From NCBI RefSeq assembly GCF_020745735.1, contig NC_083409.1:15223873-15287872 (forward strand): a stretch of DNA of 64,000 bases. Direction: 5' to 3'. A program made the translations under genes and the position numbers. This stretch comes from Hemiscyllium ocellatum (taxonomy: Eukaryota). Under the pieces are notes generated by a model. The model made no database searches. It saw only the letters and a program-made list of their open reading frames with translations, and was not told where the DNA came from. This document shows, piece by piece, positions 1-64,000 of the stretch. Numbering within the stretch: the stretch's first letter is position 1; the number at the start of each line of letters is the position of its first letter.

Positions 1-99
1 CTGGATCTCTGGATGAACAGCTCAGCAATAGTACCATTAAATCATCACCTCCTTTATCTGATTTTTAGTTGCGAGTGAAAGCAAGAAGTTTGTTTCTGA

Positions 100-662
100 A
101 CAGGGTGCTTAGGAAAAGTACAACTGAAAGACTCCCAATTCATCCCAAAAAAGATTAGTTCCTTGAAAGTGGAGTTGCAGGTAGGTAGGGGGGTGACGAA
201 GTCATTTGGCATGCTTTCCTTTATTGGGCAATGCATTGAGTATTGGAGTTGGGAGCTGTTGCACCTGTACAGGACATCAGTTTGGCCCCTTTTGGAATAC
301 TGTGTGGAATTCTGGCCTTCCTGCTTTAGGAACATTGTTGGGAACATTAAAATGGTTCAGAAAAGATTTCCAAGGATGTTGCCAAGTTGGAGGGTTTGTG
401 CGATCAGGAGAGGCTGAATAGGCTGAGGCTATTTTCCCTGGATCGCTGGAGGCTGAGGGATGACCATATCGAGGTTTCTAACATCATGAGGGGCATTGAT
501 CAAATGAAACAAGAAGATATTTTGCTCAGAGTGAAGGATATGGGCCAAATGCTGACAAATGGGACTAGATTAATTTAGTTTATCTGGTCGGCATAGATGA
601 GTTGGACAGAAGGGTCTGTTTCTGTGCAGTACATCTCTCTGACTCTATGACTCTATGTCTCT
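100..662 (+). mobile_element. CR1 LINE 3' end (RT C-terminus and tail), degenerate
   Basis: ORF remnants VWPLLEYCVEFW and ERLNRLRLFSL, followed by a (GACTCTAT)-type tail. Confidence 0.85.
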
Positions 663-1379
663 GTGGCTGGCATGGATGAGTCAGATCAAAGAGTCTGTTT
701 CTAATTGTGACTCTAATTGTGTTTCAGTCAAGCCCTCAGCACCTCAGGCTCTCCCAAAACATTTACATTTTGTTTGAAAACCAGTCAATTTTGCAATTTC
801 AGGAATGGGCAGACAATTTCTACACAGCAAGATCCCACTGGAAGCAATGAGATCAAAGAGCATTCTTCATGATTTTGGTTCAAGGATAAATATTGTCCTG
901 AACTCAACCCAAAGAGAAAGTAATTTGGTTCAGTTGGATGGAAATTGAGAAAACGGAAGGGAAAGGAGAAGGTAGGATTGTAGTTAGTGATGGGATTGAT
1001 TGTTACCAGAAAATAAAAGGAAGGGACAGGAGTTTTGAATATCAAAGGGATCATAAAAGTGCAGGGAAATCAATAATAGATCAAACTTAAAGACTTTGTG
1101 TCTAAATGCACGAAACATTTCGAGTAAGGGAGAAAAATGATGTCACAAATCCAGGTAAATGTCTTCAAGGCCGAGATTGATAGATTCTTGTTGTCTCGAG
1201 GAATTAAGGGCTGCGGGGAGAACGCTGGTAAGTGGAGTTGAAATGCCCATCAGCCATGAGTGAATGGCGGAGTGGACTCGATGGGCCGAATGGCCTTACT
1301 TCCACTCCTATGTCTTATGGTCTTATGGTCTTATAAATTGAGTTTCCAAGGAATTTAAACTAGTTAAAGTGGAGGAGGG

Positions 1380-3915
1380 CTCTGGAGAGATTATTCAAGA
1401 TTCTAGAAGATGTAAAAGGACAGAGAGTGTGGAAAGGATCAGGTATCGAACGTAAAGCACAGCAGATAAGAGGACAATGATGGGAAGGAGGGCAGTCAAT
1501 GCAGGACTGAGGGTGTTGTACTTAAATGCACACAATATACACAATGAGCTTGTAGTGCAGATTGAAACTGGCAGGTACGATGTTGTGGGTATCACAGAGA
1601 CATGGCTGTAAGGGGATCCGGGCTGGGAACTAAATATCCAAGGATACATTTCCATCAAAAGGACAGGGAGATGGGCAGGGGGGAAGAGTTGGCTTGTTAG
1701 TAAGAAATGACTTTAAATCAATAGCAAGAAATGATACAGTCAGAAGGTGTAGAATCTGTGTGGGCAGAGTTGAGGAACCCAAGAAATAAAGAATCTGATG
1801 TAAGTTATGTTCAGGTCTCCAAGCAGTAACCAGGGTGTGGGGAAGAAAATCAATCAGGAGACAGAAAAGGGTAAAAACAATGACTGCAGATGCTGGAAAC
1901 CAGATTCTAGATTAGAGTGGTGCTGGATTGGTACAGCAGTTGAGGTAGCATCCGAGGAGCAGGAAAATCAACATTTCAGGTAAAAGCCCTTCATCAGGAA
2001 TAAAGGCAGACAGCCTGAAGGGTGGAGAGAAAAATGAGAGGAGGGTGGGGCTGCGGACAAAGTAGCATAGAGGACAATAGTTAAGTACAATAGGGGGTGG
2101 GAGGGTGGAGTGGATAGGTGCAAAAGAAGATAGGCAGGTAGGACAAGTTATGGAGACAGTGCTGAGCTGGAAGTTTGGAACTGGAGACAGAAAAGCCAAA
2201 TACAAAATGTTATGCAGACTTCAATGGATAGGTGGACTGGGTAGAGCATCTCAACAAAAGGATTTCATGGAATGTCTATGAGATGGTTTTTGAAACAGCT
2301 TGTGGTTGATCATTTGGAACAGGCAGTTTTGGATTCAGTGATGGGTAATGAGGCAAACTTGGTTAGTGAGCTGAAAATGAAAGTATCCCTCTGGATAAGT
2401 GACCATAATACGATAGAATTCCCCCTGCAGTTTGAGAGGGAGAAGCTGCAATCAGATGGAACAAGATTTCAATTGAGTAAAGGGAACGACAAAGACATGA
2501 GGAAGGAGCTGGCCAGAGTTGATTGGAAAGGGAGCCGAGCAGGTAAGATGGTGGGGCAGCAAATAGCAGGGCTTCTGGGGGTAATTCAGGAAGCAGAGCA
2601 GGAATTCATCCTGAAAAAGAAGGCACAGACTAAGGGGTGGACAAGGCAACCATGGCTGATGAGGGAGGTCAAGAACAGCATAAAAACAAAAGGAAAATGC
2701 ATACAATGTGGTGGAAAATAGTGGGAAGCCAGAGGATTAGGAAGTCTTTAAAAACTTGTAGAGGATAACTAAAAAAAAACATTCAGGGGACAGAAGGTGA
2801 AATGTGGGAGAAAGCGAACCAGTAATATAAAAGAAGATCGCAAGAGTTTCATCAGATATATAAAAAGGAAGAGGGAGGCAGAAATAGACATTGGAAAAAG
2901 AATAATAGGAAAATGAAGAAAAAGCCGAGGAATTGAATACATACATGACATCAGTCTGCACAATGGAAAACATCAGCAGTGTCCCAGTACTTCAAGACTG
3001 TCAGGGGTCAGAGGTGAGTGTAGTGGCCATCACTAAGGAGGAGGTACTGGGGAAGCTGGAAGGTCTGAGTGTGGATAACTCACCCAGACTGGATGAATTA
3101 CACCAGTGTGTTCTTAAGGAGATCACCGAGGAGATTGTGGGGACATTGATTCCTGAAAGATCATCACCAATGGAGTCAGGGTGTGGAGGTATTTTCTAAA
3201 TAAGGAACGCCTTTGGAGATCTAAAGCACAAACCTTATTCAGGTTTCTCTTAAGGTTAACAGGCAGATGCAGTTTGTGCTTGGGAAGGAAAATGAAATGT
3301 TTGCATTCATTTCAATAGTGCCAGAATACAAGGGCAGAGATGTACTGCTGAGGCTGTGTAAGGCTCTGGTCAGACTGAATTTGGAATATTGTGAGCAGAT
3401 TTAGGATCCATATTGTAAGAAACAATGTGCTGGCATTGGAGGGGTTTACAAGAATGATCCTGGGGATGAAGGGTTTGTCATATGAGGCATTGTTGAGGAC
3501 TCTGGGTCTGTACTCAATGGAGTTTAGAAGCATGAGGAGGGACCTTATTGAAATTTACAGAATACTGATAGGCCTGGATAGAGTGGATGTGGAGAAGATG
3601 TTTCCAAAAACAGGAGAGACGAGGTAACCAAGGCACAGCCTCAGAATGAAGGGCCGACCCTTTCGAGCTGAAATGAGGAGGAATTTCTTCAGCCAGAGGG
3701 TGGTGAATCTGTGGAACTCATTGTTACAGAGGGTAGGGAGGCCAAGTCACTGAGTGTATTAAAGACAGAGATAGATAGGTTCATGTTTGTAAAGGGGATA
3801 GAATGTTCCTGTGGAGTAGGCAGGAGAATGGGGGTGAGAAGCATATCTGCCAAGGTCAAATGGCAGAGCAGATTCCATAGGCTGAATGGCTGATTTCTGC
3901 GCCTATTACTTAAAG
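1380..3915 (+). mobile_element. Degenerate CR1 LINE ORF2 (AP-endonuclease + RT)
   Basis: GLRVLYLNA...DVVGITETW endonuclease motif, RT fragments (GLSVDNSPRLDELH, GMKGLSYEALLRTLGLYS) and a CR1 3' UTR. Homologous to the minus-strand copies at 40640-42300 and 44617-45900. Confidence 0.85.
1870..2182 (-). mobile_element. 5'-truncated Penelope-like element fragment with 13-bp TSD
   Basis: GGAGACAGAAAAG at 1857-1869 and 2183-2195. The minus strand carries CTGATGAAGGGCTTTTACCTGAAATG, a hammerhead relic and PLE tail. Confidence 0.75.
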
Positions 3916-4059
3916 TCTTCTGGAGAATTTCCCCAAAACCCCGGAACACTGAACCCACTGGACTGTGAGCCCTGCTGTAGCTGTTTGTCATCAGAACTCT
4001 GCAAAGAGATAATCCAAGAGTGGAAAGAGTGTGCATCCATGTGGGAACTTCAGAATGTT

Positions 4060-4350
4060 TCCCCGGTCCTGGAATACCATGAGCACAGGAAGTGAGGTCA
4101 GTGACAGCAGTTGGAACTCCGGGTTTCGGAGCTTGAGCAGCAGCTGGTGTCAGTGAGGAACGTCCGTGAGGCTGAGAGCTCCGTGGAGAGCACGTTTCTA
4201 GATGTGGTCACTCTGCAGCTTCAGAATATGCAGGGAGAGAGGGAATGGGGAAGCAGCAGACAGTCCAAAAGTCCCCTGAGTGCATCCCACTCTCCAACCA
4301 GGATTCAGTTCAGAATCCTGATGAGAATGTTGAGAATAGGGGTCTTTAGT
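4060..4350 (+). mobile_element. CR1 ORF1 N-terminal fragment
   Basis: ELRVSELEQQLVSVR coiled-coil-like motif. Paralogous copy at 39780-40140 (-). Confidence 0.65.
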
Positions 4351-4465
4351 TTCTGAATATAGTTTGGGGTAGCAGCAGTGTAATGGGCAGAGAGGGGCCA
4401 GAGTTGCGAGAGTGTGTTCAGGTGAATTTTCAGGAGGCATCGGTGGCTTTGTGATGGTTCCGGTG

Positions 4466-4773
4466 GGGCAGCACGGTGGCTCAGTGGTTAGCACTGCAGC
4501 CTCACAGTACCAGGGTCCCAGGTTCAATTCCAGCCTTGGGTGAGTGGAGTTTGCACATTCTCCCTATGTCTGCGTGGGTTTCCTCCGAGTGCTCTGGTTT
4601 CCTCCCATGGTCCAAAGATGTGCAGGTCAGGTGAATTGTCCATGCTAAATTGTCCATAGTGTTAGATGATTTACAGAGAGGGAAATAGGTCCGGGTGGGT
4701 TACTCTTCGGAGGATCGGTGTGGACTTGTTGGGCCGAAGGACCTGTTTCCACACTGTAGAGAATCTAATCTAA
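4466..4773 (+). mobile_element. tRNA-derived V-SINE (HE1-like)
   Basis: A/B-box head gcacggtggctcagtggttagcactgc, V-domain gtggagtttgcacattctcc...gggtttcctcc, and a TAATC tail. Confidence 0.9.
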
Positions 4774-4779
4774 TTAGTG

Positions 4780-6855
4780 GCAGCGAAGAAGGCTGTCTAA
4801 GAATACAATGGAATCTTGACCAACTGGGCCAGTGGGCTGAGGAATGGCAGATGGAGTTTAATTCAGATAAATGTGAGTGCTATATTTGGGTAAGACACAA
4901 GACGTGGGTGAGATCCCAAACAAATATTTCAGGTCAGTATTTGTTATGGAGAAAGCTAGGGAATTTGTAAAAATAGTGATGACTTGAAAAGAGACCACAC
5001 ACAAATGAGGAGATGCAAAAGATCTTAAAACACATAAAGGTAGATTAACCCTAGGACCTGATCATGTGTATCCCAGAACAGTGTGGGAAACTAGGGAAGA
5101 GATTGCTGGGCCCCTTGCTGAGATATGTGTATTACTGACAACCATGGGTAAGGTGCTAGAGAACCAGAGAGGTTGGCTAATTAGATTAGATTAGATTAGA
5201 TTACTTACAGTGTGGAAACAGGCCCTTTGGCCCAACAAGTCCACACCGACCCCCCAAAGCACACCCTCCCAGACCCATTCCCCTACATTTACCCCTGCAC
5301 CTAACACTACGGGCAATTTAGCATGGCCAATTCACCTAACCTGCACATTTTTTGACTGTGGGAGGAAACCAGGGCACCCGGAGGAAACCCAAGCAGACTC
5401 CGGGAGAATGTGCAAACTCCACACAGTCGGTTGCCTAAGGCGGGAATAATGTTATGCCATTATTTGAGAAAGACTGTAAGGAAAAGCCAGGGAACTATAA
5501 ACCAGTGAGCCTGATGTCAGTGCTGGGTAAGATGTTGGAGTGGATTCTGTGGGTTAGGATTTACGTTCTTTGGATAATCAATGTGGTTTTATGCATAGAA
5601 AATCATGTCTCCTGAATTTGATTGAGGAAGTGACAAAGAAGATTGATGAAGACAGAGCAGTAAACATTGTCTATATGGACTTTAGCAAAGTGTTTGACAA
5701 AGTTCCACATGATAGACTGGTTCGCAAGGTTAGACCACATGGGATCCAGTGGGAGTGAGCCATTGGGGTAAAAAAATTGGATTGAAGATAGGAGACAGAG
5801 AGTGTTGGTAAAGGGTTGTTTTTCAGACTGGAAATCTGTGAATAGCTGTGTGCCACAAGCATTGGTGCTGGGTTCACTGCTTTTGTCTTTTAAAGAAATG
5901 ATTTGGATGTGAATATAGGAGTTACAGTAAGTTTGTAGATGACATCAAAATTGGCGTGATAGTGGATAGTGAAGTAATTCATCTCAGGGTACAGCGGGAT
6001 CTTGATCAGATGGGGCAATGGGCAGAGGTGTAGCAAATGGAGTTCTGTTTAGTTAAATGCGAGATGTTACATTTTGGAAAGGCAAACCAAGGCAGGAGTT
6101 ATACAGTTAATGGGAGGGCCCTGTGGAGTGTTGCTGAACAAAGAAACCTAGGGGTGAAGATGCAGGTGGATTATTCCTTGAAAGTGGGGTCACAGGTAGA
6201 CAGGGTGATGAAGAAGGTGTTGGGTACGCTTGCCTTTATTGGTCACTGCATTGAGTACAGGAGTTGGGACATCATGGTGCAGCTGTACAGGAGATTGGTG
6301 AGGCCACTTTGGGAATGATGTGAACAATTCTGATCATTCTGCGATAGGAAGGATGTTGTTAAACTTAAAAAGCTGCAGGAAATATTTACAAGGACATGGC
6401 CTGGAATTTGAGGGTTTGAGCTACGGGGAAAGGCTGATGAAACTGTGGCTATTTTTCCTGCAGCATTCAAGGCTGAGGGATGGCCTTATAGATGTGTATA
6501 AAACCATGAGGGGCATGGACAGGTTGCATATCCAAGGTCTTTTCCTTTGGAAAGGGAGTCCAAAACAAGAGGGCATAGGTTTAAGGCGAGAGGCAAAAGA
6601 TTCAAAAGGGATCTGAGCGGTAACTTGTCACACAGAGGGTGGTATGTGTATGGATCGAGTTGCCAGAGAAAGTGTTGGAGGCAGATACAATTACAGCATT
6701 TAAAACACATTGGGTTGGGTACACGGATAGGAAGGGTTTTGAGGGATGTAAGCCGAATGCTGGTTAATAGGATGAGGTCATTTAGGATATCTGGTTACCA
6801 CGGACAAGTTGGACTGAAAGGTCTGTTTCCACGCTGTATGACTCCATGACTATAA
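4780..6855 (+). mobile_element. Degenerate CR1 RT fragment(s) with nested SINE
   Basis: QCGFMHRKSCLLNLIE, VYMDFSKVFDKVPH and LYRRLVRPLWE motifs, ending in a CR1 tail. Confidence 0.85.
5181..5447 (-). mobile_element. V-SINE, 5'-truncated
   Basis: (TTAGA)n tail followed by the reverse complement of the V-SINE body. Confidence 0.9.
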
Positions 6856-7526
6856 GACGCTGGAAAAGCTGAGACTTTTTACTCTGATGCGTAAGAGTCT
6901 GAGGAGTGACTTATAAACCTTATAGAGGTTTATAAAATCATGAGGGTCATAGAAAATGTGAATAAATCAGGAAGGAGGTGACGTTTTGTAGAAATGGCAA
7001 AAGAAATTCCCAAAGATCATTTCAGGGATGAGGAACATCAGTTATGAAGAGAGATTGGAGAATTTGGGACTGTCTTCTTTGGAGAAGGCTGAGAGGAGAT
7101 TTGTTCGAGGAATTAAAACCAGGAGGGGCCTGGACACAGTAAATAGGGAGAAAATGTTCCCAACTGAGAAATAATTGAGAGGGAGAGGCCATGGATTGAA
7201 AATAATTGGGAAAAGTAACAAAAGTGAGATAGGGAACAACATTTTCAGGTAGTGTTTGGTTAAGGTGTGGAATGCACTGCCTGAGAGTGTGGTGGAGGCA
7301 GCTTCAATTGAAACATTCCAAAAGGAATGAGACTATTATTCAAAAAGGAACAATGTGCAGGTGACAGGGAGAAGGCAGCAGAATGACACTCAGTGAATTG
7401 CTCATTCGGAGAGCCAGTACAGACAGGATGGACAGAATGGCCTCCTTGTGCACTGTAACAATTCTCTGATTGTGTGATTGAGCAGAGTTAAAGCTGGGGG
7501 AGGTGGGAGCTCGGTGTCTCACTGTG

Positions 7527-7553
7527 CTGCTGCTGCTGCTGCTGCTGCTGCTG
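7527..7553. repeat. (CTG)9 trinucleotide repeat in J-C intron of cluster 1
   Basis: Counted directly; the paralogue is (CAG)12 at 38398-38433. Confidence 0.95.
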
Positions 7554-7925
7554 AGGTCAGTGAGATCAGAGACTGGGACAGGGAGCCAGAGCTCACATCA
7601 AACTCTACCCGTGTCCGTCACACTGAGACTGGCAGGAGGCTACTCACTGATTTCACTCCATGCTGCAGGAATGGGACCACAGGCTGCAAATGGACAGAGC
7701 TCCTCCACACGGTGAGTAAAACTTACTGACTTATATCTTGCTTTTAAAGGGGGCAATGGAACTAAAGAAATACAGGTGGATACGCTGTTAGACACAGTGC
7801 TCTTCAATCAACCATTTCATTCACTGCAGCTCCCTACTAACACCGTCAACAATTCAGCATTTGTGTTTTAGAAAGTGTGTTTCAGTATTGACAGGGTTAC
7901 TAACATTGGATTGAGGTTTACTTAC

Positions 7926-7960
7926 TCAGTCTGAGCTTGGTTCCTTTACCGAACGTAAGC
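7926..7960 (-). CDS. IGKJ: Ig kappa J segment, cluster 1 (LTFGKGTKLRL)
   Basis: FGxG motif, flanked by the 23-RSS and a GTAAGT donor at 7925-7920. Identical in sequence to J2. Confidence 0.96.
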
Positions 7961-7999
7961 CACAGTGAGAGCTCCCAGTGCAGAGGCTGTACAAAAACC
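7961..7999 (-). other. 23-bp-spacer RSS of J1
   Basis: Plus strand: CACAGTG 7961-7967, a 23-nt spacer, then ACAAAAACC 7991-7999. Confidence 0.98.
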
Positions 8000-8433
8000 T
8001 CTGCTCTCTGCTTCCCCCCATCACTCTCAACCTCTCCCAGTCTCTCGTTCACTCTCACCCTCTTTCTGCCCCTCTCTGTCTCTCCCTCATTCATGTGTCT
8101 TTGTTTCTCTGTCTCTGTCTCTTTCTCTCTGGGTTGTGTGCAGCTGGGCTTGGGAGAGTTGTGAAATTCGATGTTAAATCTTGCAGCTGTTCTTCACACG
8201 CGGCCACGAAGTGTAAGAGTGAAACTTGAGGCCTTCAGTGAGCGGTGGACACCACAGGGACTGGAGTGTGTCGTGGACAGTGACAATCCCAGCATGGGGT
8301 AATTTGCTCAGTTTCATTTACATCTAACTGTCGGATATGTCAGTTCAGATGGTGGGACTGTATGTGTCCAATATTATTCATTTTATATAACTCTGGGATG
8401 TATCAGTGCAGGAGTTGGTGCTGTGTGTGTTGA

Positions 8434-8461
8434 GGTTTTTGTATGGCTCTGTATCACTGTG
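8434..8461 (-). other. 12-bp-spacer RSS of V1
   Basis: Minus strand: CACAGTG (8461-8455) + ATACAGAGCCAT (12 nt) + ACAAAAACC (8442-8434). Both motifs are consensus. Confidence 0.98.
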
Positions 8462-8993
8462 AAGGCCAGCTGCTATGCTGCATACAGTAATAGTCAGCGA
8501 CATCCTCATTCTGAACGTTGCTGATTTTCAGGGTAAAACTGGTCCCTGATCCACTGCCGGTGAATCGATCGGAGACTCCTGTGAATCGATTTGTTGCATA
8601 ATAGATCAGGAGAGAGGGCTTCTGACCTTCTCGTTGTTGGTACCAATCAAGGGAGCTGCTAATGCTTTGACTGGCCGTACAGGTGAGTGTTGCGGTCTGG
8701 CCCCGTCCCACTGACAGCACCGGAGGAGACTGGGTCATGGTGATGTCCCCACTGATACCTGAGGGATCAGAGAGAAACACAGTGAAGTCAGAACTGTCAC
8801 AGAAAGAGCCTGTCAAATGAGAGATTGTTGGAGACACTGAGCATTCCTCTGGTTTCAGCATTTTCCCTTCAATCACAAGTCAGTGGAATTGGAGTGAAAT
8901 GGAGAGCAGCTAAAGATTCAAGGTGGAAGGAGAGAGATTTGTACCTGCGACACAGAATGCCAGGGGCCAGATCAGCTGGATGTGTGAAATCAT
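8462..8993 (-). CDS. IGKV: Ig kappa-type (NS4-like) V gene, cluster 1: leader exon 8993-8945, 186-bp intron, V exon 8758-8462
   Basis: The leader [17 protein letters not shown] ends at a GT donor (8944-8943), and there is an AG acceptor at 8760-8759. The V exon reads [23 protein letters not shown]...WYQQ...[14 protein letters not shown], is open, carries the canonical Cys/Trp/Cys, and is followed by a perfect 12-RSS. Confidence 0.97.
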
Positions 8994-9053
8994 GGTGTGT
9001 GCTCCTGTCCCTGTGCCTGGTTCCTAATAAACTCTCCCTTCACTGGGCTCTGC

Positions 9054-9144
9054 TTTATAAAGCTGCAGCCTGTGAGAGTCTGACTGGGTGTTCCTCAGTA
9101 TGTAAATGGCATCAGGCAGGGAGGGCCATGTCAGTCCCTCACAC

Positions 9145-9150
<6 letters not shown>
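9054..9150 (-). promoter_or_regulatory. V1 promoter: TATA box, variant octamer, Ets/PU boxes
   Basis: TTTATAAA 9054-9061; ATTTACAT (plus-strand ATGTAAAT 9100-9107); GAGGAA 9096-9091; GAGGAAGTG 9150-9142. V2 has the same layout. Confidence 0.8.

Positions 9151-9176
<26 letters not shown>
9148..9176. repeat. (CT)n microsatellite abutting the V1 promoter
   Basis: Seen directly; a shorter (AG)n counterpart lies at ~36812-36824. Confidence 0.9.
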
Positions 9177-9178
<2 letters not shown>

Positions 9179-10099
9179 AGAATCATTGATGTGAACAGCA
9201 CTGAATGAGGCCATTTGGCCCATTGTATCTGTGCTGTTAAAGAAAGATCTGATGACACTAATCTCATCCTCCAGCTCTTGGTCCATTATCCTGGAGTCTG
9301 CAGCAACACAAGGGAATATCTAATCACTGCTCCACTGTCACGAGAGTTTGTGACTCAACCAGCCTTTCAGGCAGTGAGTTCCAGACTCCCACCACCCTCT
9401 GGTTGAAAACATTTCTCCTCAATTCTCCTCTCTCTCTCGAACTCGACTGGGCTTGGACTCACTCGAATTCAGATGGATGTATAAAATTCTAACAGGGCTG
9501 GGCAGGGACGAGGTTTCCCCTGGTTGGGAAGTCTGGAACCAGGGGACACAGTCTCAGGGGGATACAGGGTAGTCCATTTTTGGACTGAGATGAGGAAACA
9601 TTTCTTCACTCAGAGGGTGGTCAACCTGTGGAATTCTCTTCACTGAAGGCTGTGGAGGATAAGGAACTGAATATATTCAAGAAAAAGAGAGAGATAATTG
9701 TTTGCATTTTAACAGCATGAAGGGAATAGGGAGAAAGCACGAATATGGCTTTGAGATAGAGGATCAGCCATGATCATACTGAATGACAGAACAGGCTCAA
9801 AGGGCTGAATGGCCAACTCCTGCAGCAGTTTCTATGTGTCCATGTCTGTGTTACCTACAATCTCTGTCCCAGGTTACTGAGTCCTTGTCTCATGCAAAAA
9901 GTGTCTTCCTACCCACCCTATCACTGCTCCGAATATTCTTATCCCTCTCTATCAGGTCCCATCTCAGCCGTCACTGCTCCAAGGAAAACAACCCCAACCT
10001 TTCCAATCTTTTCTCAAAGCTCAGATTCAGTCAGCATCCTGGGAAATCTCCCCTGTACCCTCTCAGGTACAATCACATCCTTCCGAGAATGTGGTGACC

Positions 10100-10775
10100 A
10101 GGACATGTCCCTCTCTCTCTGTCTCACATCTGCCACATCTTTCTCTCCACCACTCTCTCCCCCACTGTTAATCGCTCATGTTTTCTCTCTCTCTTTCTCA
10201 CACTCTTGTCTCATAGTCACTCCCTCCAACTCACTGATGATTGCTCACTCCATTTCATAATCTCTGTTTCTCCATCTCTCTGTCTCTGTCACTCGCTCCC
10301 TCTCTCACTTCAATTAAAAGCCTCCAACTGTTATCTTTCCCTCTATATTCCTCCCTCTGTCTCTCTCCCTCCCTCTCTACATCCCAATCTACAGTCGCTC
10401 TCCCTCCCTCTCTATCATTCTGTACCTACCCATACTCATCTCTCTCTCTCTCTCTCACACACACACTCCACCCTACCCTCTCTGTCAATTCTCTTCATGC
10501 TTAGTCTCACACCCATCCTATCTCTCACTCTCTCTCTCTCTCACCTTATCTCTTTGTCTCTCTCCATCCCTATCAGTCACACTGTCTCACATCTTGTTTC
10601 TCTCTCTTTATCCCTCAACTTCACCATTACGACCTCCCTTTACCTCTCTTTTGGTTTCATCACATATCTCACACTGTCTCAGATGTTCCTCCCTCCCTCT
10701 CTCTCTCTCACTCAAACACAAACCCAGACACTCTCATTCTATCTCTCTCTCTGTCTCGCTTCTCTCTCTTTCTGA
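10100..10775. repeat. Long degenerate CT-rich polypyrimidine tract
   Basis: Low-complexity TC/CA sequence; the counterpart GA-rich tract is at ~35520-35860. Confidence 0.85.
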
Positions 10776-11539
10776 CAGTGTCCTGGGTGGTGACAGTTAA
10801 ATGCAGGATAAATCTCCCTCTGCTCTGCCCCACAAATGGATGTTACCCCTTGACCCCTGTCTTCTCCTGGAATAAAGCCCCATTTCCCACAATGACCAGG
10901 GTTTGGTCTGTCTCGGGAAGATGGACGATTCTTGTGAAATGAAGGGCAGTTCTGTGCTGTTCTGTTCTGTTGGCCTGTTCTCACTGGGGACTGGTTTGGA
11001 CACAAACCTCATTCCATGAAGGCCCAGCAGAGAGAGGAGATCCTCAGGCCATCAGTGTGAGCTGGAGGGACAGGACAGACTCTGACCTACTGACCCATCC
11101 TGTCCATTCACAACATGTTCCAATCCCTTCCCCTCTCCTTCCCCTTCCACAGTCAGTCTTTTCTGAAATGGAGTGGTCCCTTCCCTGTCTCACACCAAGG
11201 AGGAGATGGACAGATATTTAATGGGTAATGGGTTAAAGGATGATGGAGAGTGGGCAGGAATGTGGAGTTGAGTCTGAGATGGGATCAGCCATGATTGTAT
11301 TAAATGGTGGAGTGGGCTCTAGGGGCTGAATTGCCTGCTCCTGCTCCTAGTTCTTATGTTCCTCACCCCCTCCCCCATTCCTCTTACTGCAACTTTGTGA
11401 ACCATCTCGGACCGTTTTGAACATTGAAGGTGCTATGTGACTTCAAGATTTGTGTGGATTTAATGTGGGGACAAAATTGTGCAGGGGGCTGTGATAGCTC
11501 CTGCAGTTGGATATCCTACTGGCAACCTCCAGCCTTCCA

Positions 11540-12950
11540 CATTAACAATGGGGAAGTGGGAGAGGACAGAATGTACTGCAGGGTCCATGGAACTGTACCC
11601 CAGCAATGTGGTTGACCCTTAACTGCCCTCTGAAATGGCCGAGCAAAGCTCTCAGTTGTATCAATTATGACAATATTTCAACAAAGAAATGAGACCGGAC
11701 GGACCACAGGCATCGATCTAGACACAGAAAAGACAATGACAGAAACAGTCCTGTCTACCCTGCTCCATCCTCCTTACTGACATCTGGGAGCTAGGGCCAA
11801 ATTCAGGAGAGCTGTCTTACAGACTAGTCAAGCAACAGCCTGACACAGTCATACTCACAGAATCATACAGACAATGCCCCAGACACTACCATCACTGTCC
11901 CTGCATGTGTCCTGTCCCACCAGAAAGGCAGACCCAGTAGAGCTGATGACACAGTGGTCTACAGCCAGGAGGGAGTTACCCTGGGAAGTCTCAAAGTTGG
12001 CTCTGGACCCCGTGAAGACTCATGAAACTAAGTTAAACATGGGCGAGGAAACCTCCTGGTGATTACAAGATATCTTGCTCCCTCGGCTGATGAATCAGTC
12101 TCTCCTGGATGTTGAACAACATTTGGAGGAAGCACTGAGGGTGATGACAGCAGAGAGTGTACTCTGGGTGGGGGGGTTTCAATATCCACCACCGAGAGTG
12201 GCTCGGCAGCAGCATTACTGATCGAGCTGGTTGGTTCCTCATGGACGTAGCTGAGGACTGGCTCTGCAGCTGGTGGTGAAGGAACCAAAAATTTGGAAAA
12301 AGATGCTTGACCCCACCCTCACCAATCTTGTGGCTGTAGGTACATCTATCCTTGACAGTATTGGTAAGAGTGACCATCACACAGTCCTTGTAGAAACAAA
12401 GTTTGACCTTCACATTGAGAATCCCTCCATTGTGTTGTGTGGTACTATCACCGTACTGAATAGGACAGACTTTGGACAGATATTGCAACTAAAGTCAAGC
12501 TCATAAATGGGGATGATTGCCAAAGATTTCACAATGTTCAGCACCATTCTCAACTCCACAGATACTGAAGCAGTCCATGTTCAAATACAACAATATCTGG
12601 ACAATATCCAGGTTTCATCTCAGGAGCAGTCTTTCCTATCGGTGTCATGCAAATGCCAGCCAATGACCATCAGCAATAAGAGACAATCTAACCATCGTCC
12701 CTTGACAGTCAATGCTATTACCATCACTGAATCCCCACTATCAACATTCTTGAGATGCCATTGACCAGAAATACAACTGGACTCACCACAGAAGCATAGT
12801 GGTTACAAGAGCAGGTTAGAGGCTAGAAATACTGTATCGAGTAACTCACCTCCTGATTCCCCCAAAGCCTGTCAACCAAGTCAGGAGTGTGAGCAAATAC
12901 TCCCCACTTGCCTGGACAGGTGCAGCTCCAACAACATTCATAGACTGATA
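11540..12950 (+). mobile_element. Degenerate AP-endonuclease LINE of a family distinct from the dominant CR1
   Basis: Endonuclease-like remnant (LVKQQPDTVILTES). A same-strand copy lies at ~32040-32610, so these are independent insertions. Confidence 0.6.
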
Positions 12951-14042
12951 GTGTCACAGAGTCATATGGCAGAGAAACAAACCCTTAAGCCAAACTATTC
13001 CATGCTGACCAGGGTTTCTGAAGTGAACGAGTCTCATTTGCCTGCATTTGGCCCGTATCCCTCTAATCTATTCCTGTCTATGTCTTTCTCATCCAATCGA
13101 AAAGCTTGATACCATCCAGAGCCAAGCAACCTGCTTGATTGGCATCATATTCTCAAAGCATCCACTCTCACCATTCCCGATGCTCAGTAGCAGAAGTGTG
13201 TATTATCGATAAAATGCACTGCAGAAACTCACCAAAGGTCCTCAGATAGCACCTTCCAAACCCATGGACAAACATAGAAATCGCAGGAAAAGCTCAGTAG
13301 GACTGCCAGCATCTGGGGAGAGAAATCAGAGTTAATGTTTCGTGCTTGACCTGTGCATCTCTCTTCACAGATGATGCCAGACCTGCCGAGCTTTTCCAGC
13401 AATTTTGATCTTTATCTCGGATTCACAGCATCCGCATTTCTTTTGGTTTCCTTCCAAACCCACATCCACTTCTATTTCGGAGACCAGGAGCGGCAGACAC
13501 ATGGGAACACTATGAGCTGCAATTTCCCCTCGGAAAAGCTTAGCATCCTGACTTGGAAATATGTTGTTGATCCCTCAGCCTTGCTGGGTTAAAATACTAG
13601 CATTCCCTCCTGAAGAGCATTGTGAGTCAACTTACAGCTTGTGGACTACAGTGATTCAAGAAGGCAGCTTCCCACTGCCTTCTCCAGGGTAACTAGGGAC
13701 AGGGTAGAAAATGCTGGGACAGCTGGTGAAGCCCACTTCCCACGAGTGAATATGCAAAACCGAATGAAGTGTTCCTCAGGAGGGGAGAGGGAATGTTCAG
13801 GATCCTGAGCTCCATTTCCCAGCCCAGGCAGTTTGTCTCCCAATGAATGAATGAGATACCAATTTGGAACCCAGATTAAGGGCAGTCTTGCGCTGTCTAC
13901 CCAGGTCTACAAGAGACAATTAAGATCGAGCTGAAAAGGAAAGATTTGCTAGATTATGGGGAGAGAGAGGAGTAGTAGGACTGCTTGGGTCACTCACAGA
14001 CACAATGGGCTGAATGGCCTCCTCTTGTGCTGTCAGATTCCA

Positions 14043-14320
14043 GGGAGTGCAGATGGTTCACAGTTTTCTCCCGTCTCAGTAACAAAGGTCCAGCTGCTCT
14101 GAGCTCCTTCTTTCACTTCCTCTCTTGGTGAAGTTTCAACCTTGCGATCTGACAGTCTTTGCAGTTATTTTTTGCACTGGGGCTTTCTGCTGTGGTCAGA
14201 ATCTCTAATAATAAGTGTCCAATCAGTGACAATCACAGCAGCTAAGAGCAGTCAGGACTGAGAAGCCAGGCTCACTGGGAAACACATTGAAAAGATCAAA
14301 GCCATCCCCTTCAGCTCCCA
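14043..14320. promoter_or_regulatory. Candidate upstream B-cell enhancer, cluster 1 copy
   Basis: About 95% identical to 31578-31856. Contains an EICE TTTCACTTCC 14111-14120, E-box CAGCTG 14091-14096, kB-like GGGGCTTTCT 14179-14188, Runx TGTGGT 14191-14196 and a CCAAT box. Function is inferred. Confidence 0.55.
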
Positions 14321-14660
14321 GACTCTTTACTACCTTAGATTCATCTTTGAGGCTGATCTGATCTCCACATCCTCCACATCACAAAGATCAGACACTGCAA
14401 ATCTCAGCTATGTGATGGGGACTCCAAACATGACCATTCCAATGTTATCCTGGCCCACATCACAGCCACCACCTTCGGTAAACATCAACTCATCCCAAAC
14501 TCTGCTGCCAGTATCCGAACTCCCACCAAGTCCCATTCCCCCATTCCCTCCCCTTGTGCTCACTGACCAACATTGGCTCCTAGTCCAGCAACATCTTGAT
14601 TTGCAAGTTCTCATCCTTGTTCTCAAACCTCTCGCCTCCTTCCACCCTCCCCATCTCACC
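14320..14660 (+). mobile_element. L2-like LINE RT 3' remnant (paralogous copy 31200-31530, -)
   Basis: HWLLVQQHLDLQVLILVLKPL resembles the L2 HWLPxxxRIxFKILxLxxK motif. Confidence 0.6.
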
Positions 14661-15761
14661 CTCCAAACCACCTCACTCAGAGTGATCAACAATCTTGGAA
14701 ATATGGTTCTCTATTTCTTCATCCAAGTCATTGAGAAATATTGTGTGAAGCTGAGGTCCCAGCACAGATCCCTGGGGACACCACTATTCACATCTTGCTC
14801 ATTGGAGGACGTGCACATTATCCCTCCTCTCTGTCTCCTAGCTCTGGACCCAAGATAAATGCATTTCTCAAATTCCATCTGATTCCATGTCTCTTTTTAA
14901 ATGTCTTGTGGAATTCCCTATGGACAATAGCCATCAACATTCCCTTCTATCCCACATTAGTGAGCTCCTAACAAAGTGTAATCAGGTTAGTTAAAGATGT
15001 TTGAACCTTTGTAAATCCATGCTGACTCTCTCGGAACAGTTCATGTTAGTTAATCATTTGTTAGTCATCCTGTCTCTAAAAACAGATTCAATCAATTCCT
15101 GACAACAGACATTCAATGGAGATGTTCATTGTGAATGAGGTTAATATACAGCCAGCACTGACACGAGGGGCTGAACAGCCTCCTCCTGTGCTGGAGCCTT
15201 CTCTGTCTCCTTGACAGAAATATTTTACAGATTAAAAAATAAAGACCAACAGGAAATTTAAAAATACAAATTAAAACCGCCTCAAACAATTTCTATATAC
15301 AGGGCCAGGTGACGTGTAATTGCGATGGGGAAGCTGGTGGAGCCCATTGTAGCTCAGAGTGACCACATCTACAGCAAGTGTTGGTTGCTCAAGGCACTCC
15401 AGCTCAGAGTTGATGAGCTGGAATCTGAGCTTCAAACACTGTGACACATCAGGGAGGGGGAGAGTTACCTGGACACTGTGTTTGGGGAGACAGTTACATC
15501 TTGTAGGTTAAATACTTCAAATTATGGCCAGTGGTCAGGGACAGGAGGGTGTGACCAAAAGTGAACAGGTCGATGCAGCCTGGATTTAGCCTTTCAGGTG
15601 CCTCAGCTCCTTGTCCAACAGGAATGAGGTACTTGCTCCCTGTGTCAATGAGGAAAAGGATTGCTTTTGGAAACTAATGTGGATACACTGCAGAATGGTC
15701 AAGCGTGGTTTGGAGCATTTTGGCGATAGTGACCATAACTCTATCAGGTTCAAAGTCATTA

Positions 15762-16075
15762 AGATTAGATTAGATTAGATTCCCTACAGTGTGGAAACAG
15801 GCCCTTCAGCCCAACAAGTCCACACCAACCCTCCAAAGAGTAACCCACCCTCGTCTGACTAATGCACCTAACAACCATGGACAATTTAACACGGGCTATT
15901 CACCTGACCTGCACATCTTTGGAATGTGGGAGGAGACCGGAGTACCCAGAGAAAACCTATGCAGACACGGGGAGAACATGCAAACTCCACACAGACAGTT
16001 GGCCAAGGCCAGAATAAAACCTGGGACCCTGGCGCTGTGAAGCAGCAGTGCTAACCACTGAGCCACTGTGTCACC
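15762..16075 (-). mobile_element. V-SINE
   Basis: Full head-to-tail reverse-complement match to the other V-SINE copies. Confidence 0.9.
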
Positions 16076-16432
16076 CTTTACTTATGTTAAGTAAAGAGAT
16101 AATGATAGAGCAGAAATTAAGTGTCAAAACAGGGGGAAGGCCAATTTTGACACCATTAGCTAGGCTAACACAGGGGGAGACAATGGCCATTGGTATTATC
16201 GCTGGACTATTAATCCAGAAACTCAGCTAATGTTCTGGGAACCTGGGTTCAAATCCTGCCATGGCAGACAGTGGAATTTGAATTCAAGAATGGTTCTGGA
16301 ATTAAGAAGCTATTGGTGATATTAATCCATTGTTGATTGTGGAGAATACTCATTCAGTTCACTAATAACCTTTAGAGGAGAAAATCTGTCATCCTTACCC
16401 AGCCTTAAATGTGACTCCAGACACACAGCAAT

Positions 16433-16768
16433 GGGTGGTATTGTGACTTAGTAGTTAGCACTGCTGCCTCTCAGTGCCAGGATCCCGAGTTTAATTCATT
16501 CTAGGGCGACCGTCTGTGTGGAGTTTGCACGTTCACCTGATTTCTACAGGTGCTTTGGTTTCCTCCCACAATTTAAAGATGTGCAAGCTAGATGGATTGG
16601 TCATGCTAAATTACCCATAGTGTTCAGGGATGTGTAGATTAGGTGCATTAACCATGGGAGATGCAGGGATAAAGGGATACATCTGAATGGGATGCTCCTC
16701 AGAATGTTGGTGTAGACTCATGGGGTTGAATGGCCTGTTTCACACTGTATGGAACCTATGATTCTATG
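16433..16768 (+). mobile_element. V-SINE (older, diverged)
   Basis: tRNA-like head and V-domain present. Confidence 0.85.
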
Positions 16769-16899
16769 ATTTCATGTGGTTGTCTGTTAACTGCCCTATG
16801 GGCAGGAAATGCTGGCTTGGCCAGAGATGCCCATATCCTATGAATGAATGAAAGAAAACCACTGCACCGTGGGCCAGGAGGCCATTCAGGCTGGGGGAC

Positions 16900-19035
16900 C
16901 ACAAAGGAAAGAGGGGGATTTGATAATGAGGGGCACTGATAGCATCCTTTGTGAACAGGATTGAGTGTCCTGCATGGTGTGTTGCCTGCCTGGTGCCAAG
17001 ATAAGGGGCATCTCGAACCGGCTTGAAAGTATAATGGAGTGCGGGGGTGGGGGAAATGGGGGAGGATCTAGTTGTTGTGTGTGTTGGGACCAACAACCTA
17101 AGTGAAAATTGGCAAAAGGTCATATTTGGGCAATATCAGGAAAGCTATCAGAAGAGAGAAGTAAGAAAGAGGTGAATACAGCATCAGTGCTGAGGAACAG
17201 ATTCCAGTGAATGGACCAAATAAGAGTTTGAAATATACGAATGCACTGAGTGTAAGGAATATATTCAATAATCTGCACGCACAAATTCAAATTAAAGATT
17301 TTGCTATAGGATCAATTACTGAGACATATTTACAGAATCGTTAGGATTGGGAACTAAATTTATCCGGTTAGAAGGTTCACAGGATGGACATGGGGAAATG
17401 ACAGAAGAGGTGGAGCAGCTATATTGATTAGAAACACAAAGACTTCAATGGTGAGGGAGGTTATAATGAGGGGAAAGCATTCAGTGCAACTGAGGACCAG
17501 AAAGGGATCTAAAACTGTCATAAATATTGTGTGCATCCCACCACCCCCCACCCCCCAGACACACACACACTCCGCCAACAGCAGCTCTGAGGTGCTGGAT
17601 TGTAATATATACAAAAATTAGACAAGTGTGTAGCAAAGCCAGTGTATTATTAATGGGGAAGTTTAACTTTAACTTAGATTGGGAGACAGACAAGCCCTCT
17701 GTCAGAAAGATAGTGAATTGCTGCTGAATAGTTTCCAACAGCAATAGGTCCTGGATACAACAAGGGGACAAGCAATATTGGAATTAGTAATGAATAATGA
17801 GCCAGATTTAGTTCGTAACTATTTGTGCATGAATATTTATCAAATAGTGATCATAACATGATCGAGTTCAGTGTCGCATTTGAAAGTAAAAAGCATGAAT
17901 CAGCTGCTAGAGTTTGAGATTAAGGTAAGGGCCGACTTTAATGAGATGCGACAGAGACTGTCCACAGTAATCTGGGAAAATCTGCTCATGGATAAAACAA
18001 CTGAAGAACAGTGGGGAATATTTAAAGGAACATTCAACTCAAAACAAAGCCAGTTTATACCTGAGAGGGAAAAGGTCCACTTCTTAGAACAAACAACAAA
18101 GGACAATTAAAGAGATAAGGAAAAGACAAGGGTTTACAATAAAGCAAATAAAATAACAGGTTCTGCTGAATGGGAAAGATACAAAGGGCCACAATGTAGC
18201 TAAGAGCCACCAAAAGGGATGCTGAAAGGGAACATATAAGGGAAATCAAAATCAATAAGGAGAAATGCTACAGTTCCATAAAAGGGAAGCTGGGAGGTCA
18301 GGAGCAATGTTGGCCATTTTAAAACTGAAAGTGAGGGATCTTGTCAGTGACAATGGGGAGATGACAGCCATGTTAAATAAATACTTTACCTCAAGATTTG
18401 CAGTAGAAAAGGAAAAGGATTTGCCTGAATTCCCAAAGGAAATAACAGAGGATCAGGCACAGGGATTGAATAAAATTTCATGTCAGTAAAATATCCATAA
18501 TGAGGAAATTAATCGAACTAAAGAGTGACAAATTCTCAGAACCTAGGTTTCCATCTGAGGGTGATAAAGGTAGTAACAGATCACAGCGTAGACACCCTGA
18601 CTATAATCTTTCAGAATGATTCCTGAAGAAGGGCTCAAGCCCGAAACATCGATTCTCCTGCTCCTTGGATGCTGCCTGACCTGCTGTGCTTAACCAGCAA
18701 CACATTTTCAGCTATAATCTTTCAGAGTTCCCTGGATACAGCAGTCATACCTCTGGATTGGAAAATTGCAAATATCACCTCACATTTAACAAGGATGTGA
18801 GAGAAAAACCAGGAAATTACAGGTCATTAAGCCAATATTTGTGGTGTGGAAATTGTTGTAGTCTATAATCAAGGATTGGGGGTAACTGAAGACCTTGAAA
18901 ATGGTCAGTTAACCAGGGAGAGCATGGATTCATGACAAGTTGGTCACGCTGAAAAAATCTCATTGAACATTTTTGAAGAGGATACAAAAGTCTTGGACAC
19001 AGTAATGTCAATGGATGTTGTTTACAGGGGCTTCC
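16900..19035 (+). mobile_element. Degenerate CR1 (ORF1 esterase, endonuclease, first half of RT)
   Basis: CLPGAK...VVCVGTNN SGNH-like motif, endonuclease remnants, and RT ending at MDVVY. Confidence 0.75.
18616..18711 (+). mobile_element. 96-bp Penelope-derived mini-insertion with hammerhead-like core and 15-bp TSD
   Basis: CTATAATCTTTCAGA at 18601-18615 and 18712-18726. Core CTGAAGA-A-GGGC-TCAA-GCCC-GAAAC at 18623-18647. Confidence 0.85.
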
Positions 19036-19069
19036 CTCTCTGCCCCACCTACCCCCCCCCCCCCCCCGC

Positions 19070-20361
19070 AGTACTCCAGGTGTGGCCTCACCAACACCCT
19101 GTACAGCTGCAACATAACCTTCCCGCTTTTTAAACTCAATCCCTTTAGCAATGAAGGACAAAATTCCATTTGCCTTCCTAATTGTTTGTTGTACCTGTAA
19201 CCAACCCTCTGTGATTCATGCATAAGGATACTCAAGGCACATGCCTTTCATTGTGTATATCCTTCCCTTATTAGACCTCCCAAGTTAGATCACCTCAGAG
19301 GTATCAGGATTAAATTACATCTGCCATTGCTCTGCCCAAGTTACCAGCTGACCAATATCAGACTGTAGCCTGAGACCCGGTAATCCAAGATGGCAGCAGA
19401 GTAGGATGCTTCAGCCCGAGTTCATCTGCTTCGTCTGTTTCCTTTTCTTCTTTCTATTCCACTTCTCTTTTCCTTTTCTTTTGTGTTTTTCTTTTGTTCT
19501 TCTCCCTTATTTCTTCTCCTGGGCACCGACTCCCAGCCTCAGTCGCCAGGCCTCTGACCAAGTGCAGACCTAATGATGTGGCCTCCTGGCTTGGTGTGGC
19601 AGTGTCCTGGCCTGGCAGGGAGATCTTCCAGCCCAACAAGACAGACTCTTGGTCCAACATGATGGCCTCTCAGTTCAATGTGGTGGCCTCTCAGCCCAGC
19701 ATGCTAGACTGTCAGCCCAGCGCGATGGTCACTCGGCCTAGTGTAGCGATTTCTGAGTGGCCCAGAGTGGGTGTCTCTCAGCCCACATAGTGGTCCTTTC
19801 TGTATATGGTGGCCTCTCCACCAGGGAAGGCCTCAGCCAGGACTTCTGGACTCGAGATGATTACTTAAAGTATGATCCCATGGTTGCTAAGTTCTAAAGA
19901 AAGGCTATAATTCTTGAACTTTCAGCTTTATTTCTTCATTTTCTACTTAAAACTAAAAAGATCTGCAACGTGTAACTTTGAACTTTATTCTTTCTTTCTA
20001 CCTTGTTCTTACGATTCTGTACTGAGGTCCTTGTACCTAAGATGGCACCTTGTGAGGTGACGTTACACACTTTTCACTGTACTCCAATACTTTTGCACTC
20101 GAGTACATGTGACAATAAACTAAAATAAAAATCAAATCAATATCAATAACACCACCAATTTATGTGGCCTCTGAAAACTTTCTAATTATACAATCACAGT
20201 CAATTTGTTAATGTACATTACAAACAGCAAGGGTCCCAGCCCCAATCCCTGCCTAAAACCACTGGTCACAGGCTTCCAATCACAAAGACAACCCTCCACC
20301 ATCACTCTTTGCCTCATATTTGGATCCAATTTGCCAAAATGCCTTGGATCCCATGGGCTCT
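19070..20361 (-). mobile_element. CR1 RT second half in inverted orientation, interrupted by nested element
   Basis: Minus strand reads RAHGIQGILANWIQ ... LQLYRVLVRPHLEYC. Confidence 0.8.
19375..20140 (+). mobile_element. Non-autonomous LINE-derived-like element nested in CR1
   Basis: Starts with caagatggc, contains internal ggcctctcagccc repeats, and ends ttcactgtac...catgtgacaataaa plus an AAAT-type tail reminiscent of Rex/L2 3' ends. CR1 resumes on both sides. Confidence 0.5.
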
Positions 20362-23300
20362 GACCATAACTTCAGGAAAGGCCAGAGAGGTGCAGGTGTC
20401 TTCTGTGGCTATTCCCATTTCAAACAAGTATGCTGCTTTGGAAAATGTAGGGAGTGATGGAAACTCAGGGGTACTGAGCATGAGCAGCCAAGTTCCTGGT
20501 ATTGACACTGGCTCTAATGTAATGGGACGTACGTCGGGTTCCAAATGATCGACTGTGTTAGGGGACTCTCGAGCCCGAGGAACAGAAGACGTTTCTGTGG
20601 CCAGCAGTGAAAAATCAGAATGGTGTGTTGCTTCCCTGGTGCCAGGATCAAGGATGTCTCAGGGAAGGTGCAGAATGTTCTTAAGGTGGAGAGGGACCAG
20701 CAGGAGGCCATTGTACACTTTGGAACCAACGACATAGGAAGGGAAAAGGTTGAGATTCTGAAGGGAGATTGCAGAGAGTTAGGCAGGAATTTAAAAAGGA
20801 GATCCTCGAGAGTAGTAATATCTAAATTACCCCCAGTGCTATGAGCTAGTGAGGGCAGGAATAGGAGGATAGAGCAGATGAATGCATGGCTAAGGAGCTG
20901 GTGTATGGGAGAAGGATTCACATTTTTGGATCTTTGGAAGCTGTTTTGAGGTAGAAGTGACCTGTACAAGAAGGACAGATTGCATCTAAATTGGAAGGGG
21001 ACTAATATACTGGCAGGGAGATTTGCTAGAGCTGCTCGGCAGGATTTAAACTAGTAAGATGGGTGGGAGGGACCCAGGGAGATAGTGAGGAAAGATTTCA
21101 ATCTAAGATTGGTACAGTTGAGAACAAAGGCAAGTCAAACAGTCAGGGCAGGCAGGGACAAAGCAGAGAACAAGGTAAGACTGATAAATTAAACTGCATT
21201 TATTTCAGTGCAAGAGGCCTAACAGGGAAGGAAGATGAACATAGGGCGCGGTTAGGAACATGGGACTGGGATAGCATAGCAATTACAGAAACATGGCTCG
21301 GGGATAGACAGGACTGGCTGTTTCATGTTCTAGGATACAAATGCTACGGGAAGGACAGAAAGGGAGGCAAGAGAGGAGGGGGAGTGGCATTTTTGATAAG
21401 GGATAGCATTACAGCAGTACTTAGGGAGGATATTCCCAGAAATACATCCAGGGAAGTTATTTGGGTGGAACTGAGAAAAAAGAAGGGGATAATCACCTTC
21501 TTGGGATTATATTATAGCCCCCCTCCAGTAGTCAGCGGGAAATTGAGAAATAGATTTTTAAGGAGATTTCAGTTATCAGTAAGAATAATGGGGTGGTTAT
21601 AGTAGGGGATTTTAACTTTCCAAACATAGACTGGGACTGCCATAGTGTTAAGAATTTAGATGGAGAGGAATATGTTAAGTGTGTACAAGACAATTTTCTG
21701 ATTCAGTATGTGGATGTACCTCCTAGAGAAGGTGCAAAGCTCGACCTACTCTTGGAAATAAGGCAGGGCAGGTGACTGAGGTGCAAGTGGAGGAGCACTT
21801 TTGGTCAGCGACCATAATTCTATTCATTTTAAAATAGTGATGGAAAAGGATAGACCAGATCCAGAAGTTGAAGTTCTAAATTGGAGGAAGGCTAATTTTG
21901 CCAGTATCAGGCACGGTGGCACAGTGGTTAACACTGCTGCCTCACAGTGCCAGTGCCCCGGGTTCAATTCCCACCTCAGGCAACTGTCTGTGTGCAGTTT
22001 GCACATACTCCCCATGTCAGCGTGGGTTTCCTCCCCAGTCTAAAAAAGTGCAGGTTAGGTGAATTGGCCATGCTAAATTGTCCATAGTGTTAGGTGAAGG
22101 GATAAACATAGGGGAATGGGTCTGGGTGGGTTGCTCTTCGGAGGGTCCGTCTGGACTTGTTGGGCTGAAGGGCCTGTTTCCACACTAAGTAATCTAATCT
22201 AAAACTCTGAAAAGCTGATTGGGGGAAGTTGCTCACAGGTAAAGGGACAGCTGGAAAATGAGAAGCCTTCAGAAATGAGATAACTTGAGTCCAGAGAAAG
22301 TATATTTTAGTTCGGGTGAAAGGAAAGGCTGGTAGGTGTAGGGAATATTGGATGACAAGAAACATTGAGGGTTTGGTTAAGAAAAAGAATGGAGCATATG
22401 TCAGGTATAGACAGGATAGATCGAGTGAATCCTGAGAGGTATACAAAGGCAGTAGGAGTATTCTTAAGAGGGAAATCAGGAGGGCAACAAGGGGACATGA
22501 GAATGTTTTGGCAAATAAGGTTAAGGAGAATCCAGAGGGATTTTACGAATACATTAAGGACAAGAGAGTAACTAAGGAGAGAATAGGGCCCCTCAAAGAT
22601 CAGCAAGGCGACCTTTGTGTGGAGCCGCAGGAGATGGGGCAGATACTAAACGAGTATTTTGCTTCTGTTTAACTGTGGAGAAGGATATTGAAGATATAGA
22701 ACGTAAAGTAATAGATGGTGACATCTTGAAAAATGTTCATATTTCAGACGAGGAGGTGCTAGATGTCTTGAAATGCATAAAAGTGGATAAATCCCCAGGA
22801 CCTAATTAGGTGTACCCTAGGACTCTGTGGGAAGCTAGGGAAGTGATTGCTGGGCCTCTTACTGTGATATTTGTATCCTCAATAGTCACAGATGATGTGC
22901 CAGAAGACTGGAGGTTCACTAATTGGTGCCACTATTTAAGAAAGGTGGTAAGGACAAGTCAGGGAATTGTAGACCAATGAGCCGGAATCCTGAGGGACAA
23001 ATTGTCCATACATTTGGAAAGGCAAAGACTGATTAGGGTTGGGCAGCATGGTTTTGTGTGTGGGAAATCATGTCTCACAAACTTGATTGAATCTTTTGAA
23101 GAAGTAACAGAAAGAATTGATAAGGGCAGAGCATTAGACAGGATCTGAATGGACTTCAATAAGGCATTCGACAAGGTTCCCCATGGGAGACAGGTTAGCA
23201 AGGTTAGATCTCATGGAATACAGGAGAACTAGCCATTTGGATACAGAACTGGCTCAAAGGTAGAATACAGAGGGTGGTAGTGGAGGGATGTTTTTCAGAT

Positions 23301-24295
23301 TGGAGGCCTGTGGCCAGTGGATTGTCATAAGGATTGATGCTGGGTCAACTACTTTTTGTCATTTACATAAATGATTTGGATATGAACATAGGCGGTAGAG
23401 TTAGTAAGTTTGCAAATGACATGAAAATTGGAGGTGAAGTGGACAGTGAAGAAGGTTACGTCAGATTACAATAGGATCTTGATCCAATGGGCAATTGAGC
23501 TGAGGAATGGCAGATGGAATTTAATTTAGATAAATGTAAGGTGTTGCATTTGGGAAAGCAAATCTGAGCAGGACTTATACTCTTAATAGTAAGGTCCTCG
23601 GGAGTGTTGCTGAACAAAGAGACTTTAGAGTGCATGTTCATAGCTCCTTGAAAGTAGAGTAGTAGTTGGATAGGATAATGAAGAAGACATTCGATATGCT
23701 TTCCTTTAATGGTCAGATTATTGAGTATAGGAATTGGGAGGTCACCTAGGCCACTTTTGAAGTATTGCATTCAATTCTGGTCTCCTTCCTATCAGAAAGA
23801 TGTTGTGAAACTTGAAAGGGTTCAGAAAAGATATAAAAGGATGTTACCAGGGTTGGAGGATTTAAGCTATAGGGAGAGGTTAAATAGGCTGGGGATATTT
23901 CCCCTGGAGTGTCGGAGGCTGAGGAGTGACCTTACAGAGGTTTATGAAATCATGAGGGGCATGGATAGGGCAAAGAGACCAAGTCTTTTCCCTGGGGTGG
24001 TGGAGTCCAGTAATAGAGGGCGTAGGTTTAGGGTAAGAGGGGAAAGATATAAAAGAGACTTGAGGAGCAACTTTTTCATGCACAAGGTGGTGAGAGCAGA
24101 GGAAGTGGTAGAGGCTGGTACAATTGCAACATTTAAAAGGCATCTGAATGGGTATATGAATTGGAAGGGTTTGGAGGGATCTGGGCCAGGAGTTGGCAGG
24201 TGGGACTAGATTGGTTTGGGATGTCTGGTCAGCATGGACAAGTTGGACCGAAGGGTCTGTTTCCATTCTGAATATCTCTTTGACTCTGTGACTCT
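20362..24295 (+). mobile_element. Near full-length degenerate CR1 LINE (ORF1 esterase + ORF2 EN/RT)
   Basis: CFPGARIKDV...HFGTNDIG; LNCIYFSARGL...AITETWL; IVGDFNFPNIDW; RT motifs; GACTCTGT tail. Multiple stops and frameshifts. Confidence 0.9.
21910..22202 (+). mobile_element. V-SINE nested in CR1 ORF2
   Basis: Complete SINE interrupting the CR1 reading frame. Confidence 0.9.
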
Positions 24296-25139
24296 AGGAG
24301 GAGGCTGTTCAGCCCGTCATGTCAGTGCTAGCTGTTTACTAACCTCACTCACAATGAACATCTCCGTTGAATGTCTATTGTTGGGAAGTAATTGAATCTG
24401 GTTTAGAGACAGAATGTCTGACAAATATGAACAGATCAGAGTAAGTCAGCATGGATTTAAAAAGGGTCAGACATTTTTAACTAACCTGGTTACATGTTTT
24501 AACGAGGTCACTAATGTGGGAGATAAGGGAATGTGTTGTTTATATGGACGTCCAGATGACATTCAAGGAAGTTTCACATAAGTGTTATAATGTTATCGTT
24601 GGAACAAAGAGATGACAGATAAACATATTCTGGATCTTGCTGCACAAATGAATTCTCAAATAAATCTCAGACATGTTGGTGAACTTGGGGTTTTATCAGA
24701 GGAATGAGCTGAAGGAAATCAGTTGTTGAGGAAAATGGTTCTGGGAAAATTAAAGTGTGTTAAATCAGCAGGGCCAAATAATCTATTTTCAGGAGTGCTT
24801 CAGGAAGTGGGTTGTAAAATATTAGAAACATTGATGGTTATCTGTTTGTCGACTGTGGAATAGGTCAAACAGAGTGGAGGGAGCTAATTTAACACGATTA
24901 TTGAAAGAGAGAGAGAGAGATAGAGAGGGGGAAAATCAAACATTTTAGACCAATTAGCTAGAAATCAGCAGTGGAGAAAATGCTCAAGTTCATTACAAAA
25001 TATTTGATAGCTTAGCACTTTGAAAACAGTGACAGAACTGGAGATAGTAAGCATGAATTTTCGAAAGGGAAATCATGCTTAAAAAATTGACTGGAATTGT
25101 TTGAGGATGTAGTGAGTGGATTTGATAAGGGGGGGCCAT

Positions 25140-28100
25140 GGATATGGTTTGTTTGGACTTTGTAAAGGGAGTAGATCGGCGGTTCTGTGGTCAAAGACAA
25201 GACTCACGAATAGCATGTTGCCTCCCAGCTGTACGGCTCAGGGATGTCTCAGATCGGCTACAGGACATTCTGAAGGGGGAGGTAAACAGCTAACTGTGAC
25301 TGTTCATGTAGGCACCGATGATATTGGTAATAAATGGGATGAGGTTCCGACAAGCAGAATTTAGGGAGTTAGGAACCATATTAAAATGTAGGATCTCAGA
25401 GGTAGTAATCTCAGGATTGCTCCCAGTGCCATGTGCTAGTCAGAGTCGAAATGAAAGTATAGGCAGGATGAATGCGTGGCCTGAGAGATGGTGCAGGAGG
25501 GAGGGGTTCAGATTTTTGGGACATTGGGACTGGTTCCTGGGGAGGTGGGACAATTACAAATCGAGTGGTCTACACCTGGGCAGGACTGAAACCAGTGTCC
25601 TGTGGGATATGTTTGATCACGTTCAAAATAGTGTAGCAGAGGGATGGGAACCAAATGAGGAAGTTAATGGACAATAAGGAGGGAGTAACTAAAGCCTGTC
25701 AGGAACTAGATATTGAAGTTAGCGTGACTAAGGTTAAGAGTAGGTCGGGGGCAGATGATGAAAGCAAAGGGACAGATGGTCTGAGGTGTATTGTTTTAAT
25801 GTGAGAAGTGTAGTAGGTAAGGCAGAGGAATTTTGGGCTTGGATTAGTATCTGGGAGTATGATGTTATTGCTATTACTGAGACGTGGTTGAGGGAAGGGC
25901 AAGATTGGCAACTAAATATCCCAGGATACAGATGTATCCGATGGGTTTGAGAGGGAGGTAAAAGGGATGGAGGAGTTGCATTATTGGTCAGAGTGGTTAT
26001 CATAGGTGTGCTGAAGGAGGGCACTATGGAGGACTCGAGCAGTGGGGCAATATGGGCAGAGCTCAGAAACAGGAAGGGTGCAGTAACAATGTCGGTGCTA
26101 TCCTACAAGGCTCTAAGAGTGAACGTGGGATAGAGGTACAAATATGTAAACAGATTATGGAAAGATGTAGGAGTAACAAGGTGGTGGTGATGGAAGATTT
26201 TAATTTTCCCAACATTGACTGGGATTCACTCAATGTTAGAAGTTAAGATGGAGCAGAATTTGTAAGGAGCATCCAGGAGGATTTTACAGAGTAATGTGGA
26301 AATAATCTAACTCAGGAAGGGGCCAGGTATTGGGGAATGAGCCCGGCCAGGTGGTTGAAATTTCACTAGGGGATTATTTTGGTAACAGTGACCACAATTC
26401 CATAAGTTTTAGAATACTCATGGACAAAGACGAGAGTGCTCCGAAAGGAAGATGGCTAAACTGGGGGAAGGCCAACTATAGCAAAATTTGGCAGGAGCTG
26501 GGGAATGTGGATTGGGAATAGCTGTTTAAAGGGAAATCCATATTTGATATGTGGGAGGCTTTTAAAGAGAGGTTGACTCGAGTCAGGGCAGACATGTCCC
26601 TGTGAAAATAAGGGATTGAAATGGCAGGATTAGGGAACGCTGGATGATAGATGAAATTGTGAGCATAGCTAAGAGGAAAAAGGATGCATACATATGGTCG
26701 AGGTAGCTGAAAACAGGCAAAGCTTTGGAAGAATATCGTGAAAGTAGGACCAATCTGAAGTGAGGAATTAAAAGGGCTAAAAGGGGTCACAAAATATCAT
26801 TAACAAATAGGATTAAGGAAAATCCCAAATCCTTTTATTCATATATAAGGAGCAAGAGGGTGACTAGAGAAAGGGTTGGCCCACTCAAGGAAAAAGGAGG
26901 AAAGTTATGTGTGGAGTCAGAGAAAATTGATGAGATTCTTAATGAGTGCTTTACGTCGGTATTCACCAAGGAGGGGGAAATGACAGATGTTGAAGTTGGG
27001 GATAGATGTTTGTTTATTCAGGGTCAAGTAGGTTTAAGGAGGGAGGAAGTGTTGGGTATTTTAAAAGGCATCCAGGTGGACAAGTCCCCAGGTCGGGATG
27101 GGATTGATCCCAGGTTACTGAGGGAAGCAAGAGAGGAAATAGCTGGGGCCTTAATCAATATCTTTGTAGCAACTTTGAACATGGATGAGGTCCCAGAGGA
27201 CTGGAGAATTGCTAATGTTTAAAGAAGGGTAGCCAGGATAATCCAGGCAACTATCAACCAGTGAGCCTGATGTAGTGGTAGGGAACCTGCTGGAGAAGAT
27301 ACTGAGGGATAAGATCTATTTACATTTGGAAGAAAATTGACTTATTAGTTATAGGCAGCATGAATTTGTGCAGGGAATGTCATGTCTTACCATCTTTATA
27401 GAATTTTTTGAAGAAGTGATGAAGTTGATTGATGAGGGAGGGCTATGGATGTCATACACATGGATTTCAGGAATGCGTTTGATAAAGTTCCCCATGGCAG
27501 CCTGATAAAGAAATTTAAGTCGCATAGGGTCCAGAGTGTACTCACTAGATGGATAGAGAACAGGCTGGGCAACAGAAGACAGACGGTAGTAATGGAAGGA
27601 GTTTCTCAAAATGGAGAACAGGAATCTGTGCTGGTACCGCTCTTGTTTATGATATACATAAATGATCTGGAGGAAGGTATAGGTGGACTGATTAGCAAGT
27701 TTGCAGATGACTCTAAGATTGGTGGAGTAGCAGATATTGAAAGGGACCGTCAAAGAATGTAGCAGAATATAGACAGATTGGAGAGTTGGGCAGAGAAACG
27801 GACGGATGGAGTTCAAACCAGGCAAATGCGATCTGAAGAAATTTGGAAGATCCAAATCTGGAGTAAACTGTACGGTGAATGGAACACCCTGGGAAAATTG
27901 ATGCCCAGAGAGACCTGGGTGTTCAGGTCCATTGTACCCTGGAGGTGGCAACACAGGTCGACAGAGTGGTCAAGAAGGCATATGGCATACCTTCCTTCAC
28001 CAGACGTGGTATTCAGCACAAGAGTTGGAAGGTCATATTAGAATTATATCAGATTTTGGCCTGGCCACATTTGGAATACTGCGTACAGTTCTGGTTGCCA

Positions 28101-28620
28101 CATTACCAGAAAGATGTGGATGCTTTGGAGAGGGTGCAGAGGAGTTTCACCAGGATTGCCTGGTATGGAGGGTGCTAGCTATGAAGAGAGGTTTAGTAGA
28201 TTAGGATTATTTTCATTAGAAAGTCGAACGTTGCGGGGGGAACCTGATTGGGGTCTACAAAATCATGAGAGATATAGACAGGGTGGATAGCAAGAAGCCT
28301 TTTTCCCAGAGTGGGGGACTCAATTACTCTGGGTCATGAGTTCAAAGTGAGAATGGAAACATTTAAGGGAGATATGTATGGAAAGTTCTTCACACAGAGA
28401 GTGATTGGTCCTGGAACACGTTGCCAGTGGAGGTGGTAGAGGCAGGTACAATAGCATCATTTAAGATATATCTAGATAGATACATGGATGGGGAGGGAGC
28501 AAAGGGAGACAGACCATTGGGAAATTGATGACAGGTTTAGATGGAGGATTTGGACCAGTGCAGTCTAGTAGGGCCGAAGGGCCAGTTCTTGTGCTGTAAT
28601 TTTCATTGCTCTTTGGTCTT
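25140..28620 (+). mobile_element. Near full-length degenerate CR1 LINE
   Basis: VHVGTDDIG / VVISGLLPVP ORF1 esterase; DVIAITETWL endonuclease; MDFRNAFDKVPH and LISKFADDSK RT motifs. Confidence 0.9.
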
Positions 28621-29900
28621 TGAACTGAGGAAGCTCAAAGGAACAGCGTGATCTTGGGGTGCTTCTCCACTGATCCCTGAATATGGTAAGACAGGTTAAC
28701 AGAGCAGTTATGAAGGCATAGGGGACACTTGCCTTTGTCATGTCAGGTATCGGTTATAAAAGCAGGAGGAGATGTGGCAGTTAAGCAGAACATTGGTGAG
28801 GCCACAGCTGGAGTACTGTGTGCAGTTCAGGTCACCACACTGTAGGAAGGATGTGATTGCACTGGATGGGGTGCAGAGGGGAATCACCAGGATGTTGTGT
28901 GGGATGGAACCTCTCAGTGATGAAGAGAAATTGGATTAGCTCGGGTTGTTTTCTTCAGAGCAGAGAAGGTGGAGGGGGGATCTGATAGAGGTGTATAAGG
29001 TTATGAGGGGATTGGACAGGGAGGAGAGAAAGCAGCTGTTCTCCTTCTTGGGAGGGTCAATAACAAGTTGGCTCACATTCAATGTCAAAGATAGGAGGTT
29101 TCAAGACGTTTTGAGAAAAGTGTTTTTTACCCAGAGGGTGGTGGGGGTCTGGAACGCACATCCTGGGAGGGTAGTTGACGTGGGAAACCTCACAAACTTT
29201 AAAAAGTAGTTGGGTGAGCAGTTGAAATATCAGAACATTCAAGCTATGGGCCTGATGTTGGAAAGTGGGACTGGTGTAGGTTTACTGTAGTTTGGCTAGT
29301 ACACAGTTAATGGGCTGAAGGGCCTCTTCTATACTGTGTGATTTTATGTTTCTGTTGTGTGCAGTTTTGGTCTCCTTACCTGAGGAAGGATGTTCTGGTT
29401 GTGGAGGGAGGGCAGCGAAGGTTTACCAGACTGATTCCTGGGAGGACAGCACTTAGATCTGATGAGAAACTGGATCAGTTAGGATTATATTCACTGGAGT
29501 TTAGAAATTTGAGAGGAATCACATTGAAACCTGTAAAATCCTAACAGGACAAGACCAGAAAACACAGGAATTATGTTCATGATGACTGGAGAATCCAGAA
29601 CCAGGAATTACAGTTTAAAGAAAATGGAAAGGCCATTTCGGACTGAGATAAGGAACAGTTCTTTAGCCAGAGAGTGGGAAGCTGGTGGAATATTCTGTCA
29701 CAGAAAGCAGTTGAGCTCAAAACATTAAATGTTTTCAAGAAAGCGACAGGTATAGATCTTAGGACTAAAGGGATTAAAGGTTATGGAGAAAAAATGGGAA
29801 CAGGAGACTAAGTTGGATGATCAGTCATGGTCATATTGACTGGCAGAGCTGACTCGAAGGGCTGAATGGCCTCCTCCTGCTCCTAGTTCCTCTGTTTCTA
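28620..29900 (+). mobile_element. Tandem CR1 3' fragments
   Basis: Repeated RT C-terminal remnants and CR1 3' UTRs. Confidence 0.75.
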
Positions 29901-29939
29901 TGTTTGAGAGACTGTTCATAAACATGGAAACATGTGGAA

Positions 29940-30930
29940 TTGTAGAGTCATAGAGTCATCGAGTCCTACAGCACAGATACAGGCCCTTTGGCCCAAACCA
30001 GACCATGCTGACCAAAATATCCATCCACACAAACCCCATTTGCCCTGCACTTGGCCCATATCCTTCAAATTACATACTATCTATGTATTTGTCCAAATAC
30101 CTTTTAAATGTTGTTCATGTACCCTCCTCAATCATTCCATACGACTACCACCTTCTGTGTAAAAATGATGCCCCTCAGGTTCCCGTTTATTCTAACCTTC
30201 AACTGATGCCCTCTAGGCCTTGATTCCCCAACCCTGGGACAAAGACTGAGTGCATTCACCCTATCCATGTTTCTCAAGATCTTATACACTTCTAAAAGAT
30301 TCCCCTTTAGTCTCCAACATTCTTAAGAAAAATGTCCTAGCTGGCCCAAACTCTCCCAAAAACTCAGATGTTGAAACCTGGCAACATCCTTGTAAATTTA
30401 TTCTGCACTCTTTCCAGTTTAATAATATCCTTCATATAACAAGGTGACCAAAACTGAACACAATACTCCAAGTGCAGCCTCACCAACGTCATGTACAATT
30501 GAAACATAACTTCCCAACTTCTACACCCAGTGCCCTGACTGATGACGGCCAGTGTGCCAAAAGCCTTCTTCACTGCCCTGTCTAACTGTGACTCAACTTT
30601 CAGAGAACTGTGCACCTGAACTCTGAGATCCCACTGTTTCACTACAGTCCTGAAGGCCTTACCATTCACCATGAAACTCCTACCTTGATTTAACTTTCCA
30701 AAATGCAAGACCTCATACTTATCTACATTAAACTCAATTTATCATTTCTTTTCCCACTTCCACAGCTGATCAAGGTCCTGTTACAATATCTGATAACCTT
30801 CCTCATTGTCCACAATACCGGCTATTGTAATGTCTTCTAAATCATTGATATTGATAACAAACAATAATGGGCCCAGCATCAATCCTGAGGCACTCCACTA
30901 GACTCAGGCCTCCAGTCTGACAAGTATCCT
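29940..30930 (-). mobile_element. CR1 RT 3' fragment
   Basis: HFGKLNQGRSF...VRLHLEYCVQFWSP on the minus strand. Confidence 0.85.
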
Positions 30931-31577
30931 TCCACTATGTCCCTCTGCTTTCTCCCATTCTCGCCAGTTAGAGAAAAGTATTTATCTTTGGTCAGAAATT
31001 AGTTTGGAGGTAGGAGACAGAGAGGAGGGATAATGTGTGTGCTCTCCAATGAGCAAAATCTGGATAGTGGTGTCCCCAGGGAATTGGGCTGGAACCTCAG
31101 CATTTCACGATATTTCTAAATGACTTGGATGAAGGAATAGACAGCCATATATCCAAGATTGTTGATCACACTGAGTGAGGCAGTTTGAAGGAGGTTACAG
31201 AGATAGGGAGAGTGGAGGACAGGGAGGGACTTGAGAACAAGGATGAGAATTTGAAAATCAAGGTGTTGCTGGACCAGGAACCAATGTAGGCACAGGGCGC
31301 AGGGGGTTGGAGGAATGGGATTTGATACGAGTTTAGATATGGGGCAGCAGAATTTGGGATGAGCTGAAGGTTACGGAGGGCAGTGGCTGTGATGTGTGCA
31401 AGCGCAACATTGGTATGGTCATGTTTGGAGTCCCATGCACATGACAGAGATTTTCAGTTGCTGATCTTTGTGAGATGGAGGATATGGTGCTCAGATCAGC
31501 CCCAAAGATGAGGCCAAGTTTGTAAAGAGTCTGGTTGAGCAGCAGGCAGTGCTCAGGGAGAGGGATGGAATTTGTAC

Positions 31578-31856
31578 TGGGAGCTGAAGGGGAATGGCTT
31601 TGATCTTCCCAATGTGTTTCCCAGTGAGCCTGGCTCCTCAGTCCTGACTGCTCTTAGCTGCTGTGATTGTCACTGATTGGACACTTATTATTAGAGATTC
31701 TGACCACAGCAGAAAGCCCCAGTGTAAAAAATAACTGCAAAGACTGTCAGATCGCAAGGTTGAAACTTCACCAAAAGAGGAAGTGAAATAAAGAGCTCGG
31801 AGCAGCTGGATGTTTGTTACTGAGACGGGAGAAAACTGTGAACTGTCTGCACTCCC
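31578..31856. promoter_or_regulatory. Candidate upstream B-cell enhancer, cluster 2 copy
   Basis: GGAAGTGAAA 31779-31788, CAGCTG 31803-31808, AGAAAGCCCC 31711-31720 and ACCACA 31703-31708, about 5.1 kb upstream of the V2 ATG. Confidence 0.55.
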
Positions 31857-33466
31857 AAGAACCTGACAGCACAGGAGGCTGGTTCTGGGATTTTTCTTTT
31901 CAGAAACAGCACAGTGATGGGGAAAAAGGACAGTCACTCTCTCACAAACACATACACCTGCACTCGGAGATCAGAAACAGAATCCAGCAGCAGCTCTGTC
32001 TCCAAGCTGTAAAACCTGAATGGAATTGTTCCCTCATTCAGTTTTTAACTGGCAGGATAGACCAAGCAGGGGAGGCAACACAGTGGTGTGTACAGTCGGA
32101 AGGGAGTTGCCCTGGGAGTCCTCACCATTAACTATGGAACCCATGAAGCCTCATGACAGCAGGTCAAACATGGGGAAGGAAACCTCCTGCTGATTACCAC
32201 ATAGCACCGCCCTCCACTCCAACCTCAACTGAGCAGTCAGTCCTCCTCCATGTTGACCAACACTTGGAGGGAGCACTGAGGGTGGGAAGGATGCAGGATA
32301 TACTCTGAGTAAGGGACTTCAAAGCCCACCATCAAGAGCTGCTCAGAAGCATCACTACTGAGCAAGTTGGTCAAGTTCCACCTGATTCAGCTGCTAGACT
32401 GGACCTGGGGCAAGTGGTGAGGGAACCAACAAGAGGGAAAATCATACTCACTATCACCCTCACCAACCTGCCTGCTGCTGGTGTATCTGTCCATGACAGT
32501 ATCAGTAAGGGTGACAACTGCACAGTCCGTGTGGAGACAAAATCCCATCTTCACATTGAGATTACCTTGCATTTTGTTGGGCAAGAGATATGGGATGTCA
32601 GGAAGAACTTTTTTTAGCAGCAATTGGTAATGACTTGGAAATTAGTGCCCATTCAGGTGAGGCAGGTGAAGACACTCAGTGATGGCAATGGCAGATTGGA
32701 TGGGCTCTTGATGGAAATAAACCTGCAAGGCCCTGGCTGTCGAGTAGGGGAGGGGGTGGGACTGACTGGATTGCTCCATGAAATGACAGCATTTACACAC
32801 TTAGTCTCACCTTTACACAAAGACTGGGAGAAACAGACAAACCAGTTCACAGAAATGTTTTCTCAAGCAAAACACTCTTGAACCAACTCAGAGAACACAC
32901 CAGTCTAGATTTACTAGAATAAAGCAGCAAATCAATGGCAAGGGAACAGCGACCCAAAAGTGTTGGAACTGAACAGTATATTCAATATCACAAACAACGA
33001 GAGAGGGAGGGATGAAGGGCAGGAAGGCAGAGAGGATACTCTCGGGGTCTGAAGGCTCTGCTGTCAATGGTGGGATGGAGGAAGCAACAATGGGCAGGAG
33101 ACCAGAGACAGAAGGTGGAAGGGGGAGGGAGGGAATGTGAGTCTACAGCAGGACACAGAGTGAGGGAGGAGGGAGGCCATGGAGGCAATTGGCTGGCAGT
33201 GAGGTCAGATTCTAGAACAACTGTAGTTGTGAGACAGGGAAGGGATCACTCCATATCAGACAAGTTGGGGTTTATGGAATGTGGCTTCAGGAAGCTGGGA
33301 GAGGACATTGAAATCATAGAGTCAGGAGGTGGGATGAGCAGGAATTGGGGTTTCTGTGGTCAAGAGAGTGAGGTAATGCAGAGACAAACAATGTTGTGCA
33401 GATTGAAATAAGAGACCTACGTAATGGACAGGATGTGGGGTTACAGCTCAGGTACTGGACAGTCCG

Positions 33467-35045
33467 GTGGGAAGGAGGCCCATGTTTACTGTTTATTGGT
33501 CCTATGGGAAGGTGCCCCATGTTTACATCATCATAGAGTCATAGAGGTTTACAGCGTGGCAACAGGCCCTTCTGCTCAACTCATCCATGCCGACCAAGTT
33601 TCCAAAACTGAACTAGTCCCATCTGCATGCGTTTGGCCCAATCCTCTCTAAATCCTTCCTATCCATGTTCCTGTAAAAATGTCTTTGAAATCTAGTAATT
33701 GTACTCCCCTCTACCATTTCCTCTGGCAGCTCATTGCACATACACACCAACTTCTGTGTGAAAAGATTGTCTCTCAGGCCCCTTCTAATTCTTTCCCATC
33801 TCAACTTAAAAGTATTCCTTCTCATACTAGACTCTCCTACCCTGGGGAAAAAAAAACTTTGGCTATTCACCTTATCTATGGCCCTAATGATTCTATAAAC
33901 CTGTCTAAGGTCACCCCTCAATCTCCTGCATTCATTGGAAAAATCTCTCGGACTATCCATCCTCGCCTTGTAATTCAAACTCACCAACCTTGGTAACATC
34001 CCTGTTAATCTTTCTTTTATCCAAACCAGTGTAATAACTTCCTTCCTATAGCAGGGTAAGCAGGAATGTACACAGTGTCCAAATGTGGCCTTACCAATGC
34101 CTTGTACAGCTGTAACATGATGTCCCAGCTCCTGTACTCCCTGCTTTGACCAGTGAAGGTGAGCGTGCCAAATGCCTTCTTCACCACCCTCTCTACCTGT
34201 GACACCACTTTCAAGGAACTATGCACTTGTACCCCTCAGTGTCTCTGTTCAACAACACTCCCCATGGCTCTACCATCAGTTGTGTAATTCCTGCCCTAGT
34301 TGGTCTTACCAAAATGCAACTCCTTGCATTTATCGAAATTAAGCTCCATCTGGATTTGTTGACCCACTGGCCCAGTTGATGAAGATGACATTGCATTCTT
34401 AGATAATCTTCTTACCTGTCCACGATGCCAACAATTTTAATGTCAGCCACAAACTTACTGACATTCCTGCTATTTTCTCATACAAATTGTTCATGTAAAT
34501 GATGAACAACAGTGGATCCAGGATCGATTCTTGTGGAAGATGGCTGGTCACTGGCCTCCAGTCTCAAGATCAACCCTCTCTCACCAGCCTCTGCCTCCTA
34601 CCATCAGGCCCATTTTATATCCAATTGGTTAACTCTACCTGGATCCTCTGTGATATAATCTTACTAAGCAGTCTACAATGGGGAACCTTGTCTAAGGCCT
34701 TGCTAAAGTCCATGTCGACGATGTGTACTGATCTATCTTAAGCTATCTATTTCTTCAAAAACTCAACTATCCACTTGTCACCATTAGAAGGACAAGTGAA
34801 TAGGAGGCCCACATTTACTGGTCTTCTTGGAGTATCCAGTCAGAAGGAGGTCCATGTTTACTGGTTTCCTTTGGAGAGTCCATTACGAAGGAGGCCAACA
34901 TTTATTGGAGGCTCAAGCAGGAACAATGCCCATGTTTACTGGTCTCTATTGGGAGCTCAGTGGGAAGGAGGCCCATGTCTCTCTATGGGGCACTCTCGTG
35001 AACTGACGTCCATGTTTACTGGACTCTGTTGGAGAGTCCAGTGCA
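33467..35045. repeat. Degenerate ~40-45 bp minisatellite (gaaggaggcccatgtttactgg...) split by a CR1 insertion at ~33530-34770
   Basis: About 2 units at 33467-33526 and about 6 units at ~34795-35045. Confidence 0.75.
33530..34770 (-). mobile_element. CR1 RT 3' fragment
   Basis: VHIVDMDFSKALDKVPH through to the CR1 tail on the minus strand. Confidence 0.85.
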
Positions 35046-35519
35046 GTGTGGACACCATGGTGGGTGTGGGGTTCAGTTCCTTTCTGTTGTAACTGTGTGA
35101 TGGTCCAACCCTCATCCCAGTAAAACACACTGACTCAGAGACTGATCGTAGAAGGGGAAGGAGAGGGGAAGGGATTGGAACATGTTGTGAATGGACAGGA
35201 TGGGTTAGTGGGTCAGAGCCTGTGCTGTCCCTCCAGCTCACACTGATGGCCTGAGGATCTCCTCTCTCTGCTGGGCCTTCATGGAATGAGGTTTGTGTCC
35301 AAACCAGTCCCCAGTGAGAATAGGCCAACAGCACAGAACTGCCCTTCATTTAACAAGAATCTGTCCATCTTCCTGAGAGATACCAAAACCTGGTCAATGT
35401 GGAAATGGGCCTTTACTCCAGGAGAAGACATGCTTCTGGGGTCAAGGGTTAACATCCATTAGTGGGGCAGAGCAGAGAGAGATATATCCTGAATTCAACT
35501 GTCACCACCTGGGACACTG

Positions 35520-35860
35520 TGAGAAAGAGAGAGAAGTGAGACAGAGAGAGAGAAATAGAGGCCGAGTGGGCTGCGGAGAATGAGGGAGAAACAGAGGGAG
35601 AAATAGAGAGGGGCAGATAACATTTGGAGGCTTTCAATTGAAGTGAGAGATGGAGCGAGTGACGAAGACAGTGAGAGATGGAGAAAGATTATGAGACGGA
35701 GTGAGGAAGCGTGAGTGAGTTGGAGGGAGTGGCTATGAGACAGAGTGAGAGAGAGGGAATATGAGAGAGATTAACAGTGGGAGAGAGAGATAGATGTAGA
35801 GAGATCAAAGTAGCAGATGTGAGACAGAAAGGGGAAAAGAGAGAGAGAGAGAGAGAAAGG
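35520..35860. repeat. GA-rich polypurine tract upstream of V2
   Basis: Low-complexity GA sequence, paralogous to 10100-10775 but shorter. Confidence 0.85.
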
Positions 35861-36828
35861 TCCTGATCACCACATTCTGGGAAGGATGTGATTGTACTTG
35901 AGAGGGGGCAGAGGAGATTTCCCAGGATGCTGCCTGGGATGAAGGGTCAGCTATGAGGAAAGATTGGAAAGGTTGGGGCTGTTTTCCTTGGAGCATTGAA
36001 GGTTGAGAGGGACCTGATAGAGAGGTATAAGATAAGGCAGTGATATGTTGCATAGGAAGGCACTTTATACAAGAGTAAAGGACTCAATAACCAGGGACAG
36101 AGATTGAAGGTAACACAGACATGGACACATTGAAACTTGGAGCAGGAGCAGGCCATTCGGCCCTTTGAATCTTATGTGTCATTCAGTATGATCATGGCTG
36201 ATCCTCTCTCTCAATGCTGTGCTGCTGCTTTCTCCCTATTTCCTTCATGCTGTTAAAACACAAAACAACTCTTTTCTTTCTTGAATATATTCAGTTCCTT
36301 GTCCTCCACAGCCGTTTGTGGTAGAGAATTCATCAGGTTGACCATTCTCTGAGTGAAGAAATGTTTCCTCATCTCAGTCCTAAATGGTCTACCCTGTATC
36401 CCCCTGAGCCTGTGTCCCCTGGTTCCAGATTCTCCAACCAGGGGAAACCTCCTCCCTGCCCAGCCCTGTTACAATTTTATGTGTTTCAATCAGATCCCCT
36501 ATCATCCTTCTAAACTCGAGTGACTCCAGGCCCAGTTGAGTTGCAGAGTGAGAGGAGAATTGAGGAGAAATGTTTTCACCCAGAGGGTGGTGGGAGTCTG
36601 GAACTCACTGCCTAAAAGGCTGGTTGAGTCACAAATTCTCGTGACATTGGAGCAGTGTTTAGATATTCCCTTGTGTTGCTATAGCCCCCAGGGTAATGGG
36701 CCATGAGCTGGAGGATGGGATTAGTGTCATCACATCTTTGTTTACCAGCACAGATACAATAGGACAAATGGCCTCATTCAGTGCTGTTCACATCAATCAC
36801 TCTCTGAGACAAAGAGAGAGAGAGAAGT

Positions 36829-36923
36829 GGAAGTGTGAGGGGCTGACGTGGCTCTCTCTACCTGATGCCATTTACATACTGAGGAACACCCAGTCAGACT
36901 CTCACAGGCTGCAGCTTTATAAA
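36829..36923 (+). promoter_or_regulatory. V2 promoter: Ets box, TGACGTGG, variant octamer, PU box, TATA box
   Basis: GGAAGT 36829-36834; TGACGTGG 36844-36851; ATTTACAT 36870-36877; GAGGAA 36881-36886; TTTATAAA 36916-36923, about 60 bp before the ATG. Confidence 0.8.
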
Positions 36924-36983
36924 GCAGAGCCCAGTGAAGGGAGAGTTTATCAGGAACCAGGCACAGGGACAGGAGCACACACC

Positions 36984-37517
36984 ATGATTTCACACATCCA
37001 GCTGATCTGGCCCCTGGCATTCTGTGTCGCAGGTACAAATCTCTCTCCTTCCGCCTTGAATCTTTAGTTGCTCTCCATTTCACTCCAATTCCACTGACTT
37101 GTGATTGAAGGGAAAATGCTGAAACCAGAGGAATGCTCAGTGTCTCCAACAATCTCTCATTTGACCGGCTCTTTCTGTGACAGTTCTGACTTCACTGTGT
37201 TTCTCTCTGATCCCTCAGGTATCAGTGGGGACATCATCATGACTCAGTCTCCCCCGGTGCTGTCAGTGGGACTGGGCCAGACCGCAACACTCACCTGTAC
37301 GGCCAGTCAATCTGTTAGCAATGAGCTTTCCTGGTACCAGCAGCGAGAAGGTCAGAAACCCTCTCTCCTGATCTATGCTGCAACAAATCGATTCACAGGA
37401 GTCTCCGATCGATTCACCGGCAGTGGATCAGGGACCAGTTTCACCCTGAAAATCAGCAACGTTCAGAATGAGGATGTCGCTGACTATTACTGTATGCAGG
37501 ATTACAGCTACCCTCGA
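36984..37517 (+). CDS. IGKV: Ig kappa-type (NS4-like) V gene, cluster 2: leader exon 36984-37032, 186-bp intron, V exon 37219-37517
   Basis: Leader identical to V1, GT-AG intron, and an open V exon [38 protein letters not shown]...[11 protein letters not shown] followed by a perfect 12-RSS. Confidence 0.97.
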
Positions 37518-37545
37518 CACAGTGACACAGAGCCATACAAAAACC
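37518..37545 (+). other. 12-bp-spacer RSS of V2
   Basis: CACAGTG 37518-37524 + ACACAGAGCCAT + ACAAAAACC 37537-37545. Confidence 0.98.
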
Positions 37546-37953
37546 TCAAAGCACACAGAATCACCTCCTGTACTGACACATCCACGGTTATATAAAATGC
37601 ATAATAATGGACACACAGTCCCACCGCCTGAACTGTCATATCCCACAGTTAGATCTAAATGAAACTGATCAAATTACCCCATGCTGGGATTGTCACTGCC
37701 CACGACACACTCCAGTCCCTGTGGTGTCTCAACGCTCACTGAAGGCCTCAAGTTTCCCCCTTCCACTGCATGGCCACATGTGAAGAACAGCTGCAAGATT
37801 TAACAACAAAAAATGAAGTTCACAACCCAGAGGCAGAGACAGAAAGACACATGAATGAGGGAGAGACTGATAGGGGCAAAAAGAGGGTGAGAGTGACCGA
37901 CAGACTGGGAAATAGGGAGAGGGTGAGAGTGACAGAGGGAAGCAGAGAGCTGA

Positions 37954-37992
37954 GGTTTTTGTACAGCCTCTACACTGGGAGCTCTCACTGTG
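37954..37992 (+). other. 23-bp-spacer RSS of J2
   Basis: GGTTTTTGT 37954-37962, a 23-nt spacer, then CACTGTG 37986-37992. Confidence 0.98.
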
Positions 37993-38027
37993 GCTTACGT
38001 TCGGTAAAGGAACCAAGCTCAGACTGA
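37993..38027 (+). CDS. IGKJ: Ig kappa J segment, cluster 2 (LTFGKGTKLRL)
   Basis: G CTT ACG TTC GGT AAA GGA ACC AAG CTC AGA CTG A, followed by a GTAAGT donor at 38028. Confidence 0.96.
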
Positions 38028-38397
38028 GTAAGTAAACCTCAATCCTCCGTTATTAACCCTTTCAATACTGAAACTTTCTAAATCACAAATGCTGAATTGA
38101 TGCAGGTGTTAGTGGGGAGCTGCAGTGAATGAAATGGTTGAATGAGGAGCACTGTGTCTAACAGGGTGTCCAGCTGTATTTCTGTCGTCCTATTGCCCTG
38201 CTTAAGCAGCAAGATATAAGTCAGTAAGTTTTACTCACCGTGTGGAGGAGCTCTGTCCATTTGCAGCCTGTGGTCCCATTCCTGCAGCATGGAGTGAAAT
38301 CAGTGAGTAGCCTCCTGCCAGTCTCAGTGTGACGGACACGGGGCAGAGTTTGATGTGAGCTCTGGCTCCCTGTCCCAGTCTCTGATCTCACTGACCT

Positions 38398-38433
<36 letters not shown>
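38398..38433. repeat. (CAG)12 trinucleotide repeat in J-C intron of cluster 2
   Basis: Counted directly. Confidence 0.95.
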
Positions 38434-38435
<2 letters not shown>

Positions 38436-38489
38436 CAGTGAGACACCGAGCTCCCACCTCCCCCAGCTTTAACTCTGCTCAATCACACA

Positions 38490-41400
38490 ATCACAGAATC
38501 GTTTCAGTGCACAAGGAGGCCATTCAACTCATCCTGTCTGGACCGGCTCTCTGAATGAGCAATTCACTGAGTGTCATTCTGCTGCCTTCTCCCTGTCACC
38601 CTGCACATTGTTCCTTTTTGAATAACAGTCTCATTCCCTTCGGAATGTTTTAATTGAAGCTGCCTCCACCACACTCTCAGGCAGTGCATTCCACACCTTA
38701 ACCACCCACTGGCTGAAAATGTTTTTCCCCCATCTCACTTTCGCCTCTTTTACCAATTATTTTCAATCCATGGCCTCTCCCTCTCAATTCTTTCTCAGGT
38801 GGGAACATTTTCTCCTGGTTTACTCTGTTCAGACCCCTCCTGATTTTGAATTTCTCGATCAAATCTCCTCTCTGCCTTCTCTTCTCTGAGGAAAACAGTC
38901 CCAATGTCTTCAGTCTATCTTCATAACTCACGTTCCTCATCCTCGATGGGTCAGATAGCCCACTCCTGCTCCTATTTCTAATGTTCTTATTATCTTATCT
39001 TCCTATGTGAGAGACACACATCAGATTTCCACTTAACACTCTGTGGCTGTACCTTCCCAGTCTTATTCCCAACACTCCGTGCAGTCCCATCCTTACACAG
39101 TTACCCTGATTTAGAATTTATTACTCTCTCTCCCTCACTCTGAAACTGGGTAAGAAGTTCTATTCCTTATTCTGGTGCTATCTATCTCTCCCAGGATTCT
39201 GTGCACCTCTGTGTTCCTCTCTGGTATTCCCTCCTGGATCCCACAGGCCAAGATAGTTTAAACCCTCTCCAACAGCACGAGTAAATCACCCCAAAGGAAC
39301 TCAGTCCCAGGTCTGTTCAGGAGCAACCCGTCTGGTCTGTACATGTCCATCTCCCCCCAAAGCCAGTCCCAATGTTAAAATAATCGAAATACCTTCCTCC
39401 TGGACTGTCTTTTCAGTTCCACAGTCACCTGTGCTATCCTCCTCTTTCTATTCTCAGTTGTGTGGGGCACTGGGGGTAATCTTGGAAATTCCTACTTTTG
39501 AGCTCCTGCTGCTAATTCCCTCTGGAACTCCCTAAATTCTGACTGGAGGACCACATCCCTTTTCTCCCGCTGTCACTGGGACCGATGTGGACCATGACTG
39601 CTGCCTGTTCCCCCTCTCCCCTCAGGGTGCTCTGCAGCAGCTCAGTGACATCCTTCACCTTGGCACCAGGGAGATAACACACCATCCTGGATTCCCATCT
39701 GCAGCTGCAGAAACACCTATCGATGCCCTCACTCTCGAATCTCCTCTCACTCTCACTCTTCCAGTCTTCCTTGTGCCCCCCTATACAGCTGAGCCCCCCA
39801 TGGTGCCATGGACTTGGCTCTGGCTGCACGCCCCAGATGAACCATCATTCTGATCAGGATTCTGAACTGAATCCTGGTTGGAGAGTGAGATACACTCATG
39901 GGATTCCTGTACTAGCTGCCTGGTCCTTTTGGACTGTCTGCTGCTCCCCCATTCCCTCTCTCCCTGCATACTCTGAAGCTGCAGAGTGATCACATCTAGA
40001 AACGTGCTCTCTACGGAGCTCTCAGCCTCACGGACGCTCCTCACTGACACCAGCTGCTGCTCAAGCTCCGAAACCCGGAGTTCCAACTGCTGTCACTGAC
40101 CACACTTCCTGTGCTCATGGTATTCCAGGAAGCAGGACAAGCAGTTTCCTCATGCAACCTGATGCAACTCTCACCACTCCCTGATTATCTTTTGTCAAAG
40201 TTCTTTTGAGAAACAGCAACAGCAGGGCTCACAAACCAGTACTTTCAATGTCCATAGAATCACAGAATTCCTACAGTATGGAAACAGGCCATTTGGTCCA
40301 TCAAGTCCACGCTGACCCTCCGAACAATAACCCACCCAGACCCATTCCCCTACCTTTTTAACCTACATTTACTCCTGACTAATGTACCTAACCTGCACTA
40401 TGGGCAATTTAGCATGGCCAATTCACCGAACCTGCACAGCTTTGGACTGTGGGAGGAAACCAGAGCACCTGGAGGAAACCCACGCAGACACAGGGAGAAC
40501 ATGCAAACTCCACACAGACAGACGCCCGAGGCTAGAATCAAACCTGGGTCCATAGCGCTGTGAGGTAGCAGGGCTAACCACTAAGTGACCGTACTTCCAG
40601 TTTTCCAGGGTTTCAAGGAACCTCGACATAAACCCAAAATACTTAAGATATAGGAGCAGAATTGGGCCAGTCAGAAGAGAGTCTGCTCTGCCATTTGACC
40701 TTGTGTGATGTGTTTCTCAACCCCATTCTCCTTTTAACATTTGATCTCCTTACTGACCAAGAACCTATCTGTCTCTGTTTTAAATATTCTCAACATCTTG
40801 GCATCCATAGACCTCTGTGACAATGAGTTCCACAGATTCACCACCCTGTGGCTGAAGAAATGCCTCCTTATCTCAGTTCTGACGGATCATTCTTCACTCT
40901 GAGGCTTTGCCTTCGGGCCCGAGATTCTTCTATTCGTGGAAACACCTTCTCCATGTTCTCCAGGCCTCTCAATATTCTGTAGTTTCAATAAGATTCCCCC
41001 ATCATCTTTCTAAACTCAATTGCATACAGATCCAGAATCCTCAACCGCTCTTTATATGACACCCCCTTCATTCCCAGGATCATTCTTATTCTTTCTCACT
41101 TTTTCCTCTGGACCCTCTCCAATGACAGCACATCCTTCCTTAATAAGGAGACCAAAATTCCAAATGTGGTCTGATTACAGACTTATACAAACTCAGCAGT
41201 ACACCTCTGACGTTAAAGTTAATGCTAACACTGTAACTGCCTTTCAAACAGCCAATGGTGAACCTGCACGTTAACCTTCAGAGAAACCTGAGCAAGGACT
41301 CCCAATTCTCTTCGTGCTTCAGATTTCTGAAATCTTTCCTCACTCAGAAAACAGTCTGTGTCTCTATTCTTCCCACCAAAGTATCTAGCCTCACAAGTCC

Positions 41401-42300
41401 CCGCATTGTACTCCACCTGCCACTTCTTTGCACATTCTCTCAGCCTGACCAAGTCCTTCTGCAATCTCCCCCACTTCCTCAACTCCACTTGTCCTTTCAC
41501 CAATTTTTGTGTCATCTATAAACATATGAACAATATCTTCAGTTCCTTATCCAGATTGTTAATGGATAATATGAATAGTTGTGGTCCCAACACAGATCCC
41601 TGCAGATCGCCACAAAGCACCACCAGCCATCCAGAAAAAAATCCCTTTGTCCCTACTCTCGCCTTTGTGCCGGCCAGCCAATCCTCTACACTTCGCAGTG
41701 CCTTGCTCCTGACAGCATGGGCTCTGATTTGACTTAGCAGTCTCCTTTATTGTACCCTGTCAAAGGCCTGGTGGAAATCCAAATGGATCACATCCACTGG
41801 CTCTCCTTTGTCTAACTCACTTGTTACCTCCTCAAAGATTTCTAACAGATTTATCAGGCATGCCTCCCTTTGATGAAGCTGTGCTGACTCAGCCCAATTT
41901 TACCAGGCTGCAATTTTACCAGACTTAAGGGTGAGATTCCAAATACCTGCAATCTCACCCTTAGGTAGACCTCTAAAATCTTACCAATGACCGAGGTCAG
42001 GCTAACCAGCTTATAATGTCCCATCTCTGCCTCCCTCCTTTCTTAAACAGGGATGTTACATTCACTATTTTCCAGTCTTCTGGGACCACTCCTGACTCCA
42101 GTGATTTCTGAAAGATCACAGCCAATGGCCCTACAATTACCTTAGCTATCTCCATCAGAACTCTGGAGTGTAGTCCATCGGGTCTGAATGATTTATCCAC
42201 CTTCAGACCTTTCAGCTGCCTCAACCCCTCCACCTTAGTGATGCCCTTTCCACTCACTTCTGCTCCCAACTCTCTTGAAGGTCAGGTGTACTGGCTGATA
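38490..42300 (-). mobile_element. Stack of antisense CR1 fragments (3' end, ORF1, RT) in J-C intron 2
   Basis: MRNVSYEDRLKTLGLFS; CYLPGAKVKDV; LKVDKSFRPDGLHSRVL. Confidence 0.8.
40255..40592 (-). mobile_element. V-SINE
   Basis: Reverse-complement SINE head and V-domain. Confidence 0.88.
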
Positions 42301-42304
42301 TTCA

Positions 42305-43998
42305 AGCATCATGGTTAGCCACAGGTGAGGTGCCAGAAGACTGGAGGATAGCGAAGACTGTGCCATTGTTCAAAAAGGGCTGAAAAACAAAAGCCTGGGA
42401 ATTATAAGCTTAACATTTGTGGTGGGTAGTTGTTTGATAAGATAAGATACACATGCATTTGGAAAGAGTGGATTTGATTAGGAGTTGTCAGCATGACTTT
42501 GTGAGTGGGAGAATATGCCTCACAAATCTGTTAAGTTACTTTGATGAATTGACCAGGAAGGTTATGAGGGCAGGATGGTAGACGTGGTCTATATGGGTTT
42601 CAGTGAGGCCTTTGATAAGGTTCCACATGGCAGGCTGTTATGGAAGGTTAGATTGCATGGAATCCAAGGTGACCTGGCAAATTGAATACACGATTGGCTT
42701 GATGGTAGAAAGCACAGGGTAATAGGGGAAGTATCCTTATTGTACTGGAGGCCTGTGACTAGTGGAGTGCCTCAGTGGTCAGTGCTGAGCCCATTGCTGT
42801 TTGTTATCTATAACAATGTTTTGGATGAGAATGTACAAGGCATGGTTAGTGAGTTTGCTGATGACACTCAAATAATTTATGGGCGGCACGGTGGCACAGT
42901 GGTTAGCACTGCTGCCTCACAGCGCCTGTAGACCCGGTTCAATTCCCGACTCAGGCGACTGACTGTGTGGAGTTTGCACGTTCCCCGTGTCTGCGTGGGT
43001 TTCCACCGGGTGCTCCGGTTTCCTCCACAATCCAAAGATGTGCGGGTCAGGTGAATTGGCCAAGCTAAATTGCCCGTAGTGTTAGGTAAGGGGTAAATGT
43101 AGGGGTATGTGGGTTGCGCTTCGGCGGGTCGGTGTGGACTTGTTGGGCCGAAGGGCCTGTTTCCACACTGTAAGTCTAATCTAAGCAGCATCGTGGACAG
43201 TGCGGACAGTTATCAGAAATTGCAGCAGGACCTTGCTCAGCTGGGGAAGTGGGCCGAGAAATGACAAATAGAGTTTAATACAGATAAATGTGAGGTCTTG
43301 TATTTTGGAAATTTAAAGCAAGGTAGGAGTTTCATGGTGAATGATAGGGACCTTAAGGAATATAGTGGAACAGAGGGTCCTTAGAATTCAGATAAGCAGT
43401 TCTCTGAAAATGGAGTCACAGTAAATAGAGCAGAGAAGAGAGCTTCATCAGTCAGGGCATTGACTACAGATGTTGGGAAGTTATGTTGCAGTTATACAGG
43501 ACACTGGTGAAGCCACACTTGGAATATTGTGTTCAGTTTTGGTCACCTTGTTCCAGGAAGGATGTTATTAAACTGGAAAGAGTGCAGAAGAAATTTGCCA
43601 GGATTCAATCGTTTGGGTTAAAGGGAGAGTACTTTTTTCTTTAGAGTGTAGGAGACTGAGGGAGGACCTCATAAGATTATGAGAGGCATGGATAGGGTGA
43701 ATTCACTCGTTCTTTTCCCCAAGGTTTGTGAATATGAGCTAGAGCGCATCAGTTTAAGGTTAGAGGGGAAAGAAAAAAAGGGAACCTGAGGGGCAACCTT
43801 TTTACACATAGGATTGTTCGCATATGGAATGAGCTGCCAGTGGAAGTGGTTGAGGTGGGTACATTAATAACATTTAAAAGGCATTTGGACAAATACAGCA
43901 AAGGAAAGGATTCAGAAGGATATGGGCCAAGTGTAGGATTAGCGTAAATGGACCAGTTTGGTCCAAATGGCCTGTCTCCATGCTGTAGGACTCTGTGA
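42305..43998 (+). mobile_element. CR1 RT/3' fragment nested in the antisense CR1, specific to cluster 2
   Basis: WRPVTSGVPQWSVLSPLLF, SEFADDT motifs and a CR1 tail. Absent at the equivalent position of cluster 1 (~2970). Confidence 0.85.
42881..43184 (+). mobile_element. Young V-SINE nested in CR1 RT
   Basis: CpG-rich and nearly identical to 56014-56303. Confidence 0.92.
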
Positions 43999-44001
43999 CA
44001 T

Positions 44002-44616
44002 TGTTATGGACCAGGCCAGACCCTTCAAAACATTTTAAGAATGCAGCCCAGACCTTACCTTTTCGAATTGTGTTCAGCAAATGTAACCTGGATATTCCAG
44101 GAATGATACAACTGGCCAAACCACTCAGCTTGAAGGAAAAGAGTATTTATTTACAATCAAAAGAAAACAGAATTTAGAATAACTTAACTATTTGAAAACC
44201 CAACTATTTGAAAAAATGTAACTTGACAAAGAGTTGTTCCAATTTGCTGTAATAGCCTTGGCAAAAAGGTAAATATAAACACAGGGGTTCTTACAGGAGA
44301 GGAATTTCAGAAAGTGAGTCCACTGGAAAATGTTGAATTGGGGAACCTTTCTCACCAGCAGCTTTCTTTATCCAGGAGCTTCCAACCGACTGTTTGTCAA
44401 AAACAGCAAACTGGAAGAACTGGCCATTCTCCTTTTATTGGACAAGTGTTTAATATAAAACCTAAAAGCCTTTTCCCTGACTGTTGCCTTAGGCAGTATC
44501 TGTTAGCCATGAGCAAAGTCCCTAACCCAGACAAATTGGAACCTCTGCCTTTACAACCCCTCTTGAAAAAAAATCCAAGGACAACTCAAACTTGTGAAAT
44601 GAGCAGCATTGCCACA
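44002..44616. mobile_element. Possible solo LTR
   Basis: About 615 bp, bounded by TGT...ACA, with no ORF and AATAAA-like signals on the minus strand. No TSD was found. Confidence 0.35.
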
Positions 44617-45900
44617 CTACTGTGAAAGCTGATTTAAGGCACCGATGCAGTTTTTCCACCATTTCTTTGTTCCCCATTACTACTTCTGCCTTTTCCAGTG
44701 GTACAATTTCTATTATTGACTCCCTCTTGCCTTTCATATATCTAAAGAAAACCTCTTGCAATATTCTTTTATGTTACTAACTCGCTGACCATTATATTTT
44801 ATTTACACACCCACCCTTACTTTTTTTTAGTTACTCTCTGCTGTTTATTAAAGGCTTCCCAATCCTCCGGCTTCCCAATAATCTTCACCACATTGCCTGT
44901 TTTTTCTTTTGCTTTTATGCTGACCCTGACTTCCCTCATCAGCCATGGTTGCCTTGGCCTCCACTCAGTACCTTTCTTCTTCCTTGGGTTAACTTCCTGC
45001 TCTGCCTCCCAAATTACCCCCAGAAACTCCTGCCATTGCTGCTCCATTCTCTCTTATGCTCAGCTTCCTTTCTTACCAACTCTGGCCAGCTCCTCCCTCA
45101 TGTCTTTGTAGTTACCTTAAGTTAATTGCATTACCGGTACAACTGACTCCAGATTCCCTGTCACAAACTGCAGGGTGAATTCTGTCATATTACGGTCAAT
45201 ACCCCCAAGGGATTCCTTCACCCTAAGTTCCCTAATCAGGTCTGCTTCAGTACACATCACCCAATCCAGAATTGCCTGTTCCATAGTGATCTCTACCACA
45301 AGCTGCTCTAAAAACCATGTTGTAAACATTCCATTAATTCCTACCCATGAGATCCCCAAACAATTTAATTTTCCAGTCTCCCTGCATATTGAAGTCCCTC
45401 ATGACTATTGTAGCAGGGCCTTCTCTATCTCCTGATTTATTTTCTTCCTCATATCCTGACTGCTGCTGGGGGGTCCTGTGCTAAGTTCTCATCATGCTCT
45501 TTCTCCCTTGCAACTCCTCAACTCTACCCACACAGATTAAATGCATTCCAACTCTAAATCCCTTCTTGTGATTGATCTCATTTCATTTCTTACCAAGAAG
45601 GTAACCCCACCCCCATCTGCCCATCAGCATGTCCTGTCAATCGGATGTGCATCCTTGAGTATTTCATTCCCAGCCCTCAACCCCTTACAGCCAGGTCTCT
45701 GTGATACTCAAAACATCGTACCTGCCAATTCCAATCTGTGTTACAAGCTCATTTACCTCATTTCGGATACGCCCTGCATTCAGGTACAACACCCTCAGTC
45801 CTGCACTGACTGTCCTCCTTTTCATAGTTGTCCCCTTATGCACTGTGCCTAAAATTAATTTTCTGACCCTTTCCATAATCTATGTCCTATTAATTGTTTT
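44617..45900 (-). mobile_element. Antisense CR1 ORF2 endonuclease half in J-C intron 2
   Basis: AGLRVLYLNAGRIRNEVNEL...YDVLSITETWL; homologous to 1440-2950. Confidence 0.85.
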
Positions 45901-48215
45901 GGGAACTTTACTAACCTCTCCTGAACCCTGCGTCACTTTAATGATTTTAAAGTCCTTGGGAACCTCAATTTGTGGCATCACTCTGTCTACCTTATTCCGA
46001 ATGCGCTATCATAAAAAGATTTTAGGTTATTTCTACTGTCTGTATTGCCTTGTTACAATATGACATTCACAAATTCTGATCCTTCCTTTTATTTTCTGGT
46101 AACAATCAAACCCATCACTAACCACGACTCCCACCTTCGCCTGTGCCTTTCATTTTCTCACGTTTTGTGCAACTGAACCCATTTGCTTTCTCTTTGGGTT
46201 GACTTCAGGTCAATATTTATCCCTGAAATATCACTGAACATGCTTCATAATCTCATTTATTTTTGTGCGATATTGCTGTGTGCAAATTGTGTTTTCTGCA
46301 TTACAACACTAACCAGTGTCCAGACAAGTCCCTGACTCTCTGTAAATGCTTTGGGAGAGCCTGACATACAAGTCTCTCTTTTGATGCACTGGGAACCTTT
46401 CAGATATCAGAGATGCCATTCCGTGGCTCTCCTAGACAGACAGCAGGACGGTGTCTCCTGGTGTCCTGGTCAATATTGATTCCCTAATTAGCATCACTAA
46501 AAATCTGATCCTCGCCTCATTGTCACCCAGCTCTCTGGGATCTTGCTGAGCACAGTCTGATGGAAAGAGCCACTGCAACATCCTTAGGTGGAGGCAGGTG
46601 CAACATAAATGCAAGTCTTTCTTTGAGGTTGGAGTCTCCAGAACATGACCCTTGCCCGTTGGATGCACGCTTCCATCTTCCAGGGAACATGGGATCATTA
46701 AGAGCAGTGTCACTGTCTGATCCCAGGACACTGAGACTCTTTGCACCCTCACATTTGACCTTACCCCAGTGCTGAGCTGGAAGACTTGAAACAAAATCTG
46801 GAACCTTCTACATGGACACCCAACGTGACTCCTTCCTGAAGTGTGCTGATCCAACTCTGCTCCAATGTTGTTGGATAAAGTTCTCCCGAGCTGTGAGTGA
46901 TCGGAGGTTTGTTAAAGAGGTGTCGAACTCCACCCCACATACCAGCTCTTGCTCCATAGCTCTGGAGGCTTTGGTGTTTCAAGTGAATATCCAGGTGTTT
47001 TTTTCAATGTGATGAGGGTTTCTGCCGCTCTCACCCTTTCAGCTAGTGAGGTCCTGACCCCACCAGCCACTGGGTGAAACAATTACTCCTCAACTCCCCT
47101 CGAACCCTGCCCCCAATTCATTTCCATCTCTCTCCATGGTTATTGCCCTCTGTGCTGATGGAAATCAGTTCTTCCTACCCACTCTATCCAGACCCCTCAT
47201 CATTTTACACACCATCGATCAACTCTCCCCTCAGCCTCCTGTGTTCCAAAGAAACCAGTCCCAGCCAAACCAATCATTCCTCAAAGCTAATACTCCTCAT
47301 TCCTGACAAAATCCTCCACTGTCCCCATCTCTCGGGGGATCACATCCTTCCTGCAATATGGTGACCAGAACTGCACACAGTTCTCTCATTGTGCTCTAAC
47401 GGGGCTTCATTTGAGGTCAGAAGTCACACGACACCAAGTTATAGTCCAACAGACTAATTTCAAATCACAAGCTTTCAGAGCTCTGTTCCTTCAGCACTGA
47501 AGTCACTTCACCTGAAGATGGAGCAGCGTCTCACAAGCTCGTGATTTTAAATAAACCTGTTGGACTGGAACCTGGTGTCATGTGACTCCTGAACATGTCC
47601 ACCCCAGTTGGACACCAGAGCCTCCACATCATATCGATAGTTTCACATCTTTGCCGAGACTCTCTCTTTGGGAGTGTCACTCTTACTCTTTTGGGAAAAG
47701 ATTCTGAATGATCTCTGTGCCTGTCTCATCCTTGGAGACCTCCCACTGCCCTGTCACTGATCTCCCATCAAGGCGATGGTTCCAGTGCTCTTTTATCAAA
47801 TTACCACACAGTTTGGTAAAATGGATTGTTCCCAAATCAAAACTTTTACACTTGCTCCACGGTTCTCCATTTCCATCCCTATTCTCAATCTCACTGAGTT
47901 CCGATCACTGTCACTAAAATGCTCCCACATTGATAGCCCTTCCAGCTGCCCACATTCATTCCTCAAATGGTGGTCACGGACTGTCCCTTATCTTTCTGCT
48001 GCGTCACCATCACCTTCTCAGAGACAGTTAGGGATGGGCAGCGACTGGCTCTGCCAGTGCCATACACGTCCTAAAAAGCAATGTTTAAAATGCCAGTGCT
48101 TTGTCAGGTCTGCTAGGTACTGGGTACAAATGTTCAAACGTTTTAGCAGTTAATGTTCAGAGAGTCTATGTACCTTCAAAAGGCAGGGATTAAAATTGTT
48201 TCTCTTGTCTTTCAG

Positions 48216-48544
48216 TCCGTGACAACTCTCAGCCCAAGCTGACCCTGCTGCCCCCCTCCCCGGAGCAGGTCAATGCCAAGGGCACTGCCACCCTGGTATG
48301 CCTTGCCAATCACTTCTATCCCGATGAGCTGGAGGTGCAGTGGAAGAAGGACGGTGCAGTCATTTCGGACGGGGTTCAGACCAGCAACTACCTGCGAGCT
48401 TCGGACAGCACCTACAGTGTCAGCAGCCTGCTGACCCTCTCTGGGTCTGACTGGGAGTCCAACGCTCACTTCTCCTGTGCCCTCACCCATGTGACACTCC
48501 CCTCTCCCCTCAGCAAGAGCATCAGGAGATCAGAATGTGTGTAG
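48216..48544 (+). CDS. IGKC: Ig kappa constant-region exon, cluster 2
   Basis: Pyrimidine tract plus AG acceptor at 48214-48215, in phase with J2. Reads RDNSQPKLTLLPPSPEQVNAKGTATLVCLANHFYPDELEVQWKKDG...YSVSSLLTL...FSCALTHVTLPSPLSKSIRRSECV-stop: a C1-set Ig domain with a terminal Cys for the H-L bond. Confidence 0.96.
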
Positions 48545-49035
48545 AGTGTTTGAGACAGTCCACAGAGGAGACACAACTTTAAATAGAACAGTGCTGAGCT
48601 GGCAGGTCAAAGGTCATTTTCAGCACTGAATTTCAACTCTCTTCCTTCTCAGGACTGGCTTGGAGATACTTCTGAGCTTCAGGGGTTAAGGCTGGTTGTT
48701 GGGATAGTGTAGAGAAAACTTTACTCTTTATCTAGTCCCATGCATTCCCTGACCTGGATGTGTTTGATGGGGACAGTGCTAAAGACTGTCAGCTGTGCAA
48801 AAACAATGTGAACCTCAAAAGTCTCTGTTTCAGTAAAACAGACCTCCTTTCTGCTCAGCCGCCAGTTCCAATTTAAGGTTTTGTCACTGTTTAAAGGGAC
48901 AGGATTCTCATGTTATTGAGAAATTCTCCACAAGTGTTTTCCTCAAGCTCCATTGTGGCTGTGAATTTGAGCAGCTTCCTCTGTCTGGGCTGTTAATTGC
49001 TGACTGTTTTCTGTCAATGTCAATCTGGAAAAGGG

Positions 49036-49041
49036 AATAAA
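49036..49041 (+). terminator. Probable polyadenylation signal of the kappa transcript
   Basis: First AATAAA seen after the C stop (~490 nt downstream), followed by GT/T-rich sequence. Not confirmed by cDNA. Confidence 0.55.
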
Positions 49042-49195
49042 GATGAAGAAGATTCAGTCTCTGTCTCTGTGTGTGCTTTGGGAATGGCCCGAGCTGAAGC
49101 CTCAGGGATAGGTGTATGAAGTGAAAAGCTCCACCCCACCCCCAGGTATGGAGCAGGAAGGGGAGAATAGAGGGGGCAATGGGGAACACAATAAT

Positions 49196-49683
49196 CTGAT
49201 GGGAATTCCCCTGAACACCAACACATCCTTTCAGCACAGCAAGATCCCGAGCCAAGCAGTTCAGTTCGCATTTTATTGATCAATTTGACCAGCAGGATCT
49301 TACTACCCAGAATAACAATCCCACAGGGTTTGCAAAGTTAATATTCCATACAGCATTTGATTTGTATTTGGAGAGAATGTGCAAAATCCACATAGATATT
49401 TTCCTGAGGCAGGGATCGAACCCAGGTCCCTGGCACTATGAAGAAGCAGTGCTAACCACTGAGCCACCTTGTCACCCACTATACTAACTTGATCCATCCC
49501 TGGTACAAAATATTCTGATGGCAATTCCCCCTCCACACCAACCCATCCATCAGGGACAGCAAGATCCTGAGCCAAGCAATTCAGATCAGGGTCACTGGGG
49601 TCACTCTATTGATCAATATGATCAGCAGAATCTTGGAACTCAAAATAACAATTCCACAGGGTTTGGGTAATAAATATTCCATA
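49196..49683 (+). repeat. Two diverged ~160-bp direct repeats (49196-49350, 49515-49683) separated by a partial SINE
   Basis: Shared cagcaagatcc-gagccaagca-ttcag and aataacaat-ccacagggttt...aatattccata segments. Confidence 0.8.
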
Positions 49684-52522
49684 AATTAGACCTGGGTTTT
49701 CTTTACTTTTCAAATGAGATGGAATTGCCCCGTGTGTCCCTGGGGTCAGATTGAGAATGTTCAGTCTGGGAGTCATGGCTGGGGGGGGTATAGTCAATGA
49801 TAAACTGGTTCCACTTTCTGCTGTCATATTCTGTAGCCCCTGGACCATCTCAGTGACAACCATCCAGGGCTCAGGGTGGATTCCAGAGCAGCTCATTGTC
49901 CTGACTGTTGTGTTCCTCAGTCCACACGTGGCTCCAGCAATCTCACTCCATGGTTCTTGTATCAGTGGGAACCATGGGGCTGAAATCTTATCCAAACAGA
50001 ATCTCACACAGCAAGGAGGCTGCTGGTGGATCAGAAACGCCTTGGATTCAGTCCCAGATTCCACTGTGGCTCTTTCATCAAACACAGCATTAGCACACTG
50101 ACACCACATTCAGAGGGCAATCCTGAGATGGGGCAAGTTTGGTTCTTGATTCCAATGTGAGGAAATGGGGGCTGGGTGTGAAATGTCTAGTCTGAAACTG
50201 GTGGGGGTACTTTATAATGAAGAATAGAAACTGATTTCAGGATAAAGTCAGGTGTTGATGGGAGTGAGGAATATCTCAGTGATCTGTCTCCAGAATCCAC
50301 AGCCTACACACATCCTTCTGTCAGACACTGAAGTCTGAGAAAGTAGCTCATCGACATCCAATATTTTTCCAACCTTCCCAGAAAAGGTGAAATATTCTCT
50401 GTCTGAGTGATTCCCTGGGCAGGGCATTTTAAAAAGGGCTGTGGGAAAGGAACCGTTGGCTCTCAATGACAAAGTCAATGGAAGGATGTGGAGCTGACAC
50501 TGTGAAACGTAAGGGCGCAGAGGATGACAGCAGAAGCAATTCAATGTTGTCACTCTCTCCTTTGGTAATAATTAGTTTTCCCTCATAATGTGCTCTCTTG
50601 TATTCGATCCACCTGTCTTTATTGCTTTGCTTCTTTTGACTTGAGTCTGTGGGTAGTTCCATCAAAACCCAATCTCCTCACACTCATCCTGGCCCCTGAA
50701 GAGATTGGTTAGAGAAGACTGAATTACAGCAAGTGACACAGATATTTCTTATCTTACCACATTGAATCAAACCATTGAGCCCATTAATCTTCAAAACAGA
50801 TTCCAGCATTAAAGTCACATTTGTTGGTTATAAAAGTAACGTATTTCTCAGGCTGAAAGAAGGAAGCTTCAGACTGAGAAATGATCTAACTTAACCCAGA
50901 TCCTGAGCATTGGCAAGTGGAACTAGATTGCGTTGGGATATCTGGTCAGCGTGGACAAGTTGAACCGAAGGTTCTGTCTCTGTGCTGTCTCTATGACTCT
51001 AATAGCACGACAGAACAAAGTGATATCAATTAGCACCAGTATAAATACAGGGCAGCCTATATCCTGCAGTTGGCACTCAGTGCAGCTGGCACAGAGGGAT
51101 GCTGGGAGGTTTGGTCAATGTGGGAGTTCGGTGAACTGTGGGAAGGAGGTCTACCTTTGCTTTTCCAAACTGGTTTGGAACTGTCACTTCAGCTGATGGG
51201 AGCCTGCACATGCACTTGGTTTGAAAATAGCAAAATAATAAACAAGGGGACAGGAGTCTGTTGACCAGATCAGCTGGGAAGAGCTTTGTGTAAGGAACCA
51301 TATCAATAGTATGCTTAGGAAACCTCAAATAGGGAAATCCTAGAAATGAAAAGTACTGAAACATTGATCCAGAGACTGAGGACAATTACTAGTTTCATGA
51401 AAGAATTGATTTCTTTCATTTGTAAGTGGATCAGCATTTGTTCATTAAACTGAAATGATTCAGGGTAAATACATCTGTAGTGACTGTATAAATCTACAGC
51501 AACTCCCACTCAGGGGGTTTGGATTGGAAGCTGAGTTGTAAGAATCCTGATACATCAGGGAGGGGCAGCGATACCTGGAGACTTTGTTCCAGATGGAAGG
51601 TGTAAGCCTCAGGACTGGGCAGTCCAATTCCATGTTAGTAAGGGGCAGGAGGGTATGACCCAAGAGGGGGTCAGATAAGGGTTTGGAGAATACAGTGGGA
51701 CAGGAAAAACCCCCACTCTTCGAAACTCCAGTGAGATCAAGGCCAGCCTTTCCGATCCTTCCTCACCACACAGCCCCCTCATACCAGGGATCAGTCGGGT
51801 AAAACTCCTCTGAAACACTTCCAATGGATTTATATTCTTTCTGCAATTAGGAGACCAAAAGTTCATACAAACCTTGAGATGTCCAGGAAGAACTGAAACA
51901 TCACATTCTCACTTTCAGATCCCTAATCACACCTGCTCTTACTTGCACCAGCCTTGTTACTGTCCATCTCTCATTGTCATGTACACAGTGGCGCTGAGCT
52001 GCTTTCTCGAACTGTTACAGTCTGTGTGCTGTAGGTAGACCCACAATGTGCGGAGGAAGGGAATTCCATGAGCCTGACCCAATAACAATGTAGGAACAGC
52101 GATATATTTCAATGAGAGGAACTTGCAAAGAGTGGTGTTCCTGTGTATCTGCTACCATGTCCTTCTTGATGGACGTGGTCATGGGTTTGGAAGGTGCTCT
52201 CTCAGGATCTTTGCTGAACCTCTGCAATGTATCTTGTAGATAGTGCTCACAGCTGTTACTGAGGGTCAGTGTGGAGGCAATGGATATATGTCGATGTGGT
52301 GCCAATCAAGCCGGCTGAAATTTGATAAACAAGATTTAAATAAAATAAAATAACATAAAACAGGTTAAAATGAAATAAAATCATCAAAAACTGTGGCTTC
52401 TTTTTGATAAAACATCACTGAATCCAAAACATTATTACCTCCTCTCTCTAATGTGGCTGCACCTGTTCCCTTTCTCCAGCATCTTGTTTTATTTGAGATT
52501 TGCTGTATTTTACTCTTTTAAT

Positions 52523-52734
52523 CATTGGTTATAAGAGAAGCATTGGTCAGCACACTGGGGAGATTTTCCCTGAGATGGTCACAAAGCCCTTTTATTCACA
52601 TCGACCTGAGAGGGCAGTGGTTTAACCGATCATCCAGCAGATGGCGTCTTTACCTTTGCCAGCCTCAGGATAGTGCTCCAGTGTCTGGAGTGGGGCTTGA
52701 AACCTGCAGGTTCAGGTGACGGTGTTACCACTGA
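52523..52734 (-). mobile_element. Old Deu-domain-type SINE relic, highly conserved between clusters (candidate 3' enhancer)
   Basis: The reverse strand has a decayed tRNA-like head (cccactccagacactggag) and a Deu-like core (gccatctgctggatga...ttaaacc...tgccctctcaggt). It differs at about 5 of 212 positions from 63623-63833. Confidence 0.6.
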
Positions 52735-53629
52735 GGCCGTCTATTCTTTCCTGGGATGTGGGTGTCACTGACAAGACCAGCATTTGTTCTCCATCCCTAA
52801 CTGCCCTGAAACTGAGTGGCTTGCTCGGCCTTTCAAATGGCAGGTAAGGGTCAGCCACATTGCTGGAGTCCTGGCAGAGTCAGATGTCTACAACAGGTCT
52901 ACAAGAACAAGGCCCTTCGGCCCAATGAGCCAAAGCCAGTCAAAACAACCATCTCACTATTCTAATTCCATGTTCCAGCAGTTGGCCCGCAGCCCTGTAA
53001 ACCTTGGCATCACAGCTGCACATCAAAGTACGTCAATGTTATGGGAGAGCTTCTGCCTCAACTACCCTTACAGAAAGCAAGTTACAAATTACCACCACCT
53101 TCTGCATGAAAGCGTGTTTCCTCACATTCCCTCTTAATCTTCTGCCATTTCCCTTAAATCTATGCCCGCGGTCATTGATCATGAAATAACTCCACATCAT
53201 CAAGTCACCCTTTATTTACACATCAACCATCCTTGACTGTAATGTCTCATATAAAGTTAGGCACCAGAGGCACAGGGTCCCTAACACCCAACCTGTTTGA
53301 TGTCAGTAAGTCATCTCCCTGTTATATCCTTGTAAAGATTTGAGCTTTTCTTGTGAAACTCCTTTGGGATTTTTTAATGGCACAGAGTCTCCACACACTC
53401 CCATCTCTCTTGATGCTCACCCTTGTCTGGTTAATTCTTCCCATTTCCTTCTCTTCTTTCAGTTCATTCCATTTCAGTAAAGTCTGTGATATTTCCACGG
53501 ATGATGTGTACTTGAAACCGCCATAGAGAAGCTCCTGTGAAGAAGCACTACAATAGAAGGAAGGCTGATATTTGCAGGAAGCCTGGACTGTGCCCTTGTG
53601 AACCTTTTCCAAACATTTCCATGTGATCT

Positions 53630-55150
53630 GTCAGCTTCCTTCAACTCTTCCCATTTCCTCCAAATCCAGTGGGTGGCCATGGGTCCCAGCTATGTCTGCT
53701 TGTTGTCGGCTACATCAAACAACACCTCACCAGTACATGCACAGGCACCGTTCCCCAAATCTTCCGCCATTACATCAGTGACTGCATCAGTGCTGCATCC
53801 TGCACTCAGGCTGAACTGGAGCTGTTCATCAACTTTGCTAAGAACTTCCAACCTGCCCTCAAATTCACGTAGTCTATCTTGGACAAATCCCTCTCCTTTC
53901 TTGACCGCCCCATTTCCATCTCCGGTGACAGTCTAGGAACAGACATTTACTGTAAATCCACAGACTCACACAACTACCTGGTCAACACCTCCTCCCAACC
54001 AGTATCCTGCAAGAACACCACCCCGTTTTCCCAATTCTTCCATCTCCGTAATATCTGCTCGAACGAGGAGATGCTCCCCTCCCAAGTGTCCCAGATGTCC
54101 ACTTATTTTGAACAATGTACTTTTCCCACCTCTGCCATCCAGAAAGCCCTCCACCGCACCTCCTCCATTCTCTGCTCCCCAAATCTAAACACTCCCCTCC
54201 AAAATGCAATAGAGACAGGGTCCCCCTTGTCTTCACCTTACGTCCAATCAATCTCCGCATCCAACGTATCATCCTCAAACAATTCTGACAACTCCAGCTC
54301 GACCCCACTATCAAGAACATCTTCCCCTCCCCACCCCTCTCTGCCTTCCACAAGGACTGTTCCCTTTGCCAATCCTTGGTTTTCACCACACTTCACACCT
54401 ACCCCCTCCTCCCCAACAAAACCCTGGTACCTTCCCCTGCAACTGTAAAAGATGCAAAACCTGCCCACACACCAAACCCTGTCATTTCCATCCAGGGCCC
54501 CAGTCCTTCCAGGTCAGACAGAGGTTCACCTGCCTCTCCTCCAACCTAGTTTATTGTATCGGTGCACCCGTTGTGGTCTTCTCTGCATCGGTGAGACCAA
54601 ACGTAAACTAAGGACATGTTTTGATGAGCATCTCAGCCAGGCTCACAAAGGCTGACCTGGCCTCCCAGTCACTGCCTATTTCAATTCCCCTTCCTATTCC
54701 CTCTCTGACATGACTATCCTCTGCCTCCTCCATTACCATAAGCAATCAGACTGCAAATTGGAGGAACAAATAATTATCTTTTGCCCGGGGTTGCTTACAA
54801 CCCAGAGGAATCAACATTGAGTTCTCCAGTTTCAAAAAGCCTGCCTTTCCCAACTTTCGACTCCCTTTCCAGTCCCCCTCCTCCATTCTATTCCACTTAC
54901 GGACCCTCCCTTCCAGCCACCAAATGGATTCATTCCTCCCATCGACTAAGCACTTCCAACCCTCTACCTGTGTTCATCCATCAATACCTTCCACTCCACC
55001 ATTCCCCTCCACCCACGCAAACAACCGATCCCACCTTGATTTGCAGCTCCCCTTACCCCCACCTGCAGTTCTGAAGAAGGGTTATACCCGAAATGTTGAC
55101 TGCTCCACCTCCAGATTCTGCCTGACTTGCTGTGTTCTTCCAGCCTCCTG
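53630..55150 (+). mobile_element. Penelope-like element (RT + GIY-YIG endonuclease), degenerate
   Basis: FNSSHFLQ..VAMGPSY RT motif; FTCLSSNLVYCI and RCTRCGLLCIGETKRKLRTCFDEHL GIY-YIG motif; tail CTGAAGAAGGGTTATACCCGAAATG at ~55072-55096. Confidence 0.85.
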
Positions 55151-56013
55151 TAAGCCTCCATCCCAGCCTGGTAACGATCTCGGACACTGGAAGGAAATGC
55201 CCAGGGCGCAGGTTAACGTGGTGCAAAAAGCCTTTCAGCTGAAGCTTCAGTGTTTGCCTTCAGTGTGGATTTTCAGTTACTGATTTACTCCCCTGTTATG
55301 TGACAGGAAGAAAGAACACTTGTTGGTGCAGTGTTTTTTTGTAATCGTCCAGGATATTTAAAGCTGCCTGCACAGTGCAATCACCTTCACAAGACAAAAT
55401 GCTGAGGTCCCAAAATCAGCAAACGAATGATGAGACAAATCCTTTTGGTGGCATTAGTTGAATATTGAGCAGGATACCTGAGGGAATCTCTTCAGAATGG
55501 GATCTTGTCGAGCCCCCTGAGGTGGAGGGATTGGGGTCTGGATGGTGCTGGTGGGGCTTTAAATGAACATCCCATACATAACATTGTGTCAGAGTTCACT
55601 GCAGTCTCAGCCTGGATTCTGTGTTCTCATTTCTGAGGTGGCTTTCAATGCAATGACCATTTGACTCTGAAGCAGGAGCATTGCCCATGGAGTCACCGTC
55701 AGTAACAATGTAAACTGTGTAGCTCTGAAAGGATATCATCTCATTCATCAAATCTGTTTCTGCCCCTCTGCAGGCTGACCAGGCTGCTGATGCCTTTCCA
55801 ATACTCCCAGGTTTTCCCATGTGCCACAGCTCATTCTCCTGAAGGATAGTTTACTCAGAGTCAAAAAGTGTGGTGCTGGAAAAGCACAGCAGGCAGGCAG
55901 TTGTGCTCAGGCCGAGGACATGACCTTGTCCCTCTGTCAGATTCTCTTCGAGAAACTCATGGCTCACCACCGCCCTCTCCAGGACAGTTAGGGAAGGGCA
56001 ACAGCAAGGAGAG

Positions 56014-56303
56014 AGATTAGATTAGATTACTTACAGTGTGGAAACAGGCCCTTCGGCCCAACAAGTCCACACCGACCCGCCGAAGCGCAACCCACCCATA
56101 CCCCTACATTTGCCCCTTACCTAACACTACGGGCAATTTAGCACGGCCAATTCACCTGACCCGCACATCTTTGGACTGTGGGAGGAAACCGGAGCACCCG
56201 GAGGAAACCCACGCAGACACGGGGAGAACGTGCAAACTCCACACAGTCAGTCGCCTGAGGTGGGAATTGAACCCGGGTCTCAGGCACTGTGCAGCCACCG
56301 TGG
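56014..56303 (-). mobile_element. Young V-SINE
   Basis: (AGATT)n tail and CpG-rich body. Confidence 0.92.
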
Positions 56304-58334
56304 TGGGGACGCGTCGCTGCAAGTGCTGTACTCTGCAGTTTGGTGACCCACTTTGATAGCTGTTTGTTCAATCTTTGAGTGCAATTCATTTTTTTGCTGA
56401 TCCCAGCGTCAATCCAAAGGACTCTCCACCTTTCAGTCTGACAAACCAGGTTCACCCATGTCATGGCTCTGTTTCTGACCGAGAGTCCAGTCTTTCAAAG
56501 AGATGAATTCAAGCCTCACCAGTTTGATCATTTTAATTTTACATCATTTCTCCTGATTTCTCCCGGGATGGGGCGGGCGTTGACGTGTTGGTTATTGGTT
56601 GCCTTCCCCTAATTGTCCTGGAGAGGGCGGTGGTGAGCCATGTAATATCTGGAAAGGAAGGCGCTGGAATTTGTACAAAAAAAGACATGAAATTCAATGT
56701 GATGTTCACAAATGTTCTTTTGGCGAGGGTGCCTGGTCTGTGACTCCTGCCCCACCGTGACATGATCCATTTTTAATGACCCATGATCTGGCTCAGCAAA
56801 GAACTTCGTCCAAGCAACTGGGGGTGGGCAATATTTATGAAGCTCACCAATGATGAAGCAGAAATAATAATGAGAAGGAATAATGCAGCTCCTTGCTCTC
56901 TGCCTTTTAGCCTCTGAGCCAGCACACTCTCACCGTTCTGGGTCTCTAATCCTCTAACATTAATTCATTAAAGTGTGGGAATATAGGAAGAGGTTTTATT
57001 TTGAACTATAAGGTCTCTTTTCTCCGTGACTCTCTCCTTTTCAACCCCCTACAATCCTGTCACCAGATGCTTGTGCTGACAGCCTTGTTGTGCAGAGTGA
57101 AAGCTCTCGGTGTTCTCTGAGGCCTCACTGCCTTGTGTCTGTCTCCACTGCAACATAAGACAAATGACGTGTTTCTAAAACCCTGTTGAAATTAAAAGCC
57201 AGCAAAGAAAATGACTGCAACAAGAATTGAGTTGGTCTTGTTCAAAAAAATAATTTTCATTTTAAAATTACATTTTTGTCAGTGAGTGACAAAGGAAAGA
57301 TGGGGGTCCAGGATTGCTGCAGCCTCTGTCAGAACATAGGGCCCAGGAGCAGGAGCAGGCCTTTTGGGAGCTGCTGTGCCAATGAAGAAGATCACTGCTC
57401 ATCTGGGTATGGTCTCGCCCGTACTTTCTGCTTCCCCACCCCCTCCCATTATCCTTAATTGCCTTGTTCATCAAAAAATCTGTCGACTGTAACCTTGTGC
57501 CAACTCCATGAGTGAACCTCCATTCCCATGTAGAGAAGAGAATTCCACAGACTATCAATCCTCAGCAAGAAAACCCCTCCTTCCCTTTAAACTGGAGACT
57601 GGTTTGTGTTAAACCTGCCCTCCAGTCCTCGTCTGCCCGATAACAGGAACCACCCTCTCAGTATCCAGCCTGTGATGTCACCTTCAGATCAGAAACTGGT
57701 TAATGAGAGAGAACAGGTTACATCAGTGAGACTTTTCCCCAGAGATGATGAACAGTGTTGATGTAAATTGTTTTTTCCAGTCCAGAGTCCAGAACAAGAG
57801 GGTTGTTAAAATTGTAATTCAGACGATTTCAGGAAAATTTCTTTCCGACAGAGTGATGGAAATCTGGAACCCTCAATCCAAAATAAAAAGCTGTTGAGGT
57901 TGGGTTTCAATATCCATTTTCTCAGGGCAGTACGGTTTACAGGACAAAGGGAGAATGTATTCCAGGTCAGCCATGGCCTGATTAACTGGGGAACTAGGTC
58001 AAAGCAACTGATTGGTCATTCCCACTGGAATCCACTGGAATGACTACTGGTGTGTTTGCGCTAATGGAAGGAGTCATTACCCATAGTCTTCAGCAGCTGT
58101 GCAAGTCCTCCATAGTAACTAGAAAGCAGCTGTTTCACTGTGCCTGAACAATACAAAGTCAGAGGACTCACTACACCAGGTTCTAGCCCAACTGATTCAT
58201 TTGAAATCACAAGCTTCTGAAGCGCTGCTCCTTTATCAGGTGTACCCCAGTCCACCATCGACATTTCCACATTACTGAACAGTCCAAATAAACTGGGGCT
58301 CTGTGAGGATCGAACCAGCTGGATCTGTACAAAC

Positions 58335-58337
<3 letters not shown>

Positions 58338-58395
<58 letters not shown>
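58338..58395. repeat. (AG)n microsatellite
   Basis: Seen directly. Confidence 0.95.
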
Positions 58396-60799
58396 ACATC
58401 TTTTGAACCAGGATACCTAATTGCACCACAATAAAAATGCTCTGCATGCTGTGATATATCAAAAATAAGCACTTTGGTGTAACTTTTGATTGTCCTCACA
58501 GTGTGCTATTTTATTCATGATGTGATACACGGAGACTATGTCAACGTTGGGTGGCAAAAAGTATATTTTCTCCACTAATCCCTTTCCAAAACGCGCTCTC
58601 CATCTTGCTTTAATCCTTATTGACTCTTCTACAATTGCCTCTATTTCCTCACTCCTTTCCGGTCCCAAAGGAACATATGGACAGACTTCATGACCCCACT
58701 CTGTCTTAAGTTCATGTGTAGTGTATTGGAGCTTCGGCTCCTCCCTCAGGCCCAGGTGTAGGGGCCTGTTCAACAATCTGCACATTGTCCTTTGTCTCTT
58801 TCTGAATGAACTGGATCAAGTTGCAGTAACGATCTGGCAACAAGGTGTCTTGTCTAAAATGTTCCCAGCATTGGATACAGAACTGGCTGTGTCAGAGGAG
58901 AGAGCATAGTGATGGAAGGATGGATTTCAGAATGGAGGGCTGTGTCTTGTGGGGTTTTGCAGGGATCAATGATGGGACCTTTGCTGTTCATGGTCTCCAT
59001 AAGTGATTTGGACGAAAACATGGCTAGTCTAATTCATGAGTTTGTGGATGCCACAAAGATTGCTGGAGTTGCAGTTAATGATCAGATTATCAGAGGATAC
59101 AGCAGGACATAGATCAATTGGATGCATGGATAGAAAATGGCAGATGAAGTTTAATCCAAATAAATGTGAAATGATGCATTTTGAAAGATGAAGCACGTGG
59201 CAGAATACCTGCACAGTGAATGGCAGAATCCATTGGAGTATTGAAATGCAGAGGGATCTCGGTGTACATGTTCACAGATCACTGAGAGTGGCAGCACCGA
59301 AGGTAGTAAAAAAGGCAATGGCAGGCTTGGCTACATTGGGAGGAGCACTGAGGATTAGGATAGACAAGTTATACTGCAGCTTTACTGAACTTTAGTTTGG
59401 CCACACTTGGAATATTGCATATGGTTCTGGTCACTATGACCAGAAGGATGTGGATGCTTTGGAGAGGGTACTGAAAAAATGTACCAAGAATGCTGTCTGA
59501 TATGAGGGATTTTCCCAGGGTAGAGGGGTCAGTTACTAGGGGACACAGGTACAAGGTGTGGGAGGGGGTGGGTGGGTGCAGTGGGGAATTAAAACAGATG
59601 TGTGAGGTAAGTATTTCACACAAACGGTGGTGAGGGCTGGAACACGCTGCCAGTGGAAGTGGTGGAAGCAGACACAATAGCAGCATTCAAGAAATACCTG
59701 GATGAATACACGGAAAAGAAGGGAATAGAGGGATATGAATCCTGTAGGTGAATACAGTTTCGGTGAGGAAGGGCAAAATGTGTCAACACAGGCTGGGAGG
59801 GCCGAAGGGCCTGTTCCTGTGCTGTATAGTTCCTTGTTCTTTGGTCCCTGCTGTTGAATTGGATTCAAACCAACAATGCAGGAAGACTCATGATGAAGTG
59901 GGTGTTTGTTTGATTTCTCACTTGTGTTAATACAGTTTTAAATGTGTCTGCGTACTTTCCCCTCTCTCTCTGTGGAGGGTGTCACTGTCATTGTCTCCAC
60001 CCGACCTTTCCACTCTCATAGTGATAGCAGTTTTTGCATTCCTTCTGTTCGGGGAGCTGTCATTCCCCCGCCCATATTACAACAATGACTAGACTTTGGA
60101 ATTTCTCCATTAGCTGTAAAACATCTTTGAACATCCTGAGCTCATGAACAGTGTAACAGAAGGCAATTCTCTCTCCTTTTTGTTTCCTCTCCATGCCTTC
60201 CCATCTGTCTCCCCACAACATCCCTCCCTTGTTTAAAATCTGGAATGAATTATGAATCTCTGGGAGAATTTAATCTGTGGCAACATTGAGACTAACAACA
60301 ACCACCTCCTTGGTGGGCTTTGAGTGTGAAGGTCAATAACACTCTCACTGGGACTTGATCTGGGTTGTCTCCAGTCAGTCAGTGTTATTGTTCTGGGGCC
60401 AGACATTACTGACCAACCTTAGACCCTGTGCTCCGATTGAGATGACGGATGACCTGCACTGGGCTTTAACACACTGTTACCACAGCACAGAGAGTGAAAT
60501 CATGTAGCGCTGGTTAGGCAGAATCCCTGGAGCAGGAGAGTCGACGTTTTGAGCATAAGCTCTTCATCAGGAATGGAGAGGAGGGAGTGAGGAGTCAGAG
60601 AGATAAATAGGAGGGAATTGGGGCTGGCGAAAATGTAATGAAGATTGCAATAGGTACGTGGAGGTGGGGGGTGACAGTGATAGGTCAGAGTGAAGGGTGG
60701 AGTGGATAGGTGGGAAGGAAGATGGACAGGTAGGACAGTTCAAAAGGGTGGTGCCGAGTTGGAGGGTTGGATCTGGGATAAGCTGGGGGAGTGGAGATG

Positions 60800-61446
60800 A
60801 GGAAACAAGTAACATCAACATTCAGAGTATTGAGTACAGGAGTTGGGAGGTCATGTTGCGGCTGTACAGGACATTGGTTAGGCTACTGCTGGAATATTGC
60901 ATGCAATTCTGGTCTCCTTCCTATGGAAAGATGTTGTGAAACTTGAAAGGGTTCAGAAAAGATTTACAAGGATGTTGCCAGGGTTGGAAGATCGGAGCTA
61001 CAGGGAGAGGCTGAACAGGCTGGTGCTGTTTCCCTGGAGCATCAGAGGCTGAGTGATAACCTGATAGAGTTTTACAAAATTACGAAGGGCATGGATAGGA
61101 TAAATAGACAACATCTTTTCCAGTGGTTGGGGAGTCCAGAACTAGAGGGCATAGGTTTAGGGTGAGAGGAGAGGAGAAAGATTCAAAAGAGACCTAAGGG
61201 GCAACTTTTTCACGCAGAGGGTGGTATGTGTATGGAATGAGCTGCCAGAAGATGTGGTGGAGGCTGGTGCAATTGCAACATTTAAGAGGCATTTGAATGG
61301 GTATATGAATAGGAAGGGTTTGGAGGGAGATGGGCCGGGTGCTGGCAGGTGGGACTAGATTGGTTGGGATATCTGGTCGGCATGGACGGGTTGGACTGAA
61401 GGGTCTATTTCCATGCTGTACATCTCTATGACTCTATGACTCTATA
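60800..61446 (+). mobile_element. CR1 3' end in the spacer of the tail-to-tail inverted repeat
   Basis: IEYRSWEVMLRLYRTLVRLLLEYC followed by a (CTATGACT)n tail. Confidence 0.9.
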
Positions 61447-61879
61447 ACATTCATTCCGTGTCATTGGAGGGTCTCAAGGTGGAAGATGTGGTGTTCTTCC
61501 TCCAGTTGTTAGATGGCTTCAATTTGGCGGTGGAGTAGGCCTAGGGACTTGCATATCCTTAGCAAGTGGATGGGGAGTTGAAATGGTCGGCCACAGGTGG
61601 TGGGGTTGTTTAGTGTGTGTGTCCTGAAGATATCATCTTCCAATCCTCCAATGAAGATGCACTGTCCTCACCAAAACATGTTGGCAAATCTCTTCGTAAC
61701 ACATAAAGGGAGAGAAACATTGAAAACTGTATTATCATGAGTGAGAGTCCACTTGAAACAAGGACTATGATGTTAAATGCTCCAGCCGTAAAGAACACTG
61801 GTGTATTGATGTCATTATCTTATTAAACAATATTAAAACCTCAGCCAAACATTTTCCTGCAGACAGTGTATTTAAAATA

Positions 61880-63965
61880 TCAAGAGGCTTTCCCCATTGT
61901 TGGTTTGATCAGTGACGTAACAAGGAAGCAGCAGCTGCCCCATGAACTCCAACAAAAGAATGAGAACAGGCTCTTCATATGGAGCTGGCTCCCGAGAATC
62001 CAATTCAACAGCAGGGACCAAAGAACAAGGGACAATACAGCACAGGAACAGGCCCTTCGGCCCTCCAAGCCTGTGCTGATACATTTTGCCCTTCTATACT
62101 GAAACTATCTTCATCGACAGGATTCATATCCCTCTATTCCCTTCCTATTCATGCATTAGTGCAGGAATTTCTTGAATACTTCTATTGTGTCTGCTTCCAC
62201 CCCCTCCTCTGGCTGTGTGTTCCAGGTAGTCAACTTCCTCTGTGTGAAATACTTGGTTTGTACACCTCTTTACAATGAATTCCCCCAAACCCCTGCACCT
62301 TGAACCTGCGTCCCCTAGTATTTGACCCCCTCCACCCTGGGAAAAAGTCTCATTATTTCCACTCTGCCTATCCCATTCACAACTCTGTAAACTTCTATCA
62401 GGACGCACCTCATTTTCCTGCATTCCAGTGAAAACAAACTCAGTCTCTCCAACCTTTCTTCAGAACTACAATCCCCCCATACCAGACAATATCCTGGTAA
62501 ACATTTTCTGCACCGTCTTCAAAACATCCACATCCTTCTTTTTGGACTGTGTGCAGTTCTATGCAACCAGAACTGTGTGCACTATTCCAAGTGTGGCCGA
62601 ACTAAAGTTCTATAAAGCTGCAGCATAACTTGTCTGTCCTTACACTCAATGCCCCTTCCAATGAAGGCAACCAGGCCATCAGCCTTTTTTACTGCCTTAC
62701 CTCCCTGTGCTGGCACCTTCAGTGATCTGTGAACATACACACCCAGATCCCTCTGCATATCAATACTCCAAAGGATTCTGTCATTCACTGTATAATTCCC
62801 ACCTGTACATCACCTTCCAAAATGCATCACCTCACATTTGTCTGGATTAAACTACACCTGCCATTTTTCTGTCCAAGCATCTCTATCCTGCCATATCCTA
62901 GATAATCCTTCTCATTCTCTGCACTTCTACCAATCTTTGTATCAATTGTAAAATTACTAATTAGACCAGCTACGCTTTCCTCCAAATCATTTATGTAGAC
63001 CATATACAGCAGAGTTCCCTGTGGAACACCACGAGTCACAGCCCTCCATTCTGAAAACCATCCCCCCATCACTGCCCTCTGTCTCCTCCTACTCAGCCAG
63101 TTCTGTGCCCAATGCTGGAAACATTTTAGACAAGACACCTTGTCGCCAGCTCTTACTGCAACTTGATCCAGTTCATTCAGAAAGAGGAAAAGGACAATGT
63201 GCAGATTGTTGAACAGGCCCCTACACCTGGTCCTGAGGCAGGAGCCCAATCTCCAACACACTGGCCTCACTTCACACCAACCTTCACACAGTGCGGGGTC
63301 ATGAACTCCGGCCATCAATCCCTCTGGGACCGGGACGGGGTGGGGGAACAGGGACAATTGTAGAAGAGTCAATAAGGAGTAAAGAAAGATGGAGAGAGTG
63401 TGTTGGAAAGTGTTCAATGGAGGGAACATACCTTGCGATACCCAATACTGACAGAGTCTCCATGTATCACAGAATGTACAAAACAGCACTCCAGTAATGT
63501 GGCTGACCCTTACCTGCCATTTAAAAGGCTAAAGAAGCCACTCAGTTTCAGGACAGGTAGGGATGGGGAACAAATGCTGGTCTTGCCAGTGACTCCCACA
63601 TCCCAGAAAAGAATAGATGGGTTCAGTGATAACACCGTCACCTGAACCTGCAGGTTTCAAGCCCACTCCAGACACTGGAGCACTGTCCTGAGGCTGGCAA
63701 AGGCAAAGACGCCATCTGCTGGATGATCGGTTAAACCACTGCCCTCTCAGGTCGATGTGAATATAAGGGCTTTGTGACCATCTCAGGGAAAATCTCCCCA
63801 GTGTGCTGACCAATGCTTCTCTTATAACCAATGGCATTAAAACAGATACATAAACAAAATACTGCAAATCTCAAATAGAAGCACGATGCTGGAGAAAGGG
63901 AACAGGTGCAGCCTCTGTGGGAGAGGAGGTTTAACTTTTTGGGTTCAGTGATGTTTTATCAAAAA
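61880..63965 (-). repeat. Right arm of tail-to-tail inverted duplication (3' flank of a predicted third cluster)
   Basis: Reverse-complement homology to both parts of the left arm, which are contiguous here. The arm probably continues beyond the window end. Confidence 0.85.
63623..63833 (+). mobile_element. Paralogous copy of the conserved Deu-type SINE relic
   Basis: About 98% identical to the reverse complement of 52523-52734. Confidence 0.6.
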
Positions 63966-64000
63966 GGCAGCAAAATTATATTTTATTTAATTTTATGCTG

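Follow-up and report, generated by a model that had tools for sequence, protein, structure and literature searches.

The immunoglobulin (Ig) lambda enhancers of chicken, human and mouse are defined by E-box, NF-kB, MEF2 and PU.1-IRF4 sites, all of which are required for hypermutation targeting by the enhancer (PMC3972084). The enhancers cIgLambdaE, hIgLambdaE and mouse E-lambda 2-4 / 3-1 double as hypermutation-targeting DIVAC elements (PMC3972084). The order in the chicken enhancer is E-box, NF-kB, MEF2, CCAATCAG, then AAGGAAACGAAAC (PMC3972084 Figure S2B), and in mammals the lambda enhancers have one more E-box, located some 50 bp 3' of the PU.1 site (PMC3972084). In the literature searched, no description of a cis-regulatory element or enhancer of a shark Ig cluster was found. 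Teleost Ig enhancers (Atlantic cod IgL, catfish E-mu-3') belong to cluster-type or compact loci and contain E-box and octamer or Ets-type sites. They are situated in or downstream of the C region, unlike the shark element described here, which lies upstream of V. This element, referred to below as the block, is non-coding, is associated with kappa clusters and is kept above its flanks in three species.

The kappa clusters and the two window copies of the block

The window, that is, the whole 64-kb stretch of shark DNA that was analysed, contains two Ig kappa-type V-J clusters placed head to head. The V exon matches an annotated protein at 99% identity, and the window probably comes from Hemiscyllium ocellatum, the epaulette shark, or from a species very close to it. 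Self-comparison of the window gives a single colinear inverted duplication, 744-14844 against 46364-31007. The genes, the block copies and their flanks are as follows.

7933..8993 (-), kappa cluster A gene, putative target of block copy A: leader ATG 8993; leader intron 8756-8941; V exon to 8462; 12-spacer recombination signal sequence (RSS) at 8461; J 7933-7953 with 23-spacer RSS; C exon outside the window
36984..48545 (+), kappa cluster B gene, putative target of block copy B: ATG 36984; V exon to about 37517; J 38000-38020; C exon ~48215-48545
14043..14320 (-), conserved block, copy A, in V orientation, 5050 bp upstream of the cluster A start codon
31578..31856 (+), conserved block, copy B, 5128 bp upstream of the cluster B start codon
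14321..14844 (-), distal flank, an old repeat remnant, 74-81% identical in every copy pair and taken as the local background
13764..14042 (-), V-proximal flank, the 3' tail of an old repeat, abutting the block

The leader-V splice joint of cluster A (8755/8942) is visible in RNA contigs, in which the leader intron has been removed. The V promoter, on the minus strand, has an octamer variant, ATTTACAT, at 9100-9107, some 110 bp before the ATG, and at ~9053-9061, some 65 bp before it, a TATA-like TTTATAAAG. A second inverted duplication, 77-88% identical, is situated 3' of the cluster B C exon (52366-52873 against 63995-63484, and 58503-59866 against 63489-61996), and is probably the tail of a third, tail-to-tail cluster past the window end.

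When copy A was aligned by MAFFT with the reverse complement of 31578-31856, 13 of the 279 columns differed, one of them by an indel, and the central 120 columns contained two differences only (columns 82 and 132). The hand count made in the sequence-only reading, 13 of about 279 with two in the central 120, was thus reproduced. Sliding-window identity between the copies is 98-100% in the core (14124-14273) and 84-92% at the block ends. The shared remnant adjoining the block (14327-14844) is about 80% identical between A and B, which bears out the earlier statement that this neighbour is far less alike than the block. Counted as differences, the block has 13/279 (4.7%) and the distal flank 104/531 (19.6%; Fisher p = 6e-10).

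On the V-proximal side, A-B homology ends at 14021, and the flank is interrupted at 31878 in copy B; this flank is 84-86% identical in one locus each of Chiloscyllium punctatum (L002) and Stegostoma tigrinum (L006), described below. As the earlier reading also had it, the DNA between block and V region differs between the arms: these stretches of 2.8-3.3 kb (A 11195-14020; B 31879-35138) are unrelated, one 37-bp piece excepted. Directly distal to the block, about 44 bp (31534-31577) are present in copy B, L002 and L006 and missing from copy A (14317-14320), which indicates that copy A carries a deletion at the block edge. The ends of the block form an inverted match of 5-6 bp, GGGAG...CTCCC.

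Copies in other sharks and the pattern of conservation

Loci from two other orectolobiform sharks were reached through kappa proteins found by homology. Copies were sought in about 210 kb of shark DNA (the window and loci L001-L007), and six were found, the four outside the window being these.

L002, C. punctatum, block 3323-3598, 94.6% identical to A, 6.4 kb upstream of a kappa V, in V orientation
L001a, C. punctatum, L001 5006-5276, about 80% identical to A, 4.7 kb upstream of a VJ gene
L001b, C. punctatum, L001 1297-1026, inverted, about 77% identical to A
L006, S. tigrinum, block 7349-7615, about 90% identical to A (91-92% over ungapped columns)

Wherever the V gene belonging to a copy is inside the DNA examined (five clusters), the block is situated upstream of that kappa V and in its orientation; two further contigs are too short upstream to bear on this. 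The remaining copy, L001b, is presumably that of an adjoining head-to-head cluster with its V beyond the locus. The S. tigrinum block is situated 2.4 kb upstream of V and is followed directly by the repeat tail seen at copy A. Across clusters the distance from block to V ranges from 2.4 to 6.4 kb; the spacing of 5.0-5.1 kb to the ATG given in the sequence-only reading therefore describes both window copies correctly (5050 and 5128 bp) and does not extend to the other clusters, where it is 2.4, 4.7 and 6.4 kb.

The gene downstream of L001a is a germline-joined VJ of a diverged C. punctatum kappa subfamily, and it is intact: V and J are fused in the germline at L001:10142-10620 (BEZZ01000502.1) with the frame open throughout. 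In another C. punctatum locus, L005, no block was found in the assembled 14 kb upstream of V, a stretch that includes an 884-N gap. The V of L005 (14288-14799, BEZZ01001156.1) is a pseudogene: it carries two 1-bp insertions, and a 22-bp deletion has taken out the conserved Trp; the C exon of L005 (95%) is intact. Among the kappa clusters examined, the one without a block in its assembled upstream DNA is this one with the V pseudogene. In the lambda-like cluster of Callorhinchus milii (L007), there is no BLAST-detectable counterpart of the block. A grouping of Ets-IRF, Runx and MEF2 sites 2.2 kb upstream of V in L007 was considered and set aside, as it is not kept in the neighbouring paralogous cluster; this result says nothing on kappa-type clusters. 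Block 31-mers are present in sequencing runs from four organisms.

Among A, B and L002, the block is 95-96% identical; these three are 91-92% identical to the S. tigrinum copy and 77-80% identical to both diverged C. punctatum copies. B and L002, although from different species, are as close (96.0%) as the window neighbours A-B (95.7%), and the adjacent head-to-head pair L001a-L001b (69.3%) is the most divergent of all. Between A and L002, differences amount to 5.4% in the block against 21.3% in the distal and 14.2% in the proximal flank; between A and S. tigrinum, they are 10.3% in the block against 15.6% in the flank (p = 0.04). These block-flank comparisons use clusters non-orthologous to A or B, so that the between-species neutral rate is uncalibrated. 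For the diverged C. punctatum subfamily, differences over the whole block are not significantly fewer than in the flank (19.7% against 21.3%, p = 0.37). L001a nevertheless has 40 consecutive identical nt across the MEF2-Runx-kB segment (permutation p = 0.0025) and keeps the Ets-IRF site and the E-box, and L001b looks like a case of neutral decay.

The locus contains other islands of identity. The leader, leader intron and promoter (8706-9105 / 36872-37271) are 98% identical between the arms, and the 186-bp leader intron is almost unchanged in the L005 pseudogene cluster (14270-14560), where differences are more frequent in the framework regions of the V exon. Some 2 kb before the start codon, 10994-11143 / 35155-35304 are 97% identical; the piece around this island (10742-11360) has 83-93% identity in C. 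punctatum loci and a V-exon-like DNA depth. These islands, that of the V leader intron included, suggest that the locus may be shaped by something besides selection on factor sites, for example gene conversion.

A further island is situated in the J-C intron, 230-430 bp downstream of J (7526-7724, minus strand; 38226-38425, plus strand), and comprises 200 bp that are 99% identical between the arms, 97% in L002, 97% in L005, which has it intact, 92% in L006 and 82.5% in L001. Its sequence includes an octamer-like ATTTGCAG, and a Runx TGTGGT beside a (CAG)n run. With its classical position in the intron, the J-C island makes a second candidate regulatory element, at least as good a candidate as the block. 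The sequence-only reading placed the enhancer upstream of V rather than in the J-C intron; with an intronic island at least as well conserved as the block, the words "rather than" are unsupported.

Motif content and likeness to known enhancers

In V orientation, the block reads CCAAT (as CTGATTGG), MEF2, Runx, kB-like, a conserved spacer of about 60 bp, GGAAGTGAAA and CAGCTG. The boxes are located in the window as follows.

14111..14120 (-), Ets-IRF composite site GGAAGTGAAA; copy B 31779-31788; exact in five of six copies
14091..14096, E-box CAGCTG; copy B 31803-31808; invariant in all six copies
14179..14196 (+), kB-like GGGGCTTTCT then Runx TGTGGT; copy B 31703-31720; each in five of six copies
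14205..14225 (+), MEF2 consensus CTAATAATAA then CCAATCA; copy B 31674-31694
14053..14082 (-), further conserved box (TTACTGAGA ... GAGAAAA.TGTGAA), one of the best-preserved parts of the alignment of all six copies

All the motifs named in the sequence-only reading, GGAAGTGAAA, CAGCTG, GGGGCTTTCT, TGTGGT and CCAAT, were found again in both window copies. The composite GGAAGTGAAA is exact in A, B, L002, L006 and L001a, L001b having GGAAATGAAG in its place, and the GGAA Ets core is present in all six copies. The E-box follows 14 bp downstream of the composite in V orientation. The kB-like GGGGCTTTCT matches GGGRNWYYCC at nine of ten positions, the final C missing in every copy, and the S. tigrinum variant, GGGACATTCT, likewise matches at 9/10. 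The MEF2 site, which was absent from the earlier motif list, is found in the window as CTAATAATAA at 14205-14214 and 31685-31694. It is perfect (YTAWWWWTAR) in three of the six copies (A, B and L002), has one flank mismatch in L001a and has a broken core in L006 and L001b. CCAAT is kept in four of six copies and has been lost in the diverged subfamily. L001b is without the Runx and kB-like sites, and part of its Ets-IRF site is gone.

Within the 64-kb window, Ets-IRF, CAGCTG and TGTGGT occur together within 280 bp solely at the two blocks. In 200 Markov-simulated windows, such clusters numbered 0.35 on average, or 0.005 with MEF2; the test is post hoc, the motifs having been chosen before it was run. 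The entire block is conserved, including boxes that match no named motif: AACTGCAAA, TTCACCA and the stretch 14053-14082 are conserved equally well, so that the motif names are a reasonable reading of the block rather than a demonstrated footprint. Columns of named motifs showed no significant extra conservation over other block columns in the three diverged copies (p = 0.44, 0.08 and 0.28), and motif-level footprinting was accordingly dropped.

The likeness to Ig-lambda enhancers is in composition. They too are compact (200-300 bp), and the sites that they combine, namely E-box CAGCTG, NF-kB type, MEF2 and a PU.1-IRF4 composite written GGAANNGAAA, have exact or approximate counterparts in the block. 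The shark block shares with the mammalian lambda enhancers an E-box shortly downstream of the composite site, and with those of chicken and turkey a CCAATCAG beside MEF2. Arrangement and position differ, however. The shark CCAAT-MEF2-Runx-kB series before the composite is the mirror of the chicken kB-MEF2-CCAAT sub-module; the shark kB site is imperfect and MEF2 is not in all copies; and the Ig-lambda enhancers are situated downstream of C, whereas the block lies 2.4-6.4 kb upstream of V. Sequence homology of the block to Ig-lambda enhancers could not be demonstrated. On paper, then, the block fits the Ig-lambda enhancer family by its motif set, and not by homology or position. The mammalian Ig-kappa 3' enhancer (E3') is also alike in having a PU.1-IRF4 composite and an E-box in a kappa-type locus (PMC3972084 Fig. 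S5 legend). E3' differs in being situated downstream of C-kappa in one large translocon locus, while in the shark a small element lies upstream of V in each V-J-C cluster. On the best reading of these comparisons, the closest type would be an Ig-lambda enhancer, present once per cluster.

Alternative explanations and the proposed role of the block

Contigs from four public sequencing runs were aligned to 8460-14460 and their depths summed over contigs. An exon or a structured non-coding RNA gene might be suspected, as some block 31-mers occur in RNA-labelled runs of two organisms. However, both window copies have stops in all six frames, the block has no Rfam match at E <= 1, and its folding energies are those of shuffled sequences (z-scores -0.59 and +0.90, no signal on either strand). 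In the RNA-labelled run X17, the V exon reaches a summed depth of about 1.2 million and the block 7-23; the block values in this run and in X20 (14) are the same as in silent DNA nearby, some 1e-5 of the V-exon depth. The RNA contigs across the block are genome-colinear, and no splice joint was found at it. A stable transcript is ruled out by this background-level depth, and an exon or RNA gene is scarcely credible.

The same contigs bear on the idea that the block is a fragment of a low-copy interspersed repeat, carried along with cluster duplication and looking conserved because its family is young. The block is flanked by two repeat remnants, its ends form the inverted match, and in summed DNA depth it exceeds the V exon by a factor of 2-3: the core has 13,353 and 33,732 in the two DNA runs (contig sums, not exact copy numbers), the V exon about 5,600-6,100 and 10,600-11,000. 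Repeats within the same stretch, on the other hand, reach 100,000-540,000. A block depth near that of the V exon and 10-40 times below that of real repeats nearby points to a multi-copy element on the scale of kappa V genes. All six copies occupy the same position in the cluster unit, five of them upstream of a kappa V and the inverted sixth presumably that of a neighbouring cluster, and none is scattered in the ~210 kb. No target-site duplication or long terminal repeats were found at the block ends. The flanks that the window copies have in common indicate that the block was duplicated along with the cluster and not inserted, and identities from 69% to 96% indicate that the block family is not young. 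Depth and, in the ~210 kb examined, cluster position together rule out a high-copy repeat, which the sequence-only reading had named as a danger to its proposal, and a low-copy repeat fragment is very improbable. A joint in the DNA contigs, 11361->14026, might be read as a sign that 2.66 kb between V and block are absent from other clusters; this reading was rejected, since 11300-11361 and 13990-14040 are 3' tails of one repeat family and the joint is most likely a cross-alignment of a repeat tail next to the block in other copies.

More weight is due to a functionless identity island produced by gene conversion or concerted evolution among kappa clusters, with repeat or indel breakpoints bounding the tracts. 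The locus is a mosaic in which islands of 98% (8706-9105), 99% (J-C intron) and 97% (10994-11143) stand in a background of 80-87%. At one edge of the block homology is lost, at the other there is a 44-bp indel, the block of the diverged subfamily is no better kept than its flank, and the motif columns have no special conservation. Against this, conversion does not operate between species, yet the block is 95% identical in C. punctatum and about 90-92% in S. tigrinum, with flanks at 79-86%; conversion explains such similarity only if it took place before the species split. The window copies share no more derived states with each other than B shares with the C. punctatum copy. Neighbouring copies have not been homogenised, as the divergence between L001a and L001b makes clear, and B is as close to L002 as to A, which is evidence against ongoing conversion. 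The graded identity, higher in the core than at the ends, is a poor fit to a uniform conversion tract, and the co-occurrence of five B-cell motifs would be a coincidence. We regard this explanation, the foremost of the alternatives, as unlikely. It is distinctly unlikely, in turn, that the block is a functional cis-element of another kind: a promoter giving rise to unstable germline RNA (upstream or antisense), a silencer, or an element that keeps the two head-to-head clusters apart as a boundary. It is located at the outer edge of the duplicated cluster unit, toward the partner cluster, and is crossed by low-depth RNA contigs in two RNA runs; CCAAT/NF-Y and kB-like sites occur in promoters too. 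However, the RNA at the block is at silent-DNA level, colinear and unspliced, no CTCF-like motif was seen in the block by eye, and the S. tigrinum block is present without a head-to-head partner in the 7.3 kb upstream.

On balance, and with moderate confidence, the block is read as a cis-regulatory module of each kappa V-J-C cluster, most likely a B-lineage enhancer. Here we infer factor binding, enhancer activity and target gene from the DNA sequence. PU.1 or Spi-B with IRF4/8 may occupy the composite site GGAAGTGAAA, and E2A the CAGCTG box 14 bp from it. The ultra-conserved core lies some 60 bp upstream of the composite, and Runx, a Rel/NF-kB-type factor and possibly MEF2 and NF-Y may bind there. 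In B cells, the bound factors would jointly open the cluster and drive the V promoter, which is situated 2-6 kb further downstream. The block may also, as the analogy of bird and mammal Ig enhancers suggests, mark the cluster for AID-driven hypermutation. The earlier proposal of an own B-cell enhancer for each cluster is thus kept in part: a conserved, V-oriented block with the motif set is present in three species, while exclusion of the intron, a fixed 5-kb spacing and motif-specific conservation fall away.

A bolder extension, which we consider doubtful, is that each kappa cluster might be an autonomous mini-locus, whose upstream enhancer, written in the amniote Ig-lambda code of PU.1-IRF/E2A/Runx/Rel/MEF2, would both select, from among hundreds of clusters, the one that a B cell activates and target AID to it. 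If true, the light-chain enhancer code, and perhaps hypermutation targeting, would be older than the split between cartilaginous and bony vertebrates.

The block bears on the activation of just a few Ig clusters, out of many, in a shark B cell and on the targeting of hypermutation to them, and a small, sequence-defined candidate at each kappa cluster makes both questions directly testable. Should the block prove inactive, it would still be a clear case of mosaic conservation in a multigene family. If the factor code is confirmed, the light-chain enhancer code would date to the base of the jawed vertebrates.

What the first reader, a model, noticed from the sequence alone, without database searches (positions are those of the whole stretch)
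52523..52734. Old Deu-type SINE relic ~4 kb downstream of C is ~98% conserved between clusters: possible exapted 3' enhancer
Seen: 52523-52734 and the reverse complement of 63623-63833 differ at about 5 of 212 positions, while the immediate flanks are roughly 85-92% identical. The relic looks strongly diverged from a SINE consensus, yet both copies keep four CpGs, CAGATG overlapping ATGGCG (E-box plus YY1-like, 52638-52646), CAGGTG (52713-52718), GGGGAGATTTTCCC (kB-like, 52557-52570) and two CCAAT boxes. Established: Deu-domain SINEs such as AmnSINE1 have been exapted as enhancers in amniotes, and mammalian kappa has a 3' enhancer with E2A and YY1 sites. Inferred: selective retention of this SINE as a regulatory element.
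Basis: partly seen in the sequence, partly recalled or inferred. Interest (0 to 1): 0.7.

Follow-up and report, generated by a model that had tools for sequence, protein, structure and literature searches.

The report
Conserved CTCF-type block behind shark kappa genes
A 212-base non-coding block about 4 kb behind a shark antibody light-chain constant exon is kept almost unchanged in two mirror-image gene clusters, and its centre is a strong binding motif for the genome-folding protein CTCF, so it is more likely a cluster boundary or loop anchor than the classical enhancer first proposed; no binding or activity has been measured.

Summary
Block 52523-52734 and the reverse complement of 63623-63833 differ by 4 substitutions and one 1-base indel (98.1%). 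The rest of the two inverted arms is 81% identical (P about 6e-15). All 4 CpGs are shared; none of 3 flank CpGs is. The block is not a young, high-copy repeat.

Across species, its 31-letter words are held about equally in organisms A, B and C (0.44-0.78). The implied flank share falls from about 0.6 (A) to 0.3 (B) to 0.1 (C). That argues for constraint rather than gene conversion alone, but it rests on 18 sampled words.

The named E-box, CCAAT and kB-like motifs occur at chance frequency, and there is no PU.1/IRF composite.

The "E-box plus YY1-like" string is CCAGCAGATGGCGTC, a 14/15 match to the CTCF core. These are the only two such sites in 64 kb. They sit near the block's centre and face each other across an 11-kb spacer.

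SINE origin is plausible but could not be tested, because no repeat library was available.

Best reading: a constrained CTCF-type boundary or anchor element in the cluster tail.

The scan has already noted the same kind of element on other DNA of this genome (s1-191592, s1-203492, s1-198135).

The parts
52523..52734 (+). Conserved block, copy A, in the tail of cluster 2. Read on the minus strand it looks like an old tRNA-headed SINE relic.
   Evidence: It is 98.1% identical to copy B. It is the highest identity peak along the arms. Depth is low, so it is not high-copy at 80% likeness or more.
63623..63833 (-). Conserved block, copy B, in the tail of a cluster whose C exon lies beyond the window end.
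   Evidence: (I9)
52634..52648 (+).
   Evidence: a 14/15 match to CCASYAGRKGGCRSY. Only 2 hits with at most 1 mismatch occur in 64 kb, against 0.6 expected; the same string is also a 9/11 match to a YY1 consensus.
63708..63722 (-). Identical CTCF-type core motif in copy B, on the opposite strand. Together with copy A it forms a convergent pair 11 kb apart.
52366..52522 (+). Upstream flank of the arm. It is 73.5% identical overall but holds two perfectly kept islands, about 52394-52416 and 52448-52478; the second contains CACCTG.
52735..52873 (+). Downstream flank, part of a different common repeat, 88.5% identical between the arms. Both of its CpGs are lost in copy B.
   Evidence: higher depth
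52874..58502 (.). A 5.6-kb insertion of mixed mobile-element DNA that interrupts arm A. Arm B is the empty site.
   Evidence: One search shows the junction alignment, with GTSCTG-like short repeats at both ends. Contigs of organism C cover 53177-53420, so the insertion predates that species split.
58503..59866 (+). Distal part of arm A (LINE-derived). It pairs with 63489-61996 at 77-80% identity and serves as the neutral baseline.
48216..48544 (+). Light-chain constant exon of cluster 2, given as context. The block starts 3,979 bases after its stop codon.
   Evidence: 82-91% identity to shark Ig C-domain proteins.
37518..38030 (+). V recombination signal (12 spacer) at 37518 and J segment (23-spacer signal, coding from 37993) of cluster 2, given as context.

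Best explanation
The block is a non-coding element under purifying selection in the 3' tail of kappa-type light-chain clusters. It was probably built from an old SINE insertion. Its functional centre is a CTCF-type core motif.

The likely mechanism is as follows. CTCF binds the core in each tail. Clusters 2 and 3 lie tail to tail on an old inverted duplication, so the two motifs point at each other across the 11-kb spacer. Each bound site would then stop cohesin, and any recombinase scanning that rides on it, arriving from the neighbouring cluster. That would keep each V-J-C cluster a separate regulatory and recombination unit. The well-kept sequence on either side of the core may bind accessory factors.

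Shown here: the conservation, the motif, its uniqueness in the window, its orientation and the non-repeat status. Inferred: CTCF binding, boundary function and SINE origin.
For: 1. The block is 98.1% identical between arms against an 80.7% baseline, P=6e-15.
2. All 4 block CpGs are shared and none of 3 flank CpGs is, in a genome with CpG observed/expected of 0.22. One shared CpG lies inside the motif.
3. CCAGCAGATGGCGTC matches the degenerate CTCF core at 14 of 15 positions. With at most 1 mismatch it occurs only twice in 64 kb, both times in the block, against 0.6 expected by chance. With 2 mismatches nothing else in cluster 2 stands out.
4. The core lies near the centre of the block, and 52523-52652 has a single difference.
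5. The two cores are on opposite strands and convergent.
6. Word shares: for the block alone they are A 0.50-0.78, B 0.44-0.61, C 0.44-0.61 and E 0.39. For the 508-base stretch they are A 0.52-0.66, B 0.36-0.38 and C 0.24-0.28. These imply flank shares of about 0.6, 0.3 and 0.1. For run X10 that is 10/18 against 4/32.
7. Contigs of organism C are 93-96% identical elsewhere in the tail, so neutral drift should have removed most block words.
8. CTCF core motifs are nearly identical from lamprey to human (PMC5504073), and SINEs are known carriers of CTCF sites (PMC3368268).
9. There is no RNA-structure, Rfam, tRNA or coding signal.
Against: - No binding, accessibility or contact data exist.
- The degenerate consensus is recalled from memory. 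Against the strict published consensus CCACNAGGTGGCAG the site has 4 mismatches, which is not unusual (133 such sites in the window).
- The same string is also a 9/11 match to a YY1 consensus.
- The kept block (212 bases) is much wider than a CTCF footprint.
- The motif points away from its own C exon, so it is not placed to loop back to its own V.
- The cross-species signal rests on 18 and 50 sampled words and on the assumption that the samples are nested. In organism B, block and flank shares are not significantly different.
- Other islands of 93-94% identity exist in the LINE-derived part of the arms, so patchy gene conversion does occur or cannot be excluded.
Confidence: 0.5

Rival explanations
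1. This is a B-cell 3' enhancer. The block would bind E2A-type factors at CAGATG and CAGGTG, YY1 at AGATGGCG, NF-Y at the two CCAAT boxes and perhaps Rel or NFAT factors at GGGGAGATTTTCCC, and would drive transcription and rearrangement of its own cluster.
For: - It lies 4 kb 3' of C.
- Conservation extends well beyond a single factor footprint.
- CAGATGGCGTC is a 9/11 match to a YY1 consensus, with only 0.04 such matches expected per 212 bases.
- Further perfectly kept islands, one with a CACCTG E-box, lie just upstream at 52448-52478.
- Deu-SINE-derived enhancers are known in amniotes (own knowledge; the family is listed in PMC4824008).
Against: - The E-box, CCAAT, CRE-half and kB-like strings are at chance frequency.
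- There is no PU.1/IRF composite, octamer, RUNX or EBF site.
- Earlier notes of this scan place the motif-rich candidate enhancer upstream of V, not here (these are leads only).
Confidence: 0.2
2. The block has no function. It is a patch of recent gene conversion between two nearby inverted paralogues, or among many cluster tails, that happens to include a CTCF-like string.
For: - The arms are only 11 kb apart and inverted.
- Identity along them is a mosaic with other peaks of 93-94% in LINE-derived DNA at 58725-58875 and 89-92% at 59720-59866.
- 212 bases is a typical conversion tract length (own knowledge).
- Shared CpGs are expected after a recent conversion.
Against: - Conversion homogenises copies within a species but does not slow divergence between species. 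Yet block word shares are flat across organisms A, B and C while implied flank shares decay from 0.6 to 0.3 to 0.1.
- The expected number of chance CTCF-type sites of this quality in a given 212-base tract is about 0.002.
- The block is the highest peak on the arms.
Confidence: 0.22
3. The block is a transcribed functional product: a small structured RNA, a SINE-derived RNA or a coding exon.
For: Copy B carries a 112-codon open frame across the block. The minus strand has A-box-like and B-box-like strings.
Against: - The 1-base indel breaks that frame in copy A.
- The frame has no protein homologue.
- There are no Rfam or tRNA hits.
- Folding z-scores are -0.45 and -0.63.
Confidence: 0.03

Closest known systems
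SINE-borne CTCF sites of mammals (B2 in mouse and rat, SINEC-Cf in dog, MAR1 in opossum; Schmidt et al. 2012, PMC3368268)
   Same: A CTCF core motif sits inside a tRNA-derived SINE sequence, and such sites can act as chromatin barriers.
   Different: Those sites were spread to thousands of places by retrotransposition of young elements that carry the motif. Here one old relic, not detectably related to any other copy at 80% likeness, was multiplied by duplication of whole gene clusters. Whether the motif was in the SINE or arose later is unknown.
CTCF-binding elements of mammalian antigen-receptor loci (Igh IGCR1 and 3' CBEs; Igk Cer/Sis). Recalled from own knowledge.
   Same: CTCF motifs flank immunoglobulin gene segments and bound the domain of recombination and enhancer action. 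A site lies 3' of the constant region.
   Different: The mammalian 3' sites point back toward the V genes of one large translocon locus. Here each small V-J-C cluster has one strong site, which points away from its own genes toward the neighbouring cluster. No binding or functional data exist in any cartilaginous fish; a literature search found none.
Exapted DeuSINEs (AmnSINE1, LF-SINE) acting as enhancers. The family is listed in PMC4824008; the function is recalled from own knowledge.
   Same: An old SINE-like relic is kept as a conserved non-coding element.
   Different: Those are single-copy developmental enhancers conserved across amniotes or tetrapods. Deu identity is unproven here, and the evidence points to CTCF rather than tissue-specific activators.
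Mammalian Ig-kappa 3' enhancer
   Same: Its position is a few kilobases 3' of a kappa-type C exon.
   Different: The defining PU.1/IRF composite site is absent, and the E-boxes are not above chance.

Membership tests
CTCF-binding element | Match to the CTCF core motif, beyond chance | tested here: met
   The site is a 14/15 match to CCASYAGRKGGCRSY. The only 2 hits with at most 1 mismatch in 64 kb are the two block copies, against 0.6 expected. Caveats: the degenerate consensus is recalled from memory, and the strict published form has 4 mismatches.
CTCF-binding element | Motif kept in paralogous and orthologous copies | tested here: met
   The core is identical in both copies. Block words are held about equally in organisms A, B and C. 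The per-base state in other species was not seen directly.
CTCF-binding element | Occupancy by CTCF and cohesin; boundary or loop anchor in contact maps | not testable with these tools
   No ChIP, ATAC or Hi-C data could be reached.
CTCF-binding element | Second (upstream, M2) motif at about 20-21 bases from the core | not tested
   The paper gives the spacing but not the letters. I did not trust a recalled sequence.
DeuSINE superfamily (e.g. SacSINE1) | Homology to the roughly 330-base Deu domain | not testable with these tools
   No repeat library or consensus was available. Alignment to two old relics of the local family at 46200-46375 and 46440-46625 was not significant, z=-0.8 and 0.6. 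The resemblance rests on my memory of shark SINE sequence.
DeuSINE superfamily (e.g. SacSINE1) | tRNA-derived head with A and B boxes | tested here: inconclusive
   On the minus strand, CAGTGG is followed by GGTTTCAAGCCCC at roughly tRNA-like spacing. ARAGORN and the Rfam tRNA models find nothing.
DeuSINE superfamily (e.g. SacSINE1) | LINE-type 3' tail and target-site duplication | tested here: not met
   No tail or flanking direct repeat was recognisable. The conserved block ends inside the presumed element, not at its edges.
Ig-kappa 3' enhancer type | PU.1/IRF composite site | tested here: not met
   GGAANNGAAA is absent even with 1 mismatch allowed.
Ig-kappa 3' enhancer type | E2A E-boxes above chance | tested here: not met
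   One CAGGTG and one CAGATG are present, with about 0.17 of each expected per 212 bases. CANNTG overall gives P=0.31.
Ig-kappa 3' enhancer type | B-cell-specific enhancer activity | not testable with these tools
   This needs a reporter assay or chromatin data.

The most novel reading that the evidence does not exclude
Every shark kappa-type mini-locus of this subfamily carries, in its tail, a CTCF anchor recruited from an ancient SINE. Tail-to-tail clusters therefore face each other with convergent anchors that stop cohesin-driven recombinase scanning and enhancer action at the cluster edge. This would be the physical basis for the long-observed autonomy of shark antibody gene clusters, with no rearrangement between clusters. 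It would also show that CTCF-based control of antigen-receptor loci predates the translocon organisation.
Probability: 0.3. Interest if true: 0.75.

Novelty: new member of a known kind. Interest (0 to 1): 0.45.

Why it matters
How the many separate V-J-C clusters of sharks are kept independent has no known cis-acting explanation. One cluster is rearranged and expressed per cell, with little or no joining between clusters. A conserved CTCF-type site at the edge of each cluster gives a concrete, testable candidate. It also ties sharks to the loop-extrusion model worked out in mouse antibody loci. Finally, it would be an early vertebrate example of a mobile-element relic recruited as a chromatin boundary.

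Tried and rejected
- Rfam at gathering and at relaxed thresholds found nothing relevant; the only hit was a chance snoRNA match in the flank.
- ARAGORN found no tRNA-like gene.
- The open frame across copy B has no protein homologue and is broken in copy A.
- RNA folding of both strands is no better than shuffles.
- Sensitive BLAST and nhmmer of the block against the window found only its partner.
- Pattern searches for other copies of the SINE found only two 5'-truncated relics, whose alignment to the block is not significant.
- Fetching a catshark contig with a related gene failed because the sample's file was too large to return DNA.
- Exact-word scans of metagenome and prokaryote genome collections for the core found nothing, as expected.
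- Literature searches found no described shark light-chain enhancer or shark Ig CTCF site.
- The Deu-SINE source paper is not held, and no supplement with consensus sequences is held.
- The table of fixed differences lists 1 position in the block against about 0.9 per 100 bases elsewhere. That is too few to be a test.
- The kB-like, E-box, CCAAT and CRE-half readings were rejected as evidence because they occur at chance frequency.

Full report
**Context**

The window holds shark kappa-type light-chain clusters.

- Cluster 2 reads on the plus strand. A V segment ends in a 12-spacer signal at 37518. A J segment with a 23-spacer signal starts coding at 37993. The constant exon lies at 48216-48544, and its product is 82-91% identical to shark Ig C domains.
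- Cluster 1 is an inverted copy at 7-15 kb. Its C exon lies before the window start.
- The finding's block starts 3,979 bases after the stop codon of cluster 2's C exon.
- Its partner at 63623-63833 is inverted and belongs to a third cluster, whose C exon lies beyond the window end.
I did not verify that.

**The observation**

The MAFFT alignment and counts give 207 matches, 4 substitutions and one 1-base indel over 52523-52734 (98.1%). Segment 52523-52652 has a single difference.

That single difference is T at 52592. It is read as A by essentially all contigs of four organisms, so it is private to this assembly copy.

The flanks are 88.5% identical downstream (52735-52873) and 73.5% upstream, with 14 gap columns.

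**A better baseline**

The homology appears to stop at 52873/63484, but it resumes. In arm B the sequence runs on without a break. In arm A it continues at 58503, after a 5.6-kb insertion bounded by short GTSCTG-like repeats.

Clusters 2 and 3 are therefore the arms of an old inverted duplication centred near 60.9 kb. Over 1,637 aligned columns outside the block the arms are 80.7% identical. Four or fewer mismatches in 211 columns at that rate has P=6e-15.

The block is the highest peak on the arms. Lesser peaks exist in LINE-derived DNA: 93-94% at 58725-58875 and 89-92% at 59720-59866. Identity along the arms is therefore a mosaic, and some gene conversion cannot be excluded.

**CpGs**

All four CpGs of the block are shared by both copies. 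The flanks have three CpGs in one copy or the other, and none is shared. Window-wide CpG observed/expected is 0.22.

**Is it a young repeat?**

No.

- The block has no other match in the window by sensitive BLAST or nhmmer.
- When contigs of four organisms were laid at 80% likeness, the bin 52434-52630 had summed depths of 286, 975, 525 and 3.9. These are the same order as the unique bins of the tail, and a hundred to a thousand times below the true high-copy bins.
- The next bin is about ten times deeper, but it includes a different common repeat at 52735-52873.

**Is it a Deu-type SINE?**

I could not test this.

Read on the minus strand, the block has A-box-like and B-box-like strings and a body that I recognise from memory as the abundant shark tRNA-headed SINE. 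Against that:

- ARAGORN and Rfam see no tRNA.
- The only other relics of that family in the window, at 46200-46375 and 46440-46625, are 5'-truncated and overlap the block by about 50 bases. Their alignment to the block is not significant.
- No consensus could be obtained from the literature.

The papers do confirm that sharks carry a 463-base tRNA-derived DeuSINE, SacSINE1, and that vertebrate DeuSINEs share a 330-base Deu domain.

The conserved block ends inside the presumed element rather than at its edges. So whatever keeps it is not a property of the element as a whole.

**Between species**

The block alone has 18 sampled 31-letter words. The 508-base stretch 52366-52873 has 50. If the 18 block words are among the 50, the flank share can be derived.

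| Organism | Block share | Whole-stretch share | Implied flank share |
|---|---|---|---|
| A (same species; contigs over 99% identical) | 0.50-0.78 | 0.52-0.66 | about 0.6 |
| B | 0.44-0.61 | 0.36-0.38 | about 0.3 |
| C | 0.44-0.61 | 0.24-0.28 | about 0.1 |
| D | not listed | 0.22 | not derived |
| E | 0.39 | not listed | not derived |

For the deep run X10 of organism C this is 10/18 against 4/32.

Contigs of organism C are 93-96% identical to the window elsewhere in the tail, including inside the arm-A-specific insertion. A true orthologue therefore exists, and about 5% neutral drift should have removed roughly four fifths of the words.

Block retention is flat across organisms while flank retention decays. 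Gene conversion homogenises copies within a genome but does not slow divergence between species, so this pattern favours constraint.

Caveats:
- There are few sampled words.
- The nesting of the two samples is assumed.
- The block is multi-copy. At 52592 it is covered by 14 contigs in organism B and 5 in organism C.
- In organism B the block-flank difference is not significant.
- Small, low-coverage runs such as X9 favour multi-copy words and were not relied on.

**Motifs**

Each E-box type, CCAAT and a CRE half-site has P 0.1-0.3. kB-like matches with one mismatch number 146 in the window. There is no PU.1/IRF composite, octamer, RUNX or EBF site.

It matches the degenerate CTCF core CCASYAGRKGGCRSY at 14 of 15 positions.

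- With at most one mismatch, this pattern occurs only twice in 64 kb, at 52634-52648 (+) and 63708-63722 (-), against 0.6 expected.
- The expected number of such sites in any given 212-base tract is about 0.002.
- With two mismatches allowed, the 8 hits match the 6.9 expected, and none lies in another conserved island of cluster 2.

The degenerate consensus is from my memory of the 2007 genome-wide studies. It does contain the strict published form CCACNAGGTGGCAG. Against that strict form the site has four mismatches, which is not unusual.

The same string is also a 9/11 match to a YY1 consensus, with 0.04 expected per block. A YY1 reading therefore remains possible.

CTCF core motifs are nearly identical from lamprey to human (PMC5504073), so the motif can fairly be applied to a shark.

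The test above is my own.

**Geometry**

The motif is on the same strand as its C exon, so it points away from its own cluster. The two copies are convergent across the 11-kb spacer, which holds only mobile-element debris.

By the convergent rule of loop extrusion (and own knowledge of the N-terminal stop), each site is placed to halt cohesin arriving from the neighbour's side. It is not placed to loop back to its own V.

**Other readings excluded**

- The block is not coding. The open frame in copy B is broken in copy A and has no homologue.
- It is not a structured RNA. Folding z-scores are -0.45 and -0.63, and there are no Rfam hits.

**Verdict**

- Best explanation: a constrained cis-element whose core is a CTCF-type site, acting as a boundary or anchor at the cluster tail (0.5).
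- Rival: function-less gene conversion (0.22).
- Rival: an RNA or coding product (0.03).

SINE origin is plausible (about 0.7, from memory) but untested.

The same kind of element has already been reported by this scan elsewhere in the genome (s1-191592, s1-203492, s1-198135, and possibly s1-213641, s1-216807 and s1-203663). I found no publication on CTCF sites or enhancers in shark light-chain clusters.

SINE-borne CTCF sites and CTCF elements flanking antibody loci are both well known in mammals (own knowledge). This is therefore a new member of a known kind.

Noticed in passing
39926-40130 and 4067-4271: A 205-base island is 97% identical between clusters 1 and 2. It lies in the J-C intron about 1.9 kb 3' of J, amid 70-82% identical surroundings (pair I6). 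It is a candidate intronic control element or a conversion patch.
   Followed up: no
58725-58875 (pairs with about 63270-63120): A second identity peak of 93-94% lies between the inverted arms, inside LINE-derived DNA, against an 81% baseline. It shows that the arms are a mosaic, so some gene conversion is likely.
   Followed up: partly
52874-58502: A 5.6-kb composite insertion interrupts arm A of the inverted duplication, with short GTSCTG-like repeats at both ends. Arm B is the empty site. Contigs of a related species cover part of it, so it predates that species split.
   Followed up: partly
52592: The assembly has T here. All contigs of four organisms, including the same species, and the partner copy read A. 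This is a private variant or an assembly error.
   Followed up: partly
52394-52416 and 52448-52478: Two perfectly kept islands of 23 and about 30 bases lie in the otherwise 73% identical upstream flank. The second contains a CACCTG E-box. The conserved region may be modular and wider than the block.
   Followed up: no
46200-46375 and 46440-46625: Two old 5'-truncated relics of the local SINE family lie in the J-C intron. The second ends in ...ATAAATGCAAGTCTTTCTTT.
   Followed up: partly
48216-48544 (C exon): The closest database proteins to this shark C domain (81-85% identity) are filed under Aeromonas veronii and Salmonella enterica on contigs of 507 and 990 bases. This is almost certainly shark or fish DNA contaminating bacterial assemblies.
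   Followed up: no
38030-48215: The J-C intron of cluster 2 is about 10.2 kb and full of mobile-element copies. That is long for a shark light-chain cluster.
   Followed up: no
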